Virus record (IMG/VR): IMGVR_UViG_3300022200_000019
Coordinates: 124,001 to 188,000 of that record
Direction: 5' to 3' (one strand)
Length of the DNA stretch: 64,000 nucleotides
The notes below the pieces were generated by a model. It was not told where the DNA came from. It was given only the letters and a program-made list of their open reading frames with translations, and ran no database searches. Position numbers and translations under genes: made by a program. Positions 1 through 64,000 of the stretch are shown here, piece by piece. The first letter of the stretch is position 1. Each line of letters starts with the position of its first letter.

Positions 1-272
1 AGTACATTATTGGTGGATGCCCACAGATTCCCAGCCATTGGGAAAAAGCCACCCATCCAACAGATCCCAACCAGAAAAAATGGGTCAAACCAGGAGTATT
101 AGATTTTCCTGTTAAACATGTGGTGGATGTGGATAAATTGCCTGTTCTAGTTTGGGATCTAGATCATTTAGATGCAAAAACCATATCAAAATTAGAAGAT
201 CTGATCAATGTCACCATCTGGCCGTACGCAAATTCAGGCACTTATCGCCGTAGAAAGCAACAAAATCAGTAA
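1..272 (+). CDS. Partial hypothetical protein (5' end outside window)
   Basis: Open frame from base 3 (YIIGGCPQIPSHW...RRRKQQNQ) to TAA at 270-272; not in the ORF track. Confidence 0.6.
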   Translation, partial: YIIGGCPQIPSHWEKATHPTDPNQKKWVKPGVLDFPVKHVVDVDKLPVLVWDLDHLDAKTISKLEDLINVTIWPYANSGTYRRRKQQNQ

Positions 273-338
273 CTTAGGCGCATAAATTTTACTAATAGGG
301 CCATAAAAACTTTCATCAAAAAATATGATTTTTTTGGG

Positions 339-366
339 TTGACGTATCCTGATGAATTGCTATCAT
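339..366 (+). promoter_or_regulatory. Sigma70-type early promoter
   Basis: TTGACG (339-344), 16 bp, TATCAT (361-366); SD AAGGAG precedes ATG 405. Confidence 0.65.
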
Positions 367-404
367 ACGCTTACTGTAAACAACAGCAACAAGGAGCACA
401 TAGC

Positions 405-551
405 ATGGACTACTACAACTTTGATGACGAAAACCAAATCGTAGACACCCTGGACTACGTAGATGTCGACAACTACTTCACCGATGACTACAATGCTGAT
501 GAAGCAGAGTGGTCAGACGATGACTTTGATGTTCTTTCTTTTGACGCTTAA
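405..551 (+). CDS. Very acidic 48-aa early protein
   Basis: Track ORF 339..551 re-started at ATG 405 (SD AAGGAG); 18 D/E, no K/R. Confidence 0.7.
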   Translation: MDYYNFDDENQIVDTLDYVDVDNYFTDDYNADEAEWSDDDFDVLSFDA

Positions 552-565
552 TCAGGAGTTCAAAA

Positions 566-1018
566 ATGGGTACTCGCAGCATGATTGCACAGATCACAGC
601 AGACGCTAACAATAACGTAGTAATCAAAAGTGTATACTGCCACTGGGATGGCTACCTGGAACACAACGGACGCATTCTTAACGAGTTTTACCAGGATCGC
701 AGCCGTGTAGCAGAACTACTTGAGCAGGGCGATATGAGCTCATTGGGTGCGCAGATTGGTGAAAAGCATGATTTTGATGAGCGTGTAGATGCTCAAGAAT
801 GGAAGGACACTCGCTGTACTTTTTATAAGCGTGATCGCGGCGAAGACAACGTTGATGCCCGCAAGTTCACTACTACTGATGAACTGCTTGAATACTTTGA
901 AGAATCCTGGTGCGAGTACTTGTATCTTCAGGATTTTGACGGTGTGTGGCACGTAATTGATCGCTATCACAACAACGACTTGGTAGAACTTGCAGAGGCG
1001 TTTAACCAGGCTGCGTAA
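566..1018 (+). CDS. Conserved phage hypothetical protein (MGTRS...YCHWDGY type)
   Basis: SD AGGAG; MGTRSMI...SVYCHWDGYLEHNG motif recalled from many phage proteins. Confidence 0.75.
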   Translation: MGTRSMIAQITADANNNVVIKSVYCHWDGYLEHNGRILNEFYQDRSRVAELLEQGDMSSLGAQIGEKHDFDERVDAQEWKDTRCTFYKRDRGEDNVDARKFTTTDELLEYFEESWCEYLYLQDFDGVWHVIDRYHNNDLVELAEAFNQAA

Positions 1019-1070
1019 GTCATTGATTTGGGGCTTATAGACCCATAAAAAACTTTTGTGCAAACAGTGG

Positions 1071-1099
1071 TTGACTGTTTTGGCGAAATTGAGTACACT
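1071..1099 (+). promoter_or_regulatory. Sigma70-type early promoter
   Basis: TTGACT-17 bp-TACACT. Confidence 0.8.
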
Positions 1100-1130
1100 A
1101 TGCACATAGTTTAACAACAAGGAGTGAACA

Positions 1131-1412
1131 ATGTACACAGTAGAAGTATACAAAGTAGACGGTCGTATCAAGAAGACCAAGGCTAACCCTAACGGTGAGC
1201 GTTTGGTTCGCAAAGTCGACCACAGCACCGCAGACCGTACGGCAGTTGAAGCTGTTTATGATTCTAAATTTCCTACTGCTAAAGGTTATCGTTATGAAAT
1301 CCACGAAACTTATGTAACTCGTAAAAACATGATGAATGGCAAGGAATTTCAAGAGCGTTACGATACACCGCACTATTGTTCACCTAGTTCAGAAGCATAC
1401 TGGAGCATGTAA
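1131..1412 (+). CDS. Hypothetical early protein
   Basis: SD AAGGAG, 93 aa, directly after promoter. Confidence 0.8.
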   Translation: MYTVEVYKVDGRIKKTKANPNGERLVRKVDHSTADRTAVEAVYDSKFPTAKGYRYEIHETYVTRKNMMNGKEFQERYDTPHYCSPSSEAYWSM

Positions 1413-1413
1413 G

Positions 1414-1584
1414 ATGATTATTCAAGAATACGAAATGGGCGAAACTGTAGAATACATGGGTCGCATCTGGGAAGTTGCTCAGTACGTAGAAGAGCAGCAT
1501 TTGGTAGAACTTGTAGACTGGGATAGCCAAACAACTGAGTGGGCACCAGCAGAACAAATTGCAGCATGTGATTTTGGATACTAA
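1414..1584 (+). CDS. Hypothetical early protein
   Basis: ATG 1414 just after upstream stop; in frame with track ORF 1336..1584. Confidence 0.65.
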   Translation: MIIQEYEMGETVEYMGRIWEVAQYVEEQHLVELVDWDSQTTEWAPAEQIAACDFGY

Positions 1585-1594
1585 GGAGTTAACT

Positions 1595-1831
1595 ATGGAA
1601 ACTTACACTGAAACTTACAAGGGCCGGGAGTATACTGTATATCATGGCTCACCTTTTGATCGCGGTGCTGCTGATTCATATTATGGACGTGGGCGTGATC
1701 CGCACTATTATCCAAACGGTTCATACAACGGCGAACCAGTAGTAGTACTCACAGCAGAAGAGCTTGACGCATACAATGCTGGTTTTGATCATAACGAACT
1801 TGTACTTCGTGACTTTAAGGATTGGGGTTAA
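1595..1831 (+). CDS. Conserved phage hypothetical protein (HGSPFDRGxADSYY type)
   Basis: SD AAGGAG, ATG 1595; motif recalled from phage early proteins. Confidence 0.75.
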   Translation: METYTETYKGREYTVYHGSPFDRGAADSYYGRGRDPHYYPNGSYNGEPVVVLTAEELDAYNAGFDHNELVLRDFKDWG

Positions 1832-1832
1832 C

Positions 1833-2066
1833 ATGAACGTGACCTTGCATTGTACAGACAAGGACCAAAATGTTGAGGCGGAAATACTAAATCGACGTGA
1901 TGGGGAATTCCTAGAAGTAGTAATTAATCGATCTATTAAGGTTAAACTACAATACAACAAGTCTAACCGAGTTTATGTTGGTTCTGCCGCTGGACTAGAA
2001 TTCACAGTTAAAGATGATGGTGTTCCAGAACAACACACCGTAAAAGAATTTAAACGTCGGAGATAA
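1833..2066 (+). CDS. Hypothetical protein
   Basis: ATG 1833 abutting previous stop; in frame with track ORF 1764..2066. Confidence 0.65.
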   Translation: MNVTLHCTDKDQNVEAEILNRRDGEFLEVVINRSIKVKLQYNKSNRVYVGSAAGLEFTVKDDGVPEQHTVKEFKRRR

Positions 2067-2068
2067 TT

Positions 2069-2188
2069 ATGAATCGTTTTCGTGCAGTTCTCAATCACCC
2101 AGGTTACAAGTGGTGGATGAAGTTGACAGATATCCTGCTCGCTGTTATACTAGCAGCATTGGTACTAACTTATTTTGTAGGAATTTAA
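2069..2188 (+). CDS. 39-aa membrane peptide
   Basis: MNRFRAVLNHPGYKWWMKLTDILLAVILAALVLTYFVGI; SD GGAG; fills the gap exactly; not in track. Confidence 0.55.
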   Translation: MNRFRAVLNHPGYKWWMKLTDILLAVILAALVLTYFVGI

Positions 2189-2189
2189 A

Positions 2190-2861
2190 ATGGCTACTGA
2201 AGCAGAAAAAGAAGCACTAGTAGAAACTCTCAAGTTTACCCCACGCACCTATGTTATCCAACTATGGGGCTATGGTGGTGAAGTAGTTATGGGTCGTGTT
2301 AAGCGCGAAGTATATGACTACTTTAAAGAGAATCAAGTTGACGTTGGCGAATACGCATATGACTGGGACAACGAACTAGAAGTCCCCGAAGACGTACAAC
2401 CGTTTACACCGGGCGAATGGCATAACTGCGATGACATTGTTCATGAATCGGGCATAGAAATGTCGGGCGTTTGTCATGTTACGGTATACGACGAAAACGG
2501 CAATGAAGTTTGGACGCACGGCCTGGATACCGCTGATCTAGACGAAGATGAAATTACAGTAATCGAATCTGAAGAATATTTTGCGCATTTTGAAGCACCG
2601 GGTACTGTGGTCTTTTACGGACAGAGTTTTGAAAAGGGTACCTTTATGGGCGGGCCAATTGAGCTCACTGCACCGTTTGATCCTACAAAGCTAAAATTCT
2701 ACTATAATGACATCGAAGGCTGGCCGTTGTGCAGCAACGTGGAATACGACGATCAGGACATCGAAGGACTGTTCGATGAGTATGATACCACTGGCAAGAG
2801 TTCAGACTTTTATATGTGGTTGGTTAACGAAGACGGAAGTCTAACCGGAGCAGATGAATGA
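2190..2861 (+). CDS. Acidic hypothetical protein
   Basis: 223-aa ORF in operon context. Confidence 0.8.
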   Translation: MATEAEKEALVETLKFTPRTYVIQLWGYGGEVVMGRVKREVYDYFKENQVDVGEYAYDWDNELEVPEDVQPFTPGEWHNCDDIVHESGIEMSGVCHVTVYDENGNEVWTHGLDTADLDEDEITVIESEEYFAHFEAPGTVVFYGQSFEKGTFMGGPIELTAPFDPTKLKFYYNDIEGWPLCSNVEYDDQDIEGLFDEYDTTGKSSDFYMWLVNEDGSLTGADE

Positions 2862-3037
2862 AAGACCTAATTGGACCAATTGTAATTCTTGTAGTTGCTG
2901 TATCGGTAATTGCGGGCGGATTCGTAGTACATCGTTGGTGGAATTATAACATGCCGTTTGGCTACGAAGATCAAGTTCGCGATACTGTATGTGAGATGCT
3001 CAAGCCAGAAGCACTACGCGAAGGAGCATGCAAATGA
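2858..3037 (+). CDS. 59-aa membrane-anchored protein
   Basis: MKDLIGPIVILVVAVSVIAGGFVVHRWW...; ATGA overlaps at both ends; not in track. Confidence 0.6.
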   Translation: MKDLIGPIVILVVAVSVIAGGFVVHRWWNYNMPFGYEDQVRDTVCEMLKPEALREGACK

Positions 3038-3273
3038 TTGATCGTGATCTACTAGTTACACTATGTGAAGGCAACGACTCAACCGTAGAGCTTTGTGCAG
3101 AACTGCTTGAAGTATTTCCAGATGCAGATTGGCCAGAACTTGCAGAGCATTTTGCTGATCGACTGCGTGCGTTCTATGACCCGGACAACGGTCAAACCGA
3201 AGAAGAGCACTACGAAAATAACCTTGCCTGGGGCGAAGATATCTTTGAAGAATATTTTGAGGAGTTTAAGTAA
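3034..3273 (+). CDS. Acidic hypothetical early protein
   Basis: ATGA overlap with upstream gene; in frame with track ORF 3028. Confidence 0.7.
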   Translation: MIDRDLLVTLCEGNDSTVELCAELLEVFPDADWPELAEHFADRLRAFYDPDNGQTEEEHYENNLAWGEDIFEEYFEEFK

Positions 3274-3509
3274 TGGCATTTGAATGGCCCAGAATCCACA
3301 AGTGGGAAGAAAACATTATTCGCGATATTGAAGAATCGGTTCAGGAATATGTTTTTGAGTACTATGGTGTAGACGAAATTACAGAACTAACCGAAGACCA
3401 GATTGCAGAAATTCAAGAGTTCTTTGAAGGCGAACACGAAGGCAGTATTATGAGCGCAGGGTTTTATACACTTCTTAACTGGTGGGAAAACGAGCAGTGG
3501 GAACCATGA
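3273..3509 (+). CDS. Acidic hypothetical early protein
   Basis: TAATG overlap; E-rich 78 aa. Confidence 0.7.
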   Translation: MAFEWPRIHKWEENIIRDIEESVQEYVFEYYGVDEITELTEDQIAEIQEFFEGEHEGSIMSAGFYTLLNWWENEQWEP

Positions 3510-3691
3510 CAATCTTCACAAGTAAAGGCAGTCAACTTACCGTAAAGACAGACCCAGTCGTACGTTTGGATAACGGTATTGAGATTTGGTTTGGCAAGAA
3601 GGGCGAGACCGTAGAGATCCCCGCCGTAGTTTGGGCTTATGCTGTTGCGCCGGCGATAGAACGCTTACAGAAACTAAAGAAGACACAATGA
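3506..3691 (+). CDS. Hypothetical protein
   Basis: ATGA overlap; in frame with track ORF 3482. Confidence 0.6.
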   Translation: MTIFTSKGSQLTVKTDPVVRLDNGIEIWFGKKGETVEIPAVVWAYAVAPAIERLQKLKKTQ

Positions 3692-3743
3692 ACGAAGATG
3701 AATACGATAATCAATAACTTATACGCCCATAAAAAACTTTTAT

Positions 3744-3772
3744 TTGACCTTTTTGGCTGATTTGAGTATAAT
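3744..3772 (+). promoter_or_regulatory. Sigma70-type early promoter
   Basis: TTGACC-17 bp-TATAAT. Confidence 0.85.
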
Positions 3773-3805
3773 ATACACATATTAAACAGCAACAAGGAGC
3801 GTGAG

Positions 3806-4021
3806 ATGATTAAGGAAATGCTTATTCACAACATTGCGTTTGAAGACGATTCTTGCGGCGAATACTGGGTAGATGCTGAAACTTTAGAATATATGTTTCC
3901 ATCTGAATACAACAAAACAATGAGCGAGAATGAGTATTTTACCCTCGCACTCAAGTATCTTGAGTTGTATGTTGGTGATGTGGAAAATGTTGACTACGCC
4001 AAGATTGATTATTGGAGATAA
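3806..4021 (+). CDS. Hypothetical early protein
   Basis: SD AAGGAG after promoter. Confidence 0.75.
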   Translation: MIKEMLIHNIAFEDDSCGEYWVDAETLEYMFPSEYNKTMSENEYFTLALKYLELYVGDVENVDYAKIDYWR

Positions 4022-4025
4022 AAGA

Positions 4026-4385
4026 ATGTTTTTTGATAGACAGAAGATAGTGTTCCGCCAGGATCCTGTTGATATTGGCACCATACTCAACGGTGCTACT
4101 CTCAAAGAGGTGATTGAGCAGTTGGAGGCACTAGACGAAGCCGCTTTGATTGCTACAGACAAGGAAGGCCGCACCTTGCTGGCTGAGAGCCGCTTCTCGG
4201 TAGAGTGGTACGGTTACGACGGTGGCTTTGAAGTATATCTCAACCACTATCGCTGGGAGACCGACGAGGAAATGGAACAGCGCATCGCCAAGGAGAGCCA
4301 AGCGACCATGAGCAAGGCATCCAAGAAAGAAGAGCGCGAGCGCAAGGAATATGAACGACTGCGGGCAAAGTTTGAGAATAGTTAA
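4026..4385 (+). CDS. Hypothetical protein with charged C-terminal helix
   Basis: ATG 4026 in frame with track ORF 3930; GC-richer than neighbours. Confidence 0.7.
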   Translation: MFFDRQKIVFRQDPVDIGTILNGATLKEVIEQLEALDEAALIATDKEGRTLLAESRFSVEWYGYDGGFEVYLNHYRWETDEEMEQRIAKESQATMSKASKKEERERKEYERLRAKFENS

Positions 4386-4395
4386 GGAGAGAGAC

Positions 4396-4644
4396 ATGAC
4401 TTTTAATACTTACGAAGACCGTGCTGCAAAGCGTAAGCAGGCTGAGCAGGTCATCCAAGACTTCCAAGAAGCGAGCCATCAGATCTTTGGTAGCCACTCA
4501 TATGCTGCTGGCTACTTGGGCTCAGCACTAATCATTCTAATGCTAGATCATTGTAGCGAAGACGAGATTGCTCGCGACCTGCGTCACATGATGGAATCCA
4601 CTATCCGATTCCAAAAAGAAGCACTGCTTAAAAAGTCAGCATAA
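4396..4644 (+). CDS. Hypothetical protein
   Basis: SD AAGGAG, ATG 4396. Confidence 0.75.
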   Translation: MTFNTYEDRAAKRKQAEQVIQDFQEASHQIFGSHSYAAGYLGSALIILMLDHCSEDEIARDLRHMMESTIRFQKEALLKKSA

Positions 4645-4691
4645 TGAAGGATGTATTCATCCGTTTGAAGAATCGTTAAGGAGAAAACAGA

Positions 4692-5054
4692 ATGAGCATT
4701 GTAGCAACTTGCGGACACACACTAGACAAAATTGAAGGGCTTGGTGTCACCTGCGCTCGCAAGGGTGTAAATCGCCAGGGCGAGAACGTTGTAGAGCATG
4801 TTACACTATGCTTCTCCTGCTATCGAAGCGCAGTAATGCGTGATGAAATTTTGCTGTCTGAAGAAGCAGAAGACGCCTGGCTCGATGGTGAATACTCGGA
4901 CGGACGCGAAGACTTGACACTGGACTTGCCCGATAGTACAATATACACATTGATGAAACAAGCACACGAAGAAGATATTACGTTTAATCAACACATCGAA
5001 AACATTCTTCGCAGTGAAATTGATCGTGTACTTGAGGAACAAGATGGACACTGA
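4692..5054 (+). CDS. Hypothetical protein, possible Zn-binding (CGH...CxxC) and ribbon-helix-helix-like C-terminus
   Basis: SD AAGGAG; TCGH, C, LCFSC; C-terminal ...AHEEDITFNQHIENIL. Confidence 0.6.
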   Translation: MSIVATCGHTLDKIEGLGVTCARKGVNRQGENVVEHVTLCFSCYRSAVMRDEILLSEEAEDAWLDGEYSDGREDLTLDLPDSTIYTLMKQAHEEDITFNQHIENILRSEIDRVLEEQDGH

Positions 5055-5229
5055 TGATTGGACAGTATTTGCTTTTCTCGCCAGCATTGTGCTGTTTATG
5101 GGCGTTATTGGTTGGACTGAGTACAAGTACAAGAAAGAGCACAATTGGTGCGAGCAGCAAGGCGGTTATCAAGTTAAAACTGATCGAGGCTGGCATTGTT
5201 TTGAAATGAAAGAAATCGTTAAGGACTAA
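5044..5229 (+). CDS. Small membrane protein
   Basis: One hydrophobic helix followed by C...GG...C motif. Confidence 0.6.
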   Translation: MDTDDWTVFAFLASIVLFMGVIGWTEYKYKKEHNWCEQQGGYQVKTDRGWHCFEMKEIVKD

Positions 5230-5233
5230 AAGG

Positions 5234-5692
5234 ATGCGTAAAGTATACTACACCAAGCAGGGCAACGAGTATGTTCCTGTAGAAGAATATGATCCAGACA
5301 TTATGGACGCACTTCCATACGGCACACATCTTACAGTTGTGAGACATGGTGGGCAAAGCAGACGCTACAATGTAGACCCTGCTGTTGCTCCGTTTGCGGC
5401 TGCGACACTAGCACTGGAAAACAAGTTGGCTGATATTATTCAGCAGGCTACGTATGCACAGCCTCATAAAAAACCTATTACAGAAGAACAGCGTGAGGCT
5501 TGGGAACGTTTTAGAGAAGTAATGGGCGATGAACTGGGTATGCTGAACCACCCAAGCATTATGGATGTGGCACGTAGGATTCTTGAAACTATTCAAGCAG
5601 AAGCAGAAAAGCAGTTAACTAATCCGGCAGTTTGTCAAGCATATGATGATTATGTGCTGTTAGCAACACTATCAAAGGAGTCAGCTGAATGA
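5234..5692 (+). CDS. Hypothetical protein
   Basis: 152-aa ORF, operonic. Confidence 0.75.
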   Translation: MRKVYYTKQGNEYVPVEEYDPDIMDALPYGTHLTVVRHGGQSRRYNVDPAVAPFAAATLALENKLADIIQQATYAQPHKKPITEEQREAWERFREVMGDELGMLNHPSIMDVARRILETIQAEAEKQLTNPAVCQAYDDYVLLATLSKESAE

Positions 5693-5826
5693 GTTGGCCA
5701 GTAGCATTTTCTTGGGTTGGTGGTATTTGGGGTGCGGCTGCTATGGTATGGGCATTCTGTTGGATGGCTGTGAGAATTTCACAAGCAAACAATCGCTTAC
5801 TTGAAACAATGGAAAAAACAAAATGA
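5689..5826 (+). CDS. 45-aa membrane peptide
   Basis: MSWPVAFSWVGGIWGAAAMVWAFCW...; ATGA overlaps at both ends, SD AAGGAG; not in track. Confidence 0.6.
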   Translation: MSWPVAFSWVGGIWGAAAMVWAFCWMAVRISQANNRLLETMEKTK

Positions 5827-6107
5827 AGTGGCTGCAAAATTGGTTTGATCGGCGTGTAGAAAACTCATGGAATCGTGCTGCTGAACGTAAAAAGGAAAGC
5901 ATCTCTCTTAGAGAAGTACGTGGCGATGATCGCAACGGTTTACAGATTCAAGTAACCAACGCAGTTGGTGGGCGTGTTGTACAGATTGGTATGTTTAATA
6001 AACAACAGCACGAGTACAATTACACTACATACATTATAACAGACGAACAAGATTTCAATCACGAACTTGCTAAGGCAATCACCGCAGAATCACTAAAGGC
6101 TGTATAA
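5823..6107 (+). CDS. Hypothetical protein
   Basis: 94 aa, coupled overlaps. Confidence 0.7.
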   Translation: MKWLQNWFDRRVENSWNRAAERKKESISLREVRGDDRNGLQIQVTNAVGGRVVQIGMFNKQQHEYNYTTYIITDEQDFNHELAKAITAESLKAV

Positions 6108-6292
6108 TGGATATTGATAAAATTGACACCGTAGAAGATGTGCCAGGAATCACCCGTGTAGAAGTTATTGACGAAACTGGACGTGCGTATGTAAACACAC
6201 GAGTCAATGGCACAGTACAGTACAGTCTACAAGACGGTGGACGCACTCTTAAAATCTTTTTACAGAGCAAACAAAATGAACATTCAGCATAA
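6107..6292 (+). CDS. Hypothetical protein (TRVEVIDETGRAYV type)
   Basis: TAATG overlap; motif recalled from phage proteins. Confidence 0.65.
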   Translation: MDIDKIDTVEDVPGITRVEVIDETGRAYVNTRVNGTVQYSLQDGGRTLKIFLQSKQNEHSA

Positions 6293-6692
6293 TCCAATTT
6301 ATAATAGTGACCTTGTAATCAAACACTACTCTGAGCGGGATGGTGTTCCGATCAAGTATGTTTGCACCTCTGCTTTGGACAATGAAGAGTTTGCTATGGA
6401 CATCTTCTATCGTGACACTCCTCATCCTGAGTTTGGTAATCGGTACTTTGGTCTGTATATGAATCGTTTTACCGAGCAGGTTATGATCACCAACGCCGAT
6501 GCCATTGAAGGTAAAGAGTTTGCTATGGTCGAAGACCTGAATGGCGATCTGGTTTATTCTCAGCATCGTCATGACTTTAGAATGATGAAGAATGGTAATA
6601 TGATCGATGGTGGTCGTGCCTATGTTCGTGCGAATGGTATGATTCGTTCCTTTGAAGTAAAGGACGGTGAGTTTGTGGAGATTAAAGAATAA
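6276..6692 (+). CDS. Hypothetical protein
   Basis: ATG 6276 in frame with track ORF 6207; IDGGRAY motif. Confidence 0.7.
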   Translation: MNIQHNPIYNSDLVIKHYSERDGVPIKYVCTSALDNEEFAMDIFYRDTPHPEFGNRYFGLYMNRFTEQVMITNADAIEGKEFAMVEDLNGDLVYSQHRHDFRMMKNGNMIDGGRAYVRANGMIRSFEVKDGEFVEIKE

Positions 6693-6816
6693 TGGATTGG
6701 GCAGTATATACAAAAGCAGAAGTAGAAGACTTGCTTAACGCTGAACGCGAGCAATGCGCTCGTCTTTGTGAAGAAACAAATCCAGAACTAGCAAAAGAGA
6801 TTCGAGAACGTATGTC

Positions 6817-7002
6817 ATGATGACTTCAGTTGTATTTTGGGTTTTTACAGTAGTAGCACCTAATGGTGTTATTGCTGTTTATGAGGAATACCCTACAGCA
6901 AAAGAATGCGCTGCGCATTTAACGGAATATACACGCATGAGTCTGTCAGAGTTTCGTGCTGATTGTAGCCCTCGACACAGAACTACGTGGACAAAGAAAT
7001 GA
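6817..7002 (+). CDS. Small hypothetical protein
   Basis: 61 aa, hydrophobic N-terminus, two Cys. Confidence 0.55.
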   Translation: MMTSVVFWVFTVVAPNGVIAVYEEYPTAKECAAHLTEYTRMSLSEFRADCSPRHRTTWTKK

Positions 7003-7169
7003 AACTAATGATAGCATACATTGCGTACTACTTAGGACATTGGATTAGTTTTCCGATGTATTGGTTTGATTGGGGCTGGCTATATCCAGCATACAATCGA
7101 CTAATGATTTGGAGCGCAGAACTTGACGACGAAGGAGTGATTTGGAGTGCACCAGATCGTAAGAGTTGA
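6987..7169 (+). CDS. Small membrane protein
   Basis: 60 aa, Trp-rich hydrophobic segment. Confidence 0.5.
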   Translation: MDKEMKLMIAYIAYYLGHWISFPMYWFDWGWLYPAYNRLMIWSAELDDEGVIWSAPDRKS

Positions 7170-7767
7170 ACCGGCTATTCCAGCATTCAATATTACTTGG
7201 AAAATTACTTCCAAGTGTAATTATGACTGCATGTATTGTCGTATAGAGGATCATAATCCAACTGCACAACATAAGTCTTTAAAAGAATTACAAGATATAT
7301 GGATGTCAATAATTAGTAAAAGCGCACATTTGAACCTTCCGTATAAAGTTGGAATTAGCGGCGGTGAGCCAGTATCAAACAAGGATTTTCTTCCGTTTAT
7401 CCAGTGGTTAAAGAATAGGCCAGAAAAAATATTTTTGTATTTGACTACCAATGGTAGTGCTAGTTTAGCATATTACAAACGTGTCGCTGAGATTGTTGAC
7501 GGATTATCGTTTAGTTTACATTCTGAACATGTACACGAAAGTAAATTCTTTAATACTGCACGAGAATTAGATAAACTTATGATACGTCCAGAAAAAAGTT
7601 TTCATGTAAATATCATGGATGAGTTTTGGAATCAAGACAGAATACCTATATATGAAGACTACCTTAAAAAATATGATATATCGTATAGTGTGAATTCTAT
7701 TAATTATACTCATAAAACTCGAAACAAACCTATATTACAAGGAAACAATGACCTTAGAAAATCATAA
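7147..7767 (+). CDS. Radical SAM protein (core only)
   Basis: CNYDCMYC (CxxxCxxC), ISGGEP, LTTNGS, SFSLH. Confidence 0.9.
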   Translation: MHQIVRVEPAIPAFNITWKITSKCNYDCMYCRIEDHNPTAQHKSLKELQDIWMSIISKSAHLNLPYKVGISGGEPVSNKDFLPFIQWLKNRPEKIFLYLTTNGSASLAYYKRVAEIVDGLSFSLHSEHVHESKFFNTARELDKLMIRPEKSFHVNIMDEFWNQDRIPIYEDYLKKYDISYSVNSINYTHKTRNKPILQGNNDLRKS

Positions 7768-8089
7768 AAACTATAATTGTATTGTGTATACCGACAGTAA
7801 TCAGCATTATTATCTTTCGGCTAATTGGATTCACAATAATAAATTGGATAATTGGGAAGGATGGCAATGTTATGCTGGAGTTAATCGCATTTATATTGAT
7901 GATGATAATGTATACGGTGGAAATTGCTTTAACGATTATTTAGGATCATTATCTGAGGGTTGGGAATTATTTTATAACACAACTACCTGTAAGAGAAAAA
8001 CTTGCACAGGATGTACTGACGATTTAATGATAGAAAAATATGCACCTGTATCTACACAAAGCAGCGAAGAAACTGAACATTCATCCTAG
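7748..8089 (+). CDS. Stand-alone SPASM/Twitch-like Fe-S domain
   Basis: GWQCYAG...IYID...GGNC...LG...CKRKTCTGCTDD Cys pattern; overlaps the radical SAM gene. Confidence 0.65.
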   Translation: MTLENHKNYNCIVYTDSNQHYYLSANWIHNNKLDNWEGWQCYAGVNRIYIDDDNVYGGNCFNDYLGSLSEGWELFYNTTTCKRKTCTGCTDDLMIEKYAPVSTQSSEETEHSS

Positions 8090-8375
8090 GCTGCTCAAAG
8101 CAGATGTCAAGCAAGGACGGTTACATCTAAACGATGACGGCTGCGTTGATTGTGAAGAATTAAAAGAGTTGTATCCAGATCAGTGGCAACGTGCGTATGA
8201 GTCCAATTTGGATTATTATGAAGGCATGAAAGAAACTGCTAAACAGTTAACTATGCCGGACGCAACTGATCTCGAAGCAAAACGTCTTTATCGTGCTATT
8301 CGTAAACTAGAAGCGGAGAACTACAGTTTGCGCAAACGAGTAGCAGACCTAGAAGCGCAACTGTATCGGCATTGA
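8040..8375 (+). CDS. Putative HTH DNA-binding protein with C-terminal coiled coil
   Basis: LHKAAKKLNIHPRLLKADVKQGRL resembles an excisionase/MerR-type HTH; heptad C-terminus. Confidence 0.55.
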   Translation: MHLYLHKAAKKLNIHPRLLKADVKQGRLHLNDDGCVDCEELKELYPDQWQRAYESNLDYYEGMKETAKQLTMPDATDLEAKRLYRAIRKLEAENYSLRKRVADLEAQLYRH

Positions 8376-8617
8376 ACCCTTATATAGAATACTCAGACAA
8401 GTTTGATCGGTTTGCTGCTGAGAAATTTCCTCATCAGCTTGATGTTGCGCTTGAATTAGGTTTACTTGATGAGTGTATGGAATGGTGCCGCAATAATCTA
8501 GAATACGAGTACCGCATTAACCAAACTTCGTTTAGCCTTAAAGATTGTCAATATCATTTTTACTTTGAAGATTCACAAGACGCCGTAGCATTTACATTAA
8601 GATGGGGCAAGAAATAA
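8372..8617 (+). CDS. Hypothetical protein
   Basis: 81 aa; ends FEDSQDAVAFTLRW, a motif recalled from jumbo-phage proteins. Confidence 0.65.
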   Translation: MNPYIEYSDKFDRFAAEKFPHQLDVALELGLLDECMEWCRNNLEYEYRINQTSFSLKDCQYHFYFEDSQDAVAFTLRWGKK

Positions 8618-8624
8618 ATAAAGC

Positions 8625-8993
8625 ATGAGCTGTAACAATGGAAAGGCATGCTCCACCAAATGGTGTGGGTGGCTACAGAGCCTAGCACAAATCGCTGTAG
8701 CTGGAGTTATCGTTTACGCTGGATTCATCGTAAATCAACACATGGAATCGTGGACTCGTGCTTTTGATCAGGGCAGCAAAGATTTACACAATATCAGTCG
8801 AGCAATGACCGAAATTGAAACTGACATGCGTATTATTAAAGTACAAATGGACGGTATGAATATCAATACTGCTGGATTAAATCAAAACTTTGCGCACTTA
8901 AATCGTCAGATGGATGCGATGAATTATCAAGTTGGCAGCATTCGTAATCGTTTCTCTCCAATGGGCATGATGCGTGGAATGATGCCATGGTAG
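8625..8993 (+). CDS. Single-TM coiled-coil protein
   Basis: TM helix then Met-rich heptads ending MGMMRGMMPW; TAAATA 4 nt upstream. Confidence 0.75.
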   Translation: MSCNNGKACSTKWCGWLQSLAQIAVAGVIVYAGFIVNQHMESWTRAFDQGSKDLHNISRAMTEIETDMRIIKVQMDGMNINTAGLNQNFAHLNRQMDAMNYQVGSIRNRFSPMGMMRGMMPW

Positions 8994-9163
8994 TATGTAA
9001 ATGTAGGGATATTAGAGAAGAAGATTACCCTACAGAAGCAGAACTAAAAGAACGCATCATGAAACCCGATTTTAATTGTGGGCAATGTCAGATGCGTTAT
9101 TTGATGGTTGACGAACAACCTAACACCCAGTATAATACAAAAACTCAGAGTACAGCCACTTAA
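8987..9163 (+). CDS. Bfd-like [2Fe-2S] ferredoxin (58 aa)
   Basis: MVVCKCRDIREEDYPTEAELKERIMKPDFNCGQC...: CxC...CGxC; below track length cutoff. Confidence 0.6.
   Translation: MVVCKCRDIREEDYPTEAELKERIMKPDFNCGQCQMRYLMVDEQPNTQYNTKTQSTAT
9108..9136 (+). promoter_or_regulatory. Sigma70-type promoter for ncRNA/tRNA transcript
   Basis: TTGACG-17 bp-TATAAT. Confidence 0.8.
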
Positions 9164-9272
9164 TACATATATGCGGACACTATGTCGACTACTGCTTCCG
9201 CGGGTCAGGTTACGGTTCGAAACGTTTACCGTTGTACTTTAAGTGTCCTGGGCATGACAATAATCTGCCCAT
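9145..9272 (+). ncRNA. Candidate structured (pseudoknotted) ncRNA upstream of tRNA-Trp
   Basis: Pairings 9147-56/9231-40, 9175-81/9242-48, 9249-54/9266-71; family not identified. Confidence 0.45.
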
Positions 9273-9280
9273 ATTATTTT

Positions 9281-9354
9281 GTAGGGATGGTATAATGGCA
9301 TTACGCTGGTCTCCAAAACCAGAGATTGAGGTTCGATCCCTTGTCCCTGCGCCA
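9281..9354 (+). tRNA. tRNA-Trp (CCA)
   Basis: Acceptor GTAGGGA/TCCCTGC, anticodon arm CTGGT-CTCCAAA-ACCAG, T-loop TTCGATC, encoded 3' CCA. Confidence 0.95.
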
Positions 9355-9391
9355 TTATTACTTAAATATAGTAAACAACGAGGTGACCAAA

Positions 9392-9496
9392 ATGAATATG
9401 GTTTGTGCTGTTTTGGACAGCGTAATTTTAGTACTTACTGTAATCACAATGTTTGCTGTTTTAAGAGGGTGGAAAAATGAAAAAGAAGCGCACTAA
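9392..9496 (+). CDS. 34-aa membrane peptide
   Basis: SD GAGGTG, TAAATA at 9363; MNMVCAVLDSVILVLTVITMFAVLRGW... Confidence 0.45.
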   Translation: MNMVCAVLDSVILVLTVITMFAVLRGWKNEKEAH

Positions 9497-9599
9497 AAAT
9501 CCAGTTGCTCGGTTTATGAATGATTTCAACAAGCCTGCAACACACCGAGACCGAACAAAATACTCGCGCAAAGCAAAACACACAAAACCTCTGTTGTAA
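9477..9599 (+). CDS. 40-aa basic protein, possibly ArfA-like
   Basis: MKKKRTKNPVARFMNDFNKPATHRDRTKYSRKAKHTKPLL; not in track. Confidence 0.55.
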   Translation: MKKKRTKNPVARFMNDFNKPATHRDRTKYSRKAKHTKPLL

Positions 9600-9619
9600 T
9601 ATTTTTATTTGTTTATATT

Positions 9620-10618
9620 ATGAGCAATATCTTTTTTGTTCCGTATCATAATAGCGGCGGACATTTTTTAACATGGTCAATGTATTATTTGTGTGGGTAC
9701 GACGAATATTTTTCAAAAGATGAAGACAAATATATATCTTTGCCAGAAATTGATAATACAATTACCCAGACTCGAAAAAATTTCCATATTTTTAAACCAA
9801 CAAAATCAAGAGGTTATAACGACACGTTAAACAAAATTGGAAAGGCGGAGTTTATCTATGCATCGGTAATTAGTGATGAGCTTGCAGCAAAACATCTTAA
9901 TATTGATCTTAACTATCAAGACGATAACCATAAAAAGCAACTAGAAGAATTTAATGCCGAAGATTCTATAAAACTTTTTAATATTTCAAAAGATTACCCG
10001 CTAGTATTTATTGATTATTGTGATTACGATTATCGCAATCAGTTTTATAATAATAGAAATCCACTATCACGATCATCTAAGAGTTATGATTCATTTGAGG
10101 ACGAACTTAAAGAGGTGGAATTGTTTTATTCATCTAAAACTGGTAATTATTTTGATGAAAATATTTGGGATCGTAGAGAAAAATTAGCATTAATGCTTAA
10201 CTACTTATATAAGAAATTTGACTATTATAAACATTTTGATAAAACTCTTCCTCATCTATACTATAATACAGATGATATCTGGAACGGGCTTGATTCAATT
10301 GTATACGAAATAGCAGAATTCTTTAATCAAAAAATTGATTATGATAGATTTACATCCTGGAAAATAATTTATTCGCGTTGGCGAGAGAATCATAAACAAT
10401 ATTTCTCTAGACATTTAAATAGAATTACACGTGCTATCGTTAATAACGAATATCTATCATTAAAACGTTTCGAAATGGATTTTTATAAAGAATGTTTAAT
10501 TCAAAGTTCATTAATTTATGATTACAATTTAAATTTAAAAACATGGGGTTTGGAAAAATTTCCAGAAAATACTCGGGATTTACACTCATTGCTTGAGCCA
10601 AATATACATGTGATTTAA
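9620..10618 (+). CDS. AT-rich hypothetical protein, possibly sulfotransferase-like
   Basis: 332 aa; N-terminal FFVPYHNSGGHFLTW loop; fold call is weak. Confidence 0.6.
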   Translation: MSNIFFVPYHNSGGHFLTWSMYYLCGYDEYFSKDEDKYISLPEIDNTITQTRKNFHIFKPTKSRGYNDTLNKIGKAEFIYASVISDELAAKHLNIDLNYQDDNHKKQLEEFNAEDSIKLFNISKDYPLVFIDYCDYDYRNQFYNNRNPLSRSSKSYDSFEDELKEVELFYSSKTGNYFDENIWDRREKLALMLNYLYKKFDYYKHFDKTLPHLYYNTDDIWNGLDSIVYEIAEFFNQKIDYDRFTSWKIIYSRWRENHKQYFSRHLNRITRAIVNNEYLSLKRFEMDFYKECLIQSSLIYDYNLNLKTWGLEKFPENTRDLHSLLEPNIHVI

Positions 10619-10727
10619 TTTGTTGTTTCTATACCACAATTTATGGTGTAAAATTTGCATTGTAAGTTCTCTCAAATTCTGTTTATAACCCTATAAAAAA
10701 TTGTTGAAAAAAACTCGCAAAATACGG

Positions 10728-10756
10728 TTGACCTTTTTGACTAGATCGGCTACAAT
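10728..10756 (+). promoter_or_regulatory. Sigma70-type early promoter
   Basis: TTGACC-17 bp-TACAAT. Confidence 0.85.
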
Positions 10757-10807
10757 ACTAGTATGAGCTAAGGGAAATAGGTCCCGCTCAATTACAGGAG
10801 AGTCAAA

Positions 10808-10978
10808 ATGACTAAGATGTATAAAGCAAAAATTATGCTTCCAAATGGTGTGCTTACAGAACGTCAAGCACGTGCGCAACATACACTCGAAGCCAAGCAG
10901 ATTTTTGAAACCTATGGTAAAGTTGTAGGCGGACCGTTTGAAGTTATGAACCCGCAAACTAACACTTCGTGGTTCTAA
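10808..10978 (+). CDS. 56-aa hypothetical early protein
   Basis: SD AGGAG, MTKMYKAKIMLPNG...; not in track. Confidence 0.7.
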   Translation: MTKMYKAKIMLPNGVLTERQARAQHTLEAKQIFETYGKVVGGPFEVMNPQTNTSWF

Positions 10979-11054
10979 TAAAATGGAAGTATTGTTTGTA
11001 CTACCGCTTGCATTTATTTTTTATTATGGAAACATTGTATAAGGAGATTTTATT

Positions 11055-11294
11055 GTGAATAAGGAAATTCTAAAAGTTATGGCAACTAACATTTCTAAAT
11101 TTGTTGCAGTTATCGGCAGTTACTTTGCAGTAACGGTTGGCACAGCATTTTTGGCAAACTACCTTTACGGCTGGGGTAAGCAGGAAGTATTCCTGTCTAC
11201 TATTTTGTTGTCAGCAGCAGCAATCGGTGTATGGGCGGCATACGACTACGCTAAGTGGAAAGTGGATTTTGACGCTAAATTTGGTAACAAGTAA
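11055..11294 (+). CDS. Two-TM membrane protein
   Basis: SD AAGGAG; two hydrophobic helices. Confidence 0.7.
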   Translation: MNKEILKVMATNISKFVAVIGSYFAVTVGTAFLANYLYGWGKQEVFLSTILLSAAAIGVWAAYDYAKWKVDFDAKFGNK

Positions 11295-11298
11295 GGAG

Positions 11299-11445
11299 AT
11301 GGGTATGTTTGAAGATGTTCGTAAAGAATTGGAAGAAAGCGTTCAACGTGTTCTGGATAAGTGCGATGCTATTATCGCTAAACTAGACGAAATGGAACGC
11401 ACGGAAATGGAATCAGAAGCACGGGAGGCAGACTACAATGGTTGA
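11299..11445 (+). CDS. Small coiled-coil protein
   Basis: SD AAGGAG, ATG 11299 in frame with track ORF 11137. Confidence 0.65.
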   Translation: MGMFEDVRKELEESVQRVLDKCDAIIAKLDEMERTEMESEAREADYNG

Positions 11446-11608
11446 TATGCAAAAGAATGCAGCAGAACTTCTTCGTTTTATGCAGGATGCACAGCGTTAT
11501 GGCTTGCGCGAAGAAGCAGCAGGGCAATACGCACATCTACAAGCACTAGCACGCGAAATGCGTATTGCACGAGTAGAACAGCGTTATGCTCATGTGGATA
11601 TCTTGTAA
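11438..11608 (+). CDS. 56-aa hypothetical protein
   Basis: SD GGAGG; MVDMQKNAAELLRFMQ...; not in track. Confidence 0.6.
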   Translation: MVDMQKNAAELLRFMQDAQRYGLREEAAGQYAHLQALAREMRIARVEQRYAHVDIL

Positions 11609-11733
11609 TGAAAACTCGTACCAAATGGATTTGGATCCACGTACTAGCAGCAGTACTTTTTATCCCACTGCTGTTTGTTACACTAGGATTGCACATTATT
11701 TCTAACCAAATTGCCGAAAAGCAGGAGGCATAA
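11608..11733 (+). CDS. 41-aa membrane peptide
   Basis: TAATG overlap; MKTRTKWIWIHVLAAVLFIPLLFV... Confidence 0.5.
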   Translation: MKTRTKWIWIHVLAAVLFIPLLFVTLGLHIISNQIAEKQEA

Positions 11734-11734
11734 A

Positions 11735-11980
11735 ATGGATTATGTAAGCGAAGCAACTGATTTTGACACCATTGCATACGGGCTCGAGCGTTATCAAGCA
11801 GATGCACTGGAAACACTATGGTTTGAAGAATTGCGACATTTTGAGGACAGCCCAGCAGAGCTTGTAGATGCAGCAAATGTTCTACTTGCAATATGTGGCA
11901 GTCCAAATCGTGTATCAAATGTCGCGTTTGATGAAGGGGATCGTGCGTATACTTGGCAGATTTCCCGTACACTACACTAA
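11735..11980 (+). CDS. Hypothetical protein
   Basis: SD GGAGG, ATG 11735. Confidence 0.65.
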   Translation: MDYVSEATDFDTIAYGLERYQADALETLWFEELRHFEDSPAELVDAANVLLAICGSPNRVSNVAFDEGDRAYTWQISRTLH

Positions 11981-12009
11981 CTTGTTGTAAAAATACAACA
12001 AAAAAGTGG

Positions 12010-12038
12010 TTGACACTGGTTGAAAAACCGTTTATATT
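12010..12038 (+). promoter_or_regulatory. Sigma70-type promoter with upstream palindrome
   Basis: TTGACA-17 bp-TATATT; TTGTTGTA-AAAA-TACAACAA at 11982-12001. Confidence 0.7.
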
Positions 12039-12071
12039 TTAATTTCCATAAACAAATTGAGGAAGACCAAA

Positions 12072-12347
12072 ATGACTCGTAACAAGACTAAAATGACTCG
12101 TAAGATGCGCACCCATACCATGGAAGACGCGGTCGTAAAAGCAATCATGAAGGGCCGTAAGAGCATTCATCGTTCTGCATTGTTTGCCATTGTAGATTAC
12201 ATGCACGGTCCTATCGAAGGATACGATTTGAATACCAGCATCCTGAATGAAGTAGCTGAAAATGTAAGCGCACTAACTGGACTGAATGTTCGCTATGATG
12301 ATTGCACTGACAAGGGCAATGAAAAGGCCAAGATTACCTGGGCTTGA
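12072..12347 (+). CDS. Hypothetical protein
   Basis: SD GAGG; 21-bp tandem duplication 12063-12104 gives two ATGs. Confidence 0.7.
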   Translation: MTRNKTKMTRKMRTHTMEDAVVKAIMKGRKSIHRSALFAIVDYMHGPIEGYDLNTSILNEVAENVSALTGLNVRYDDCTDKGNEKAKITWA

Positions 12348-12372
12348 CATTTAGATACATCAGCCATATAAT
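12344..12372 (+). promoter_or_regulatory. Sigma70-type promoter
   Basis: TTGACA-17 bp-TATAAT (full consensus). Confidence 0.9.
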
Positions 12373-12425
12373 ATGCACAAGAGTTAGGCAATGGGGCCTA
12401 ACTCGAATTTATCAAGGAGTCTATT

Positions 12426-12683
12426 ATGAAGAAAATGACTAAGACTACGCTCAAGAATAAGTTGAGCAAGGGTATTGCTACAGTAGCCTTCATCAAGAAA
12501 GACGGCACCAAGCGTGTTATGAAGGCAACCCTGGCACCAGAACATTTGCCAGTTGTTGAAGCACGGGCAAACGCAACCCCACGCAAGGAAAACCCAGATG
12601 TACTGGCTGTGTTCGACATGGAAAAGAAGGCATTCCGTTCTTTCCGTATTGACAGTATTCAGTCTTTTGAAATGGATTCCTGA
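12426..12683 (+). CDS. WYL_2/Sm-like SH3 beta-barrel protein
   Basis: VAFIKKDGTKRVMKATL...VFDMEKKAFRSFRIDSI. Confidence 0.8.
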   Translation: MKKMTKTTLKNKLSKGIATVAFIKKDGTKRVMKATLAPEHLPVVEARANATPRKENPDVLAVFDMEKKAFRSFRIDSIQSFEMDS

Positions 12684-13429
12684 TGTCTATTCAGGTTCAT
12701 CACGCAAAAGGTGATACTTCAGGATTCCTGAACGACTTCGCTGAACCAACCATCATCGAAGCCGACCAGGATATCTTGGCATATTTCTTGGCCAATACCG
12801 AGGCACAGAAAGACATTCCTGCTGGGATCCAGTGGAATAACGTGCTCATGAGCAATGACGATGATGTAGTTACACCCAGCGATTATCATCTGTTGTTTGC
12901 GCAGGATATTCGAACATTCTATCGTAATCGTATCATGATGCGCCGACTGAAAGGGCACCAACCTAGCCACTTCCAGAACAAGGTTTATCAGTTTGTGACA
13001 TCTGATAAACCAAATCAAATTGAAGTGGATAATCAGGGTATCATGATTAAACTTCCAGATTTTTATGTGTATGATCGAGCAATGGATCATTTGCATGAAA
13101 ACTATCATACCAAGTTTGAAAGCAATTTTAAACACAAATACAATTCCTTAAACATACTGGTTGAACCAGTAACATACACACTGTCTTTTGTGGAACACAC
13201 ACAGAAAAAAACCAAGAATATCAAAAATCACGAGTATTGGTTTGTTGATTCTGATCAGATTTTGCATAAACTAAGTTTTGATATTGAAAATCCACTGAAA
13301 CACTTGTTTGTAAAACATTTGAAATCTTCTAACGGTGTTTTGGATATTGCTGCCTGTCGTGTTCATGCATCAGTACCAGGATATGAAGATTTCGATTATC
13401 TGGAAATGGAACACTGGGAAATTCAGTAG
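12683..13429 (+). CDS. Hypothetical protein
   Basis: 248 aa, coupled start. Confidence 0.75.
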   Translation: MSIQVHHAKGDTSGFLNDFAEPTIIEADQDILAYFLANTEAQKDIPAGIQWNNVLMSNDDDVVTPSDYHLLFAQDIRTFYRNRIMMRRLKGHQPSHFQNKVYQFVTSDKPNQIEVDNQGIMIKLPDFYVYDRAMDHLHENYHTKFESNFKHKYNSLNILVEPVTYTLSFVEHTQKKTKNIKNHEYWFVDSDQILHKLSFDIENPLKHLFVKHLKSSNGVLDIAACRVHASVPGYEDFDYLEMEHWEIQ

Positions 13430-13442
13430 CTAAATAACCTGC

Positions 13443-13688
13443 ATGTTCTATAACGATCAACTTGAAACCATTATCCACGAATCAATTATTCGTGTTATGG
13501 GTGTACTATACGAAAGTCGTATTGTAGAAGGTGCCAACATGGGTGCCATGATGCGATTGTTTAATGTTGGTGAGGAAGTATGTTCTAAATATGACGACAT
13601 GCTCGTTGCATTTGACAATGACTTTTTTAATGATTACGAAAGTATCACTGGTATTGATCTGCGAGTAGCAGACCAAACGGTACACTAA
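13443..13688 (+). CDS. Hypothetical protein
   Basis: TAAATA 6 nt upstream. Confidence 0.7.
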   Translation: MFYNDQLETIIHESIIRVMGVLYESRIVEGANMGAMMRLFNVGEEVCSKYDDMLVAFDNDFFNDYESITGIDLRVADQTVH

Positions 13689-13969
13689 TGGAACGAGCAG
13701 TACACTTTTTAAAACGAAGTTATCACAGTGATCGCACGGCGTTTTACTTTGAAATGCTTTCGTTTATTTTCACAGTAGGCGCCAGTTTCAGTTTGGCATT
13801 CACTGCATCTGATCCTGATATGAGATACATCTACCCAGGGTTTTTTATTGGTAGTCTGTTTGGAATTTATGGCTATTATCGTAGAGAACTTGCATGGCCC
13901 ATGCTGTTAACTGCATACTTTGCATTTGTGAATGTATTTGGGTTTGGCGTGGCTATGCTGTGGTGGTAG
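13688..13969 (+). CDS. Small 3-TM membrane protein
   Basis: Three hydrophobic helices. Confidence 0.7.
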   Translation: MERAVHFLKRSYHSDRTAFYFEMLSFIFTVGASFSLAFTASDPDMRYIYPGFFIGSLFGIYGYYRRELAWPMLLTAYFAFVNVFGFGVAMLWW

Positions 13970-13970
13970 T

Positions 13971-15200
13971 ATGAACGGACAATATAATATCTGGAATAAA
14001 TGGGATCCTCTCAAAACAGTAATGTTAGGAGATTGTTATTCTGCTGAATTTTTTAGAGACATTAAAAACGCCCGTATACGTTCGTTGCTGATGCAGATTG
14101 CAGATGAAACACAAGAAGATTTAGCATATTATGAATCTGTTCTTAAAGATTTCGGCTGTAATGTTTTACGACCGAAACTTGATTTAAATGATAGTATTTT
14201 AAACTATGCAGATGTTAATGGAAAAGTAGCAGGATCTCAAGGAATACCTAGATCACCGTTGCAAACAAGAGATCATCAATTAGTAATCGGTAATAATTTA
14301 CTCTACACAGGGCAGGATCATAAAAGTATAAAAATATCACTTGACGAATATAACAAAAATTATGATCGTATTGTGGGGCTAATGACAGAACACGTTTTTG
14401 AAGGATACAGAGGTTCAATAGAAAGCGCACCGGATTGGCCTTCGTACGATGATTATGTACAATCGTATATTAATAATAGTGATATTAGTAATATTGATGC
14501 CATTAATCAAGAGTTCAAAGAAATACACGAAGACCAGAAAAATAATAATATACATTTTCCTGTTGAAGCACCATCTATTACAGTTGTTGGAAAAGATATC
14601 TATATTGATAGCCGTGATGTTAAATCTGAATTGTTTAATTATTATCTAACTAAATTAAAAATTCAGTATCCAAACTTTAGGGTGAATGTATTAACCATTG
14701 GCGGTCACAATGATGGGTGTTTTCATACTATTAAAGAAGGCGCAATTTTAAGTTTACAAGAAATTCAAACTTATGAAGACAGTTTTCCGGGCTGGGATGT
14801 TTGTTATCTTCCCGATCAAAGCTGGAGCAAGGTTACTGGATTTTTAAAAATAAAGGCTCAAGTTTACGGTAAATGGTGGGTACCTGGACAAGAAGATAAT
14901 GATGAATTTACACATTTTGTCGAAACCTGGCTCAATGACTGGGTAGGTTATGTTGAAGAAACTGTGTTTGACGTGAACGTATTAGTTTTAGATGAACATC
15001 ATGTGTGTGTAAATAACATGAATCCAACTGTTATTGAATTTCTTAAAAAACACAAAATGGAACCGGTTCATGTTCCCTGGAGACATCGATATTTCTGGGA
15101 TGGTGGTCTCCATTGTATTACACTTGATTTGTACAGAGATGGTGCACAACAAGATTATTTTCCAGAAAGAAAAACATCTATTTTTGATAAAGGATATTAA
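13971..15200 (+). CDS. Amidinotransferase (glycine/inosamine-phosphate amidinotransferase family)
   Basis: WDPLKTVMLG, HNDG, DGGLHCITLD catalytic-Cys motif; ATG 13971. Confidence 0.85.
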   Translation: MNGQYNIWNKWDPLKTVMLGDCYSAEFFRDIKNARIRSLLMQIADETQEDLAYYESVLKDFGCNVLRPKLDLNDSILNYADVNGKVAGSQGIPRSPLQTRDHQLVIGNNLLYTGQDHKSIKISLDEYNKNYDRIVGLMTEHVFEGYRGSIESAPDWPSYDDYVQSYINNSDISNIDAINQEFKEIHEDQKNNNIHFPVEAPSITVVGKDIYIDSRDVKSELFNYYLTKLKIQYPNFRVNVLTIGGHNDGCFHTIKEGAILSLQEIQTYEDSFPGWDVCYLPDQSWSKVTGFLKIKAQVYGKWWVPGQEDNDEFTHFVETWLNDWVGYVEETVFDVNVLVLDEHHVCVNNMNPTVIEFLKKHKMEPVHVPWRHRYFWDGGLHCITLDLYRDGAQQDYFPERKTSIFDKGY

Positions 15201-15201
15201 G

Positions 15202-15384
15202 ATGACAGCGACAACTCACGAAGAAATCGTTGCAGCGTATGAAACATACATTGCAGAAAACGAAAAGTTTGCAGACAAGAAAGTCAAGGCAGCAGCAGCT
15301 CGTGCTCGCAAGGCACTAATGGAAATTACCAAGCTCGCCAAGACTCGTCGTGCAGAAATCACTGCCGAAAAAGACGCAATGTAA
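15202..15384 (+). CDS. Histone H1/Hc1-like small basic protein
   Basis: ...ENEKFADKKVKAAAARARKALMEITKLAKTRRAEI; ATG 15202. Confidence 0.65.
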   Translation: MTATTHEEIVAAYETYIAENEKFADKKVKAAAARARKALMEITKLAKTRRAEITAEKDAM

Positions 15385-15385
15385 C

Positions 15386-15556
15386 ATGGCTCGTTATACT
15401 CTACCCGTGGTCGAAGACCCAGATACCGGCGAACTTATGCTAGAATTCACTGAAGAAGTTCTGCAAGAGCTTGATTGGGGGTTGGGAACTGTGTTACAAT
15501 GGACCGACAACGAAGATGGTACTTGGACACTGGCTAAAAAGGTAGATGACGAATGA
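15386..15556 (+). CDS. AbrB/MazE-like small DNA-binding protein
   Basis: VVEDPDTGELMLEFTEEVLQELDWGLGTVLQW pattern. Confidence 0.6.
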   Translation: MARYTLPVVEDPDTGELMLEFTEEVLQELDWGLGTVLQWTDNEDGTWTLAKKVDDE

Positions 15557-15987
15557 CCATGCATCTTGTTAGAGGCATGACGACTACTCGTGTCGCCAAG
15601 AGTAAACGCAAAATTACTCGAGTCGACCACGAGCGGTATGTCGAATCTCATCGAGAATACAACAAGCGTTTAAAACAACAACACAGACACGCTGAACGTC
15701 TAACGCTTGACCAATACATCGATTACGTACACGGCAAAAGCCCTGTGCGTGCTAAACAGATAAGTAAACATTACACACACGCAGAATATCAACCTAAAGA
15801 AGAACGTTATCAGCGTTCTGTACCAAATATTCCAAGTGTAGATTTACGTGGAAATTTTGTTACTAAAACAGAGCCCATGAAATACACAGGAACATTAGTT
15901 AAAGGAATTGCAACGATGCATAAATCCAATGCTGTTCCGGTAATTGATGATCAGCATGCAAAAGATATTTCTAAGATGCGTAGATAA
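15553..15987 (+). CDS. Conserved T4-like-phage hypothetical protein
   Basis: C-terminal YTGTLVKGIATMHKSNAVPV...KDISKMRR. Confidence 0.75.
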   Translation: MTMHLVRGMTTTRVAKSKRKITRVDHERYVESHREYNKRLKQQHRHAERLTLDQYIDYVHGKSPVRAKQISKHYTHAEYQPKEERYQRSVPNIPSVDLRGNFVTKTEPMKYTGTLVKGIATMHKSNAVPVIDDQHAKDISKMRR

Positions 15988-15990
15988 TAT

Positions 15991-16209
15991 ATGGCAAAAG
16001 ACGATAACATTACATTAACAGGTACAGTAGTAGAAGTACTACCAGGCGCAACAGTTCGCGTTCGCTTACATGAAGCACAAAAAGAAATTATTGGTTATAT
16101 CAGCGGACGTATGCGCAAGAATAACATCAAAGTTTTAATGGGCGATGATGTAGAAATTGAAGTTAGCCCATACGATTTATCTAAAGGACGTATCACACGT
16201 CGTAAATAA
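15991..16209 (+). CDS. infA: Translation initiation factor IF-1
   Basis: MAKDDNITLTGTVVEVLPG...ISGRMRKNNIKVLMGDDVEIEVSPYDLSKGRITRR. Confidence 0.95.
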   Translation: MAKDDNITLTGTVVEVLPGATVRVRLHEAQKEIIGYISGRMRKNNIKVLMGDDVEIEVSPYDLSKGRITRRK

Positions 16210-16243
16210 ATACTTAACACTCTTTTGAAACGGAGGGTTAAGT

Positions 16244-16498
16244 ATGACATTAGACCAAACAGCAATGAAACAAATCGTGTCTGAGTGCAAAGCTCAGAAT
16301 AAAAAACCTTGCTTGCGTATAAAACTAAGCAACAATGTTGTAGAGTTCCACTACGACAGTTGTTCAGATATGCATTATGGTGGTTGCTTTGCTTACACAA
16401 CAAATGGTGTAACTGTAAGTGCTCCTGCTGATTGCGAACATTTAGTTACTGGTCGCACACTCTATTATAACACTGATCAAGGATTTCAATTGCTATAA
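16244..16498 (+). CDS. Possible degenerate HesB/IscA-like protein
   Basis: N-terminus resembles IscA (TLDQTAMKQI...CLRIKL); lacks C-terminal CGCG. Confidence 0.35.
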   Translation: MTLDQTAMKQIVSECKAQNKKPCLRIKLSNNVVEFHYDSCSDMHYGGCFAYTTNGVTVSAPADCEHLVTGRTLYYNTDQGFQLL

Positions 16499-16521
16499 TG
16501 CATAAATATGTGAAAACATAA

Positions 16522-16917
<396 letters not shown>

Positions 16918-16921
16918 ACAT

Positions 16922-19309
16922 ATGGCGCAGCCAGTTTGGGTAACCGATCCAGGAAGTCTGGGCACAGTTGAAGAAGGAAAATTTTTCCAAATTCCACTGT
17001 CTGCTTTTGATCCAGATTATCCAAACGACACATCAAAAATCAGTTATCTGTTAATTTCTGGAGAACTTCCACAAGGCGTTCGTGTAGGAGCGTCTGGGTT
17101 AATAGAAGGCATTCCTCAGGCATTTGGATTAGTAGCTGGTGTTCCTGCTGAAGTTGGTGAAAATGTTACATCCAGATTTACGGTCAGAGTATACAATGAT
17201 TTAAACAGAATAAACGACAGAACATTTTCAATCACAGTGGTTGGTCAAGATGTGCCCACGTTTACTACACCACCAGGACAGATAGGCGCATATTATGATG
17301 GGGATTATGTAAATTATCAGATTGAGTTTAGTGATGATGATCCCAATGATGATGTTGAAATTTCAATAACCAATGGATTATTGCCGCCCGGACTTACATT
17401 ATCGTCTACTGGTGTTATCTCTGGGTACATAAAGCCAATCGCTGAGCTCGAAGAAAATGCCATCGCAGGCTGGGATCGTGATGGGTCTGCATTTGATGAA
17501 TTTCCATATGATTTTAGTTCAAGATCCATCAACAAAAATTATGAGTTTGTTTTAAAACTTTCAGATGGTAAACAATCAGAATTGAGAGCATTTTCTATAT
17601 TTGTTTACAGCAGAAATAGCACAACCGCAGATACCACTGACATTAGTGCTGATAATTCTTTTATCACCACTGACATAACAATATCCAGAAATCCATACAT
17701 TGATAATTATACACCGAATTTGGGCACATATACACATGATAATTTTTATGCCCATCAATTTGTTGGTGTTGATCCCGATGGTGATCAGGTTAGATTTATA
17801 TTTCTGGGAGGAACACTGCCGCCAGGTCTGCACTTGGACGAAGTAACCGGGTGGATGCTGGGGTATATTCCAGATATCGGCATTCAAAATCTCACATATA
17901 ATTTTACAATAAGAATTGCCAAACAAATTAATATATCTGCATATCGAGATTATGCCTTCAGTCTGGTGATATCTGGAAGTGTGGGTAATGATGTTACCTG
18001 GATAACAGATTCAGACCTGGGTACCATTGTCAATGGAAACATAAGCACGCTATCAGTATCAGCTGTGCATGTTAATAATATCAGATTAAACTATAGAATA
18101 AAATCTGGTTCGAACAGCAAACTACCGCAAGGGCTGAAACTAGAATCCAGTGGCAATATCATTGGTCGCGTTGGTTTTGAAACATTTTCGCTGGATGGCG
18201 GAGATACTACATTTGATAAAGATCTCAGAACCAGACTCTCCATTGACGAAACCACGTTTGACATGGTGTATGAATTCACAATTGAAGCCTACAACGATGA
18301 AGAAATTGTGAACATAGGAAAAACCTTCACAGTTGAAGTTGTTAAGCAATTTAAAAAACCCTGTCAGTGTTTGAGAATCGAAGCCTTGCCTCCAATCAAC
18401 GACAGAGCTGTAATTAACCAATTGGTCAACAATCAAGATATCTTTAGACCAGAATGGATTTATCGTGCTGATGATCTTTATTTTGGGGTACAGAAGAAAG
18501 TAAGGTATGAGCATGCTTATGCCATGAACCCAGTTCACGTTTCTGATTATATTGATGCTATGGTCACACACCATTATCGTAAAAAACTTATTCTGGGGGA
18601 AATTAAAACTGCCAGAGCACTGGATGACAACGATAATGTTTTATATGAAGTGATATACAGCCAGATCATAGACGATCAAGTTAACAAACAGGGCGAAAGT
18701 GTTTCCGAAAGTGTTCGGCTAAAATACCCAATCAACGCAGGAGATAGCACAGAAATTAATACTGTTTACCCAAACAGTTTAGAAAACATGCGTAACACTG
18801 TGATTGATAGCATTGGCAAGACTGCAGACGTTCTGCCAAGATGGATGTTAAGCAAACAAGAAGATGGATCAATTCTGGGATTTGTTGCTGCTTGGGTAAT
18901 TGCGTACACCATACCAGGAAGATCAAAACAAATTGCATACAACATCACTGAACAGTTTGGCGATGAATTAAATAAAATTGATTTTATTGCTGATCGATAT
19001 ACCCTAGATGGATCGGTATCTCAGAATTGGGACATTGATGCACAACGCTGGAGCACTTCGTCTTTAACTACTTTTGACAGAGAAAACATCAATAACCAAT
19101 TGGTGATTACCGGTGATACTGATATTTACAGTGCTGACGATAACATCTGGCCCACGGCTGATCACGCTGCCGCTGACGCATCAGCTGAAACAATATTTGA
19201 TGGCAACAGTACCAAATTCATAACTAGTATTAGTATTCATGAGTATACAGACAGATACGATAAATATATATTATTTCCACAAACAAGGATTATAGAACAT
19301 GGCGAGTAA
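16922..19309 (+). CDS. Virion protein with putative Ig (He_PIG-like) repeats
   Basis: Repeated GELPQG/GLLPPG/GTLPPG/KLPQG-L-x-L-x-x-x-G-x-I-x-G units. Confidence 0.8.
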   Translation: MAQPVWVTDPGSLGTVEEGKFFQIPLSAFDPDYPNDTSKISYLLISGELPQGVRVGASGLIEGIPQAFGLVAGVPAEVGENVTSRFTVRVYNDLNRINDRTFSITVVGQDVPTFTTPPGQIGAYYDGDYVNYQIEFSDDDPNDDVEISITNGLLPPGLTLSSTGVISGYIKPIAELEENAIAGWDRDGSAFDEFPYDFSSRSINKNYEFVLKLSDGKQSELRAFSIFVYSRNSTTADTTDISADNSFITTDITISRNPYIDNYTPNLGTYTHDNFYAHQFVGVDPDGDQVRFIFLGGTLPPGLHLDEVTGWMLGYIPDIGIQNLTYNFTIRIAKQINISAYRDYAFSLVISGSVGNDVTWITDSDLGTIVNGNISTLSVSAVHVNNIRLNYRIKSGSNSKLPQGLKLESSGNIIGRVGFETFSLDGGDTTFDKDLRTRLSIDETTFDMVYEFTIEAYNDEEIVNIGKTFTVEVVKQFKKPCQCLRIEALPPINDRAVINQLVNNQDIFRPEWIYRADDLYFGVQKKVRYEHAYAMNPVHVSDYIDAMVTHHYRKKLILGEIKTARALDDNDNVLYEVIYSQIIDDQVNKQGESVSESVRLKYPINAGDSTEINTVYPNSLENMRNTVIDSIGKTADVLPRWMLSKQEDGSILGFVAAWVIAYTIPGRSKQIAYNITEQFGDELNKIDFIADRYTLDGSVSQNWDIDAQRWSTSSLTTFDRENINNQLVITGDTDIYSADDNIWPTADHAAADASAETIFDGNSTKFITSISIHEYTDRYDKYILFPQTRIIEHGE

Positions 19310-20186
19310 CATTAACCCAAATAACATTGATACAGCATATCCAGTAGCTGGTCAGGATAACGATAGTCAGGGGTTTCGTGATAATTTCACAAATATCAAA
19401 TCAAACTTTGAGTTTGCAGAAAACGAAATCGAAGACCTACAAGGCAAAGTTATTTTAAAAAGTGCATTGACTGGAACTAGCTTAGACAATGACATGTCAG
19501 GAGCCATTATATCAGCAGTGACCCTCAAAGATCCCAGAGAATCTGTAGATACACTGGGAACCATTACTGGCACAACCACAGTTAATGTTGCAGATGCACC
19601 ATATCAAACAGTAACTACTAGTGGTAACATTACACTAGCATTTACTGGTTGGCCAACATCTGGACATTCCAAGGTGCGTGTTGCTATCACAATTGCCAAC
19701 ACTAGTCATACAGTAACCTTACCAGTTGCAGTCGACACAGGACTGAACACTATTCAGGGCATTGACGGTAATAGAGTTATTACTTTTGCTGCTACGGGAA
19801 AATATGAACTTGAATTCAGTACTAGCAACGGTGGCAGTTCAATCACAGTCCGTGATTTAAGTCGTGTAGCAACATTTAACGCATTCGAAGAAACACCAGT
19901 ATCTGATAGTACTGTAAATGATGCAAATATGAATTATATTGGTTCCTGGGCAACAACAGCCGCGGGCGCCGGCGATATTGATTTACCGGACGGCACGGAA
20001 GGTCAGCTAAAAAGTTTTGGCTTATCGTACGACGGTGGTGATTTAACAATCAATGTCACAAGTGCTGCTTGGAACTCTGGTTCTACTGGTACTATTACAC
20101 TTAATGACGTTGGCGATGCATGTATTCTTCAATACATGAACAGCAGATGGTTCGTTGTGGGAAATAACGGCTGCACTATTGCATAA
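19299..20186 (+). CDS. Virion structural protein
   Basis: MASNINPNNIDTAYPVAGQDNDSQGFRDNF; T/G/S-rich beta composition. Confidence 0.7.
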   Translation: MASNINPNNIDTAYPVAGQDNDSQGFRDNFTNIKSNFEFAENEIEDLQGKVILKSALTGTSLDNDMSGAIISAVTLKDPRESVDTLGTITGTTTVNVADAPYQTVTTSGNITLAFTGWPTSGHSKVRVAITIANTSHTVTLPVAVDTGLNTIQGIDGNRVITFAATGKYELEFSTSNGGSSITVRDLSRVATFNAFEETPVSDSTVNDANMNYIGSWATTAAGAGDIDLPDGTEGQLKSFGLSYDGGDLTINVTSAAWNSGSTGTITLNDVGDACILQYMNSRWFVVGNNGCTIA

Positions 20187-20191
20187 TTTAA

Positions 20192-20220
20192 TTGACTTAA
20201 TCACGAGGTCCGTGTATAAT
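20192..20220 (+). promoter_or_regulatory. Sigma70-type promoter
   Basis: TTGACT-17 bp-TATAAT with extended TG. Confidence 0.85.
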
Positions 20221-20243
20221 TCCATAAATTAACAGGAGAATAC

Positions 20244-20645
20244 ATGGACCTTTCATCTTATATGCGCTTCGTTGAAAGCGTGACATCCGAACAATCAAAC
20301 AACGTTGATAGTTTTTTAGAAACTGTTGATAAACTAGCCACAACCAGCACAGTCAATATGCCCTTGCTCATAACCGCAGCAATTGGACTAGCAGCAGAAA
20401 GCGGCGAATTTTGCGAAATTCCTAAAAAAATCTTCTTCCAAGAAAAGCCATTAAATACTGACACTATTTTTCACATGAAGCGCGAACTCGGCGATATTAT
20501 GTGGTACTGGGTAAATGCTTGCCGCGCACTCGGGTTAGATCCTAACGATGTAATTGAAGAAAATGTGCGCAAACTTGAAGCACGTTATCCAGGTGGTGAA
20601 TTTGATAGTTGGTTCTCAGAGAATCGCAAAGCCGGAGACTTGTAA
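20244..20645 (+). CDS. MazG-like nucleoside triphosphate pyrophosphohydrolase
   Basis: GLAAESGEFCEIPKK...KRELGDIMWY...NVRKLEARYP. Confidence 0.9.
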   Translation: MDLSSYMRFVESVTSEQSNNVDSFLETVDKLATTSTVNMPLLITAAIGLAAESGEFCEIPKKIFFQEKPLNTDTIFHMKRELGDIMWYWVNACRALGLDPNDVIEENVRKLEARYPGGEFDSWFSENRKAGDL

Positions 20646-20884
20646 TGGAACATCCGTTTCTTAACACTGAAGAAATTGTAAAAATGAAAATAGAAGATAT
20701 TCAGAGTAAGATAACGGAGTTAACGAACAAGTTAAGTATTGCACACAGCACTAGCAATAGTTATCTGGTACATCAGGTTAGCATGGCTCTTGAAACATAT
20801 AACGTAGCGATGCAAAAGAAACTTTCTGAAATGTTCCCCAAAGACACTGAAGAAAAATATAAAGATAAGATTGATATTAAATGA
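20645..20884 (+). CDS. Hypothetical coiled-coil protein
   Basis: TAATG overlap; in frame with track ORF 20609. Confidence 0.7.
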   Translation: MEHPFLNTEEIVKMKIEDIQSKITELTNKLSIAHSTSNSYLVHQVSMALETYNVAMQKKLSEMFPKDTEEKYKDKIDIK

Positions 20885-21495
20885 ATGTAAGACTAAATTA
20901 CGACTTTGATTTTACTGCTGGTATCTGGATGGATGATGAACTTCGATTCAACCGATACAAGTTAGGCATATATATGATTACTGGAACCAACAACAGTTAT
21001 AATCAAAGTACAGCCATGGAACGCATTAGATATTTTTTAGGCAAGGTATCGCGCAGCGTTTTCATCCATCAAGAAAATACAGAAACCATTGAAAAATTAA
21101 TTGATCTTGGTATTCCGATCATTACGTTGCCGGGCGATCCATATGATCAGTTTGTTGAGCTTGCTCTTTATCGTAAGTTTAATGCAATAACAGAAGGCAA
21201 CATAATTGTTACTGATATTGAATTTGCTAGTTTATTTGGAGACTTTATCAATTACTTGCACTGTGACGAAGAAGACCTGGGCCCGTTTGCTGAAGATAAT
21301 TGGTGGAGCAAACCCACACTGGAACAATTTGATAAAAAGCTCTTGCACAAGGGGAAAAACGTTGTTAAAATTACACGTTATCCAGACTGGAAAGAAGTTG
21401 ATCTAGGCTGGGAAGAGGAAATCGAAGACGACGTTGAATACGTCGTCGAGTTCACCCCAGATAATTCTGTAACATTTGAAAAAGATGAAAATTGA
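20881..21495 (+). CDS. Hypothetical protein
   Basis: 204 aa, acidic C-terminus. Confidence 0.75.
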   Translation: MNVRLNYDFDFTAGIWMDDELRFNRYKLGIYMITGTNNSYNQSTAMERIRYFLGKVSRSVFIHQENTETIEKLIDLGIPIITLPGDPYDQFVELALYRKFNAITEGNIIVTDIEFASLFGDFINYLHCDEEDLGPFAEDNWWSKPTLEQFDKKLLHKGKNVVKITRYPDWKEVDLGWEEEIEDDVEYVVEFTPDNSVTFEKDEN

Positions 21496-21970
21496 CGTTT
21501 ACGGGCAACTAGTATATACAGAACAAGATGTTTGCGACGAGTTAATGCGTAATCCAGTGTTAGAGGATTATGGTACGTTTCTTGTTGAAAATTTACCAGA
21601 CATTGATAACATTGTTAAACAATATCGTGAACCAGATGTTGATGTTGAAGAATTTCACAAGCAAAACCAACAACAGTGGTTTATGCCGGCGGAATACAAA
21701 AATCTTGATATAGCAAAACATATTTTAGATTTGTGCAACACAGACGATGAATTACAACGTGTCGGCGAAGAGTTATTGTTATATCAAGAACGAGATCTTT
21801 TTGACTTGTTACGCTATCTGCTTTACCTGGTAGACACAATGAAAAAACATAATATCATCTGGGGTGTGGGCAGAGGGTCAAGTGTAGCAAGTTACGTATT
21901 ATATCTTATCGGCATACATCGTGTGAATTCAATGTATTACGATTTAGATCCCAGAGAATTCTTGCGCTAA
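21485..21970 (+). CDS. DNA polymerase III alpha (DnaE)-like fragment
   Basis: EELLLY...GVGRGSSVASYVLYLIGIHRVNSMYYDLDPREFLR matches DnaE GPGRGS...LGIT.VDP...FERFL. Confidence 0.85.
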   Translation: MKIDVYGQLVYTEQDVCDELMRNPVLEDYGTFLVENLPDIDNIVKQYREPDVDVEEFHKQNQQQWFMPAEYKNLDIAKHILDLCNTDDELQRVGEELLLYQERDLFDLLRYLLYLVDTMKKHNIIWGVGRGSSVASYVLYLIGIHRVNSMYYDLDPREFLR

Positions 21971-21997
21971 ATATGCGTATATAATGGAGAAGCTATA

Positions 21998-22489
21998 ATG
22001 GCAAAAACATACAGAACAGCGAAAGGAAAAACTGTTGACATTGGTGCGCTGTTGAGTCAAAATGAAGATGTTCGTGCAGTAGGTAACATGAATGTTAACG
22101 CACGCGGTGATCTTATTGACAGTCAAAATAAAACAATTGAACGCAAATCTAAACAAGTTCAGAAACAATACCGCAAACAAATTGGTAATCGTGTAACCGA
22201 TGATGTTGTTTATTCTAGTAGGCGTGCAGCAGAAGCAGCGCAAAATGCCGCTAGTATTGCAGAAGAATATGCTAAAAAAGAACCTGTTGAAGTTCAAAAA
22301 GAGGTTAAAGAAGAAGTTAATGTTGCGCCGCCGGTTCCAACAGTAGATCCAGCAATCGAGGCTATCGAAGAACCTCAAGCAAAAGGCGGATTAGCAGCAG
22401 CTCTTGCAAAGGCACGGCAAGTCAAACAAGAACCACTAAAAACTGCCAGACAACAAGCAAAAGAACAACCGGGCGTTAAGAAAATTTAA
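21998..22489 (+). CDS. Hypothetical late protein
   Basis: TAAATA 21968, SD GGAG; VGNMNVNARGD motif. Confidence 0.8.
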   Translation: MAKTYRTAKGKTVDIGALLSQNEDVRAVGNMNVNARGDLIDSQNKTIERKSKQVQKQYRKQIGNRVTDDVVYSSRRAAEAAQNAASIAEEYAKKEPVEVQKEVKEEVNVAPPVPTVDPAIEAIEEPQAKGGLAAALAKARQVKQEPLKTARQQAKEQPGVKKI

Positions 22490-22491
22490 TT

Positions 22492-22902
22492 ATGAGTACT
22501 CTAGTAACACATAAAATCACAGGATTGCGTGCAATCAAGGATCATGTTCTGGTAACAGACATGAATTTTCACGAAAGATTTACTGAAGGCGGTATCATTA
22601 TTCCTGGTGACAACGGAACCACTGCTGGAATCAGACCTCGCTGGGCGATGGTGGTAGCTGTGGGTCCAGAACAACATGATGTCAAAGTTGGTGAATTTAT
22701 TCTGGTGGATCATGGTCGTTGGACTCGAGGAGTCGCTGTGGAGATGGAGGGGAATCCGGCGGTCGTCAGGCGTGTTGATGCCAAGGATATCTTGCTTTCC
22801 AGCGATGAACCACACACAGATGATACTTTTAGCAGTGCGCAACAAGCACGTTTAGACCGCACTCGCACTGAAGGATCCATGCATAACTCGCATAACTGGT
22901 AA
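22492..22902 (+). CDS. groES: GroES/Cpn10 co-chaperonin
   Basis: LRAIKDHVLV...TEGGIIIP...VVAVGP...VKVGEFIL...DILL; C-terminal extension. Confidence 0.9.
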   Translation: MSTLVTHKITGLRAIKDHVLVTDMNFHERFTEGGIIIPGDNGTTAGIRPRWAMVVAVGPEQHDVKVGEFILVDHGRWTRGVAVEMEGNPAVVRRVDAKDILLSSDEPHTDDTFSSAQQARLDRTRTEGSMHNSHNW

Positions 22903-23129
22903 TGCTTCAACCACAAACCAAACACGGCGTTGAGGCAATGGAGTCCATTCGCATGCTTGTGTTAGAAATGCATTCGGGATTTAATGACGGATTTATTGCA
23001 AGTCACTATAAACGCGATTTGTTTATTATCAAACATCTATTAGAACAAATCTACAACAACGCTCCTACCTTTTCAAACGAAGAAGAATGGGAGCATGAAC
23101 TTTTACTTGACAAACTCTCCGAAAAATAG
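22902..23129 (+). CDS. Hypothetical protein
   Basis: TAATG overlap. Confidence 0.7.
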   Translation: MLQPQTKHGVEAMESIRMLVLEMHSGFNDGFIASHYKRDLFIIKHLLEQIYNNAPTFSNEEEWEHELLLDKLSEK

Positions 23130-23141
23130 TATTATACGACT

Positions 23142-24056
23142 ATGAAAGAACTATGGACTGAAAAGTGGCGTCCTCGCACAGTCAAGGACTATGTGTTTCG
23201 TGACGAAGCGCAGCGTAAACAAGTACAGGGTTGGATAGATTCTGGTGCTATTCCACACTTACTATTCTCAGGTGCTCCTGGTGTAGGTAAAACTACACTA
23301 GCAAAAATACTCATTAATGAACTTGACGTTAACGAATATGATGTGCTTGAAATCAACGCAAGTCGTGAAAACTCTGTTGATACTATCCGAGAAAAAATTA
23401 CTGGATTCGTAGCCACAATGCCATTTGGTGCATTTAAAGTGGTGCTATTAGATGAAGCTGATTATATTTCTCCAAATGGTCAGGCTGCGCTGCGCGGCGT
23501 AATGGAAACATATCATGCAAGTGCCAGATTTATTCTTACCTGTAACTATCCAAATCGTATTATCCCTGCTCTACATTCTAGATGCCAAGGATTCCATATC
23601 GAGCGTGTGGATATTGTTGAGTTTACTGCTCGTATGGCTAACATACTTCTTAGTGAAGGGGTTAATTTTGAGCTAGATACGCTGGATACATACGTTAAAG
23701 CAACATATCCGGATTTGAGAAAGTGTTTGAATATGTGTCAAATGAATGTAACCGATGGACACTTAATCAAGCCAAACGGTGATGAAGGTGGTTCGCAGGA
23801 TTACAAACTACAAGTAGTAGACTTGTTTAAAGCAGGCAAGATTAAAGAAGCTCGCAATATGCTTACTTCAAGTGTGCGTCCAGAAGATATGGAAGAACTG
23901 TATCGGTGGATGTATGACAACTTGGAGTTGTGGGGCGACACAGACGAAAAGAAGGATAAAGCTATCCTTACTATCCGCACCGGACTTGTTAATCATAGTT
24001 TTGTAGCGGATCCGGAGATTAATCTCTCAGCAACATTAGTAGAGTTAACATCATGA
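23142..24056 (+). CDS. Clamp-loader AAA+ subunit (T4 gp44/RFC small subunit-like)
   Basis: WTEKWRP, GAPGVGKTT, LLDEAD, LHSRC. Confidence 0.95.
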   Translation: MKELWTEKWRPRTVKDYVFRDEAQRKQVQGWIDSGAIPHLLFSGAPGVGKTTLAKILINELDVNEYDVLEINASRENSVDTIREKITGFVATMPFGAFKVVLLDEADYISPNGQAALRGVMETYHASARFILTCNYPNRIIPALHSRCQGFHIERVDIVEFTARMANILLSEGVNFELDTLDTYVKATYPDLRKCLNMCQMNVTDGHLIKPNGDEGGSQDYKLQVVDLFKAGKIKEARNMLTSSVRPEDMEELYRWMYDNLELWGDTDEKKDKAILTIRTGLVNHSFVADPEINLSATLVELTS

Positions 24057-24346
24057 GATATTTTATGGCAACATATGCGCAAAAGGCAAACGGATCATTT
24101 GATGAAGCAGTGCGTGTAGACAAAAGATTGCGTAATCGAGATCTAGCAGAAGCTAGTGTTATTATGGATTTTAAGGAACGCAAAGTAGTAAAACTTCGAC
24201 TAGAAGATGGCACAGTAGGCGATAAAAATTGGGACAGAGTTTGGTTGTATTATCACCAGCACTATAAGGATTTAATTGAAGATTTAGGAAGAGCAAATGG
24301 ATACGAAGTTGAAGTTGAAACAGAAGCAGAACCTAGCCAAGGTTAA
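24053..24346 (+). CDS. Hypothetical protein
   Basis: ATGA overlap. Confidence 0.7.
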   Translation: MRYFMATYAQKANGSFDEAVRVDKRLRNRDLAEASVIMDFKERKVVKLRLEDGTVGDKNWDRVWLYYHQHYKDLIEDLGRANGYEVEVETEAEPSQG

Positions 24347-24349
24347 AAA

Positions 24350-24886
24350 ATGATCATTGACATTGCAAAACTAACGGATTTTACAACCAACCATAATCAT
24401 GACGCAGAAGTAGCTGTCCAAACATGGATGTGTGATGTATACAATCTAGAATCTGGTACTGTCACACAGGGGTTTGACCCAACATTTGATTTCGTGGTGA
24501 GCGGACAGCGTATCGAACTTAAAATTTCATCTAAGGGAACATCAAACGGCATGATTGAACTCATGCGAGACAACTATTCACCGTCTGGACTATCCGCTAC
24601 GAAATCCGATATTCACGCATTTTTAAATCCAGCAGGAAACGGAATTGCAAAATTACGTTTGATTAAGACAAATGAACTAATTGCATTCTATTTTAGAAAC
24701 ACAAAAAATCGAACCTTAATTCCATCAGATGGTAATAAGCGTGGATCTTATATGGCTCCAATGAACTTTAAAGACCACAAAGATCTAATGATTGGTGAGT
24801 GCAGTTATGCCGACGGCAAGTTTGATCTTTCAACTATGAAAGACAATACATTTGCCAGATCCAATATTTTAAAAATGTTTGCATAG
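24350..24886 (+). CDS. Putative PD-(D/E)XK nuclease-fold protein
   Basis: E...PTFD-FVVSGQRI-ELK spacing. Confidence 0.5.
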   Translation: MIIDIAKLTDFTTNHNHDAEVAVQTWMCDVYNLESGTVTQGFDPTFDFVVSGQRIELKISSKGTSNGMIELMRDNYSPSGLSATKSDIHAFLNPAGNGIAKLRLIKTNELIAFYFRNTKNRTLIPSDGNKRGSYMAPMNFKDHKDLMIGECSYADGKFDLSTMKDNTFARSNILKMFA

Positions 24887-24895
24887 GTTATTGTA

Positions 24896-25486
24896 ATGAA
24901 ACACAAAAGAATTTTGGTTGACGCTGATGGTGTTTTATTAGATTGGATGTATGCTTTTGATCAATGGATGATCCGTCATGGATTTCAAGTAAAAGATCCA
25001 AACGGATATAAAGTAGACGAGCGTTTTTACATTGAGCATGATAAAGGCAAGATGTATGCCAAGATGTTTAATGAAAGTGCGTGGATTCGCAAACTTCCAC
25101 CACACAAAGATGCTATTCACTATGTAAAGAAATTACATCAAGAACACGGTTATGTATTCCACGTAATTAGTTCGCTTAGTGATGATGAATATTCTCAGCA
25201 CCTGCGTACTAAGAACTTGCGTGAATTGTTTGGTGATACTGTGTTTGAAAAGTATGTATATTTGGACACAGGTGCAGACAAGGACAATGCGTTATTGCCG
25301 TACAAGGACTCTGGTTGTTATTGGGTAGAAGATAAGCCAGAAAACAGCGAATTAGGCTATAATATGGGGCTAACTCCACTACTTATGGAGCATGACCATA
25401 ACGCTGATCACGTTAGTGATAACGTGAAGCGTGTACAAAACTGGCGCGAAGTTTACGAAATTATTACCGAGAACGACACGTATTAA
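24896..25486 (+). CDS. HAD-family 5'(3')-deoxyribonucleotidase
   Basis: LVDADGVLLDW, WVEDKPEN. Confidence 0.85.
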   Translation: MKHKRILVDADGVLLDWMYAFDQWMIRHGFQVKDPNGYKVDERFYIEHDKGKMYAKMFNESAWIRKLPPHKDAIHYVKKLHQEHGYVFHVISSLSDDEYSQHLRTKNLRELFGDTVFEKYVYLDTGADKDNALLPYKDSGCYWVEDKPENSELGYNMGLTPLLMEHDHNADHVSDNVKRVQNWREVYEIITENDTY

Positions 25487-26468
25487 GGCATATATAGGGT
25501 TTGCCTGACATTATATCAGGTAAATCCCACGACTTCTGCAATGTTGTAAACCATTCAACACATTCGCTTAGAGGATATTCCAGTGCATTGTTATTTTTAA
25601 TCATTGGTTTAATTTGCGAGTTGCCAGGTTGGTGCATAGTTTCCGGGTAAAATCCCGTAAAACAACATGGATATATAGAACCGTCGGCTGCTAGATAAAT
25701 TTCTTGGTTTTGCATAGATATACAGTTTAATCTCGACGATTCGTCTATGTCTATTGACATTTTTATCGATGGATCAAACCAAGATAAATGATTGTTCAAT
25801 AAATCAGTAACTTTAGGTATGCCGCCAGGCCATCCATTAGTTCCTATCCAATATTCAAACTCTCCTTTTCTAGAATACACAGGGGTTTGGTTTCTTCCTT
25901 GGTCCCACAGTGTGAAATCTGTAAACCCAAGATCTTTTGCTAATGCCTTGCATTCGTTGATCTGATGTTTGTTATGCATAAATGGTATAAATTTCCAAAC
26001 AGCATTTCCGTTATTGTTAATAACAGATTTCGCGTTAGCAATAACTTTATTCCAATTCGTGTCTATTCTATAGGTGCTATGGGTATCTTCTAACCCATCC
26101 AATGCAAATAATATAGTGATGCGTCTATTTGCTAATTGTGCCCACCATTCTGGAGTATTAGCACTACCGTTAGTTTCGATTTGTATTTGCGAAGTGCTGT
26201 TAGTTAGAAAGTAATCAACTATTTTTAGCGCATCCTTGGCGTTAGAAAAGTCGCCAAGGTTACCATTAAAGTTAACATGCCTGATTTGCTTTAAAAAATC
26301 AATAGAAAATATTTTCTGTATATCTTCTAATAAAAGTTCTGTTATCGGGTACCCAGAATTATAAGAATATCCGCGATAATTTCTCATGCACATTGGGCAC
26401 CTAGCATTGCATCTAGTGGTTAACTCAATGTGCAGAGAACGTATACTGTTGATATCTAGCATCAACAT
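25464..26468 (-). CDS. Radical SAM protein with SPASM/Twitch domain
   Basis: CNARCPMC, FNGNLGD, IETNGS, ADGSIYPCC, C-terminal CxxxC; probable true start ATG 26462. Confidence 0.9.
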   Translation of the reverse strand: MLMLDINSIRSLHIELTTRCNARCPMCMRNYRGYSYNSGYPITELLLEDIQKIFSIDFLKQIRHVNFNGNLGDFSNAKDALKIVDYFLTNSTSQIQIETNGSANTPEWWAQLANRRITILFALDGLEDTHSTYRIDTNWNKVIANAKSVINNNGNAVWKFIPFMHNKHQINECKALAKDLGFTDFTLWDQGRNQTPVYSRKGEFEYWIGTNGWPGGIPKVTDLLNNHLSWFDPSIKMSIDIDESSRLNCISMQNQEIYLAADGSIYPCCFTGFYPETMHQPGNSQIKPMIKNNNALEYPLSECVEWFTTLQKSWDLPDIMSGKPYICLNTCRSR

Positions 26469-26477
26469 ATTTACATA

Positions 26478-27188
26478 TTAATTCTGGTATAAATTTAAAA
26501 CTGTGTCAATAATTCTGTGTCGTTGAATGTCCTTGGTCGATAATTTACAAACAGTGATGCCAGATGTCTGTTCTTGAAGTCTAGCACAAAGATCAATAAG
26601 ACCATTTTCAGACTTACGGCGATCTGTTTGTTCTACGTCACCTGTTACAACAACCTTACTACCTTCACCAATACGTGTTAGTAGCATTTTCATTTGTCCA
26701 GGAGTGGCGTTTTGCATTTCATCTCCGATAATCCAAGCGTTTTTGAATGTGCGACCTCTCATAAATGCTAGTGGGGCAACTTCCACAATTTGTTCTTCTA
26801 ACATTCTTGCGATCTCTTGAGGCGTGTAATATTCACGTAATACGTCTAGTAATGGACGAGTCCAAGGTGCCATTTTTTCCTCAAGGGTACCTGGTAAGAA
26901 GCCATGCTGCTCATCTTCTACGCCTACTGCTGGTCTTGTTAGTACAATACGTTCGCAACGCCCCATTCTAAAACAACGGATTGCCGCTTGCATTGCTAGA
27001 TATGTTTTGCCTGTACCTGCTGGGCCATAAGCAATAACAATGTCAGTGCTTGGATCAAGTAATCCTACAATATAGTTCTCTTGATTAAGTGATTTAGGAA
27101 TTAACTCTGTTTGTCTTAGCTGTGTTTTTAATGCTGAATTAAAGTTAATAGTATTTTCATCTTTCTTTAAACGTTTGTTTCTAGCCAT
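26478..27188 (-). CDS. phoH: PhoH-family ATPase
   Basis: GPAGTGKT, LTRP, GFLPG, FMRGRTF, DEMQN, GD..Q; TAAATA (-) at 27212-27217. Confidence 0.95.
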   Translation of the reverse strand: MARNKRLKKDENTINFNSALKTQLRQTELIPKSLNQENYIVGLLDPSTDIVIAYGPAGTGKTYLAMQAAIRCFRMGRCERIVLTRPAVGVEDEQHGFLPGTLEEKMAPWTRPLLDVLREYYTPQEIARMLEEQIVEVAPLAFMRGRTFKNAWIIGDEMQNATPGQMKMLLTRIGEGSKVVVTGDVEQTDRRKSENGLIDLCARLQEQTSGITVCKLSTKDIQRHRIIDTVLNLYQN

Positions 27189-27348
27189 ATATCTCCTTCC
27201 TGACTTAATTTTATTTAAGGCCGCAATCAGATCAATATTACAGCTCAGTTATTGAAAATATTTTCGAGCTAAATAAATTTTTTGCACCCCTGAAAAACTT
27301 AAAATCACAAAATATATTCCCAGTCCTGTATCGCGCATACATAGTGTT

Positions 27349-27948
27349 ATGAACTTACCCAAACGTTTATTCTTTACAGGCGTACCAGGTTCTCGGTGGA
27401 GCGGCATTGCGCAGGTGCTAGAAGCACTACCAGGATTTAATACCACAGATCGCACACCAGAACGAACATACGAACACCATGCATACACAGGGCATGTGGG
27501 TGCATATTTTGGGCGTGGCATGGAATTCCCAGCTGAGCTGGATTTAGATACAATTGATAGTGCATGGACCGATCCAGCAGCTGGTACACAGATTGTTAAA
27601 AGTCATGACTGGGCGTATAAACTCAATGAAATACGAGCTGTTGCTAAAGAAAACGGAGATTGGATAATGCTTGTTTACCGTCCCGATTTAGCGAGTCAAG
27701 CATGGTGGCACGAGGCCGGTGGATTCCAAATTAAATATCCAAACTACGGTGTATACCGAGACCATGCAGGAATGCTTGCAGAGATTGTAGCACAAAACAA
27801 GGCTATACTAAAATTTGGCCGGGACGTTCTTGCTCGTTGGGATTATTTTGATGCGTCTTGGATTGCTGCAAAGTTTGGCATTCCGATTAATGATATTCCA
27901 GACATAACACCCTGGGATGACATACTCGTATCGGTGATAAAAATATGA
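27349..27948 (+). CDS. Hypothetical protein with P-loop-like N-terminus
   Basis: FFTGVPGSRWSG, VKSH; sulfotransferase-like fold is a guess. Confidence 0.65.
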   Translation: MNLPKRLFFTGVPGSRWSGIAQVLEALPGFNTTDRTPERTYEHHAYTGHVGAYFGRGMEFPAELDLDTIDSAWTDPAAGTQIVKSHDWAYKLNEIRAVAKENGDWIMLVYRPDLASQAWWHEAGGFQIKYPNYGVYRDHAGMLAEIVAQNKAILKFGRDVLARWDYFDASWIAAKFGIPINDIPDITPWDDILVSVIKI

Positions 27949-29195
27949 AAAATATATTAATAGTTGGAGATAGCTTTGCGGCCGACTGGACAGTAAAATA
28001 TAAAGATCATTATTTAGGATGGCCAAATTTGCTAGCAACTGACTTTAACGTAACTAATTTGGCGCAAGCCGGATGCGGGGAATATAAAATTTGGTTGCAA
28101 TTAACAAGTATTGATATTAAAGATTATGACTTCATTATTGTTAGTCATACTAGTCCATCTAGAATATATGTTAAAAACCATCCAATACACAACACTGATA
28201 CATTGCACAAGAACAGCGATTTAATTTACAATGATATTGTTAATCATTCAAAAAAACACAAAGAATTAAATGTTATAGTTAAATTTTTTGAAGAATATTT
28301 TGATTTGGATCAATCTGAATTTGTGCATAAATTAATACAACAACAAATTATTGACTATATAAAAGAAAAAACAGATGCGACAATTATAGAATTGTCGCAT
28401 ATCAAAGGAAATATTATACCTAATGCACGAGACACAATACAAGCTGAATTTTTATATCATGAAAAGCGGGCTGGGTTAATTAACCATTATACGCCCGACG
28501 ACAACAAAAAAGTATTTAATATACTAAAAAGCATAATTAATGAGCCGATATTACGTAATATCTCAGCTTTCAAATTTTCATTTCGTAAATCTGCATTTGA
28601 AGGATCTGATGACAAGTTAATATTGTATGAATATAACTCTCGTGGATTTCGAGATGCAGAATGGCCAAAATCAATCAACGAACTTAAAAAATGTATATGG
28701 TGTTTTGGCGATAGCCAAACAGTCGGTGTCGGTGATGCCTATGAAAATACCTGGCCTAAATTGTTAGAAAAAAAAATTAATAAACGTTGTATTAACGTTA
28801 GCATGGTTGATGCTAGCAACGATTGGATTTTCGATAGAGTTAAAATGATCATTGATGTTATAAAACCAAAATTTATTGTAATACAATGGTCTTTTCTGCA
28901 TCGGTATGAAGAAAATGCCGAGCAAAAACACTTTTGTGCCAATGAAATACTCGAGGATGATCTACGTTTAATTGACAAATTTGAAAAACAATATGACATT
29001 ATTGAACAACTAGCAAAGAAGAATAATGTTAAAATTATACATTCGTCGGTTCCGAACGATATATTAAATAACTGTCTTGAAATAATTGTAGAAGACTTTG
29101 CTCGCGATAGTTGTCACTATGGCGTTAAAACAGCAAATACATACACAGACAATGTTATTAAAAAAATAAAAGAATATGAACAGAAAGATTTTTAA
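27945..29195 (+). CDS. Tandem SGNH/GDSL-like hydrolase domains
   Basis: IVGDSFA...NLAQAGCG and CFGDSQT...NVSMVDAS; AT-rich. Confidence 0.75.
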   Translation: MKNILIVGDSFAADWTVKYKDHYLGWPNLLATDFNVTNLAQAGCGEYKIWLQLTSIDIKDYDFIIVSHTSPSRIYVKNHPIHNTDTLHKNSDLIYNDIVNHSKKHKELNVIVKFFEEYFDLDQSEFVHKLIQQQIIDYIKEKTDATIIELSHIKGNIIPNARDTIQAEFLYHEKRAGLINHYTPDDNKKVFNILKSIINEPILRNISAFKFSFRKSAFEGSDDKLILYEYNSRGFRDAEWPKSINELKKCIWCFGDSQTVGVGDAYENTWPKLLEKKINKRCINVSMVDASNDWIFDRVKMIIDVIKPKFIVIQWSFLHRYEENAEQKHFCANEILEDDLRLIDKFEKQYDIIEQLAKKNNVKIIHSSVPNDILNNCLEIIVEDFARDSCHYGVKTANTYTDNVIKKIKEYEQKDF

Positions 29196-29883
29196 TAAAC
29201 TCTTAGAAATAGTTAAGACAAGTCCGCAACTGCTGCTTGATAACCATTTATTAGGACAGGCCATTGCTGGGGAATTCAACGTTAAATTGGATGTTGTTAA
29301 CATCGACATTATTAAATTGGTTAACCAAATTGAAGAAGCTGTATTAGAACAATACTTCTCAAGGACATGGCAGCCCGAAACTAAAAAGTACAAGTATAGC
29401 GGACTAGCTATCATTGATCAAGTAAACTCGCTGAATCCAGATGCAGTACTTGACGCTGGCTGTGGATATAACGAGTTTAAAGGGAAGATTCAAAATTTAA
29501 CAGGCATCGATCCGTATAATGATCGTGCTGACATTAACGCACATATTTTAGACTACAAAACTGATGTAGAATACGATGTTGTTATTTGTTTAGGTAGTAT
29601 CAACTTCGGCACAGCTGATAAGATTTTTCAAGAAGTGCAGAAAGTGGTTAAATTAACTAAACCAGGCGGCTTAATTATCTTTCGCGTAAATCCTGGTATT
29701 CAACACGTTGCTAGAGAAAGTAAATGGATTGATTTTTTTGAGTGGGACATACCGTTCATTTTGAACGTAGCATATGCATTAAATTGTTCGGTAAAAGAAT
29801 TACACACAGATACATCACAAGATAAAAATCAGACATTGCTCAATGGCGAACGTTTATATTTTGTACTAGAAAAACAGCACTAA
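29176..29883 (+). CDS. Class I SAM-dependent methyltransferase
   Basis: VLDAGCGYN, GIDP, YDVVICLGSINF, LTKPGG. Confidence 0.85.
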   Translation: MNRKIFNKLLEIVKTSPQLLLDNHLLGQAIAGEFNVKLDVVNIDIIKLVNQIEEAVLEQYFSRTWQPETKKYKYSGLAIIDQVNSLNPDAVLDAGCGYNEFKGKIQNLTGIDPYNDRADINAHILDYKTDVEYDVVICLGSINFGTADKIFQEVQKVVKLTKPGGLIIFRVNPGIQHVARESKWIDFFEWDIPFILNVAYALNCSVKELHTDTSQDKNQTLLNGERLYFVLEKQH

Positions 29884-29976
29884 ATACCTCAAAACAACGA
29901 GTGTTGTTTGTTTCTTTGAATAAAAATTGCTGATAGCGATTGCTCTATGTATTAACATATGTCATAATAGGAAATC

Positions 29977-31434
29977 ATGTCACCTGATCATATCCTTTGG
30001 TTAATAGCTGGTATTATTTACGGACTGGTAGTAGGTATTATTCCTGTTGCTGGCGCAACAACCGGCTTGATTACAGTATTTTCATTTATTGGTATCTTTC
30101 AATACGGCGATCCTTATGCCGGGGTAGTATTCACTACAGCGTTAGTCGCAGCAAGTGCCATTGGCGATTCGTTCGCCAGCGTAGTAATGAATATCCCAGG
30201 TGCCAATGGTAGTGCCGCTACAATGATTGATGGATTTCCACTAGCACGTAAAGGTAAAGGAGCATATGCTCTATCCTCTGCAATTACTACGAGCACAATT
30301 AACGGCTTATTATGGGGAGTAATAGTATTTTATATGCTGCCATATTACGGAAGTCTAATGATGATACTAGGAGTTCCGGAAATATTTGGGTTAATGATAT
30401 TGGCATTAACGTGCATTGTATTCCTAAACAATCAGTATTGGGTGCGTGGTATAATTGCTATTGCATTGGGTATATTCTTAGGCTTAGTGGGAACAGACCC
30501 AGATACAAATGCAGCACGTTGGACAGGTGGCTGGTTCTATTTAGAAGATGGCATTCAAATAATGGCGCTACTATCTGGACTGTTAGCATTTCCTGAACTA
30601 ATTGAAGGATTACGCAATCATGGTAAACCAACCCCGCTTACCTCAAGAACACAATGGGGGCAAGTATGGGATGGTATTAAGGACAGTTGGCGCTATCGCT
30701 GGTTAGGCTTTAGAGGCGGTGTAGTTGGTGCTATTGTAGGCGCACTTCCTGGTTTAGGCGGCAATATTGCTGACTGGATGGCTTACGCACAAACAACAGC
30801 TACTTGTAAAAATGAAAAAATTCCGTTTGGTCAAGGAAATATTAAAGGTGTTATTGGTTGTGAGGGTGCCAACAATGCACATAAAGCAACCGCATATTTG
30901 CCGACTGTTTTGTTTGGTATTCCCGGTGCTCCGTTTGCCGCCGTAGTACTGGGACTGTTTTCATATCTCGGTTTTGAACTAGGTTCTATTAGCCTATTAG
31001 ATGACAAACAATTTTTTGAAAGTCTTACTGCCGGTTATATGTGGGCATTGGTACTCACTTTCCCTGTTGCATTATTAACTATACGTTGGTTAACAATGAT
31101 GACTCAATTACCGTTTAAGTATTTCTTTTGGCCTATTCTAGCAACTATTGTTTGGGCAAGCGTACAATACACAGGTGGGTGGGAAGATTATGCTGTATTA
31201 GTTATTTTTACGATATTAGGTTTATTCTTACGCAAATACAAGTTTAGTCGTCCGGCTCTTGTTATTGGCTTTATTTTATCCGACAAAATCGAAGCACTAT
31301 ATAAACAAGTGAGTGTTCTTTATACGCCAGAACAGTTGATCTCTCGTCCAGGATTTGTTATAATACTCGTGTTAACTGTGATTGCACTAGTATATGGACT
31401 GTTCTTTCACAAAAACAAAATTGAATTCACTTAA
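29977..31434 (+). CDS. Tripartite tricarboxylate transporter permease (TctA-like)
   Basis: NIPGANGSAATMIDGFPLA, LGLVGTDP, GNIKGVIGCEGANNA, LFGIPG; many TM helices. Confidence 0.9.
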   Translation: MSPDHILWLIAGIIYGLVVGIIPVAGATTGLITVFSFIGIFQYGDPYAGVVFTTALVAASAIGDSFASVVMNIPGANGSAATMIDGFPLARKGKGAYALSSAITTSTINGLLWGVIVFYMLPYYGSLMMILGVPEIFGLMILALTCIVFLNNQYWVRGIIAIALGIFLGLVGTDPDTNAARWTGGWFYLEDGIQIMALLSGLLAFPELIEGLRNHGKPTPLTSRTQWGQVWDGIKDSWRYRWLGFRGGVVGAIVGALPGLGGNIADWMAYAQTTATCKNEKIPFGQGNIKGVIGCEGANNAHKATAYLPTVLFGIPGAPFAAVVLGLFSYLGFELGSISLLDDKQFFESLTAGYMWALVLTFPVALLTIRWLTMMTQLPFKYFFWPILATIVWASVQYTGGWEDYAVLVIFTILGLFLRKYKFSRPALVIGFILSDKIEALYKQVSVLYTPEQLISRPGFVIILVLTVIALVYGLFFHKNKIEFT

Positions 31435-31443
31435 GGAGAAACT

Positions 31444-32613
31444 ATGAAAAAGTGGTTGGCCGCAATGGCTATGTTTGTCGCGTTACCTGCGAGCGCAACA
31501 TATACAATGATTATTCCGCAGGAAGCAGGCGGCGGTACTAGTGTATGGGCTAGTATTATTGCTAAACATCTCGAAAAGCATCTAGGTGAAGAGATTGTAT
31601 TACAGCACATTCCGGGTGCTCGCGATATTCCAGCATTTAACAAATTTCACAATGAACTACAGAACGATGACAAAACTATTATGGTAAGTCATGGTGGCAA
31701 TGCTGAAAGTTACCTCATTGAGGAAGTTGATTACAACTACAAGGAATATGAGCCTATTGGCGGTATGAATCTGTCAATTGTAACTGCTGGTCGCACAGGC
31801 ACTGATCCAACCAAGGATCCAATCCGCTTTAGTTCTGGTTCAGGAAATAACCCGGATGTAATGGCATTTACATTGCTTGCGTGCGGTGAGTTGCCTACAA
31901 TTGATGATTATGTTGCGTGTTTTAAAGATAAAGTTACATTTGTTAAGGGCATGAAATCTGGTGATCGTCGTCTTGCATTTATGCGTGGTGAACTAAATGC
32001 TACTCGCGAATCAACCGCTGCGTTTATTAAGCACGTCCAGCCATTGATTGATAAAGGCGAAGCAGAACTTTGGTTCAGTCACGGTGTACTTGATCTTGAA
32101 ACTGGCTTAGTTATGCCCGACGACAACTATTCCGTTGGTAGTTTTGATCAATACTATTTCCAGAAGTACAGTAAAAACCCAAGTGGTCCGTTGTACGATG
32201 CATACATCCTTGTAAAGCAGTATCGCGATGCACTACAGAAAGCACTATGGATGCGTAAAGGTAACCCAAATGCGCCAGCAGTTAAGGCTGCACTTGTAGC
32301 AATGCTTGCTGATCCAGAAGCACAGGCTGCTATTGAAAAGAAAGCAGGTAAGTATGGCTGGAATGTTGGCCCAGATTTGCTCAAAGCTGTAGACATTCTA
32401 AGTAACTTAACCAAGCGTCAAGCACTACAGGATCTTGTTCAATTCCAAGCTGAGGCACTTGGTGTTAAGGCTGTGTACAAAGCAGACATCACTGTGGATG
32501 CCAACGCTGCTGAACGTATGGTGAACAATACCTCACGCAGATTAGACCAAGCAGAAGAATCCTCTCTTAGTGCAACTGATCGTGCAATTAAATGGGTTAA
32601 AGACTTGTTCTAA
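31444..32613 (+). CDS. Periplasmic solute-binding protein (TctC/Bug-like)
   Basis: Signal peptide, IIPQEAGGGTSVW, IPG motif; adjacent to tctA-like gene. Confidence 0.7.
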   Translation: MKKWLAAMAMFVALPASATYTMIIPQEAGGGTSVWASIIAKHLEKHLGEEIVLQHIPGARDIPAFNKFHNELQNDDKTIMVSHGGNAESYLIEEVDYNYKEYEPIGGMNLSIVTAGRTGTDPTKDPIRFSSGSGNNPDVMAFTLLACGELPTIDDYVACFKDKVTFVKGMKSGDRRLAFMRGELNATRESTAAFIKHVQPLIDKGEAELWFSHGVLDLETGLVMPDDNYSVGSFDQYYFQKYSKNPSGPLYDAYILVKQYRDALQKALWMRKGNPNAPAVKAALVAMLADPEAQAAIEKKAGKYGWNVGPDLLKAVDILSNLTKRQALQDLVQFQAEALGVKAVYKADITVDANAAERMVNNTSRRLDQAEESSLSATDRAIKWVKDLF

Positions 32614-32970
32614 ATGGAATTGCTACTAACAAACGCAATTTATGTATCATATCGTTTGTTAGTTAGCGGGCCAATAGTTCGTACATTAAACAGGTATCTT
32701 ACGTATTACTTGGCTGTGTTTGTAATGGCACAGTTAAGTTTTGCGTATGATACCTTCGTCTTTGGATACTATTTTAATGCTCAGGAATTACCCCACATAT
32801 TAGATTACTTGTATTCTGATTTATTGTACACGTTACGAGTTATTGCTGCTTGGTGGGTAATTAAGCAATTATGGAATTGGATTGGCAACTATTGGATAGC
32901 GGTATTCTTAGGTGCTGAATTAACTTTTGTAACAGACTATTTCATTTTTAAAGATTTATTTGTAGGCTAA
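32614..32970 (+). CDS. Small multi-TM protein (possible TctB analogue)
   Basis: 118 aa, mostly hydrophobic; follows the binding protein. Confidence 0.6.
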   Translation: MELLLTNAIYVSYRLLVSGPIVRTLNRYLTYYLAVFVMAQLSFAYDTFVFGYYFNAQELPHILDYLYSDLLYTLRVIAAWWVIKQLWNWIGNYWIAVFLGAELTFVTDYFIFKDLFVG

Positions 32971-33104
32971 ATACATTTGGTATCGCAAGATACTATCCAT
33001 TTTGTGTTTGAATTATTTACAACAACGAGTGTTGTTGGTCTTTAGAGTTAAAGTCTTTTAAATAAGACAAACATTCACATTTTAAACATAAAGAGGATAT
33101 TCAA

Positions 33105-33788
33105 ATGTCATTTAACGCAAAAGCCTACGTGGCACAAGTTAAGGCGGATAATGCAGAACTATTTGCTGCTAGCCGTGAAAACGCAAAAAACTACTTCACT
33201 AGCAACCCTTCAAAAGAAGAATTAGTAGATCACTTCGTTGGTCGTATGGTTAATGAGCGTATGAACATGGTTGAAATTTCAAACCGTGTTGCTTCTATGC
33301 CAGCCGATACTAGCCCAGAAGAATTAGAAATGCTATCAAAGCAAGCCTTTGACGAAGCAGTTCACTTCAAGCTAGTTAAAGAAGTTATCGAACACATTGC
33401 CGGTGGTGAAATCAATGTTGCTGAAAAGATTGAATCGGCAGCAGGCGCAGAAGTTGCAGAAGGTAACTACGCTAAGGGTGCTACCCTACTAGCTAAGTAC
33501 GAAGCATCTACTGATCCAGTTTCACTAGCACTATATCAGCTAATTGCTGAAGGCCGTGCTGAGCAAGTTTGGGACGAAATGGCTAACTGCATCGAAGATA
33601 CATACGTATCTAGCCGTTATGCAAAGATCGCTCGTGACGAAGGTTTCCACAGCAACATCGGTGCTTGGAAGCTAGAAAAAATGCTAGAAGCTAACCCAGC
33701 TCTAGTTGCCCGTGTTGAAGAATTAGCACCACAAATGCGTGCTGACCTAATGCACATCAGCAACGAGAATACTGCTCTAGCAGCATAA
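33105..33788 (+). CDS. Ferritin-like di-iron protein
   Basis: Two ExxH motifs (DEAVH, DEGFH) plus NERMN, IAEGR; strongly biased codons. Confidence 0.75.
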   Translation: MSFNAKAYVAQVKADNAELFAASRENAKNYFTSNPSKEELVDHFVGRMVNERMNMVEISNRVASMPADTSPEELEMLSKQAFDEAVHFKLVKEVIEHIAGGEINVAEKIESAAGAEVAEGNYAKGATLLAKYEASTDPVSLALYQLIAEGRAEQVWDEMANCIEDTYVSSRYAKIARDEGFHSNIGAWKLEKMLEANPALVARVEELAPQMRADLMHISNENTALAA

Positions 33789-34327
33789 TGAATATTGGAC
33801 TCACTCAACGAGTCTTAGTTCATAACCAACAAGCGTATGACTCAATAGATCAAGCGTGGTATCGCTACCTAGAGGGTCATACGCTTTCTTTTATTCCTAA
33901 TAGAACAGATCAAGACTTTAAGCAATTAGCAGACACACTAGACTGTCTTATAATTACCGGCGGCGACGATAGTCCACTGCGACGTATAACCGAATTAAAA
34001 ATAGCAACAGAAATGATGAAACAGCAAAAACCTATATTAGGCGTTTGTCATGGAGCATTTTTGTTACAAGATGTGTTAGGCGGAAAAATCAAATCTGTCA
34101 ATGGCCATTATGATACAGAGCATACAGTATATTATAACAATCAAGAATTTACAGTTAACAGTTACCATACATTGAGCATTGAATCAGCACATGGAAAAAC
34201 ACTAGTTGTCGATTCCAATAATAATGCCGAAGCATGGATAGATGGCAATATTGCTGGTATTGTATGGCATCCTGAACGTATGGAACAACCTTGGCTACCA
34301 AATGAAATTTTTAAATTAATATTTTAA
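33788..34327 (+). CDS. Class I glutamine amidotransferase / PuuD-like (peptidase C26)
   Basis: LIITGG, GVCHG, VNSYH, WHPE. Confidence 0.9.
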   Translation: MNIGLTQRVLVHNQQAYDSIDQAWYRYLEGHTLSFIPNRTDQDFKQLADTLDCLIITGGDDSPLRRITELKIATEMMKQQKPILGVCHGAFLLQDVLGGKIKSVNGHYDTEHTVYYNNQEFTVNSYHTLSIESAHGKTLVVDSNNNAEAWIDGNIAGIVWHPERMEQPWLPNEIFKLIF

Positions 34328-34336
34328 CATCCCGTC

Positions 34337-34365
34337 TTGACGCATGATATATACTAATGTATAAT
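34337..34365 (+). promoter_or_regulatory. Sigma70-type promoter of amt
   Basis: TTGACG-17 bp-TATAAT. Confidence 0.85.
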
Positions 34366-34431
34366 GACAATCATAAGTGAGTTATTATACACTTATAAAC
34401 GTAAGACAATTTAATATTAAGGAGTTTTTAT

Positions 34432-35586
34432 ATGGAATTAGGCTATGCCTTAAACACCTTCTACTTCCTCATGTCAGCGGTGCTGGTTATGTGGATGGCA
34501 GCAGGTTTCACTATGTTGGAAGCAGGTAGTGTTCGAGTAAAGAATGTTACTGAAATCCTTGTTAAGAATGTTTCGCTTTATGCAGTAGCATCTCTTACAT
34601 ATCTTTTCTTAGGTTATGAACTAATGTACGGTTGGAGCCAGCCTGAAGATCACGCCATGATGAGTGATTTCTTCTTCCAGGTTGTGTTTGTAGCAACCGC
34701 AATGTCGGTTGTATCAGGTGCAGTTGCTGAACGAAAGAAACTTTGGTCTTTCTTGGTCTTTGCAGCAGTTTTCACCGCAGTCATTTATCCAATCCAAGGT
34801 TCTTGGTCTTGGGGCGGCGGCTGGTTGTCTGAAGCAGGATTTTTTGACTTTGCCGGTTCAGGTATTGTACACATGGCAGGTGCAGCAGCAGCATTAGCAG
34901 CAGTATTGCTAATTGGTCCACGTGCCGGTAAGTACGTTGATGGCAAGCCAGTAGCAATTCATGGATCTAACAGTGGTCAAGTAGCACTGGGTATGTTGAT
35001 TCTTTGGATGGGTTGGTTTGGGTTCAACGGTGGTTCTCAGTTGTCTATCATTGGTAACGAAAACGCAGATGCAGTTGCTCAAATCTTTGTAAACACAAAT
35101 ACAGCGGCAGCAGCAGGTTTGATTGTTGCTATGTTGTTGTCTAAGTTGTGGACTGGTAAGACTGCTCTTAACGCAACAGTAAATGGTGCATTGGCAGGTT
35201 TGGTTGTTATTACTGCTGACCCACTTACACCTTCTGCTGAAATGGCAGCACTATACGGTGGACTTGGTGGTTTGATTGTAGTGCCAGCAATGTCTCTGCT
35301 TGAAAAGTGGGGTATTGATGATCCAGTGGGTGCTATCTCGGTTCATGGTGTCGCAGGTATTCTAGGTCTGCTACTTGTTCCTGTACTTAACGCCGATGCT
35401 ACTCTAATGGCACAGTTGATCGGTACTGGCGCAATCTTTGGATTCGTATTTGTTGCTTCATTGATTGTATGGACAGTTTTGAAGTACACAATTGGCATTC
35501 GTGTCGGCGAAGAAGAAGAGCTTGCTGGTTCAGATATGTGGGAAGGCACAGGCGCTGCTTATCCTGACTTTATGAATAACAAGTAA
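34432..35586 (+). CDS. amt: Ammonium transporter
   Basis: GFTMLEAG, GAVAER, DFAGSGIVH, WFGFNGGS, DDPVGAISVHG (both His present). Confidence 0.97.
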   Translation: MELGYALNTFYFLMSAVLVMWMAAGFTMLEAGSVRVKNVTEILVKNVSLYAVASLTYLFLGYELMYGWSQPEDHAMMSDFFFQVVFVATAMSVVSGAVAERKKLWSFLVFAAVFTAVIYPIQGSWSWGGGWLSEAGFFDFAGSGIVHMAGAAAALAAVLLIGPRAGKYVDGKPVAIHGSNSGQVALGMLILWMGWFGFNGGSQLSIIGNENADAVAQIFVNTNTAAAAGLIVAMLLSKLWTGKTALNATVNGALAGLVVITADPLTPSAEMAALYGGLGGLIVVPAMSLLEKWGIDDPVGAISVHGVAGILGLLLVPVLNADATLMAQLIGTGAIFGFVFVASLIVWTVLKYTIGIRVGEEEELAGSDMWEGTGAAYPDFMNNK

Positions 35587-35607
35587 ACACAAATCTTACG
35601 TTGCATC

Positions 35608-35632
35608 AAAGCAGCCTTCGGGCTGCTTTTTT
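35608..35632 (+). terminator. Rho-independent terminator
   Basis: AAAGCAGCC-TTCG-GGCTGCTTT followed by a T run. Confidence 0.9.
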
Positions 35633-35644
35633 ATTGGTAAACCT

Positions 35645-35688
35645 TGTAACAAAAATTTAACAAAAGTGTAATAAAACGGTAACGGTTT
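35645..35688 (+). promoter_or_regulatory. Pho-box-like array (4 x 11-bp direct repeats) upstream of pstS
   Basis: TGTAACAAAAA/TTTAACAAAAG/TGTAATAAAAC/GGTAACGGTTT in exact 11-bp register. Confidence 0.7.
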
Positions 35689-35729
35689 TATGTTTAAATA
35701 ATGTTGATAAAACAAGGAGAAAAGAAGCA

Positions 35730-36686
35730 ATGAAAAGACTAATTGCGTTTTTTGCCGCACTGGCAATTAGCACAAGTGCTTTCGCAGGGGCGAAAGTAGA
35801 CACACAGTTACCAAACTATCATAAAGTTTCAGGTGTTAGTGGTAATTTAAACTCGGTGGGCTCAGATACATTAGCAAATTTAATGACTATGTGGGCTGAG
35901 GAATTTCGTAAAATATATCCTAATGTTAACATTGGTATTCAAGCAGCGGGATCAAGCACTGCCCCGCCAGCACTAACTGAAGGAACTTCAAATGTTGGTC
36001 CAATGAGTCGTAAGATGAAGGATAAAGAACTACAAGCATTTGAGGCAAAGTATGGATATAAACCAACTGCTATTCCTGTTGCTATTGATGCGTTAGCAGT
36101 ATTTGTTAACAAGGACAATCCTATTAAAGGATTAACGATTGCTGAAGTTGACGCAATCTTCTCAAGCACAAGAAAGTGCGGTGCTAAACAAGACGCAATT
36201 AAATGGGGCGATGTAGGGTTAACTGGCTCCTGGACAAATCGCACAATTCAATTGTATGGTCGTAATTCTGTATCTGGCACCTACGGCTACTTTAAGAAAA
36301 AAGCACTTTGTAAAGGGGATTACAAAAATGATGTAAATGAACAACCAGGTTCAGCATCTGTAGTACAAAGTGTCACAGGTAGTATAAATGGCATTGGTTA
36401 CTCAGGTATGGGTTACAAGACTTCTGGTGTAAAAACTGTTCCATTAAGCAAGAAAGGCGGTCCATACGTGGACGCAACACCTGAAAATGCATTAAATGGT
36501 TCATACCCACTGGCACGTTTTTTATACATTTATGTAAACAAGGCTCCTAATAAGCCGTTAGATCCAATGACATACGAATTTATTCGTATGGTTCTATCCA
36601 AGCAAGGACAAACAGTTGTAGTCAAAGATGGCTATGTTCCGTTACCTGCTGATATGGCTGAGAAATTATTGAAAACTGTTCAATGA
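35730..36686 (+). CDS. pstS: Phosphate ABC transporter substrate-binding protein
   Basis: Signal peptide; [48 protein letters not shown]. Confidence 0.95.
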
Positions 36687-36712
36687 TAACTATCTAGACT
36701 GCAACAAAAATT

Positions 36713-36738
36713 AAAGCAGCCTTCGGGCTGCTTTTTTT
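36713..36738 (+). terminator. Rho-independent terminator identical to the one at 35608
   Basis: AAAGCAGCCTTCGGGCTGCTTTTTTT; T-tract overlaps TATAAATA (36738-36745). Confidence 0.9.
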
Positions 36739-36750
36739 ATAAATAGTATT

Positions 36751-37311
36751 ATGGATAAAGATTTTTTCAAAGACGATAAGGCATATTGGCAGATTGCTGA
36801 TGAAGTTAAAGGCATTTATCTGAGTGATGGCTCAATGGCAAGTTTAATTGACTTTGAGCGTGTATTAGATGAAGTAGACATCTACGCTTTTGCTAACTGG
36901 GAAGATGGCGAACTTGTTAAAGGCCCAGACATCGGACGTTATAAAGTAACTTGTACTTTTATGTGGCCAGAGCGTATGATGCCTGATCCACGTGGTGCTA
37001 AACGTTTATTACCGTTTGACTGCGATGTATCGTTTTTGAAAACTGTTCTACAAGTTCCTGCTAAAGTTAAATCGTATGATGACTTTAAGCCCGGTACTAA
37101 AAAACCAAAAATGATTGACATGCCAGTATGGCTTGTTGAAATCACTATGCCAAAGGATCTAATGTCAGATATTCGCACTGGTTCAATTGAACTAGAAGGT
37201 CAGGATATTGATCTAGAAGATCTGGACGCAGCATACGAACAAGACTTAGATCAACAAGAAACTCAAGACATCGAAACACAAGAAGAAGCAGACGAAGCAT
37301 TTGCAGGTTAA
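36751..37311 (+). CDS. Conserved jumbo-phage hypothetical protein
   Basis: 186 aa; TATAAATA 5 nt upstream; acidic tail. Confidence 0.8.
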   Translation: MDKDFFKDDKAYWQIADEVKGIYLSDGSMASLIDFERVLDEVDIYAFANWEDGELVKGPDIGRYKVTCTFMWPERMMPDPRGAKRLLPFDCDVSFLKTVLQVPAKVKSYDDFKPGTKKPKMIDMPVWLVEITMPKDLMSDIRTGSIELEGQDIDLEDLDAAYEQDLDQQETQDIETQEEADEAFAG

Positions 37312-37312
37312 T

Positions 37313-37855
37313 ATGAATAACGAACAACTTAATGAAGGACTAGAATTTAAAGATCTAGAAGGCATTGTAAAGCCTACTGTGTTTATTGATGAGTTTGCTA
37401 GTAAAATGGGCTCAGATGATGAAGTAAGTGTAGTTAGTTTTTATGTTCGTAACAACCGAGCAGCAAACGATCTAGTTAATTGGTTTGAAAAAGGCTATGA
37501 CTTTGTGCTTGATGCAGATCGCAGTCCAGGCGAAGTTCGACCAAATCGTTATCTAGTCTATGTCGAGATGAAACGCCGCAACACATTACCAGAATGGATT
37601 CAAGAATTACTATATGATTTAAATACACTAACCGAACACGAATCGGAAAATTCTTGGACCGTGGGATACAAAGGTGAAGAATTTCCGTTTACTGTAGAAG
37701 ATATACGCAGTCGTGTTATTCTAAGTCCAGTCAAGTACAGAGAGGCAAAAGAAGCAGGGCTAAACGAAATGCGCATTGCTGCTGGACTAAAAACCAAATC
37801 AACTCGCAATAACGATTCAGATATCAAAAATTTTGTTGCACTTGCCGGTCTTTAA
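37313..37855 (+). CDS. Hypothetical protein (LNE-type leader)
   Basis: MNNEQLNEGLEFKDL; in frame with track ORF 37301. Confidence 0.75.
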   Translation: MNNEQLNEGLEFKDLEGIVKPTVFIDEFASKMGSDDEVSVVSFYVRNNRAANDLVNWFEKGYDFVLDADRSPGEVRPNRYLVYVEMKRRNTLPEWIQELLYDLNTLTEHESENSWTVGYKGEEFPFTVEDIRSRVILSPVKYREAKEAGLNEMRIAAGLKTKSTRNNDSDIKNFVALAGL

Positions 37856-37866
37856 TACATAATTAT

Positions 37867-38670
37867 GTGAAAAAATATAACAGATTAATTTCTTTTGGAG
37901 ATAGTTTTGTCTGGGGCAGTGAGTTATCAGATTGTTTGACCGCTTCTCCAAAAGAAATTGTGAATAATCCAGAAAAATTCCCCAACGAATTAAAATTCAT
38001 TCAAGATCGAAAAATTGGACCTTGTTCTGAAGTAAACATCAACGGCGAAATTAGCTCGTTATTTGCAGGATATAGTCTTAGTACTTGGCCTGCACTGTTA
38101 GCCACATACCTAAATCTAGAATATAGATGTGTGGCATATCCTGGAATTAGTAACCAAACTATTATTCGCAAATTAGTAAAATTTCTTCCAGAAATAAATT
38201 CTACAGATTTAGTTGTCATTGACTGGACTTTTATAGATAGATGGGACTATGTTGATATTAACGAACCCCGTATCGAATATCAATGGAAAACATTGCGTCC
38301 AACATCAGATAAAAAAACAAAAATTGAAAAATTTTATTTTGACGCAGTTCAAAGCGAACTCTGGAATAAATGGGAATCATTAAGAGCCATCATGCTGGTA
38401 GTACATTTGCTTAGATCGAGAGACATCGATTTTATCATGACCTCAGAAGATACACTGATACTTGATGAAAACTACCATACTCCTTCATATATAAGGAACG
38501 CACAAACTGAAATTAAAAATCATATAAACTGGTTCGAAGACAATGGGTTTTATCATTGGTCGATAAATCAAGGATTTCTTCGAGGTAAAGAAAATGATCA
38601 TCCATTAGAAGATGCACACCAAGCAGCATTTGAATACATAATAGAAAATCAATGGCATTTAGAATTCTAA
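37867..38670 (+). CDS. SGNH/GDSL-like hydrolase
   Basis: SFGDSFVWG, YPGISN, NDHP. Confidence 0.75.
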   Translation: MKKYNRLISFGDSFVWGSELSDCLTASPKEIVNNPEKFPNELKFIQDRKIGPCSEVNINGEISSLFAGYSLSTWPALLATYLNLEYRCVAYPGISNQTIIRKLVKFLPEINSTDLVVIDWTFIDRWDYVDINEPRIEYQWKTLRPTSDKKTKIEKFYFDAVQSELWNKWESLRAIMLVVHLLRSRDIDFIMTSEDTLILDENYHTPSYIRNAQTEIKNHINWFEDNGFYHWSINQGFLRGKENDHPLEDAHQAAFEYIIENQWHLEF

Positions 38671-39077
38671 TAATGGGCCTATCTGGTGCGGGCAAAACCA
38701 CACTGGCAAAAAAACTTGTTGACGGACTAAAAAAATATGAATTTGATGTGGCATGGTTTAACGCAGATGATGTGAGAGAATTAACAAACAACTGGGATTT
38801 TTCTGCAGAAGGACGAATTTTACAAGCGCATACACTAAAGCGCATGGCAGATGAGGCTCCCAATGATATCATAGTTGCTGATTTTATTGCTCCACTTGCG
38901 CAACAGCGTGCAATATTTAATCCCAACTTTATTATATGGGTCGATACCATTGGATCCAGTCAATACACAGACACCGACAGTGTTTTTGAAACACCAGCCT
39001 TTGTTAACTACTACATTTCTGATTGGGACGAACAACACGAAGCAAATATCTTACATTTACTTCTAGAAGATGAATAA
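38652..39077 (+). CDS. Adenylyl-sulfate kinase-like (CysC-type) P-loop protein
   Basis: ILIMGLSGAGKTTLA, NADDVR, FIAP, FETP. Confidence 0.75.
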   Translation: MAFRILIMGLSGAGKTTLAKKLVDGLKKYEFDVAWFNADDVRELTNNWDFSAEGRILQAHTLKRMADEAPNDIIVADFIAPLAQQRAIFNPNFIIWVDTIGSSQYTDTDSVFETPAFVNYYISDWDEQHEANILHLLLEDE

Positions 39078-39828
39078 TCCGTACCATATATTAGGCGTTT
39101 CTCCAAACGCATCACCAGAACAGATTAAAAAGGCTTTCAAGCAGCTAGCCATGAAGCATCATCCTGATCGCGGCGGCGACGAAGCAGAGTTTAAAAAAAT
39201 CAACGAAGCATATGCTATACTAAGCGATCCTGAACGCAAGCAACAGCACGACAATCCTGGATTTAATTTCAGACACACCGCAGGTGGAAACTTTCATGAT
39301 GTGTTTGATGAATTTTTCAGACAGCAAAGACAACAGCGCACATCAACTGTTAGATTATCGTTGTATATTGATTTAAAAACCGCAGCCACAGGCGGGGAAA
39401 AACTCGTAAGTTTACAAACTACTAACGGCCCACAAGCAGTGGAAATCGAAATTCCCGAAGGTATTAACGATGGCGATACTGTGCGTTATCCTCAGTTACT
39501 CAGGCACAGCGACTTACAAGTTACATTTCGCATACATCCAGATAAAACATGGCAGCGTCAGGGGAACAATCTAACACGCGAGCTTGAACTGGATTTCTGG
39601 GATTTTATTCTAGGCAGCAAAGTTGAAGTGGAAACCATCTACGGCGATCGCATCGCGTTAACTGTGCCACCAAAATCACATCCAGGAACACTGATGCGGA
39701 TTAAAACCAAAGGCATGCGTGGCAAATATGCAGGCCAGACTGGAGATATGTTTGTAAAACTTACTGCTAAACTCCCAGAAGATTTGCCAGAAGAGCTAAT
39801 TGATACCCTAAAAAGGTTGCGCCAATAA
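39070..39828 (+). CDS. DnaJ-class II (CbpA-like) co-chaperone
   Basis: J-domain with HPD; DnaJ C-terminal domain; no Zn finger. Confidence 0.9.
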   Translation: MNNPYHILGVSPNASPEQIKKAFKQLAMKHHPDRGGDEAEFKKINEAYAILSDPERKQQHDNPGFNFRHTAGGNFHDVFDEFFRQQRQQRTSTVRLSLYIDLKTAATGGEKLVSLQTTNGPQAVEIEIPEGINDGDTVRYPQLLRHSDLQVTFRIHPDKTWQRQGNNLTRELELDFWDFILGSKVEVETIYGDRIALTVPPKSHPGTLMRIKTKGMRGKYAGQTGDMFVKLTAKLPEDLPEELIDTLKRLRQ

Positions 39829-39836
39829 ATATTTTT

Positions 39837-40190
39837 ATGTTAAAATTAGTCAAAACGCCAAAGAAAAAGAAGCCAACAGATTGTACATTTGAAAAGCCAG
39901 TTGACAATCAAAAAACAGCAGTTAAAATGTTAATGTGCTGTAACAGTAATAACAGAGAATATGTAATTGGCCCAGATGTAGGTTTAGATTTAAATGTATT
40001 GGTAACAAAAACAAAACCAAATTATTATTTCAATCCGGCTATAGTTGATAATGGTGTGCAATATCAAGATTACTTAGGTAACACAATGCACACAGATACA
40101 ATAACAGAAGCAATGCAAGAAGCATTAACAAGACTTGCAGGAACTAGAAGAACCAGGAAAAAAACGGATGCAAATCAATCCAGAAATTGA
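39837..40190 (+). CDS. Degenerate peptide deformylase-like protein
   Basis: VIGPDVGLDLNVLV...FNPAIV echoes PDF motif I; HExxH absent. Confidence 0.4.
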   Translation: MLKLVKTPKKKKPTDCTFEKPVDNQKTAVKMLMCCNSNNREYVIGPDVGLDLNVLVTKTKPNYYFNPAIVDNGVQYQDYLGNTMHTDTITEAMQEALTRLAGTRRTRKKTDANQSRN

Positions 40191-42453
40191 ACAAATCACA
40201 GATTATGCAATTACTATTGCAAAGAAAAAAGAACATCATTACGTGTTAATCGAACATTTATTGCTTAGTTTAATACGCTTTGAACCATTTAATAACGTAC
40301 TAGTAAAGTATGGTGTTGAAGTTGATTTATTAGATCAAGAACTAGACTACTATCTTGACAGTTTAGTAAATCTTACAAACAAAGACTACGATGGACATCC
40401 AAAACGCACAAATGGTCTAGAGCGTGTGTTTAACCGTGCCGGTACACAAGTATTGTTTACAGGCCGTCGTTATATTACTACTGTTGATTTGTATCTTAGT
40501 ATTACTTCTGAAACCAACAGTCATGCACAATATTTTCTGTTAAAATACGGAGTCGAAAAAGAAGCATTTACTTCGTTCTGGAATGAAAATTACAAACAAG
40601 GCAAAGTTACTCTTAACGACGATCAAATTAAAGAAGTACTTGAGGAGCATTGCACTAACTTAAATGCACTTGCTCGTGAAGGAGATCTAGAACCGCTTAT
40701 TGGTCGTTCTGCAGAATTACAAGATGCAATTGAAATTCTTGCTAAAAAGTTCAAGTCTAATGTATTGATGATCGGCGATCCAGGTGTTGGTAAAACTGCT
40801 ATTGTAGAAGGGCTTGCACAAAAGATCGAAAATAGCGATGTACCAGAATTTCTTAAAGACCATGAAATCTGGAGTTTGGAAGTTGGTTCATTGCTTGCTG
40901 GATCTAAGTATCGCGGCGAGTTTGAAGAAAAATTTAAAGATGTTATTAAAGCACTAGAAGCAACCGATAATGCTATTTTGTTTATTGACGAAGCACACAC
41001 TATGCACGGTGCTGGTGCTGGATCAAATTCAAGTCTGGACATGGCCAACATGCTCAAGCCGGCAATCACCAAAGGAAAACTAAAAGTAATTGCTTCCACT
41101 ACCTGGGAAGAATACTACGAGACTTTTGAAAAAGATCGTGCCATGATGCGTCGATTCTATAATCTTTCAATCGATGAACCAGATCACGATACTACAATTA
41201 AGATTCTTCAAGGACTCAGCGAACGATTAGAAGAATATCACGATGTTGAAATTGATTCTGCTGCTATTACTACCGCAGTTGACTTAGGAACACGCTATAT
41301 TCACGATCGTAAGAATCCAGACAAGTCAATTGATTTGCTTGACGCTGCTTGTGCTAAACAACGTGCCAAAGATAACTCAGGTGTAATCATTACTGCCGAT
41401 TTAATTTACGCAGAAGCAAATAAATTAACCGGAATTCCTCAAGAACGCTTAAAAAATGAGGATTGTGATAAGGTTCGTAACCTTGAATCACGTGTTAAGG
41501 AACGATTATACGGACAAGACGAAGTCGTTGATACCGTACTGAAGCGTATTAACGTTTCATTTGCTGGACTTAATTCTGATAATAAACCTGTTGCTAGTTT
41601 CTTGTTCTTGGGCCCAACTGGCACAGGTAAAACTGAACTTGCTAAACTGCTAAGTGAAAACTTGGATATGGAATTGTTACGTTATGATATGAGTGAGTAT
41701 CAAGAAAAACACACAGTATCAACACTTATTGGCGCACCACCGGGTTATGTTGGGTATGAAGATTCTAACTTAGGCGGCGGTAAGTTAATTAACGATTTGT
41801 CTAAAGATCCTTTTAGTATTATTTTGTTTGACGAAATTGAAAAAGCGCATCCAGATGTAAGCAATGTGTTGTTATCAATGCTCGACGAAGGTAAAATTAC
41901 ATCAAGTTCGGGCAAAACCGTAAACTGCACTAATGCTATTATTATTCTTACATCTAACTTAGGTGCTCGTGATAATGAAAACAATAATATCGGTTTTGGC
42001 ACTGATCTAGAGCGCACTGGTTCTGAAGATAAAGCACTCAAAGAATACTTTAAACCAGAACTACGTAATCGCTTAGATGCTATTGTTAAATTTAACAAAC
42101 TAGATACACTAAGTATTAAGAAGATTGTTAATAAATTCTTAAATCAACTCAAAAAGAATTTGTCTAAGAAAGGTATCGCAATTAATGTCACCGAGCCAGT
42201 TGTTGAATATCTAGCAGAAGTTGGATATGACAAGAAGATGGGCGCACGTCCGCTGGCACGTAAAATTGACGAACTATTAAAAGTTCCGCTAAGTGAAAAA
42301 ATTCTGTTTGAAAATTTGCGTGATACTGACATTAACATTCGTTTAACCACAGAAAATACCATAGAATTTGTAAATAAAAATAGCGGCGGTCAAGAAGCTT
42401 CTGTGAACAAAGATGGACTCATTGTACTGGACCAATTCAAACCTAAAGCATAA
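40168..42453 (+). CDS. ClpA/ClpB-family AAA+ unfoldase
   Basis: Clp N-domain, GDPGVGKT, FIDE, GPTGTGKT, LFDEIEKAHP, IGF loop, MGARPL; ATG 40168. Confidence 0.95.
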   Translation: MQINPEIEQITDYAITIAKKKEHHYVLIEHLLLSLIRFEPFNNVLVKYGVEVDLLDQELDYYLDSLVNLTNKDYDGHPKRTNGLERVFNRAGTQVLFTGRRYITTVDLYLSITSETNSHAQYFLLKYGVEKEAFTSFWNENYKQGKVTLNDDQIKEVLEEHCTNLNALAREGDLEPLIGRSAELQDAIEILAKKFKSNVLMIGDPGVGKTAIVEGLAQKIENSDVPEFLKDHEIWSLEVGSLLAGSKYRGEFEEKFKDVIKALEATDNAILFIDEAHTMHGAGAGSNSSLDMANMLKPAITKGKLKVIASTTWEEYYETFEKDRAMMRRFYNLSIDEPDHDTTIKILQGLSERLEEYHDVEIDSAAITTAVDLGTRYIHDRKNPDKSIDLLDAACAKQRAKDNSGVIITADLIYAEANKLTGIPQERLKNEDCDKVRNLESRVKERLYGQDEVVDTVLKRINVSFAGLNSDNKPVASFLFLGPTGTGKTELAKLLSENLDMELLRYDMSEYQEKHTVSTLIGAPPGYVGYEDSNLGGGKLINDLSKDPFSIILFDEIEKAHPDVSNVLLSMLDEGKITSSSGKTVNCTNAIIILTSNLGARDNENNNIGFGTDLERTGSEDKALKEYFKPELRNRLDAIVKFNKLDTLSIKKIVNKFLNQLKKNLSKKGIAINVTEPVVEYLAEVGYDKKMGARPLARKIDELLKVPLSEKILFENLRDTDINIRLTTENTIEFVNKNSGGQEASVNKDGLIVLDQFKPKA

Positions 42454-43114
42454 AATTAGAGAATCTAATCGTTTATTTTACGATCAGTATCGTTATTGTG
42501 CTTCGGGTGAATTGAGTTACACAAAACTTCTTCGCGGACTGGATCGGAAAACACTGGAACATAGATTAAAAACCTATCGTTCAATGAACAAAACTGATTT
42601 TGGTTATTTCTTTTATAGTTATAATCAACGTCGCCGACAAATTACTGATCAAACAGAATCGAATTTATATAACTTTTTGGATTTAATAGAAAGCATAGAT
42701 GTTGATCATAAGCTAGTTCTGGGCTGGCACGATTTTTATTTTTATACCAATGATACTGGATCTATTGACCAGATTTTAACTGCTGATGGGGTGTATGCTA
42801 AACCAGTTGTTGAAACTGTACTAACGCACCCCTTGAAAACTATTGTTAGAAAGCGCAGTGAATACCAATATAGATGTTACCTGGCTAACGCAGTAATTTC
42901 TGAATCTCAACAAAATCATTTAGTTAAATTTTTTAAAAATCACACAGATAACATAAAATTAAGCAAAACTTTTAGCGAATGGTTGAATAAAGAATATAAG
43001 TATTGCAGAGATTACTTTTTCTTTGACCATAACGACACAGGTTTACCTCTGTTACTTGAGATGATAGTCCCAGGGCTGGTTAAAGAAACATTAGAAATTA
43101 TTACACAGGATTAA
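42413..43114 (+). CDS. Hypothetical protein
   Basis: 233 aa. Confidence 0.7.
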   Translation: MDSLYWTNSNLKHKIRESNRLFYDQYRYCASGELSYTKLLRGLDRKTLEHRLKTYRSMNKTDFGYFFYSYNQRRRQITDQTESNLYNFLDLIESIDVDHKLVLGWHDFYFYTNDTGSIDQILTADGVYAKPVVETVLTHPLKTIVRKRSEYQYRCYLANAVISESQQNHLVKFFKNHTDNIKLSKTFSEWLNKEYKYCRDYFFFDHNDTGLPLLLEMIVPGLVKETLEIITQD

Positions 43115-43119
43115 ACATA

Positions 43120-43287
43120 ATGGCTAGAATTCAAGAAGAAACACTAACGATTAAAGTTAGCAAATTATTTAGAGACACAGATCAAGACGAAATTCTTGTT
43201 ACTGCTGATTTAACCGCACAGCTTGAAATGGTTCTACAAGAACTAGTTGGTGCCGGTGTATTGGTTGAAATTTACAAAGGTGAATAG
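43120..43287 (+). CDS. 55-aa hypothetical protein
   Basis: MARIQEETLTIKVSKL...LVGAGVLVE; not in track. Confidence 0.7.
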   Translation: MARIQEETLTIKVSKLFRDTDQDEILVTADLTAQLEMVLQELVGAGVLVEIYKGE

Positions 43288-43721
43288 TGGACACTGTAAA
43301 ATTTTCTTGCGTTGTTAACACAAATATTCCGTCAAACCCAATACATCTACAAATCATGTTAGACGAAGCTGTCGTGTTTGACAAGGATGTAACTGCCGAA
43401 GAAACTGTATCTTTTGAAGTTGTCGAAGACGACAAAGAGCATGAAATTCGTTTTTTAATTTCTGGTAAAAACGATGCGCATATTATTCGTGATAATGCTG
43501 GAAACATTCTAGATAGCACCGAGCTATCCATTACCAACCTTTCATTCGACGATGTGGGCATCAATAACATTATCATGGTTTCTCCACTGGAATATAAACA
43601 CGACTTCAACGGTAACGATGCTGAAATTGTCGATAAGTTTTATAACATTGCCGGTTGCAATGGCGAAATTACGTTAAATTTCACAACTCCAATATATCTT
43701 TGGTTACTCGAAAACATGTAG
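43287..43721 (+). CDS. Hypothetical beta-rich protein
   Basis: 144 aa; ends FTTPIYLWLLENM. Confidence 0.75.
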   Translation: MDTVKFSCVVNTNIPSNPIHLQIMLDEAVVFDKDVTAEETVSFEVVEDDKEHEIRFLISGKNDAHIIRDNAGNILDSTELSITNLSFDDVGINNIIMVSPLEYKHDFNGNDAEIVDKFYNIAGCNGEITLNFTTPIYLWLLENM

Positions 43722-43748
43722 TACTGTGTTTTAAATAAATACAGTATC

Positions 43749-44732
43749 ATGAATTTAAAAGAACTAGATAGTTTTAAACTAGGCGATGCAGTTAACTTCC
43801 ACGAAGAACTAAATCCTGCTCTCTGGGAAAACGAAATGATGCGCTCAGACGTGCGCAAAGCACTGTTACGCATTGCCGCAGATTTCCAAGAGTTCTTAGG
43901 TGTTAAAGATCTAGCAGTAGAAGATGTTCGCGTTTCCGGGAGTAACGCAGCATATTCATATACGCCACATTCAGACATTGACTTACACTTGATTGTTGAC
44001 TTTGACCAAATCAACAACGATGAAGTGTATCAAGAGTTATTCAACGCAAAAAAGTTTCAATATAACCAAGAGCATAATATTAAAGTTCGTGGTTATGATG
44101 TAGAACTGTATGTTCAGGACGCAACCCAACCACACGCCAGTTTAGGTGAATATAGTGTAGCACGTGATGAGTGGACTCGCATTCCAACAAAGCAGCGTGC
44201 CAACCTAGACGATTTTGCAACACGTCAAAAATACGATAAACTCAAAGGCTTAGTTATGGCTGCGTTGGTTAGTAAAAAACTAAACATGGTAGATGACGTA
44301 ACAGATGTTGTTAAACGTTATCGTCGTGCTGGACTAGCAGAGGGTGGTGAGTTTAGCCCAGAAAATTTAGCATTCAAAATGTTACGTACTCAAGGTTATA
44401 TTGAAAGACTTTGGAAACATCGTAGTGAACTAGAAGATCGTGAACTTAGTTTAGAGCAAGCCGAATCTATTGTAGAAGCAGCAATACGCGAATTAGAATT
44501 ACATCAGGTATTAGCAGAAATGAAATTATCAGACTTTTTACCCAAAAAAACCCGAGAGCAAAATCAAGCAGATGAGCGTATGGCTATCGACGCAATGATG
44601 GTTTTAAGTACTTCAACTGAATACGCAATTGAAGATATTGTAAGGGCTGTAGAAGCGGCTTTAGAAACCGGAAAAGTTCACAATCGAAAAGATCTTTTAC
44701 AAATGGCGGCAGATATATTAGAAAAACAATGA
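43749..44732 (+). CDS. Pol-beta-superfamily nucleotidyltransferase
   Basis: SGSNAAYSYTPHSDIDLH, YDVELY. Confidence 0.8.
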   Translation: MNLKELDSFKLGDAVNFHEELNPALWENEMMRSDVRKALLRIAADFQEFLGVKDLAVEDVRVSGSNAAYSYTPHSDIDLHLIVDFDQINNDEVYQELFNAKKFQYNQEHNIKVRGYDVELYVQDATQPHASLGEYSVARDEWTRIPTKQRANLDDFATRQKYDKLKGLVMAALVSKKLNMVDDVTDVVKRYRRAGLAEGGEFSPENLAFKMLRTQGYIERLWKHRSELEDRELSLEQAESIVEAAIRELELHQVLAEMKLSDFLPKKTREQNQADERMAIDAMMVLSTSTEYAIEDIVRAVEAALETGKVHNRKDLLQMAADILEKQ

Positions 44733-46093
44733 AAGACTTTCACGTACTAGCATTAAGTAACGATAATGGAGTAAGAACCTACGCTATTCTAGCAGGCGAA
44801 AAACCCATTGGCCGTGCTGTGCGCAAGGGCAAAGAAATTGCGTTTCAAGTAACCGGATATCCTCCGCAACGAGAACACGGTAGTAACGTAGAACGTATTA
44901 TCGCCAAATGGTTAGATAGTCATTATGTTGACTTACAAGAAGGTGATGTAATATTACATCCTCGTTTTAAAGCACAGCAACAAGAAAAAGAAAGACTTGA
45001 TCAACTGATTGCTGACTATCAAAAACAAGCTGCTGCCGAAGAAGCTGATTTAAAAAGATTAGCAACTTTTTGGTGGAATAACGACGAAAGTCCAGAGGTT
45101 GAACAACTACTGGCACGCATGGGTTGGGAAATCGGCCAAGATGAAGGATATGATGACGAGCCCGGAGCATTTGTAGTACAGATAGGCGACGAAGATGGTG
45201 ACAGCTTTCTTTCTTGGTCGCCGGATGATTTAAGAAACAATGTAACAGAAGGCGACGTTGTTAAACACAAATTTGGACTAAAGCAACAACAAAAGAATAA
45301 AACCAAATATCGTTTTTATCAAGAAATCAAAGACGATATTCCTGTATTTGATCGCGGCAGATATGCGGCTGTAAAGCCACGATACATTGCGTCGCACAGA
45401 CATCCGGAAAACCTAGAACCATTTGATCACTTTGAAGTAGAACCAAGTAATTCGGGAGCCAATGGCAGAATAATTGGCATTACCCGAGACGGGATGCGAG
45501 TATTAGCCGATGTGTCGAGACTAGCACATGCAGAAGCATTCGCTGATGCGTGGAACAGAGGTGGATTTTCTGATAAAGATCCTAGTCGAGAACCGCTGGA
45601 TACATTAGAAAGTCGCCGTTCAAGTGCAGCACTAAAAGGGATTAATCTAGCAGAGAATCCAACAAACGAAGCTGGGTACGAAAGTTCTTGGCAAAAGCGT
45701 TATAGAACAGATCCGGAATTCCGCGAGCGTCAAAAACAAAACGAACGCAATCGCAGAAAGAATCCAGAATACGCAGAGAAGAAACGCGAATACCAACGCG
45801 AGCGTTCACGTAAGTTATATGCTGATCCAGACTGGCGCAAAGAAGACCTAGCAAGACGCAGAGATGTGTATGCTGCTAACAAAGACGCAGTATTAGCCAA
45901 ACGTCGTGAGTTAATGAAAGATCCAGCATATGCTGCTCGTAAAGCAGAATATTGGAAACAAGACGCTGCTAAACGTAAAGAATTAACACAAAAGTTCCAA
46001 CAGTTATTACAGGATCCAGATTTTAACCCTGCTAAACTACCAACAGCAGAACTTAAAAAGTTTATTAAATTTTTAGAAAAAGGAAGAGTATAA
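44729..46093 (+). CDS. Modular hypothetical protein (candidate head polyprotein)
   Basis: Repeated (L/V)xE-GDV junctions; charged helical C-terminus. Confidence 0.75.
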   Translation: MKDFHVLALSNDNGVRTYAILAGEKPIGRAVRKGKEIAFQVTGYPPQREHGSNVERIIAKWLDSHYVDLQEGDVILHPRFKAQQQEKERLDQLIADYQKQAAAEEADLKRLATFWWNNDESPEVEQLLARMGWEIGQDEGYDDEPGAFVVQIGDEDGDSFLSWSPDDLRNNVTEGDVVKHKFGLKQQQKNKTKYRFYQEIKDDIPVFDRGRYAAVKPRYIASHRHPENLEPFDHFEVEPSNSGANGRIIGITRDGMRVLADVSRLAHAEAFADAWNRGGFSDKDPSREPLDTLESRRSSAALKGINLAENPTNEAGYESSWQKRYRTDPEFRERQKQNERNRRKNPEYAEKKREYQRERSRKLYADPDWRKEDLARRRDVYAANKDAVLAKRRELMKDPAYAARKAEYWKQDAAKRKELTQKFQQLLQDPDFNPAKLPTAELKKFIKFLEKGRV

Positions 46094-46770
46094 TGTCATC
46101 ATTGAACGAAGATCCAATTAGAGATCTACTAAACAAGTTATTTGGTAAAAAGTCCGACGCACCTACTGCGGATACCGGATCGGAAGATAATATGGACAAT
46201 GCTGCTAATACCGGTGACATTACTCCAGGTCAAAGTTATAGTAGCGCAGCATCATTTGCTGACAAATATGATCGTAGCCCGATTAAAACATATGACTTAC
46301 CTCCTTCAGATGTAAAAGCAGCGAATCCTCCGGGAACAGAGAACGAGCCTTTTGACATTGACGCTATGAATAAAGCAGATTCTTTAAGAAATCTATTTAA
46401 AAGAGATGAGCCAAGAAAGCCTGTTACTGTTAAGAACGTTGAACCTAAGAAACCAGGCGAATATACTGGTGTTACAAAAGCAGTCGACGATGCTGCAACA
46501 TGGGTTGGAGATAAAGTAGATCAAGGTTGGGGTGCTGTTAAAGATTTCTTCAATGAACCAAGCACACCAGAACCAGCAGCAGATGATGAATCCGGTTGGT
46601 TAGACGGTGTTGTTGATCGCTATAAAAGATTCTATGGCGTCGGCGACAAGGAAGCAGAAACTCCTAAACCTGCGTCTAAGCCAGCAGATAGCGATGCTGC
46701 TAGATCAGCCAACGACGCACTAAACAGACTAATGGCAGATCCAGAATTTAGAAAGATGTTGGATCAATAA
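46093..46770 (+). CDS. Low-complexity candidate internal head protein
   Basis: MSSLNE-DP leader; D/K/P/A-rich. Confidence 0.7.
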   Translation: MSSLNEDPIRDLLNKLFGKKSDAPTADTGSEDNMDNAANTGDITPGQSYSSAASFADKYDRSPIKTYDLPPSDVKAANPPGTENEPFDIDAMNKADSLRNLFKRDEPRKPVTVKNVEPKKPGEYTGVTKAVDDAATWVGDKVDQGWGAVKDFFNEPSTPEPAADDESGWLDGVVDRYKRFYGVGDKEAETPKPASKPADSDAARSANDALNRLMADPEFRKMLDQ

Positions 46771-48662
46771 TGAACCTTTACGATCTATTTGAAGCCTTAG
46801 TTGGTCATGACATGCCTCGCAGCAAGAAATATAGCAGCGATCAGTCTGACTTTGAAATACAGCCGCAACTAGGTGAATTAATAGATCGTATCGAAGCAGG
46901 CGAAATCAAACCTAAAATTGTAAAACTAAACCCACAGAAATTACAAGCAACGCAAGGATGGCTAGATACTCGCAATGGTGGCGGTGCGCCATTGCTAGAT
47001 CGCTATACAAAATTACCTGTTATTCTTAAAGATCAATCAGGATATCATATCTTAGACGGGCACCATAGAACATCCCACGCTCTTAGTAAAGGACAACAAT
47101 CGATTAAAGTTTATCTATTTCGCATGCCCGACGATTTAAGCGAAGCATCGTTTGCTGATTTAAAGAAACTGGTTCCTGTGTATAATGTTGATGAATGGTC
47201 ACAAGAATTAGGTATTCCACGTAAGGTAGCATACTTATACGGCGAACTTGGTTACTTACAACGCGGCAAACCAGAACAGATTATGGTTAAAGTTCAACAT
47301 TTTATGGGCGGTGGCGGAGTTGTTCCGTTTTGCTTAGAACACGTAGGTGACTTGTCAGATCGTATGACACCTAGACATCCATTACATTGGAGTTATGGTG
47401 CTGTAAAAGAAAAAGCAGAAAAAACATACAGATCGTTAACACACAGTTATGGATTTGAGCGCGAGTTCCAAGAGAACCTAGACGCTACAATCGAATATCA
47501 AAAGATTGAAAATCCAGATGAGTATCGTGAGCGTGTATATCGTGCTATGCAAATGTATGCCGATGCACATAAAGAATTGCTTCCATACTGCCACACAGAT
47601 ATTCACAAGAATGCTGTATATGCTGCTATCTCATTGGGTGAAAGAAAGTTTGATGATGCTGCTACCTTTGTAGGTGCAATCAAACGTCTTTGTGCTAGCG
47701 AAGAAAGTTATCACAATGCGCTAAGAGCATATGATAAAAAACTAGATGGCAAACTAGCAGGCGAAGAAGTACTAGACGAAGCGGGCGAATGGTGGAAAAC
47801 ATTTTCAGATGTAGTTTCTGGATCAAAAAAAGCATATGATACCGCAGTTATTGCTGGTCCCAAATGGCAAGCAGCAATTGATAGCAAAGATCCAGTTGTA
47901 ATTGATCAAGGTATTAAAGACTTAGCAAAAGACTTAGGTATGGATCCAAACGATCCAAAATACAAGCAATGGGCAGGCAGTATGCGTTACAAAGCATACA
48001 AAGCAGCGGATATTAAACACGATGTAACACGAGATGCTGAACGTAAAGCCTATGCTGCTGATCCACGACACTGGAAGGAACTTGAAATTCCCGGTTATGA
48101 TGAACCCTGGGTTACATTTAGTAAGCCATCCCCACGTGGTATTCCGCTTCGTGTAGGCGGTGACAAAGTAGATGAAGAGGCTCTTGACCGTTTTGAGATA
48201 GGCATGGGATTAGAGCAGATGCATAACAATGACATTGCTCTTGTTGGTGGCATGCGTTCAGGATCAAGCCCTGCTAACTTAACACGTTTAAAATATAGCA
48301 TTTATGATGTTCCTATGCTAAAACAACTAAAGCAAACAGGTGGCAATCAAAATGACGCACTCATGGGCCATGTTGAATTAATGGTAGAAGATGGCACAGG
48401 CGATCTTATTGGTTTAATTAACATCGAAATGAAGCGCGGCGGCAAACGCCAAGGTTACGGCTCACAAGTTGTGCGTTCTATTATTGATAGTCCGTTTGCT
48501 CGCAAGCCATTTAGAATCTACGATATACAAAAGAAAGCTGTGGGTTTTTGGAAGAAGATGGGTGTAGAGTTTACACACTCAGACTTTAAAACTCCTATTG
48601 CGCCGACTCAGCTGCCCAGGCTTGCATTGGGACCAGGGAATATATTTGGAATCATACGATGA
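46770..48662 (+). CDS. ParB/Srx-like + GNAT acetyltransferase modular protein with CTS-like leader
   Basis: MNLYDLFE; LQATQ...PVILK...ILDGHHR; KRQGYGSQVV...AVGFWKKMG. Confidence 0.75.
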   Translation: MNLYDLFEALVGHDMPRSKKYSSDQSDFEIQPQLGELIDRIEAGEIKPKIVKLNPQKLQATQGWLDTRNGGGAPLLDRYTKLPVILKDQSGYHILDGHHRTSHALSKGQQSIKVYLFRMPDDLSEASFADLKKLVPVYNVDEWSQELGIPRKVAYLYGELGYLQRGKPEQIMVKVQHFMGGGGVVPFCLEHVGDLSDRMTPRHPLHWSYGAVKEKAEKTYRSLTHSYGFEREFQENLDATIEYQKIENPDEYRERVYRAMQMYADAHKELLPYCHTDIHKNAVYAAISLGERKFDDAATFVGAIKRLCASEESYHNALRAYDKKLDGKLAGEEVLDEAGEWWKTFSDVVSGSKKAYDTAVIAGPKWQAAIDSKDPVVIDQGIKDLAKDLGMDPNDPKYKQWAGSMRYKAYKAADIKHDVTRDAERKAYAADPRHWKELEIPGYDEPWVTFSKPSPRGIPLRVGGDKVDEEALDRFEIGMGLEQMHNNDIALVGGMRSGSSPANLTRLKYSIYDVPMLKQLKQTGGNQNDALMGHVELMVEDGTGDLIGLINIEMKRGGKRQGYGSQVVRSIIDSPFARKPFRIYDIQKKAVGFWKKMGVEFTHSDFKTPIAPTQLPRLALGPGNIFGIIR

Positions 48663-49120
48663 GAGCAAACGAATTTATCAGCGAAATTAACCTAGATCCA
48701 CGCTCGTGGTTTGGTGCTGGACAAATGGGTGGCCGTGGAGGCAGTGGCTCTCAAGCAGTTGCTACTGGCGGACGCACAGCACCAGCAACCGCCAAACCAA
48801 ATCTAGGTAAATTTGAACGTACACCAGATGGAAAGATCATTGATCCACAAGGACAGGTAGTTAATCCACGCACAGGCGATCCGTATACAAAAGCAGACGT
48901 AACCAGAGACACTGGTAAGAGTCCAGAGTTTAAGAGTATATCTCCAGAGCGTTCACACTATGCTAGAACTACACAAGCAGACCGTGTTAGAGACGAACGT
49001 GCTGCACGCAACATGGAACGTTATGCCGATGAATACCAAGCAGCAAAAACTAGATGGCAAGAAAAAGGTGATGCTGCTTCATTTGGCGATATGATAAAGA
49101 TTCTAAACAGAGTAGATTAA
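48659..49120 (+). CDS. CTS-leader hypothetical protein
   Basis: MRANEFISE; Gly-rich. Confidence 0.75.
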   Translation: MRANEFISEINLDPRSWFGAGQMGGRGGSGSQAVATGGRTAPATAKPNLGKFERTPDGKIIDPQGQVVNPRTGDPYTKADVTRDTGKSPEFKSISPERSHYARTTQADRVRDERAARNMERYADEYQAAKTRWQEKGDAASFGDMIKILNRVD

Positions 49121-49353
49121 TGCGTGAATTGAGATATAACACGGAAACATTAGGTTTTTCGTCACCAGACGATAGTTGTTATCTAGATCCCAGCGATCCT
49201 ATACACGAATTTCGTCGCACAGGCAATGCTGCTGCATTAAATCAACCACGACGTATTCCAGTTGCACAACAGTTTGCAGAACATGAACGTAAAATGGAAT
49301 TAGCAAAAGCACAGGGTATTCGTCCTGGTTCCCCAGCATGGTATATGTTATGA
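49120..49353 (+). CDS. Hypothetical protein
   Basis: DDSCYLDPSDPIHE...GIRPGSPAW. Confidence 0.7.
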   Translation: MRELRYNTETLGFSSPDDSCYLDPSDPIHEFRRTGNAAALNQPRRIPVAQQFAEHERKMELAKAQGIRPGSPAWYML

Positions 49354-50174
49354 AAGTATCAGAAATTATTTGCGAAGGCACTGGTATCGACCAGCACATC
49401 GCGCCGGAATTATTGCAACAACAAGTAAATCAAATCATTGATGCTATTAAAGCAGGCGGTTATTTGTTAACGGATGCTGATAAAGCCTTGCTCGATTATG
49501 CACGTAAACAAAAAATCTATCATCCAGATGAAATTGCGAATAACAAATTCCATAAATCAATAATCGCATCTGTTAAGCCGTTGCTAAAAAAAATAGAACA
49601 GCTATGGTCTGAACCACGCGATATAACCAGTGATGTTGAAGCAATTATTGGTGAGCCTATTCTTACCCTTCATCAAAAAATAAAACCATTGCTTGCAAAT
49701 CCTAATAGACAACCAATGGATTATGTTGTGCGAGCAAACTTAACACAATTATTAATTGCTGCTGCATGCCCAAAAAACAATGGCACTTGGGATACCAGCA
49801 CAGCCAAATGCTATTCAAACAATTATCCTTGGATATTAGATCAGGTGAAGGAAAAGTATCGTGCTAAAGACAGAAAACGCCGTGCCAACATGACTCCAGA
49901 TGAAAGAGAAGAGGTTCAGGCTAAAGACAGAGAATATCAGCAACAAAGACGGGATACCATGACTCCAGCTGAAAGAGAAGAGTATTTGGCTTACGACAGA
50001 GAACGGAAACGTAACCGTCTTGCCAACATGTCTCCAGCTGAAAGAGAAGAGTATCGGGCTAAACATAGAGAATATTACCAACAGTGGACGGCTAACATGT
50101 CTCCAGCTAAAAGAGAAGAGTATTTGGCTAAAAAAAGAGAACGGCAACAACGGCGGAAGGCCAAGAAAAAATGA
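49350..50174 (+). CDS. CTS-leader protein with 23-aa charged repeats
   Basis: MKVSEIICE; ATG 49350. Confidence 0.75.
   Translation: MKVSEIICEGTGIDQHIAPELLQQQVNQIIDAIKAGGYLLTDADKALLDYARKQKIYHPDEIANNKFHKSIIASVKPLLKKIEQLWSEPRDITSDVEAIIGEPILTLHQKIKPLLANPNRQPMDYVVRANLTQLLIAAACPKNNGTWDTSTAKCYSNNYPWILDQVKEKYRAKDRKRRANMTPDEREEVQAKDREYQQQRRDTMTPAEREEYLAYDRERKRNRLANMSPAEREEYRAKHREYYQQWTANMSPAKREEYLAKKRERQQRRKAKKK
49890..50165 (+). repeat. 4 x 69-bp coding tandem repeat
   Basis: ATG(A/T)CTCCAG(A/C)T(G/A)AAAGAGAAGAG... = M(T/S)P(A/D)(E/K)REE...RE. Confidence 0.9.
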
Positions 50175-50374
50175 AAGTATCAGAAATCATCAACGAAGGT
50201 GTAGGACGTATTACGCCGCAAAACCAAACACAGGATGTCGGTCCTGATCAAGTTTCTATTGAAGCAAAGAAATTAGGTTTTAAAGTAGATCGGGATGGTC
50301 GCCCACCACTTTTAAGTTCAAACGCAAAGAAAAACACAAATCCTAACACACTATTCAATCTTGGCATAAATTAA
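50171..50374 (+). CDS. Small CTS-leader protein
   Basis: MKVSEIINE-GVGRIT... Confidence 0.75.
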   Translation: MKVSEIINEGVGRITPQNQTQDVGPDQVSIEAKKLGFKVDRDGRPPLLSSNAKKNTNPNTLFNLGIN

Positions 50375-50377
50375 TAC

Positions 50378-51088
50378 ATGTCAGATGTGATATATTGCTC
50401 CGGAGATTCGTGGACCTACGGCGCCGGTCTTAATAATCTTAACGATTCGTTTTGTTATCAATTGTCTACATTAATAAATGTCGACTGCGTTAATCTAGGC
50501 GTTAATGGCGGTAGTAACAGCGGAATGTTTAACGAAGTATTTAATCGACTCGACAAAATAAACAATAGTAAATACGATCGTGGTTATATTATACTAACAT
50601 TTACCGAAAATGGAAGAGATATACGAGATTTTAAAAATCGCCCATTTGATTACATATCCGCATATAAAGATATGGTTCATAATTATAACTTTTACACCTG
50701 TGTATTGGATGATATTGAATATGAGTGGGAAGTCAAGCTATCTCAACTCAGAGAAAAAATAGATCCAAGGTTTCGTATCATAACAGGATGTAATTTTGCC
50801 AAGCCAAAAAATATAAAACTAGATATTCAAGAGCCATGGATTTCATTATTAGGTTATAATAAGTTAGTGCCAAGACTTACCTGCGTTGAAACAACTAATA
50901 CATTAAATGAAATATTAGGTATTGAATCTTCCGACGACCATAAACTGTGGTTAATTGACCATGGGCAACAACCAATTGATATATATAACTTTTTTGATCA
51001 GTGCTCGTATATGTTAGATCATGATCGAGGGCATCCTAATAAGGTCGGACATCAAATCTGGGCAGAGAGGATACTATGCGAGCTCTAA
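50378..51088 (+). CDS. SGNH/GDSL-like hydrolase
   Basis: SGDSWTYG, NLGVNGGSN, RGHPNKVGH. Confidence 0.8.
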   Translation: MSDVIYCSGDSWTYGAGLNNLNDSFCYQLSTLINVDCVNLGVNGGSNSGMFNEVFNRLDKINNSKYDRGYIILTFTENGRDIRDFKNRPFDYISAYKDMVHNYNFYTCVLDDIEYEWEVKLSQLREKIDPRFRIITGCNFAKPKNIKLDIQEPWISLLGYNKLVPRLTCVETTNTLNEILGIESSDDHKLWLIDHGQQPIDIYNFFDQCSYMLDHDRGHPNKVGHQIWAERILCEL

Positions 51089-51780
51089 TCGGATATACTG
51101 GATTCATCGGCGGAGTATTGCAAGGACAAATTAGATTTGATTTAACATTTAATTCAGTGAATATTAATGATCTTCCAGAACATAACATTGATATACTATA
51201 TTGTGCTGCACCAACTGGCAGTAGAATGTATGCTAGCGAATATCCAGCACAGGACCTAGAAAACACTAACAAATTAATAGAAACATTAGAAAAATCTAAC
51301 ATTAAAAAATTTATTTTAATTGGCACAGTAGATTCAATACATGCATTAAACACGTCATATGGTCGTAACAGAAAAATGTTAGAAGATTTTGTTAAATTTA
51401 AATTTAAAGATTATCATATTGTTAGACTATGTTCATTAATACATTCAGACATTAAAAAAAATGTACTCTATGATTTAAAACATAAAAAATATCTAAATAA
51501 AATTAATAAAGAACAAGTTAACCAATGGTATCCATTGGATCGGTTACATAGCGACATACAAAAAAATATTTCAATGAATATCAGAGAATCAAATTTTGTC
51601 AGTGAACCCATATCAAATTTAGAAATTATTAACAATTTATACCCGGGTCTCGATGTTGGTTATTGTAAAAATACAGAACCATATAATTTAAAGTGTTGCG
51701 ATACTGTAGACTATCTAATAAGTAAAACAGAAATATTTAAAGAAATGGAAAAATATATTGGGCATGCTATTACAAAATAA
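51076..51780 (+). CDS. NAD-dependent epimerase/dehydratase-like protein
   Basis: LIGYTGFIGG, YGRNRK. Confidence 0.8.
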   Translation: MRALIGYTGFIGGVLQGQIRFDLTFNSVNINDLPEHNIDILYCAAPTGSRMYASEYPAQDLENTNKLIETLEKSNIKKFILIGTVDSIHALNTSYGRNRKMLEDFVKFKFKDYHIVRLCSLIHSDIKKNVLYDLKHKKYLNKINKEQVNQWYPLDRLHSDIQKNISMNIRESNFVSEPISNLEIINNLYPGLDVGYCKNTEPYNLKCCDTVDYLISKTEIFKEMEKYIGHAITK

Positions 51781-52852
51781 AGGTGGGATGTTCGAACCGT
51801 TACGGTGGAGTGGGAGCATTCGGGACTTTCCTTATTTTAACGAGTATCCGTGGCTTGAACGTTATAAAACTAAAAACTATTATGTTGGTGCAAGTGCCGC
51901 TTGGGATTTTTTTCAAGATCTACCCATTGGGTTTGACGCATATATCTTTATCCATCATGTAGAGTTATGCGATCCTAAATGGCTCAAACAACAACAAAAA
52001 AGAGTCAATACGCCGTTTTATGTTCTGTTGTCGGGAAATGACTATAACATTAATATTCCAAATACTACTTTTATTCCATATACACATTGGCACTATGATT
52101 TACAAAAAATAGTTGACTGGTGGGGTATACAAAAAACACCCGACCATAAAAAATATAAATTTAGTGCAGTTAATAATAGAATTACACAAGCAAAAGTTTG
52201 GATTACCACTAAGTTATTAATTTCTAGTAGAAATGAATCATTAATAATTAATAATCCAAATTGGATTGAAAGTAAGAATATACATAACTGGGAGCATTGT
52301 GGAAATCCTATTCTAGACGAGTTGACCGATATTTTTTTACAAGAGTTCATCGACTTAGAACTCAAAGACGAGTTTGATAAGGATAAAAATTTTCAAAGGT
52401 ATAATTCTAATCCATGGCAGCCATTATATACAGACACCTCTATACATTTTACAAACGGTAGCCATCATTATAGTTTTATGATGGATGACTATTTTCCATA
52501 CACGTTTCCCGGACCGCATATTGATGAAAAAACATTTAAATGCTTAGTAGCAGGTACTGCATTTATACCAGTTGCGCAATTTGAAATTTATAAATCGTTG
52601 GAAAATTTTGGATTACAGTTTGATTATGGTTTTAACACTGAATGGGATAACGACCCTGGTAACTTGTCAAGATTTGAAAACATTATAAAATTAATTGATT
52701 TGCTAAATGATTACTCAAAAGAAGAACTGTACAGCAAAACAAAAGACATCTCAATTTATAATCAACAATACATATTTGATGGCAAATTCTATAAAAATTG
52801 CGAATTACACAATGAAGAATGCATTGAACAGTTGCATCAACTAATAGCATAA
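51758..52852 (+). CDS. Hypothetical, possibly glycosyltransferase-like protein
   Basis: IDEKTFKCLVAGTAFIP resembles GT10/exostosin-type C-terminal motif; AT-rich. Confidence 0.55.
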   Translation: MGMLLQNKGGMFEPLRWSGSIRDFPYFNEYPWLERYKTKNYYVGASAAWDFFQDLPIGFDAYIFIHHVELCDPKWLKQQQKRVNTPFYVLLSGNDYNINIPNTTFIPYTHWHYDLQKIVDWWGIQKTPDHKKYKFSAVNNRITQAKVWITTKLLISSRNESLIINNPNWIESKNIHNWEHCGNPILDELTDIFLQEFIDLELKDEFDKDKNFQRYNSNPWQPLYTDTSIHFTNGSHHYSFMMDDYFPYTFPGPHIDEKTFKCLVAGTAFIPVAQFEIYKSLENFGLQFDYGFNTEWDNDPGNLSRFENIIKLIDLLNDYSKEELYSKTKDISIYNQQYIFDGKFYKNCELHNEECIEQLHQLIA

Positions 52853-52862
52853 ATACGTCTAT

Positions 52863-55091
52863 ATGAACTTAAATGACATCCTCAACGAAAAAATTAAGAA
52901 AGTACATGGTAAGTGGGCCCTGGTAAGCAAAAGCGATCCGGATAAAGTCTTACAATATTATCATGGCAAAGACCATCCTAGCAAAGAATGGGAAAAGAAA
53001 GTTGAGCGTCGTGTTCATGCATTCTCAGAAGCAGAAAGTTTAGACAAAACCATTGATAGAATGCGTAACTTAGATATCGATGATATCGAACACCTGAAGC
53101 GTTATTCAAACCCACAATTAAAAGATTGGTTAAAACGCTTAACAGCAGCAAATAAAAACAATATTGGTTCAGCACTTAATACATTAGACACTATGGGTCC
53201 TATTGCTAAACCATTTGCTAAGTCATTTGTACAAAAGCAATTTCCAGGCATCGACGATACAGAGTTTGACCAAGCCTGGAAGTTCTGGCAAGAAACTGAT
53301 CCAGCAACTCGTTCAGCAGTTACTAAAGGTGACTTGACTACGCTTGATCCAAGAGACGAACATGGCTTTGTTAAAGAAGCCAATAATGACATAGTAGCGA
53401 ACAGTATCAATGAATACAATACCGACGGCATTGATCCAGGAAACGATGAACTATTTGTGCCTATGGGTCTGCTCAACCGTTTTGAAGATAATGGGTGGTA
53501 TGCATTTGACGGCGGTCGAGATCAAGCGGTGTTAGCCAAACGCAACATACCTTATGTGCTGAAAATTGTAGGTCAAGGATCGCACAACAGAATTGACGCA
53601 GTTCGCCAGTATGTTGATTTCTTTCGTCGCAATCAACATAATCCACATTTTCCCAAAGTGGGTAGTGATAAAACACTAACCTGGGAAGGCAAAAAATACT
53701 ATGCTTACGCTCAAGAAAAACTTATAGATTTACCGGGTGATGCGGTGATGGATTATCTCGAAGATACTATGCAATCATTTGGTCACAGCGGAAAACAGCC
53801 TAACTTTGACAAAATACCCCAGGGGCTGTCAGCAAAGCAAGTTAAAGGTTTAATGAATGCTATTAGTGAGTTGCTTGCATCGGGCATAGGCAATAATCGT
53901 GCGTTTGATTTGGGTAATGTCCTGAATATTATGAAACGAAAAAATGGACAGCTAGTGATTGTTGATCCATTTAGTTCTCACGATCGTTTAGATCCTAGCG
54001 AAGAATACGTGAGCGAAACAGATGATTATGATGCTTGGTTAGAAAAAGCCAAAAAACGTGCAGAAAAGCAAGCAGCAAAAAAACGTGCTGAATTACAGCA
54101 AGTAATGAAGGGCATCGAAACCGATCCAGAAAAACTAGCATTACAAGGTACAATTCAAGCGGCACGCGGTGAGCTTAGTAAGCGTAAGCGTGAAGCATTG
54201 GCTAAGATGGAGCAAATGAAACAAATTTACTCTGAGTTTTCTGATGAAGAATTAGATAAAATTATCGGGCGTTATTCAAAAGGTCCAGGTGCTGGTTCAG
54301 ATTTTGTGGAATGGTTAAAGTCCATTAAACAAGAACGCGAAGACGAGCGGTCTGGTGTTCAACAACGACAGGATGTATTTAGAAGCGTGGCAGGACCCAT
54401 GCAAGGCAAACAAAGCCAAAAGGCTGCACCTGCACAAGGTAAACCATGGACACAGTTAGGTATGACTCGTGATGAATTTAGAAAAATTCTAAACAACCCA
54501 CAACATCCTCGTCATAGAGAAATTAAACAATTACACGATCAGTATAAACAAGTCGACGAAGATTTAACTCGCAGAGATTTCTTAAAAGGTGTCGCAGGCG
54601 GGGCAATGGCGCTAGGGGCTATGAAAGCTGCTAAAGCATTAGGATTAAAAGATCCTACCAGATCCACAGACACTGATGATCAGTACCAGAGATTCACAGG
54701 CGCAAAACCTGCACCATTGTATGCTAAACCAGACCTGGATCCAGAACGTAAATGGAACCGTGTGGGTGTCAATCAACCAGGCGGTCAGTTCAGCATTGTG
54801 CTACACAAAGACTTTGATTTATATTTGTATTTTGTAACACGTGATTTTTCCACATCGCCCTATGCCTACATAGAATTACAGGATGGTGAAAAATATAAAT
54901 TCCGCATTCGTACTCTGAAAAACGATACATTTACCATCGAAGATCCCAGAATGGCAGCAACACTATTGAATTATCAAGGTAAATTCAATCTGTATGTTGG
55001 CGATGACGTGTACACATTTAACATCATGCCCAGTCAGGAATCCAAAGTATTATATCGCTGGTGGAAAGAAGGCACACATCAGGGATTGTGA
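52863..55091 (+). CDS. CTS-leader modular protein: kinase-like domain + internal Tat-signal module
   Basis: MNLNDILNE; GGRDQAV...VLK...FDLGNVLNIM...IVDP; VDE-DL-TRRDFLK. Confidence 0.75.
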   Translation: MNLNDILNEKIKKVHGKWALVSKSDPDKVLQYYHGKDHPSKEWEKKVERRVHAFSEAESLDKTIDRMRNLDIDDIEHLKRYSNPQLKDWLKRLTAANKNNIGSALNTLDTMGPIAKPFAKSFVQKQFPGIDDTEFDQAWKFWQETDPATRSAVTKGDLTTLDPRDEHGFVKEANNDIVANSINEYNTDGIDPGNDELFVPMGLLNRFEDNGWYAFDGGRDQAVLAKRNIPYVLKIVGQGSHNRIDAVRQYVDFFRRNQHNPHFPKVGSDKTLTWEGKKYYAYAQEKLIDLPGDAVMDYLEDTMQSFGHSGKQPNFDKIPQGLSAKQVKGLMNAISELLASGIGNNRAFDLGNVLNIMKRKNGQLVIVDPFSSHDRLDPSEEYVSETDDYDAWLEKAKKRAEKQAAKKRAELQQVMKGIETDPEKLALQGTIQAARGELSKRKREALAKMEQMKQIYSEFSDEELDKIIGRYSKGPGAGSDFVEWLKSIKQEREDERSGVQQRQDVFRSVAGPMQGKQSQKAAPAQGKPWTQLGMTRDEFRKILNNPQHPRHREIKQLHDQYKQVDEDLTRRDFLKGVAGGAMALGAMKAAKALGLKDPTRSTDTDDQYQRFTGAKPAPLYAKPDLDPERKWNRVGVNQPGGQFSIVLHKDFDLYLYFVTRDFSTSPYAYIELQDGEKYKFRIRTLKNDTFTIEDPRMAATLLNYQGKFNLYVGDDVYTFNIMPSQESKVLYRWWKEGTHQGL

Positions 55092-55411
55092 CCGTATAGG
55101 TCTTGTGTGGACAACATCTCCCATTTGTCCCATTCAGGACGCCAGTGATATTTGTATTCTCTGACTTTGCGAACCACCGTGGTAGACACATAATCACGGC
55201 AACCGCCAAACGGATCGCAATGTCTGGCTGATTTATCCTCTATGTGATATTGTTCCACAGGAGATTCATAATCTTTGGCACGATACTGATCCTGGCTGGT
55301 CGCCCATTCCCAGATTGCAGTGCTTGCCAGACTGATGCCCAGCGAATCCAGAAATGCTGGAGCCGCTGGACTATACAGACTAATTGTGGCGATCAGAATC
55401 AGCTGGCGCAT
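55079..55411 (-). CDS. Secreted hypothetical protein
   Basis: Signal-peptide-like N-terminus. Confidence 0.65.
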   Translation of the reverse strand: MRQLILIATISLYSPAAPAFLDSLGISLASTAIWEWATSQDQYRAKDYESPVEQYHIEDKSARHCDPFGGCRDYVSTTVVRKVREYKYHWRPEWDKWEMLSTQDLYGHNP

Positions 55412-55980
55412 TAACGACGTTCTAGATCTTCAAATGCACGTGCAGCCGCAGATTCATCTGTGACTGTGATGGATTCAGCCACAGCAACTTTTTCGGAAAT
55501 GCCAAGAGACAGGTTAATGTATGCACGATACATGGTTCCTTCCTTGAACACAGCCTTGTTGACTACACGATAACCGTTCACAGGAACATCTTTAAATTCG
55601 CTGACAGACACAAACTCGTTGGTCTGTGTAGAGTCGCTGGTTACGCTCTTGCGATTATCTGCGGTATACTGCTTAAATTTACCTGAAGTAAGAGCAGATA
55701 CTTTGTCGCCCAGTTTGATCTTAGCACTATGCAATGCTTTCTCCATTGCAAATTCCATGTCATCTGCGAGACCAGTTGCAGCAGCATAGATAATGCTACC
55801 ATCTTCAACACCTGGATCCAGATACCATACAGGTACAATTTCCTTCTTTTCAAGTGGCACAACACCAACAACGTCAACACCGCCGACCTTGTCTTCTGCT
55901 TCCATTCGTGCTACACTGCTGTTAGACGCACAACCGCCCACAAAGGCAGCAGCCATAGCAATTACGATTACCTTTTTCAT
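55411..55980 (-). CDS. Lipoprotein (LPP20-like)
   Basis: MKKVIVIAMAAAFVGG-C lipobox; PVWY...IYAAATG...A..KAL..AK..L. Confidence 0.75.
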   Translation of the reverse strand: MKKVIVIAMAAAFVGGCASNSSVARMEAEDKVGGVDVVGVVPLEKKEIVPVWYLDPGVEDGSIIYAAATGLADDMEFAMEKALHSAKIKLGDKVSALTSGKFKQYTADNRKSVTSDSTQTNEFVSVSEFKDVPVNGYRVVNKAVFKEGTMYRAYINLSLGISEKVAVAESITVTDESAAARAFEDLERR

Positions 55981-56129
55981 TTCTTTGTAACTCCAGTAGA
56001 GTCAATAATTTGAGACTTAACAGAATTATAATCTGCTTCGAGTCCCGCCATTGTGCCCTTGAATGGGTTAATACCTGTAGCACAAACAGCAAGAGCAACG
56101 GCAAGTACTACAATAATCAAAGTTTTCAT
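55977..56129 (-). CDS. 50-aa exported peptide
   Basis: MKTLIIVVLAVALAVCATGINPFKG...; SD AGGA; ATGA overlap with lipoprotein gene; not in track. Confidence 0.6.
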   Translation of the reverse strand: MKTLIIVVLAVALAVCATGINPFKGTMAGLEADYNSVKSQIIDSTGVTKK

Positions 56130-56166
56130 AATTAAAATTCATTCCTATATTGCGAAATGTATCTAT

Positions 56167-56194
56167 ATTATACACAATGCTAATCTAATGTCAA
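56167..56194 (-). promoter_or_regulatory. Sigma70-type promoter of the reverse operon
   Basis: TTGACA-16 bp-(TG)TATAAT on the - strand. Confidence 0.75.
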
Positions 56195-56221
56195 CCATTA
56201 ATTTTGTTGCATAAATACAAC

Positions 56222-56491
56222 ATGCGTGCCACAGAATTTTTAACAGAATCTTATCCAACAGTAACAATGAATTACCAGCAGTTTCTCGTTGAAGAACCTG
56301 TAAAAAGTTCATGGATTGAAGATTTATCTTATGTTGAATTCAAAGACGGATCTGGTGGTGTAAACATGACCACAAAGGGTGGCCGCACTTATTTTATCGA
56401 AGACGTACCATACGAAGTCTACGAACGCTGGTTAAAAGCTCTTAGCAAAGGCAAATTCTGGTGGTCAGACATCAAATACTTCTATACTTAA
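56222..56491 (+). CDS. KTSC-domain protein with CTS-like leader
   Basis: MRATEFLTE; VKSSWIEDLSY...GRTY...VP..VY..W..A.SKGKF...IK..Y. Confidence 0.8.
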   Translation: MRATEFLTESYPTVTMNYQQFLVEEPVKSSWIEDLSYVEFKDGSGGVNMTTKGGRTYFIEDVPYEVYERWLKALSKGKFWWSDIKYFYT

Positions 56492-56509
56492 TACCCGCAT
56501 AAATAGTAG

Positions 56510-57835
56510 ATGCGAGCAAGAGATTTCATTCTACTAGAATACAAGCACGACGTTACGATGAGAAACTATGGTGAAAAGTTTCGCGATCGCATGCTTGGCG
56601 ATATGACCATTACTGCTAGTACTCAGAGTAAACTAGAAGATGCTAAAGCTAAAGGCATAGGTCCGTCCAGTGATACGTTCACTCCAGGCTATCTAAGAAG
56701 AATCGAACAATCAGATCCAACTCCAAATCGAGAATACACACAGTGGATGGTGCGTAGTTATATTAACCGTGTTGTTAATTATTACGAAGACGTATTATCT
56801 ACACTTGCGGGCTTTGCTGGTATGTTTAACGAGCTTAAAATACATCGTCGTTTACCAGAAAAATATCGCGACATTAATCAAATCAAAACTCGAGAAATCT
56901 TTCGTGATGCTTATCGAGCAGTTGCTGATCGATATGAAGAATTCCGCGACGAACAGCAAGAACAGAAACCACTAAGCAAAGGCCACGCACAAGAAGTCTA
57001 CAACGGACCAGAAGTGAGAATCATCCATCCTGTAGACCAAGCGGCTGCTTGTTACTATGGGCAAGGTACACAGTGGTGTACTGCTAGTACACGCAGCCAA
57101 AATTACTTTAATGATTACAACAACGAAGGTCCGTTATTAATACTAATTCCCAAGAAGCCAGCGCATGAAGGCGAGAAATATCAATTACATGCTGCTAGCG
57201 AACAAGTTATGGACGAGCATGACAGTTCTGTTCCAATGGGTCACGTAGTAAGTAGATTCCCCAATACCAATCTTGGAGAGATTCTAATTAAATTTGATCC
57301 TGAATGGAAAGACTTTGCAGAACTAATGCATCCAGATGATCTTAAACGAATTGTTCGTTTGTATAACCAAAGACTTGTAAACTTTAACAAATGGATCTTG
57401 GATCAATACACCCAAAACAGCTCAATGTCAAAACAGCAACAACAAGAACTAAAAGCTGCTGCGGAACGTGCTGGTTGGCCAAACGCTGGTACATTCACAT
57501 ACGATCAGTTTGCTGAATATCTACGTACTGGATCTATCCATTCTAAGGAACGTTTTATAAGAACACTAGTTGATCTATCTTATGATTTATTAATCCCGCA
57601 TTTAAGAAGCAATGACGCTCTTGAGCAGTTTGACAAGACTCCTAGAGATGTTTTAAATACTCAAGGAATGGTAGGATTAAGCAAAAGAAACTTTGTTCAA
57701 ACATGGACAGTATTATTAAATGACTGGAGAATTCGGTTTAGTGATGAAGATCCAGATTGGGCAACATATGTTGGGCCTACTAACAACAGCATGTATAATA
57801 ACGCAGTAGGGTATACCGATTGGAGTAGCCGATGA
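56510..57835 (+). CDS. CTS-leader paralogue 1 (DPTPN / YYGxGTxWCTA family)
   Basis: MRARDFILLE; shared core with three downstream genes. Confidence 0.85.
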   Translation: MRARDFILLEYKHDVTMRNYGEKFRDRMLGDMTITASTQSKLEDAKAKGIGPSSDTFTPGYLRRIEQSDPTPNREYTQWMVRSYINRVVNYYEDVLSTLAGFAGMFNELKIHRRLPEKYRDINQIKTREIFRDAYRAVADRYEEFRDEQQEQKPLSKGHAQEVYNGPEVRIIHPVDQAAACYYGQGTQWCTASTRSQNYFNDYNNEGPLLILIPKKPAHEGEKYQLHAASEQVMDEHDSSVPMGHVVSRFPNTNLGEILIKFDPEWKDFAELMHPDDLKRIVRLYNQRLVNFNKWILDQYTQNSSMSKQQQQELKAAAERAGWPNAGTFTYDQFAEYLRTGSIHSKERFIRTLVDLSYDLLIPHLRSNDALEQFDKTPRDVLNTQGMVGLSKRNFVQTWTVLLNDWRIRFSDEDPDWATYVGPTNNSMYNNAVGYTDWSSR

Positions 57836-59166
57836 GAGCTCGTGAATTTATCGTAGAATATAAACGCGACATTACCATGAAAAACTGGTACGACAAGATC
57901 TTACGGCAACAAATGGTCGATAAAACCTACACCACACACGCTCAAAATGAAATCAGAGATTGGCTGGAAAAACGTGCTCGAGGAGAACTAACTCAACTTG
58001 AACAAGAGTTGTTAGATCAATCAGTCGAAATGATAGTAAGACAATTTGAATCTGCAGATCCAAGTCCAAACAAACAGTATGTACAATGGATGTTGCGTAT
58101 TTGGACCAATCCAAATGGTGTTGGCAGAATCGAAGATGTTACGTCCACAACAGCAGAAATGCTACACAAGTACCACGAACTAAAACAACGCAATCGTTTG
58201 CCTATTGACATTCGCGACATTAACCAGGTTAAGGATATGCGAACACTGGAAAAGTTGCACGATGATGTGGATCGTTTATATGCATTACTAGATAAAGATA
58301 AAATAGCAGCAATGCCAAAAGGCTCTGCTCGTGAAGTATATAACGGACCAGATTTTAGACTTATCGTTCCAGAAGATGAAGCAGCCGCTTGTTATTATGG
58401 CCAAGGAACACGCTGGTGTACGGCAGCAACCAAGGGTCATAATATGTTTGATCACTATAGTAAGGCTGGCCCTATCTACATTCTCATTCCTAAAAAGCCA
58501 GAGTATGAAGGTGAAAAATATCAATTACACGGCGCATCACGCCAATCAATGGATGAACGAGATCAGCCATACTATATTGGTAATTTACTTGGCAGATTCC
58601 CTGAGCTAAAAGAAATATTATTTTCTACTGATGATTTTTATAGTTGGGTTGAGATAATGCCGGATGCTTTTGTTGAGGATGGCGTTGCTACCTGGAATGC
58701 GTATGCTGCGAAACATTTTAAAGAATGGGGTCTAACACAAGTATTGACTGGTTGGACGCGAACTGCTAAGAATCGCGGCGAGATTGTGGATGTACAAAAA
58801 ACCTGGGAAAAGGTTAGAAAAGTATTGCTTGACTTGCTAGCAAATAGCGAAGTTTCAGTAGCAGACTTTTATGATGCTGCTACACAGACGCACATCAAAG
58901 GCGATACTGGTGCTACAGATGCTGAAAATGAGTTTGCTCGAATACTTTCATATGCGTGGAAGTATAACCTGATAGAAGCGTTAAAAGCCGGTTATCTGGG
59001 TGTGAATGCTAAGGTTAGTTTAGAACATCCTGAATGGGATATTACAGTTCGTGTAATAGATTCTGAAGCGAACGCCTGGAAAGATTCCACTGCCGAGTGG
59101 AGCAATGACGAGGGCTGGGAATTCTCCATTAATGATCCCGAAGATACTCGCTACAATGAGGACTAA
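57832..59166 (+). CDS. CTS-leader paralogue 2
   Basis: MRAREFIVE; DPSPNKQYVQW, ACYYGQGTRWCTA. Confidence 0.85.
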   Translation: MRAREFIVEYKRDITMKNWYDKILRQQMVDKTYTTHAQNEIRDWLEKRARGELTQLEQELLDQSVEMIVRQFESADPSPNKQYVQWMLRIWTNPNGVGRIEDVTSTTAEMLHKYHELKQRNRLPIDIRDINQVKDMRTLEKLHDDVDRLYALLDKDKIAAMPKGSAREVYNGPDFRLIVPEDEAAACYYGQGTRWCTAATKGHNMFDHYSKAGPIYILIPKKPEYEGEKYQLHGASRQSMDERDQPYYIGNLLGRFPELKEILFSTDDFYSWVEIMPDAFVEDGVATWNAYAAKHFKEWGLTQVLTGWTRTAKNRGEIVDVQKTWEKVRKVLLDLLANSEVSVADFYDAATQTHIKGDTGATDAENEFARILSYAWKYNLIEALKAGYLGVNAKVSLEHPEWDITVRVIDSEANAWKDSTAEWSNDEGWEFSINDPEDTRYNED

Positions 59167-59168
59167 AT

Positions 59169-60485
59169 GTGAGAGCCAAAGAGTTTTTATTAGAATATAA
59201 CAGAGACATCACCAAAAAGAACTATGGTGACAAGATTGTTCTGCGCTGGGGCGTGGGAGCTGTTAGCAGTGGATTAAGCATTCGCCGTGTACACGACAAG
59301 ATTCTTGCTGGCGAACCATTGGATGCCAACGAACAAAATGTTTATGATGAAGCAGTTGCTAACATTATTAACAAAGCAGAAATTGCTGACCCAACTCCAA
59401 ACAAACAATATGTACAGTGGCTTGTTCGTGCGTGGATCAATAAACTGCTAAGACTTGCTGAAGATATTCTTTCATCAGGCAGTGAGTTTGTTAAAATGTG
59501 GCACGAGTTAAAAACTCACCGTATGCTACCGCCAAATTACACAGACATTAACAGAATTAAAACACCGAGCGATTGGAATCAGGCCTGGGTGGATATTCGA
59601 GCAGCATACGAAAACTTCAAACCCAAGAAGCCAATGCCCAAAGGCAAGGCACGTGAACTGTTAAACAATGCGGAAGTAAGAATCGTTCGCCCAGAAAATG
59701 AAGCAGCGGCTTGCTATTACGGACAAGGCACACAGTGGTGTACGGCTGCTACAGAAACACGCAACTTGTTTGATCATTATCACAAAGATGGCGATCTAAG
59801 TATCTTTATTCCTAAGAATCCACGGTACGAAGGTGAAAAATATCAACTGTGGGTCAATAACGACACTGGTGGATATCAGTTAATGAACGAACAAGACGAT
59901 CCACTTGAATACGGCCTAGAAGAACTAACAGACAGATTTAATACATTAACTTATGAGATTTTAGAAAAACTACATCCAGCACTAATGAAACATCCTGAAT
60001 TTAACACTGAAGAATTTGAGTCAGTTAAACGGCAAATTGCTGTTAACCTATTCAAAAATGGATACTTCAAATTAGCATATAGCGATCTAATTAATATGCT
60101 TGATGATTCATTTGACGAATACGACAAAGATTCCATTAATTATATGAAAGAAATGTTTATGGAAATGGAAGCTGAAGTGTTGCGAGCTATTAACAATGTT
60201 GGATACGATGAACTCGCATTTAATGATCCTGGTGTAACATTCCCTGAGTTACCCAATGCTGTATTTAGATGGCTTGAATACATGACTGATGACACCAACA
60301 TGTGGGGCGATTGGGCTGACGACGAATATATGGTAGGCTTTATCAGCAACATTGAAGCCTGGTTTAACAGACAAACAAATTGGGACAAGCGTAATCAGAA
60401 TCAAACTCTGATACCGTACTACAGCATCAAACAAGACGAAAAAACTGGAAAGTGGGAAGTAGAGTACGAAGGCCCGTGGACATGA
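59169..60485 (+). CDS. CTS-leader paralogue 3
   Basis: (GTG)RAKEFLLE; DPTPNKQYVQW, ACYYGQGTQWCTA. Confidence 0.85.
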   Translation: MRAKEFLLEYNRDITKKNYGDKIVLRWGVGAVSSGLSIRRVHDKILAGEPLDANEQNVYDEAVANIINKAEIADPTPNKQYVQWLVRAWINKLLRLAEDILSSGSEFVKMWHELKTHRMLPPNYTDINRIKTPSDWNQAWVDIRAAYENFKPKKPMPKGKARELLNNAEVRIVRPENEAAACYYGQGTQWCTAATETRNLFDHYHKDGDLSIFIPKNPRYEGEKYQLWVNNDTGGYQLMNEQDDPLEYGLEELTDRFNTLTYEILEKLHPALMKHPEFNTEEFESVKRQIAVNLFKNGYFKLAYSDLINMLDDSFDEYDKDSINYMKEMFMEMEAEVLRAINNVGYDELAFNDPGVTFPELPNAVFRWLEYMTDDTNMWGDWADDEYMVGFISNIEAWFNRQTNWDKRNQNQTLIPYYSIKQDEKTGKWEVEYEGPWT

Positions 60486-61885
60486 GAGCAAACGATTTAA
60501 TTTTTGAATACAAGCGTGACGTAACCGTAAAGAATTATACTGACAGACTGATTGATCGTATGATCAGCGATGGCAGTGTCGAACGTATGACGTTTGGCGG
60601 CAATGGATGGGGTTACACCACAGATGATATGTTTGATATGGTTCGCGGCATTCAGTGGCAGAATCAACCGCCGTTGACTCCAGAAAAAGTAGAAGCAGCC
60701 AAGGAAATATTTGCGAGAGGTGCTATTACACAAATTGAGCAAGCAGATCCTACCAGTAAAAAAGCCTACACAGAATGGTTGGTAATGGCATATATCAACA
60801 GTATATTTGTGCGTTGGGAAGACATATTCTCAACTGGAACTGATTTCTTAGCAATGTATAACGACCTAAAGCAACGCAACTTATTTAATAAAGTCGATAC
60901 TCTTAAAGCAGTATCAAACATTAAACAAATCAACAATCGCGAAAGATTTAGATGGGCATATACTACAATTTCAAACGCACACGATTTTTATCTCGGTCAA
61001 ACCACAGACATTGATCGCGGCGATGCTGAAGAAATCCACAACGGACCAGAAGTTCGTGTACTAAAAGTAAACGATCAAAAAGCAGCGTGTTATTATGGAC
61101 GCGGCACAGAATGGTGTACAGCAGCAACACGTTCTCGCAATATGTTTGATCACTATAACCGTACTGGAAACATATACATATTCATTCCTAAAAAGCCACA
61201 GCACGACGGTGAAAAATATCAGTTCTGGGCAGGCGACGATGGGCGCAACGTTGATATTCAACTAATGGACGAACACGACGAGCCAGTAGATTTTGAAACC
61301 TGGGACAATCGTTTTCCAGGATTGGGCATCAAATACTTGTATGATCTTGAACCTAAGGTATTGAGTCAGTTTGTTATGTTTAACCGAAAGCGATTTGATT
61401 ATATCATAGCCGAAGTTGTTGAACTTTTACAAAACAACTGGAAATGGGATGTCGTTGCTGACTGGGAGCATGACGATGATTATTATTGGCAATGGTTGCG
61501 TGACGAAGGTTACATAGATGACGAAGGCGACTTTGATGATGATAAAATGGAAAAAGACGGCATAAACTATCTAGAGTTTAACGACGATTTGCGCCGAGGA
61601 CTAAACGACGTGTTTGACGCTTTTGAAGAACTTACACCGTCAGAACTCAATAATTTTTATAGTGATGACAATGGTGGACCATTGGACTTCTACCGTATGA
61701 TTGATACCTTAGGTGACTGGATAGAAGATCAAGCCGGCAGTCACTATGAAAGTTTATTCAAAGATGCCGGTAATTTCATTGCCAATAATATTGGCAGTTA
61801 CTCAGATAAGGAAGGTAACTTTAAGGTAGATCATGTTGCTAATATTCGCGGTACACCTTATCTAGCGCATCCAGCTAGACGATAA
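60482..61885 (+). CDS. CTS-leader paralogue 4
   Basis: ATG 60482, MRANDLIFE; DPTSKKAYTEW, ACYYGRGTEWCTA; acidic C-terminus. Confidence 0.85.
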   Translation: MRANDLIFEYKRDVTVKNYTDRLIDRMISDGSVERMTFGGNGWGYTTDDMFDMVRGIQWQNQPPLTPEKVEAAKEIFARGAITQIEQADPTSKKAYTEWLVMAYINSIFVRWEDIFSTGTDFLAMYNDLKQRNLFNKVDTLKAVSNIKQINNRERFRWAYTTISNAHDFYLGQTTDIDRGDAEEIHNGPEVRVLKVNDQKAACYYGRGTEWCTAATRSRNMFDHYNRTGNIYIFIPKKPQHDGEKYQFWAGDDGRNVDIQLMDEHDEPVDFETWDNRFPGLGIKYLYDLEPKVLSQFVMFNRKRFDYIIAEVVELLQNNWKWDVVADWEHDDDYYWQWLRDEGYIDDEGDFDDDKMEKDGINYLEFNDDLRRGLNDVFDAFEELTPSELNNFYSDDNGGPLDFYRMIDTLGDWIEDQAGSHYESLFKDAGNFIANNIGSYSDKEGNFKVDHVANIRGTPYLAHPARR

Positions 61886-61915
61886 ACTAAATACTATATC
61901 AAAGAGAAAAATATC

Positions 61916-62494
61916 ATGAACTTATCCGAAGAACTCAGAAAATATGCCAATATCTTAAATGAAGAACGCACAGACGAATACTTTGATTATGGCGACGATG
62001 CCGATACCAGCAATGAACCAGCAGGTATGCCGTTTTATAAACTGCCTGCAAAAAGTTCAGCAGTAAAAATCACAAATAAAGCGCACCAAGCCGGACTAAA
62101 CACAGTTGAGTTTCAAGGACAATATCTGAGTGTTTCGCCTAACCAAGCCGATCGGCTGGAAGAACTAATGCGTGCCATGCGCATGCAGTTTACGCCGGTA
62201 ACGGGTGTTCCTGATTGGGGTGCAGATGATTCACATCTAAGTCGCAAAGAACGTGCTCGTGGCATGCCATATAAATTTAGCGAAAACAAATCGGTAATTC
62301 GTAAAAGATTTCCCAAATTAGAAAAAGCAATTATTCAAGATCAAGATCCAGAGTTGGCATCTCTGTATGCCATAAAGGTAATCGGAGGCAGATGGCCCGA
62401 AGCAGAACCAGTGATTGCCAAAGATTCAGAGTCGGCATCTCTGTATGCCCGATATATACTCAAAGGTCCTTGGCCCGAAGCAGGGATCAAATGA
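61916..62494 (+). CDS. Candidate head protein with 26-aa C-terminal repeat
   Basis: MNLSEELRKYANILNE; ASLYA..(V/I)..G(R/P)WPEA x2. Confidence 0.75.
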   Translation: MNLSEELRKYANILNEERTDEYFDYGDDADTSNEPAGMPFYKLPAKSSAVKITNKAHQAGLNTVEFQGQYLSVSPNQADRLEELMRAMRMQFTPVTGVPDWGADDSHLSRKERARGMPYKFSENKSVIRKRFPKLEKAIIQDQDPELASLYAIKVIGGRWPEAEPVIAKDSESASLYARYILKGPWPEAGIK

Positions 62495-62904
62495 GAGCAA
62501 GAGAATTCACATCTGAAGCAGATATGACACGTAGAGATTTTCTCAAACGTGCAGCAGCAACACTGGCAGCACCAGCAGTAGCAAAGGCTGGTCCTCCGGT
62601 TAGTGACGAAACTACCCAAGCAGTTGATCTAGCACAAGATCCAAACTGGATGCCACTATACAAAGACGGCGAACCAGTTACTGCTCCTCCATATGCTCAA
62701 GAGTTATATGGCAAGGGTTATCCAAAAGATACAGATTATCGTCCCGTTGATCCAATTGATTCGTTTGAAAAAGACCCAGACGTTCAGAGATTCTATGATC
62801 TCAAAGCAAAACGTTGTTTGGCAAACCGTGGCACACCAGTAAAGGATGCGCAAGGTAACATAGATTGTACGCAAGTACGTGGTAAAGCATCGCAAACATG
62901 GTAG
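62491..62904 (+). CDS. CTS-leader protein with Tat signal
   Basis: ATG 62491; MRAREFTSE-ADM-TRRDFLK-RAAATLAAPAVAKA. Confidence 0.8.
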   Translation: MRAREFTSEADMTRRDFLKRAAATLAAPAVAKAGPPVSDETTQAVDLAQDPNWMPLYKDGEPVTAPPYAQELYGKGYPKDTDYRPVDPIDSFEKDPDVQRFYDLKAKRCLANRGTPVKDAQGNIDCTQVRGKASQTW

Positions 62905-62910
62905 AGGTTG

Positions 62911-63150
62911 ATGGGAAAGATATTAAAATTTCCAACTGAAAAAACTTTTACTTGTATGCTGCCAGACGACTGGGCAGACCCAGAAAACCCTACGCAATAC
63001 GAAATCGCTAACACAATGCGCACATTACGTCAGATGATGACAGAGTGCGAAAAAGAATATCACAAAACACAATCCCCTGCGTTAACTGTACAAATCAATA
63101 AAATTAAATCCTGTATACAGTTAATGTACAGTTATTATCGCTCAGACTAA
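62911..63150 (+). CDS. Hypothetical protein
   Basis: SD GAGG; MGKILKFP. Confidence 0.65.
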   Translation: MGKILKFPTEKTFTCMLPDDWADPENPTQYEIANTMRTLRQMMTECEKEYHKTQSPALTVQINKIKSCIQLMYSYYRSD

Positions 63151-63190
63151 CCTGTATAAATATTTTTAACATGTAGCACAGGAGTCTACC

Positions 63191-63430
63191 GTGAGCGATG
63201 ATATCTTTGACGACATTGAACTCACAGGCATTGAACGCTTTAATAGCCACTTGAACGAGGATATCAAAGACCGTGCCTATCGCTATGTTACACATAGTCC
63301 AGAGTACCACAGAGTACCTCTTAGCGAACTCAGAAGAATACGCAGCAAAGCAAAAAAACTAAAAAGAAGCTATAAAAAACAACAACGCAAGCAATCTCAA
63401 GACATTTCCAAACGCTACGGCGGTCGTTGA
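63191..63430 (+). CDS. Basic hypothetical protein
   Basis: TATAAATA 63155, SD AGGAG, GTG start. Confidence 0.7.
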   Translation: MSDDIFDDIELTGIERFNSHLNEDIKDRAYRYVTHSPEYHRVPLSELRRIRSKAKKLKRSYKKQQRKQSQDISKRYGGR

Positions 63431-63449
63431 TTACTAGCATAAATACTGT

Positions 63450-63770
63450 ATGAAAGATACAGTATTCGTAAAACTCTGTGTGGATTTACACTGTGACTGG
63501 CAGGGGTTGCCACCAGATTACCGTATCTATGTGGACAATGAATTGTTTGCTGAACGCACTTATCGTTGGGAAAAACCTGTATACCTGACAGAAATTCTTC
63601 AGATTAATGCAGTGCCTGACACAGAATATCTGGTCACACTGGACGATTTTGCACCACAGATTGCAAATTTCAAGATGTCAAACCACAGAGTTGAATATTG
63701 TGACTTGCCTGTGGAATTTAACAAGTGTAAAGACAAAAAATTTAGGTTTAAAGTTAAAAATGAAAGTTAA
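63450..63770 (+). CDS. Hypothetical beta-rich protein
   Basis: TAAATA 4 nt upstream; YRIYVDNELFAERTY. Confidence 0.75.
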   Translation: MKDTVFVKLCVDLHCDWQGLPPDYRIYVDNELFAERTYRWEKPVYLTEILQINAVPDTEYLVTLDDFAPQIANFKMSNHRVEYCDLPVEFNKCKDKKFRFKVKNES

Positions 63771-63897
63771 TGAGATAATTTCAGAAATGACCAGTGCTGG
63801 TGCTGTTGCCGCAGTAGCGCAACCATTAGGCGGCACAATTAGTCGTAACCAGGGCGTATATACCAAACCAAAAAAGAAAAAGAAGGGTAAAAAATGA
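63760..63897 (+). CDS. 45-aa CTS-leader basic peptide
   Basis: MKVNEIISE-MTSAGAVAAVAQP...KPKKKKKGKK; ATG 63760. Confidence 0.7.
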   Translation: MKVNEIISEMTSAGAVAAVAQPLGGTISRNQGVYTKPKKKKKGKK

Positions 63898-64000
63898 ACG
63901 ATCCACAAATGAATAATATTCTAGCACGACTCAATTCTGTTGGCACTAAACCAGCAAGTGCATCCAATAACCGTAGTTCTAGCGCAGGCGACCCGGCCAT
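63894..64000 (+). CDS. Partial CDS (runs off window)
   Basis: ATGA overlap; MNDPQMNNILARLNSV... open to the end. Confidence 0.6.
   Translation, partial: MNDPQMNNILARLNSVGTKPASASNNRSSSAGDPA

Follow-up and report, generated by a model that had tools for sequence, protein, structure and literature searches.

Predicted Tat export signals on head-type proteins of an uncultured T4-related jumbo phage

Introduction

In phage T4 the internal proteins IPI, IPII, IPIII and Alt carry a short N-terminal capsid-targeting sequence, MKTYQEFIAE (PMC8442874). The prohead protease gp21 cuts after L/I-X-E, and this sequence is able to load foreign proteins that are then delivered into cells (PMC9026906). T4 cargo is delivered into the next cell (PMC9026906, PMC8442874). 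In giant phages (phiKZ, 201phi2-1, SPN3US) many head proteins are cut after Glu at short S/A-x-E motifs, some of them at several sites, and a mass of proteins is ejected into the host (PMC9026906). Bacterial class I twin-arginine (Tat) signal peptides, on the other hand, have the consensus S/T-R-R-x-F-L-K followed by a weakly hydrophobic Ala/Gly-rich h-region and a c-region ending in AxA, often with a basic residue. Internal Tat signals placed after a folded cytoplasmic domain are a recognised class of substrates, with FecR as the example (PMC13673990). In chloroplasts, lumen proteins that use the thylakoid Tat pathway have bipartite transit peptides, in which removal of the first signal by a processing protease exposes a Tat signal for the second membrane step.

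Here we describe two late genes of an uncultured jumbo phage of the T4 superfamily, related to Atu_ph07/Rak2-like phages and to PA5oct, in which a conserved Tat-type signal follows a short leader or junction resembling those used by T4-type phages to load and trim proteins in the capsid. The genes are located in a 64,000-nt stretch (the window; positions 124,001 to 188,000 of IMG/VR record IMGVR_UViG_3300022200_000019), and 188 kb of the 213-kb parent contig was examined. The original prediction, made from the sequence of the window alone, was that the Tat signals of both genes are masked behind head-protease sites.

Two full-consensus twin-arginine motifs

The predicted motifs were confirmed at their positions and in their sequence. 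Gene 62491-62904 (+ strand, 137 aa) starts MRAREFTSE-ADM-TRRDFLK-RAAATLAAPAVAKA, with the motif at 62527-62547 (residues 13-19). Gene 52863-55091 (+ strand, 742 aa) carries QVDE-DL-TRRDFLK-GVAGGAMALGAMKAAKA internally, with the motif at 54567-54587 (residues 569-575). The RR pair is thus at residues 14-15 of the primary product of gene 62491 but at residues 570-571 in gene 52863, where an internal Met 34 residues upstream is not conserved.

Given the composition of the long open frames of the window (18 578 aa), 0.0013 matches to [ST]RRxFLK are expected, while two were observed; none of 2000 residue shuffles gave two or more. In 188 kb of the parent contig these are the only two full-consensus motifs. 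The two motif stretches differ at synonymous codon positions, so they are not the result of a recent DNA copy.

The NCBIfam profile TIGR01409 (TAT_signal_seq, cut-off 16.7 bits) gave 17.3 bits for gene 52863 and 21.2 bits for gene 62491, with 21.7-27.0 bits in homologues. Still, with Pfam PF10518 we observed 19.4 bits for both genes, below the cut-off of 22.7 bits, although two homologues (P0017 and P0019) carry a precomputed PF10518 hit.

Conservation in homologues

Conservation of RR and of the upstream Glu in homologues had been named beforehand as a check, and both were found to be conserved. The motif is nearly invariant: RR, F, L and K are retained, apart from conservative changes (SRREFLK, SRRDLLK), in 23 homologues, and a Glu is conserved two to three residues upstream. 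In the 742-aa family EDLTRRDFLKG showed a mean pairwise identity of 0.94, against 0.46 for the h- and c-region and 0.66 for the passenger domain; the motif is the most conserved stretch of the whole C-terminal half. The h- and c-region of gene 52863 (GVAGGAMALGAMKAAKA, 54588-54638) and that of gene 62491 (RAAATLAAPAVAKA, 62548-62589; some homologues instead have AAATTAAAAGVGSA) both end in AxA. In spite of sequence drift, this region is always 14-21 residues long and Ala/Gly-rich, with a K or R near the end, a Kyte-Doolittle mean of 0.7-1.4 and AKA or ARA at the end in all forms measured. Such a pattern is expected for working signal peptides. It should be noted that all homologues come from a narrow clade in a few related metagenomes. 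The motif plus the start of the h-region is 68-71% identical to the start of bacterial ORFs in metagenomes that read TTDLSRRDFLKG...

Architecture of the two proteins

The 742-aa modular protein was found as an identical protein in an independent ENA assembly (P0009), and 12 further homologues share the internal motif. Its leader, MNLNDILNE (52863-52889), is a variant of the cluster leader (see below) that ends in L-N-E; L7, N8 and E9 are invariant in 13 homologues, and the relative P0030 has MRANEFLNE in the same place, before the same small domain. An optional kinase-like insert (53379-54020, residues 173-386), bounded by V-K-E and V-S-E, is present in this family only in the window protein and in P0010; it recurs in P0022-P0027 beside other enzyme domains, and has a weak match to methylthioribose kinase (E 0.097). 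The V-D-E site at 54552-54560 (residues 564-566) is a candidate Glu-specific cleavage site: P3 is V or I and P1 is E in 13 of 13 homologues, with D at P1' in all. The C-terminal passenger (54756-55088) is a predicted beta-sandwich domain, with AlphaFold2 pLDDT above 90 over most of it; a search of PDB gave no match with E below 0.001, only weak Ig/filamin/CBM-like hits.

Every module boundary in the 742-aa family is a hydrophobic-x-Glu site: the invariant sites L-N-E, F-S-E, V-K-E and V-D-E, as well as V-S-E at the end of the insert, coincide with module and insert boundaries. The small carrier domain, when internal in the relatives P0028 and P0029, is preceded by L-D-E or I-S-E. P0031 has two signal peptides in one chain, each before a copy of the same domain and each after L-S-E or V-N-E, though its first signal has KK rather than RR. 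P0032 is a stand-alone ‘leader + L-D-E + SRRDLLK + domain’ form.

The 137-aa protein consists of a leader, the Tat-type signal and a small Cys-containing mature part. It is encoded by the last gene of the run 56510-62904, and its start, an ATGA overlap with the upstream stop, is supported by homologues that all begin MRA[RK]EF. In its leader (MRAREFTSE, 62491-62517) R2, A3, E5, F6 and E9 are invariant in nine sequences. The site before the signal is T-S/T-E in this family, with Thr at P3, outside the L/I-X-E motif of the T4 protease. One homologue, P0002, has a 70-residue domain inserted between two -SE|A junctions.

A cluster of leader-bearing late genes

Ten genes at 48.6-63.9 kb begin M-[RK]-[AV]-x-[ED]-[FIL]-x-x-E; with the variant of gene 52863 the cluster has 11 genes. 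The leaders (MRAREFIVE, MRAKEFLLE, MRATEFLTE, MRAREFTSE and others) resemble the T4 capsid-targeting sequence, and most cluster genes have L/I-X-E at the end of the leader; on 10 neighbouring genes the leader ends in hydrophobic-x-Glu. On the + strand we found three small genes at 48659-50374 (starts 48659, 49350 and 50171; MRANEFISE, MKVSEIICE and MKVSEIINE), five genes at 56222-61885, including four paralogues (starts 56510, 57832, 59169 and 60482), and a gene at 63760-63897 for a 45-aa protein with a Lys-rich tail (MKVNEIISE). Eleven of 16 leader matches in 188 kb fall in this 15-kb stretch; MRSLSEFLTE occurs elsewhere on the contig. Both full-consensus Tat motifs sit on leader genes, while the other exported proteins of the phage (CsgG, CsgF, curlin-like, FecR-domain) have plain N-terminal Sec or lipoprotein signals and no leader.

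A T4-late-promoter-like motif, CATAAATA (52848-52855, + strand), is located 7 nt upstream of the ATG of gene 52863, and the same motif stands before genes 56222 and 56510. All 12 NATAAATA sites on the + strand lie 4-32 nt upstream of an ORF start; the - strand has one site.

The evidence for presence in virions is indirect. The homologue of the neighbouring paralogues in Pseudomonas phage PA5oct (EST35_0205) is annotated as a structural protein found by ESI-MS/MS, and PA5oct homologues of another leader protein, encoded elsewhere on the contig, are also virion proteins by mass spectrometry. The closest cultured relative by DNA polymerase, Atu_ph07, has a Peptidase_S77 prohead protease and a Gp23-type capsid protein; these proteases themselves start MALxLxE. 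However, no S77 protease (searched with a profile of Atu_ph07-like proteases), Gp23 capsid protein or portal was detected in the 188 kb examined, which excluded about 25 kb of the contig itself (1-10.7, 116-124 and 206.8-212.9 kb, of which 116-124 kb was screened only through a locus from another assembly); the contig may also be incomplete.

Interpretation

We consider it likely that both elements are functional Tat signals, and propose, more tentatively, that they are carried by late proteins which the phage first loads into its capsid. In this view, the leader of roughly nine residues, followed by a small carrier domain in the 742-aa family, would take the protein into the prohead. A Glu-specific protease of the T4 gp21 type would cut at hydrophobic-x-Glu junctions, removing the leader and separating the modules of the large protein, so that the passenger is left with a Tat signal at its new N-terminus or two to three residues from it. 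After ejection into the cytoplasm of the next host the ready-made protein would fold, be exported by TatABC and be released by signal peptidase at AxA; Tat suits a protein that arrives already synthesised and can fold before export. Our analysis establishes the motifs, their pattern of conservation, the leader cluster, the late-promoter motifs and the junction pattern, while packaging, cleavage, ejection, export and a periplasmic role (exclusion of other phages, envelope repair or blocking of a periplasmic defence) are inferred from sequence alone.

The original prediction was thus right about the motifs, but its interpretation, that cleavage inside the capsid unmasks the signal and permits re-export after injection, is only partly supported. 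In its favor are the conserved Glu, which belongs to a wider pattern, and the forms with two signal peptides (P0031) or with an inserted domain (P0002), which are easiest to explain by cleavage. The premise that Tat needs an N-terminal signal is not strictly true, given the FecR class. Also, the supposed mask of gene 62491 is only 12 residues long, an ordinary Tat n-region, so the uncleaved protein should already be Tat-competent; it could be exported in the producing cell and never packaged. Finally, ‘EDL’ before the RR pair resembles ‘TDL’ at the start of the bacterial ORFs, and that Glu may simply be a part of the signal.

The main alternative, which we regard as unlikely but least so among the alternatives, is that these are ordinary Tat substrates exported late in infection by the producing cell, with no passage through the capsid. 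Gene 62491 would encode a standard cleavable precursor whose n-region happens to be the family leader. The product of gene 52863 would be threaded by its internal signal as in FecR, which can work without cleavage: the N-terminal modules would stay in the cytoplasm and the beta-sandwich would go to the periplasm, possibly released at AxA, with a function in lysis timing, exclusion of other phages or envelope remodelling. The position of RR in gene 62491 is a normal Tat layout, the phage invests heavily in envelope proteins, with a curli CsgG/CsgF operon and lipoproteins, and no protease gene was found in the sequence examined. Still, the other exported proteins start directly with their signals, both Tat genes sit in the leader cluster whose PA5oct homologues are virion proteins, the short Gly/Ala-rich h-regions ending in AxA would be poor stable anchors, and P0031 could not place both copies of its domain outside without a cut between them.

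A membrane-active helix of an ejection protein, inserted into the inner membrane during genome delivery and only incidentally similar to a Tat signal, was also suggested in the original prediction and is quite unlikely. Ejection proteins of other phages, as in P22, form a trans-periplasmic conduit after ejection (PMC8402733), and the hydrophobic stretch does follow a leader typical of head proteins; however, a membrane helix would not need the nearly invariant S/T-R-R-x-F-L-K, the basic c-region residue and the conserved AxA, which are specific to Tat recognition and signal peptidase, and the stretch is weakly hydrophobic and the least conserved part. Least likely, in our opinion, is an inert relic of a captured host gene for a periplasmic protein. 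The similarity to bacterial ORFs and the high modularity of the family would agree with such an origin, but the motif is conserved while neighbouring residues drift, it occurs on two unrelated passengers, and no bacterial homologue of the passenger domain was found among 1.84 billion representatives.

It is possible, though less than even in our estimate, that we see a targeting route of two steps in two cells, by which the host's own Tat system would move a pre-made phage protein into the periplasm within moments of infection. The same cassette logic, with hydrophobic-x-Glu junctions between modules, would let these phages pack several effectors as one polyprotein and send each to a different compartment.

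Comparison with known systems

As in the case of the T4 internal proteins, we see a late-expressed cluster of unrelated small or enzymatic proteins sharing only a short leader with E-F-(I/L)-x-E. However, no T4 internal protein is known to carry an export signal, and here some carriers are large multi-module proteins with several candidate cut sites, with packaging and cleavage inferred and the protease gene not located in the sequence examined. The signals have the elements of bacterial class I Tat signal peptides and TIGR01409 scores above the cut-off, but they are encoded by a lytic phage; one lies 568 residues into the protein, while the n-region of the other is a phage leader shared with non-exported neighbours. 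Internal Tat signals of the FecR type (class V) and the Streptomyces Rieske type (class IV) also follow a cytoplasmic part, as 568 residues of modular domains precede the motif in gene 52863. Those signals are uncleaved membrane anchors of regulators or respiratory proteins, whereas here, by sequence inference only, the hydrophobic run of 12-16 residues, Gly/Ala-rich and interrupted by Lys, does not look like a stable anchor; it drifts in sequence and always ends in a signal-peptidase site, with a conserved Glu junction just upstream. With the processed head and ejection proteins of giant phages the locus shares candidate sites for cutting after Glu, though of a different motif, and no export signals have been reported on their products. 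The proposed order of two signals in series parallels that of the thylakoid lumen proteins, except that the first compartment would be a virus capsid rather than the stroma, and the two steps would take place in two different cells.

Genome context

The window (positions 124,001-188,000) belongs to a metagenomic phage contig of 212,917 bp, IMGVR_UViG_3300022200_000019, also recorded as Ga0196901_1000001. No relative at the DNA level was found in the GenBank phage set. The family-B DNA polymerase is 42-50% identical to those of Sinorhizobium phage Phosso, Agrobacterium phage Atu_ph07 and Rak2-like jumbo phages; PHROG matches include a clamp loader, PhoH, MazG and a baseplate wedge connector, and part of the tail and neck region is syntenic with Pseudomonas phage PA5oct. 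The octamer NATAAATA, which resembles the T4 late promoter TATAAATA, occurs 12 times on the + strand (window 8613, 16205, 16501, 19259, 36738, 39824, 43734, 52848, 56210, 56498, 63155 and 63438), each time 4-32 nt before an ORF start, and once on the - strand. In seven cases the gap to the start codon is only 4-7 nt, which suggests leaderless or nearly leaderless late mRNAs. The phage is therefore an uncultured jumbo member of the T4 superfamily.

Transporter-type auxiliary genes were seen at window 29977-31434, 34432-35586 and 35730-36686: a TctA tricarboxylate transporter subunit, an ammonium transporter (Amt) and a PstS-like phosphate-binding protein. At contig 201.5-207 kb (locus L019:15417-20732) GTP cyclohydrolase I and PTPS suggest 7-deazaguanine-type DNA modification, and next to them lies a 1289-aa protein with a subtilisin (Peptidase_S8) domain.

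Twin-arginine motifs and their conservation

The original prediction had reported two genes, 62491 and 52863, with a full twin-arginine (Tat) consensus, and this observation held: both sequences are exactly as it described. The full motif [ST]RRxFLK is expected 0.0013 times in the 18,578 residues of the window's long open frames, while it occurs twice, so that chance was rejected; no other full-consensus motif was found in the 188 kb of the contig that could be assembled. Both proteins pass the curated cut-off of NCBIfam TIGR01409, while both fall about 3 bits short of the cut-off of Pfam PF10518. A recent DNA duplication between the two genes was also rejected, as the two stretches differ at synonymous codon positions; thus, selection acts on the peptide. 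We considered an internal translation start just before the internal signal of gene 52863; however, the only nearby Met (LGMTRDEF) is not conserved and there is no in-frame start codon between it and the motif.

The small protein encoded by gene 62491 has eight cluster representatives at 45-94% identity, in which R2, A3, E5, F6, E9, A10, D11, R14, R15, F17, L18 and K19 are invariant while the hydrophobic stretch changes, from AAATLAAPAVAKA to AAATTAAAAGVGSA. The 742-aa protein encoded by gene 52863 has 12 homologues at 63-86% identity, with lengths from 522 to 742; all have EDLTRRDFLKG at internal positions from about 357 to 570. Mean pairwise identity is 0.94 for the motif, 0.46 for the h/c-region, 0.50 for the linker and 0.66 for the passenger domain. 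Nevertheless, the h/c-region always has 14-21 residues, is Ala/Gly-rich, has a Lys or Arg near its end, and ends AKA or ARA. A fixed recognition motif combined with a drifting hydrophobic core of conserved properties and a cleavage site is how working signal peptides evolve. The motif plus the start of the h-region is 68-71% identical to the start of bacterial ORFs in metagenomes that read TTDLSRRDFLKG... We consider it well supported, though inferred from sequence alone, that these are functional Tat signals.

In a search for more family members, the 742-aa gene, its C-terminal domain and the EDLTRRDFLK pattern were found in IMG/VR only on the window's own contig. IMG/VR also contains a few close relatives of the small gene; the phage GenBank set gave no match apart from the first 61 residues.

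Leader peptides of the gene cluster

Ten genes between 48.6 and 63.9 kb of the window begin M-[RK]-[AV]-x-[ED]-[FIL]-x-x-E, and gene 52863 begins with the variant MNLNDILNE. With a looser pattern, 11 of the 16 matches in 188 kb fall in this 15-kb stretch. We asked if the leader could be a general feature of late genes or of translation, and rejected this, since most genes with the NATAAATA motif lack it, its codons vary synonymously and it is confined to about 16 ORFs; it is therefore a peptide signal of a subset of genes. The leader closely resembles the T4 capsid-targeting sequence MKTYQEFIAE (PMC8442874). That ten-residue peptide loads T4 internal proteins, and foreign proteins fused to it, into the prohead; the gp21 protease removes it after L/I-X-E, and the cargo is delivered into the next cell (PMC9026906).

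The four tandem paralogues next to the small Tat gene (window 56510-61885; 438-467 aa) share the leader, the YKRD(I/V)T stretch that follows it and a CYYGxGTxWCTA motif. They match PHROGs 28193 and 17056 (function unknown) and have a PA5oct homologue annotated as a structural protein by mass spectrometry; so does another leader protein elsewhere on the contig, which begins MRSLSEFLTE. The phage encodes a ClpA-like double-AAA unfoldase, ClpX, ClpS and a ClpP protease (window 40135-42453; contig about 98-100.4 kb, locus L147:2146-3345 and 4790-5104; about 117 kb, locus L010:3238-3861). Cutting after the leader of the four paralogues would leave an N-terminal Tyr, a ClpS-type N-degron residue, though this may be coincidence. 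Another leader-bearing protein (window 49338-50174) has a C-terminal array of basic repeats (...MTPxEREEY...) with weak STPR-repeat matches, and may be a DNA-binding internal protein.

Modular architecture of the 742-aa family

The 742-aa family is built from cassettes in the following order: leader; a roughly 47-residue domain; an optional insert; a conserved domain; an optional kinase-like insert; a coiled-coil region; the Tat signal; and a predicted beta-sandwich. The invariant hydrophobic-x-Glu sites are L-N-E9, F-S-E56, V-K-E172 and V-D-E566, while V-S-E385 closes the kinase-like insert; these fall at the module and insert boundaries. The 47-residue domain (KKVxGKWALVSK...YYHG...PSKEW...ERRVHxF; window 52890-53030, locus L008:6001-6204 and relatives P0028-P0030) follows the leader or an internal L/I-x-E site in many large proteins. 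In relatives P0028 and P0029 it is internal and is preceded by L-D-E or I-S-E, and in Stenotrophomonas phage RAS14 it stands alone as a 67-aa protein; it may be the real carrier or docking domain. The kinase-like module of roughly 210 residues (window 53379-54020; weak match to methylthioribose kinase) moves between many leader-bearing multi-domain proteins. In relatives P0022-P0027 it sits beside other enzyme domains; its partners carry Pfam GNAT acetyltransferase, GH19 or acid-phosphatase domains, or a HAD-like DxDxT motif, and the linkers repeat '(L/V)-x-E|NFADG'.

Three relatives are especially telling. P0032 (183 aa) is a stand-alone form with leader, L-D-E, SRRDLLK, h-region and the same beta-sandwich. 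P0031 has the small domain, then L-S-E followed by a Sec-like signal (KK, a more hydrophobic core, AQA) and a diverged copy of the beta-sandwich, and then V-N-E, DLTRRDFLKG...ARA and a second copy. In P0002 a 70-residue domain is inserted between two '-SE|A' junctions, ahead of the Tat signal. Two export signals in front of two copies of one domain cannot both work unless the chain is cut between them.

Passenger domains

The C-terminal domain of the 742-aa protein gives a confident beta-sandwich model, yet no solved structure in PDB matches it below E 0.001; the weak hits are Ig, filamin and carbohydrate-binding-module-like, and protein-atlas leads were also weak, scoring 0.71 to CBM/DUF6805-like clusters. 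The small protein is mostly modeled with low confidence (pLDDT 51). It has one invariant Cys and a second in most members, which suits an extracytoplasmic protein. Searches of the passengers against Pfam and PHROGs gave nothing. Exclusion of other phages, envelope repair or blocking of a periplasmic defence could be suggested as their roles only as guesses.

Other envelope proteins of the phage

A curli-type secretion operon lies at contig 101.1-105.6 kb (locus L147:5539-9957) and encodes CsgF, a CsgG lipoprotein, a FecR-domain protein and curlin-repeat proteins, all with plain N-terminal signals; a CHASE2-guanylate cyclase lies next to it. Between the two Tat genes, a small island on the - strand (window 55079-56129), where GC content is locally higher, holds three ORFs, two of them with lipoprotein-type starts (...FVGGC, ...LAVC); the lipoprotein-like ORFs are at 55.4-56.1 kb. 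Those of the phage's other envelope proteins that we inspected start directly with Sec or lipoprotein signals and have no leader, while the only two Tat signals sit on leader genes. Proteins made in the infected cell can use Sec as they are synthesized; a protein that arrives ready-made can fold in the cytoplasm, and Tat is the pathway that exports folded proteins. This contrast fits a two-step model, though it remains an argument rather than a test.

Search for a prohead protease

To find a protease that could cut at the Glu junctions we screened every ORF of the contig from 10.7 to 116 kb and from 186 to 206.8 kb in addition to the window, 188 kb in total, with a profile built from Atu_ph07-like Peptidase_S77 proteins and with the Atu_ph07 capsid and portal proteins. 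Nothing was found; still, positions 1-10.7, 116-124 and 206.8-212.9 kb of the contig itself were outside this screen, the 116-124 kb stretch being covered only through locus L010, which comes from another assembly and shares the flanking genes, and the contig may be incomplete. In a profile search of a large protein database, none of the best 120 of 8000 or more proteases was on a 212,917-bp contig. The prohead proteases of this phage group (Atu_ph07-like S77 proteases, set A6, loci L021-L063) themselves begin MALxLxE or MSTKLTE; this is an L-x-E site at residue 7, like the LIE-9 site noted for T4 gp21.

Interpretation

The original prediction proposed that cleavage in the capsid unmasks a Tat signal, so that an injected protein could be exported by the next host, and this interpretation is partly supported. 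Its premise that Tat needs an N-terminal signal is not an absolute requirement: a 2026 review lists five substrate classes, including internal uncleaved signals after a folded cytoplasmic domain, with FecR as the example (PMC13673990). The 12 residues before the RR pair of gene 62491 are a normal n-region length and cannot be called a mask; this protein could thus also be exported in the producing cell. Its candidate site is T-S-E, not L/I-X-E. The 'EDL' before the internal motif parallels the 'TDL' at the start of the bacterial ORFs, so that Glu may belong to the signal itself.

What the sequences establish is the presence of the two motifs, which are clearly under selection; loading into the capsid, cleavage, and export in the next host are inferred. 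The best single explanation, which we hold tentatively, is two-step targeting, capsid first and then Tat export in the next host. Late export in the producing cell, including FecR-like threading of the large protein, is less likely but remains the main alternative; a membrane helix unrelated to Tat is improbable, and an inert relic more improbable still. Even on the plainer reading, a lytic jumbo phage with conserved Tat substrates, one of them with an internal signal, is unusual; we found no description of either in the literature searched, and no paper describing Tat signals on phage head-type proteins.

If the two-step reading is true, it adds a compartment to what injected phage proteins can reach, and would be a new early-infection strategy that could serve to exclude competing phages, repair the entry wound or counter periplasmic defences. 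T4-type capsid targeting is already used to deliver foreign proteins, and a leader-plus-Tat cassette would extend delivery to the periplasm. Each part belongs to a known kind, while the combination is new. Known virion-delivered proteins act in the cytoplasm or form the entry channel; these would be posted to the periplasm by a host pathway before any phage gene is expressed, and the arrangement would be a bacterial-virus counterpart of the two-part transit peptides of chloroplasts.

What the first reader, a model, noticed from the sequence alone, without database searches (positions are those of the whole stretch)
56510..61885. Four tandem paralogues: conserved core, unrelated C-termini (polymorphic effector array)
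Seen: four 438-467 aa genes share the order CTS leader, Y(K/N)(R/H)D(I/V)TxxN, a variable helical part, DP(T/S)xNKxYxxW, (D/N)IxxIK, (K/R)GxAxExxNxxxxRxxxxxxxxAACYYGxGTxWCTA, NxFxxY...G...IxIPKxPxxxGEKYQ(L/F), (M/L)M(D/N)ExD. The last roughly 150-200 aa look unrelated between copies. DNA has diverged too far for a recent duplication. Inference: a conserved core (enzyme or delivery module with an invariant Trp-Cys) is joined to variable specificity domains, like a diversified anti-defence or host-range array. The WCT core may relate to PcfJ-like domains (from memory, unverified).
Basis: partly seen in the sequence, partly recalled or inferred. Interest (0 to 1): 0.75.

Follow-up and report, generated by a model that had tools for sequence, protein, structure and literature searches.

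The report
Tandem capsid-tagged phage effector paralogues
A large T4-like phage carries four diverged copies of a gene from a very large, unnamed phage protein family; each copy has a T4-style "pack me into the capsid" tag, a conserved core with an invariant cysteine and its own acidic tail, so the proteins are probably injected with the DNA, but this has not been tested.

Summary
The four genes are real: W1 56510-57835, W2 57832-59166, W3 59169-60485 and W4 60482-61885. They are paralogues, with BLAST E-values of 1e-50 to 1e-68. Cores are 38-46% identical. Tails are not alignable by BLAST or hhalign.

The window lies in a 213-kb, roughly 61%-complete viral record with a T4-type major capsid protein.

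Each protein starts with M-R-A-x-E/D-F/L-I/L-x-E. This closely resembles the T4 IpII/IpIII capsid-targeting sequence and ends in an I/L-x-E prohead-protease motif. About 13 genes in the record carry this tag, and 10 of them lie within 14 kb.

A T4-like late-promoter motif (CATAAATA) sits 4 nt before W1. The Pseudomonas phage PA5oct homologue is annotated as a virion protein found by mass spectrometry.

The core family is very large: 10,950 clusters at 50% identity. It has no Pfam, NCBIfam or PADLOC match and no solved-fold match. A link to PcfJ is only weakly suggested.

The tails are not truly unrelated. All four are about 170 aa and end in the same hairpin motif. W2-W4 are acidic. The W2 and W4 models are helical and superpose on the same third-party structures. 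Tails and cores are both under purifying selection.

Close relatives carry 1, 3 or at least 6 copies.

My best reading is a family of packaged, injected effectors. The mechanism is inferred, not shown.

The parts
56210..56217 (+). CATAAATA late-promoter-like motif, 4 nt upstream of the KTSC-like gene
   Evidence: All 16 copies in the 213-kb record are on the + strand, 4-108 nt upstream of a + strand gene. Genes behind other copies include tail tube, tail fibre/spike and virion structural proteins.
56222..56491 (+). 89-aa gene with leader MRATEFLTE and a weak KTSC domain. It sits directly upstream of the family gene in relatives too.
   Evidence: Synteny is kept in L027, L038 and L039.
56498..56505 (+). 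CATAAATA late-promoter-like motif, 4 nt upstream of the W1 ATG, with no Shine-Dalgarno sequence between them
56510..57835 (+). W1, 441 aa. Leader aa 1-10 (nt 56510-56539), core to aa ~265 (nt 57304), W-C-T at nt 57074-57082, near-neutral tail nt 57305-57832.
   Evidence: Tail orthologues are P0007-P0009. W1 is absent from the close relative L039.
57832..59166 (+). W2, 444 aa. Leader aa 1-9 (nt 57832-57858), core to aa ~269, W-C-T at nt 58414-58422, acidic helical tail plus terminal hairpin.
   Evidence: AF2 model with pLDDT 88. Tail orthologues are P0001-P0006. Mosaic identity: core 100% / tail 82% against P0001, and core 76% / tail 87% against P0003.
59169..60485 (+). W3, 438 aa, with a GTG start that is conserved in orthologues. 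Leader aa 1-9, W-C-T at nt 59736-59744, acidic tail.
   Evidence: The orthologue P0032 is 96-98% identical.
60482..61885 (+). W4, 467 aa. Leader aa 1-9, core to aa ~292, W-C-T at nt 61112-61120. The very acidic tail is of the commonest type in the family.
   Evidence: AF2 model with pLDDT 89.6. Its tail cluster holds 130 of 236 tails.
48659..50374 (+). Three further leader-bearing genes: 48659-49120 MRANEFISE, 49350-50174 MKVSEIICE and 50171-50374 MKVSEIINE
52863..55091 (+). 742-aa gene with leader-like MNLNDILNE and CATAAATA 7 nt upstream
62491..62904 (+). 137-aa gene with leader MRAREFTSE followed by a Tat-type signal

Best explanation
W1-W4 are a late-transcribed, tightly packed operon of anciently diverged paralogues of a very large, uncharacterised protein family that searches found almost only in viruses. 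Each protein has three parts. First comes a 9-10-residue N-terminal tag, M-R-A-x-(E/D)-(F/L)-(I/L)-x-E. Second comes a ~255-aa conserved core: a helical lobe plus an alpha/beta lobe carrying an invariant W-C-T loop. Third comes a ~170-aa helical tail ending in a beta-hairpin; its sequence is specific to each paralogue. Most likely the tag works like the T4 capsid-targeting sequence. It would load the proteins into the prohead core, and a T4-type (S77) prohead protease would clip it after the I/L-x-E. The mature proteins would then travel in the head and be ejected with the DNA, acting in the first minutes of infection. The core would supply a common activity or docking function, possibly with the invariant Cys as catalytic or ligand residue. 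The tail would decide which host partner, plausibly a defence protein, each paralogue engages. This would parallel T4 Ip1, Ip2 and Ip3, each of which blocks a different GmrSD subtype. Shown here: paralogy, domain layout, the shared tag, the late-promoter-like motif, family size, copy-number variation, purifying selection, and the virion annotation of one homologue. Inferred: packaging, cleavage, ejection and any anti-defence role.
For: Phage type: the record encodes a T4 Gp23-type capsid protein (E 7e-99). Its N-terminal region holds H-L-T-E, matching T4 gp23's own F-L-T-E region; that T4 gp23 is cleaved there is from my own knowledge, not from a tool. Tag: T4 IpII/IpIII start MKTYQEFIAE and IpI starts MKTFKEFTS. 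In T4, residues 4 and 7 of the tag target and residues 8 and 10 direct cleavage (PMC9026906). The window's tag, M-R-A-x-E-F-I/L-x-E, has the same E-F-I-x-E pattern and heads W1-W4 and at least five unrelated genes. It is enriched at N-termini: 10-13 cases against a mean of about 2.4 at internal offsets. It is encoded with synonymous variation (AGA/CGA/CGT and GCA/GCC/GCT), so selection acts on the peptide. Its residues are low-confidence in both models. Protease motif at unit boundaries: multi-core polyproteins keep [IL]-x-E-[AS] before every unit, and proteins with N-terminal extensions keep I/L-x-E-Y directly before the core. Late expression: CATAAATA is strand-specific (16 on +, 0 on -), precedes tail and virion genes, and precedes W1, the KTSC gene and the 742-aa gene. 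Virion link: PA5oct EST35_0205 is annotated 'structural protein, ESI-MS/MS' and starts MKLFEVFTLYE; PA5oct and the record holding L012 both encode an S77 protease; the tagged gene at G000:39331 matches a 'virion structural protein' PHROG. Accessory, modular behaviour: copy number is 1 in L025 and L027, 3 in L039, at least 3 in L038, 4 here, and 6 genes with 7 cores in L008; C-terminal modules are swapped for repeat domains in relatives; core and tail identities are mosaic between relatives. Precedent: T4 Ip1-3 are injected, tag-bearing, subtype-specific GmrSD inhibitors (PMC12373910).
Against: There is no proteomic or N-terminal data for this phage. The prohead protease gene was not found in the record; the contig starts at the capsid gene, so this is uninformative rather than negative. 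E9-Y10 is invariant and the I/L-x-E-Y motif persists inside longer proteins, so it could be a structural part of the core rather than a cleavage site. One tagged gene continues straight into a Tat export signal, which fits a cytoplasm-to-periplasm route at least as well as capsid packaging. The proteins are ~50 kDa and share a large core, unlike the small, mutually unrelated T4 Ips. 'Structural' in PA5oct does not say head interior or ejected. No defence-related or enzymatic domain was detected, and no solved fold matches the core. dN/dS shows no arms-race signal at this timescale.
Confidence: 0.55

Rival explanations
1. The proteins are non-ejected building or assembly components of the large head, such as prohead-core, scaffold-associated or inner-body-like proteins. 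The tag still targets them to the prohead, but their role is architectural rather than directed at the host.
For: The PA5oct homologue is annotated as a structural protein. The late-promoter-like motif and the tag fit equally well. Giant phages such as phiKZ and SPN3US have tandem paralogue families of processed head-internal proteins (PMC5694885 and PMC7411985, listed; the details are from my own knowledge). Acidic helical proteins could space DNA.
Against: Copy number varies from 1 to at least 6 between relatives, and W1 is present or absent among phages about 93% identical in DNA. In relatives the C-terminal module is replaced by LRR, ankyrin, DUF4116 or WG repeats, which are typical partner-binding modules. 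The gene sits near DNA polymerase, not in the head module.
Confidence: 0.15
2. The proteins are cytoplasmic enzymes or regulators that are not packaged. The shared N-terminal peptide would serve another purpose, such as translation of leaderless late mRNAs, regulated stability, or being the first structural element of the core.
For: W1 and the KTSC gene have the promoter-like motif only 4 nt before the ATG, with no Shine-Dalgarno sequence. One tagged gene carries a Tat signal right after the tag. E-Y at the tag/core junction is invariant even when internal. The locus lies among replication-type genes in relatives.
Against: W2-W4 have ordinary Shine-Dalgarno sequences yet keep the tag. The tag is shared by proteins with unrelated folds. 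Synonymous codon variation shows selection on the peptide. The close match to the T4 capsid-targeting sequence, the capsid protein's L-T-E and the virion annotation of the PA5oct homologue would all be coincidences.
Confidence: 0.15
3. This is a host-range array. The proteins are tail- or fibre-associated adaptors whose variable tails bind different cell-surface receptors.
For: There is a variable C-terminal module on a conserved N-terminal module. The PA5oct homologue is annotated as structural. Some relatives carry LRR or WG repeats.
Against: The tails are acidic helical bundles rather than beta-rich trimeric fibres. There is no similarity to tail or fibre families. An N-terminal tag like the T4 capsid-targeting sequence points to the head interior. 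The genes are not in the tail module found at G000 21-50 kb.
Confidence: 0.05

Closest known systems
T4 internal proteins IpI, IpII and IpIII, and other tag-bearing proteins of T-even phages
   Same: There is a short N-terminal tag with the same M-(K/R)-x-x-(x)-E-F-(I/L/T)-x-E pattern, ending in an I/L-x-E prohead-protease motif (PMC9026906). The phage has a T4-type capsid. There are several differently specialised tag-bearing genes per phage, in variable accessory loci. T4 Ip1-3 each inhibit one GmrSD subtype after injection (PMC12373910).
   Different: T4 Ips are 8-21 kDa and share only the tag. Here the proteins are ~50 kDa and share a 255-aa conserved core with an invariant Cys, and only the last ~170 aa differ. 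Packaging, cleavage and targets are untested here.
PcfJ domain proteins (Pfam PF14284) of conjugative plasmids and Firmicutes phages
   Same: Foldseek returns many PcfJ-annotated viral proteins over core residues ~66-267 (E 0.02-0.4, probability up to 0.97). 19 of 100 language-model neighbours are clusters in which some members carry PcfJ. hhalign's best alignment is colinear and puts W-C-T on the PcfJ H-C-V motif. Both families travel on DNA that enters new cells. In pCF10, PcfJ lies next to an AcrIIA9-family gene.
   Different: There is no significant sequence match: no PF14284 hit at E <= 10 and hhalign probability < 1%. PcfJ itself has no known function, so the link would not explain the mechanism.
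Paralogue families of processed head-internal or ejection proteins in giant phages (phiKZ inner body, SPN3US ejection proteins) and the P1 Dar proteins
   Same: They are head-packaged accessory proteins, some in tandem paralogue sets, matured by the prohead protease and delivered with the DNA (PMC5694885, PMC7411985, PMC12810830).
   Different: No homology was detected. phiKZ-type proteases cut at a different motif (from my own knowledge). Those phages are not T4-like.
Polymorphic toxin / effector arrays
   Same: A conserved N-terminal part is joined to a variable C-terminal part, in tandem copies.
   Different: There are no immunity genes between the copies, since the genes overlap or abut. 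No toxin domains are present. The tails are conserved orthologous types under purifying selection.

Membership tests
T4-type capsid-targeted internal proteins | N-terminal ~10-residue capsid-targeting sequence resembling MKTYQEFIAE | tested here: met
   The tags of W1-W4 and of neighbouring genes were compared with T4 ipI, ipII and ipIII translated from NC_000866.
T4-type capsid-targeted internal proteins | Prohead-protease motif (I/L-x-E) at the end of the tag, and actual cleavage there | tested here: inconclusive
   The motif is present in all four proteins and before every unit of the polyproteins. Cleavage itself cannot be tested in silico.
T4-type capsid-targeted internal proteins | The phage encodes a gp21-type (Peptidase_S77) prohead protease | tested here: inconclusive
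   It was not found in the record. The record is about 61% complete and begins at the capsid gene, and in T4 the protease gene lies just upstream of it. It is present in the family-bearing PA5oct and in the record holding L012.
T4-type capsid-targeted internal proteins | The protein is present inside the mature head and is ejected | not testable with these tools
   The only evidence is that the PA5oct homologue is annotated as a structural protein by ESI-MS/MS.
T4-type capsid-targeted internal proteins | Expression at the time of head assembly (late promoter) | tested here: met
   CATAAATA sits 4 nt upstream of W1. The motif is strand-specific and associated with tail and virion genes. This is promoter-motif evidence only, not transcript data.
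PcfJ (PF14284) | Match to the Pfam model above its gathering score | tested here: not met
   There was no hit at E <= 1 for the four proteins, none at E <= 10 in the whole record, and none among the families listed for 88 family members scanned at E <= 10.
PcfJ (PF14284) | Significant profile-profile or structural similarity to PcfJ domains | tested here: inconclusive
   hhalign gives E 0.64 and 0.14 with probability < 1%, but in a consistent register. Foldseek gives probability 0.5-0.97 with TM 0.16-0.25.
Polymorphic toxin/effector arrays | C-terminal toxin domains, each followed by a cognate immunity gene | tested here: not met
   No ORFs lie between the copies. No toxin or defence domains were found.

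The most novel reading that the evidence does not exclude
The family (about 11,000 clusters at 50% identity, found almost only in viruses, with no solved fold) would be a general, previously unrecognised class of capsid-delivered effectors of T4-like and other large phages. A protease-released core with a catalytic or ligand Cys would be aimed at different host proteins by exchangeable C-terminal modules: acidic helical tails, LRR, ankyrin, DUF4116 or WG repeats. Phages would keep arrays of them, or polyproteins cut into units at I/L-x-E, as a pre-loaded counter-defence kit.
Probability: 0.3. Interest if true: 0.85.

Novelty: new variant of a known kind. Interest (0 to 1): 0.68.

Why it matters
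Injected phage proteins act before any phage gene is expressed, so they are the first line against host immunity. Only a handful have known targets: T4 Ip1-3, the P1 Dar proteins and T4 Alt.

If this reading is right, one of the largest unannotated phage protein families is a modular set of such proteins. It would be recognisable from sequence by a short tag, and it would offer many natural core-plus-tail combinations to test against defence systems. The tag could also help predict which genes of uncultured T4-like phages encode head cargo.

If the reading is wrong, the family is still a very abundant domain with no matching solved fold and an invariant Cys, and is worth a structure and an assay.

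Tried and rejected
- Pfam, PHROGs, NCBIfam and PADLOC scans of the four proteins and their neighbours gave no informative family. Only PHROGs 28193 and 17056 matched, both of unknown function.
- A profile search against PDB sequences found nothing.
- blastn of the array against phage genomes gave no match.
- A tail-only homologue search for W3 found only the near-identical P0032, because of the word index.
- A scan of 185,579 species genomes with two core patterns found no relative.
- The PcfJ link was tested twice with hhalign, the second time with a broader 14-sequence PcfJ profile built from pCF10 and seven phages. Both results were non-significant.
- A literature search for 'PcfJ' mostly returned C. 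elegans plasmid names. The polyvalent-protein survey does not mention PcfJ or DUF4116.
- The PA5oct paper's supplementary proteomics tables are not held.
- A kinase-like look of the insert in the 742-aa gene got no Pfam support.
- Positive selection on the tails was rejected at whole-region level.
- A nucleotide-level explanation of the tag (recombination site or RNA element) was rejected because of synonymous variation.


Full report
**What is there.** ORF listing shows four abutting + strand genes: W1 56510-57835 (441 aa), W2 57832-59166 (444 aa), W3 59169-60485 (438 aa, GTG start) and W4 60482-61885 (467 aa from the ATG). W1/W2 and W3/W4 overlap by ATGA, and W2/W3 are 2 nt apart. W2-W4 have Shine-Dalgarno-like sequences. 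Alignment and BLASTP show clear paralogy over the first ~260-320 residues, at 34-44% identity and E 1e-50 to 5e-68. Beyond that there is no BLAST-alignable similarity. DNA similarity between copies is confined to ~200-bp patches at 70-75% identity.

**Genomic setting.** The window is bases 124001-188000 of a 212,917-bp IMG/VR viral record estimated to be 61% complete. The record starts with a T4 Gp23-type major capsid gene (E 7e-99). No S77 protease was found. In T4 that gene lies just upstream of the scaffold and capsid genes, which here would be beyond the contig end. Only these four copies exist in the record. The surrounding 20 kb is almost entirely unannotatable.

**The N-terminal tag.** All four proteins begin M-R-A-x-(E/D)-(F/L)-(I/L)-x(1-2)-E, followed by Y-(K/N)-(R/H)-D.
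- The same tag heads unrelated genes: window 48659, 56222 (KTSC-like), 62491 (followed by a Tat signal), and G000 30415 and 207418. Looser versions occur at window 49350, 50171 and 52863, and at G000 39331.
- With crude gene calls, the loose motif occurs 10-13 times at N-termini, against a mean of about 2.4 at internal offsets. Ten of the tagged genes lie in window 48.6-62.9 kb.
- The tag's codons vary synonymously, so the peptide is what is conserved.
- T4 ipII and ipIII, translated from NC_000866, start MKTYQEFIAE. ipI starts MKTFKEFTS and gp24 starts MAKINELLRE.
- The T4 tag is a 10-residue capsid-targeting sequence. Residues 4 and 7 direct targeting, and residues 8 and 10 direct cleavage by gp21 (PMC9026906).
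- The capsid protein of this record has H-L-T-E in its N-terminal region, matching the F-L-T-E of T4 gp23. The alignment offsets the two sites by about 12 residues. That T4 gp23 is cut after this F-L-T-E, and that the site here is used, are respectively my own knowledge and an inference.
- In both AlphaFold models the tag is the low-confidence N-terminal stretch before the first long helix.

**The tag across the family.**
- Of 120 homologues, nearly all start M-R-(A/F/Y)-x-E-(F/L)-L-x-E-Y.
- More distant ~550-aa relatives start M-K-Y-I-I-(T/S)-E. The PA5oct homologue starts MKLFEVFTLYE.
- Proteins with 60-215-aa N-terminal extensions keep I/L-x-E-Y immediately before the core.
- Polyproteins with 2-5 cores keep [IL]-x-E-[AS] before each unit.
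- This fits a retained protease site. It could equally mean the motif is part of the core.

**Late expression.**
- CATAAATA occurs 16 times on the + strand and never on the - strand, always 4-108 nt upstream of a + strand gene.
- Genes behind it, or behind TATAAATA, match tail tube, minor tail/fibre, tail spike and virion structural PHROGs. It is therefore very likely this phage's version of the T4 late promoter.
- Copies sit 4 nt before the KTSC gene, 4 nt before W1 and 7 nt before the 742-aa gene. The array is probably transcribed late from the W1 site.

**Virion link.**
- tblastn against phage genomes finds the core in Pseudomonas jumbo phage PA5oct and its relatives, in Caulobacter phage CcrBL9 and in Salicola phage SCTP-2.
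- The PA5oct gene EST35_0205 is single-copy and annotated 'structural protein, ESI-MS/MS'.
- PA5oct and the record holding L012 both encode an S77 protease.
- The paper reports 93 virion-associated proteins (PMC7318152). Its supplementary tables are not held.

**Family size and architecture.**
- A core profile (A4) hits 10,950 representatives of 50%-identity clusters at E <= 1e-3, and 1,968 at E <= 1e-30.
- None of the hits listed with source names or Pfam domains carries a functional name or a Pfam domain. NCBIfam and PADLOC are also blank.
- Most members have the same layout: core at the N-terminus plus a ~170-aa tail.
- Foldseek and Atlas neighbours show the same core fused to DUF4116, LRR, LRV, ankyrin, FNIP or WG repeats, including in metagenomic giant-virus bins. 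A 717-aa DUF4116-like fusion and a two-core 763-aa protein sit in the L008 array.
- No relative was found in 185,579 species genomes with two strict core patterns.

**Structure.** The W2 model has pLDDT 88 and the W4 model has pLDDT 89.6. Both show four parts: the tag, a helical lobe, an alpha/beta lobe with the W-C-T loop as its least confident part, and then a long helix, further helices and a terminal beta-hairpin. Neither Foldseek nor VIA finds a solved fold for the core. Invariant positions in W2 numbering are E9, Y10, D76, D102, G190, W195, C196, T197, Y209, K229 and Q231. Each protein has only two Cys, both in the core motif.

**PcfJ.**
- PF14284 does not hit.
- I built a PcfJ profile from pCF10 PcfJ and its relatives. 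I then built a broader one with seven phage PcfJ domains.
- hhalign aligns the core colinearly with PcfJ, placing W-C-T on H-C-V. The statistics are not significant: E 0.64 and 0.14, probability < 1%.
- Thirteen of the top 50 BFVD hits and three of the top 30 AFDB-cluster hits are PcfJ-annotated. 19 of 100 language-model neighbours are PcfJ-containing clusters.
- I rate a remote relationship as plausible but unproven. PcfJ has no known function. In pCF10 it lies beside an AcrIIA9-family gene.

**Tails.**
- At sequence level the four tails belong to four different BLAST clusters of 47. W4's is the commonest type, with 130 of 236 tails. hhalign between tail profiles gives probability <= 2%.
- Each tail type has orthologues elsewhere at 44-98% identity.
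- Against the close relatives L038 and L039, dN/dS is 0.05-0.28 in tails and 0.05-0.20 in cores. Only the W2 tail is relaxed relative to its own core.
- Tails are acidic across the family: 96% are net negative, with a median of -11 per 100 aa. W1's tail is near neutral.
- A terminal D/E-x-G-x-W/F-x-V hairpin motif recurs in W1-W4 and in several other clusters.
- The W2 and W4 models match the same two Atlas representatives almost end to end. They also match the same segments of the same PDB helical chains.
- So at least W2 and W4 probably share one scaffold that has diverged past sequence recognition. W1 and W3 were not modelled.

**Dynamics of the locus.**
- L039 is 93% identical in DNA over W2-W4. 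It has KTSC-W2-W3-W4, lacks W1, and lacks the minus-strand cassette.
- L038 has KTSC-W1-W2, an extra 105-aa gene, then W3. L027 and L025 have a single copy a few kb from DNA polymerase B. L008 has six genes with seven cores, interleaved with other tagged genes.
- W2 is 100% identical to P0001 in the core but 82% in the tail. Against P0003 it is 76% in the core and 87% in the tail, which indicates recombination near the core/tail junction.

**Interpretation.** The combination points to tag-directed loading into the prohead, clipping by the prohead protease, and delivery with the DNA. The combination is: a T4-type capsid; a tag like the T4 capsid-targeting sequence ending in I/L-x-E and shared by unrelated neighbours; a late-promoter-like motif; the virion annotation of one homologue; S77 proteases in relatives; and accessory, modular behaviour. 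The precedent is T4 Ip1-3, which are injected and each block one GmrSD subtype (PMC12373910). What the conserved core does is unknown. An enzyme or adaptor using the invariant Cys is a guess. The acidic tails could be target-binding or DNA-mimicking modules. I put about 0.55 on the packaged-and-injected reading. The rivals are an architectural head component, unpackaged cytoplasmic proteins, and a host-range array.

Noticed in passing
G000-wide; in the window at 16501, 52848, 56210, 56498 and 63438: CATAAATA occurs 16 times on the + strand and 0 times on the - strand, always just upstream of a gene. It looks like a T4-type late promoter. Several copies sit only 4-7 nt before the ATG with no Shine-Dalgarno sequence, which suggests leaderless late mRNAs.
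   Followed up: partly
window 55079-56194, minus strand: A perfect sigma-70 promoter (TTGACA-16-TATAAT) at 56194-56167 faces a small minus-strand cassette. The cassette includes a lipoprotein-like gene (55411-55980, signal peptide ending in Cys). The whole cassette is absent from the close relative L039, so it looks like an inserted early-expressed moron.
   Followed up: partly
window 62491-62904 and 52863-55091: The 137-aa gene has the capsid-type tag immediately followed by a twin-arginine (Tat) signal. The 742-aa gene has a Tat-like motif internally, at aa 567-585. A tagged and possibly injected protein that is then exported by host Tat would be unusual.
   Followed up: no
window ~53381-54014, inside the gene at 52863-55091: An in-frame insertion of about 185-210 aa is absent from the 531- and 532-aa orthologues in L038 and L039. 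It is homologous (E 2e-7) to a stand-alone tagged gene in the L008 array (L008 13668-14339). Modules therefore move between tagged proteins.
   Followed up: partly
P0121, P0146, P0152, P0207, P0212 (metagenomic proteins): These are giant proteins of 814-1,844 aa with 2-5 copies of the core. In the four whose sequences I read (P0121, P0152, P0207, P0212), the cores alternate with WG-type repeats and each unit is preceded by [IL]-x-E-[AS]. They may be polyproteins cut by a prohead protease.
   Followed up: partly
L008 2550-17251: The related 239-kb viral contig has an array of six family genes (seven cores). They are interleaved with other tagged genes, including a weak GNAT-like one (3322-4041) and a DUF4116-like fusion (7845-9998).
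   Followed up: partly
L038 10170-10487: A 105-aa gene of unknown function is inserted between W2 and W3 in a close relative. It is absent from the window.
   Followed up: no
window 61916-62494: The 192-aa gene after W4 ends in two copies of a ...LYA..(I/V)..G.WPEAE... repeat. No family match was found for it.
   Followed up: no
window 9281-9354: A tRNA-Trp (CCA) gene is the only tRNA in the window.
   Followed up: no
L024 (pCF10) 15874-17984: In pCF10 the gene that gave PcfJ its name directly abuts an AcrIIA9-family gene and lies near a DpnD/PcfM gene. This is an anti-defence-like neighbourhood.
   Followed up: no
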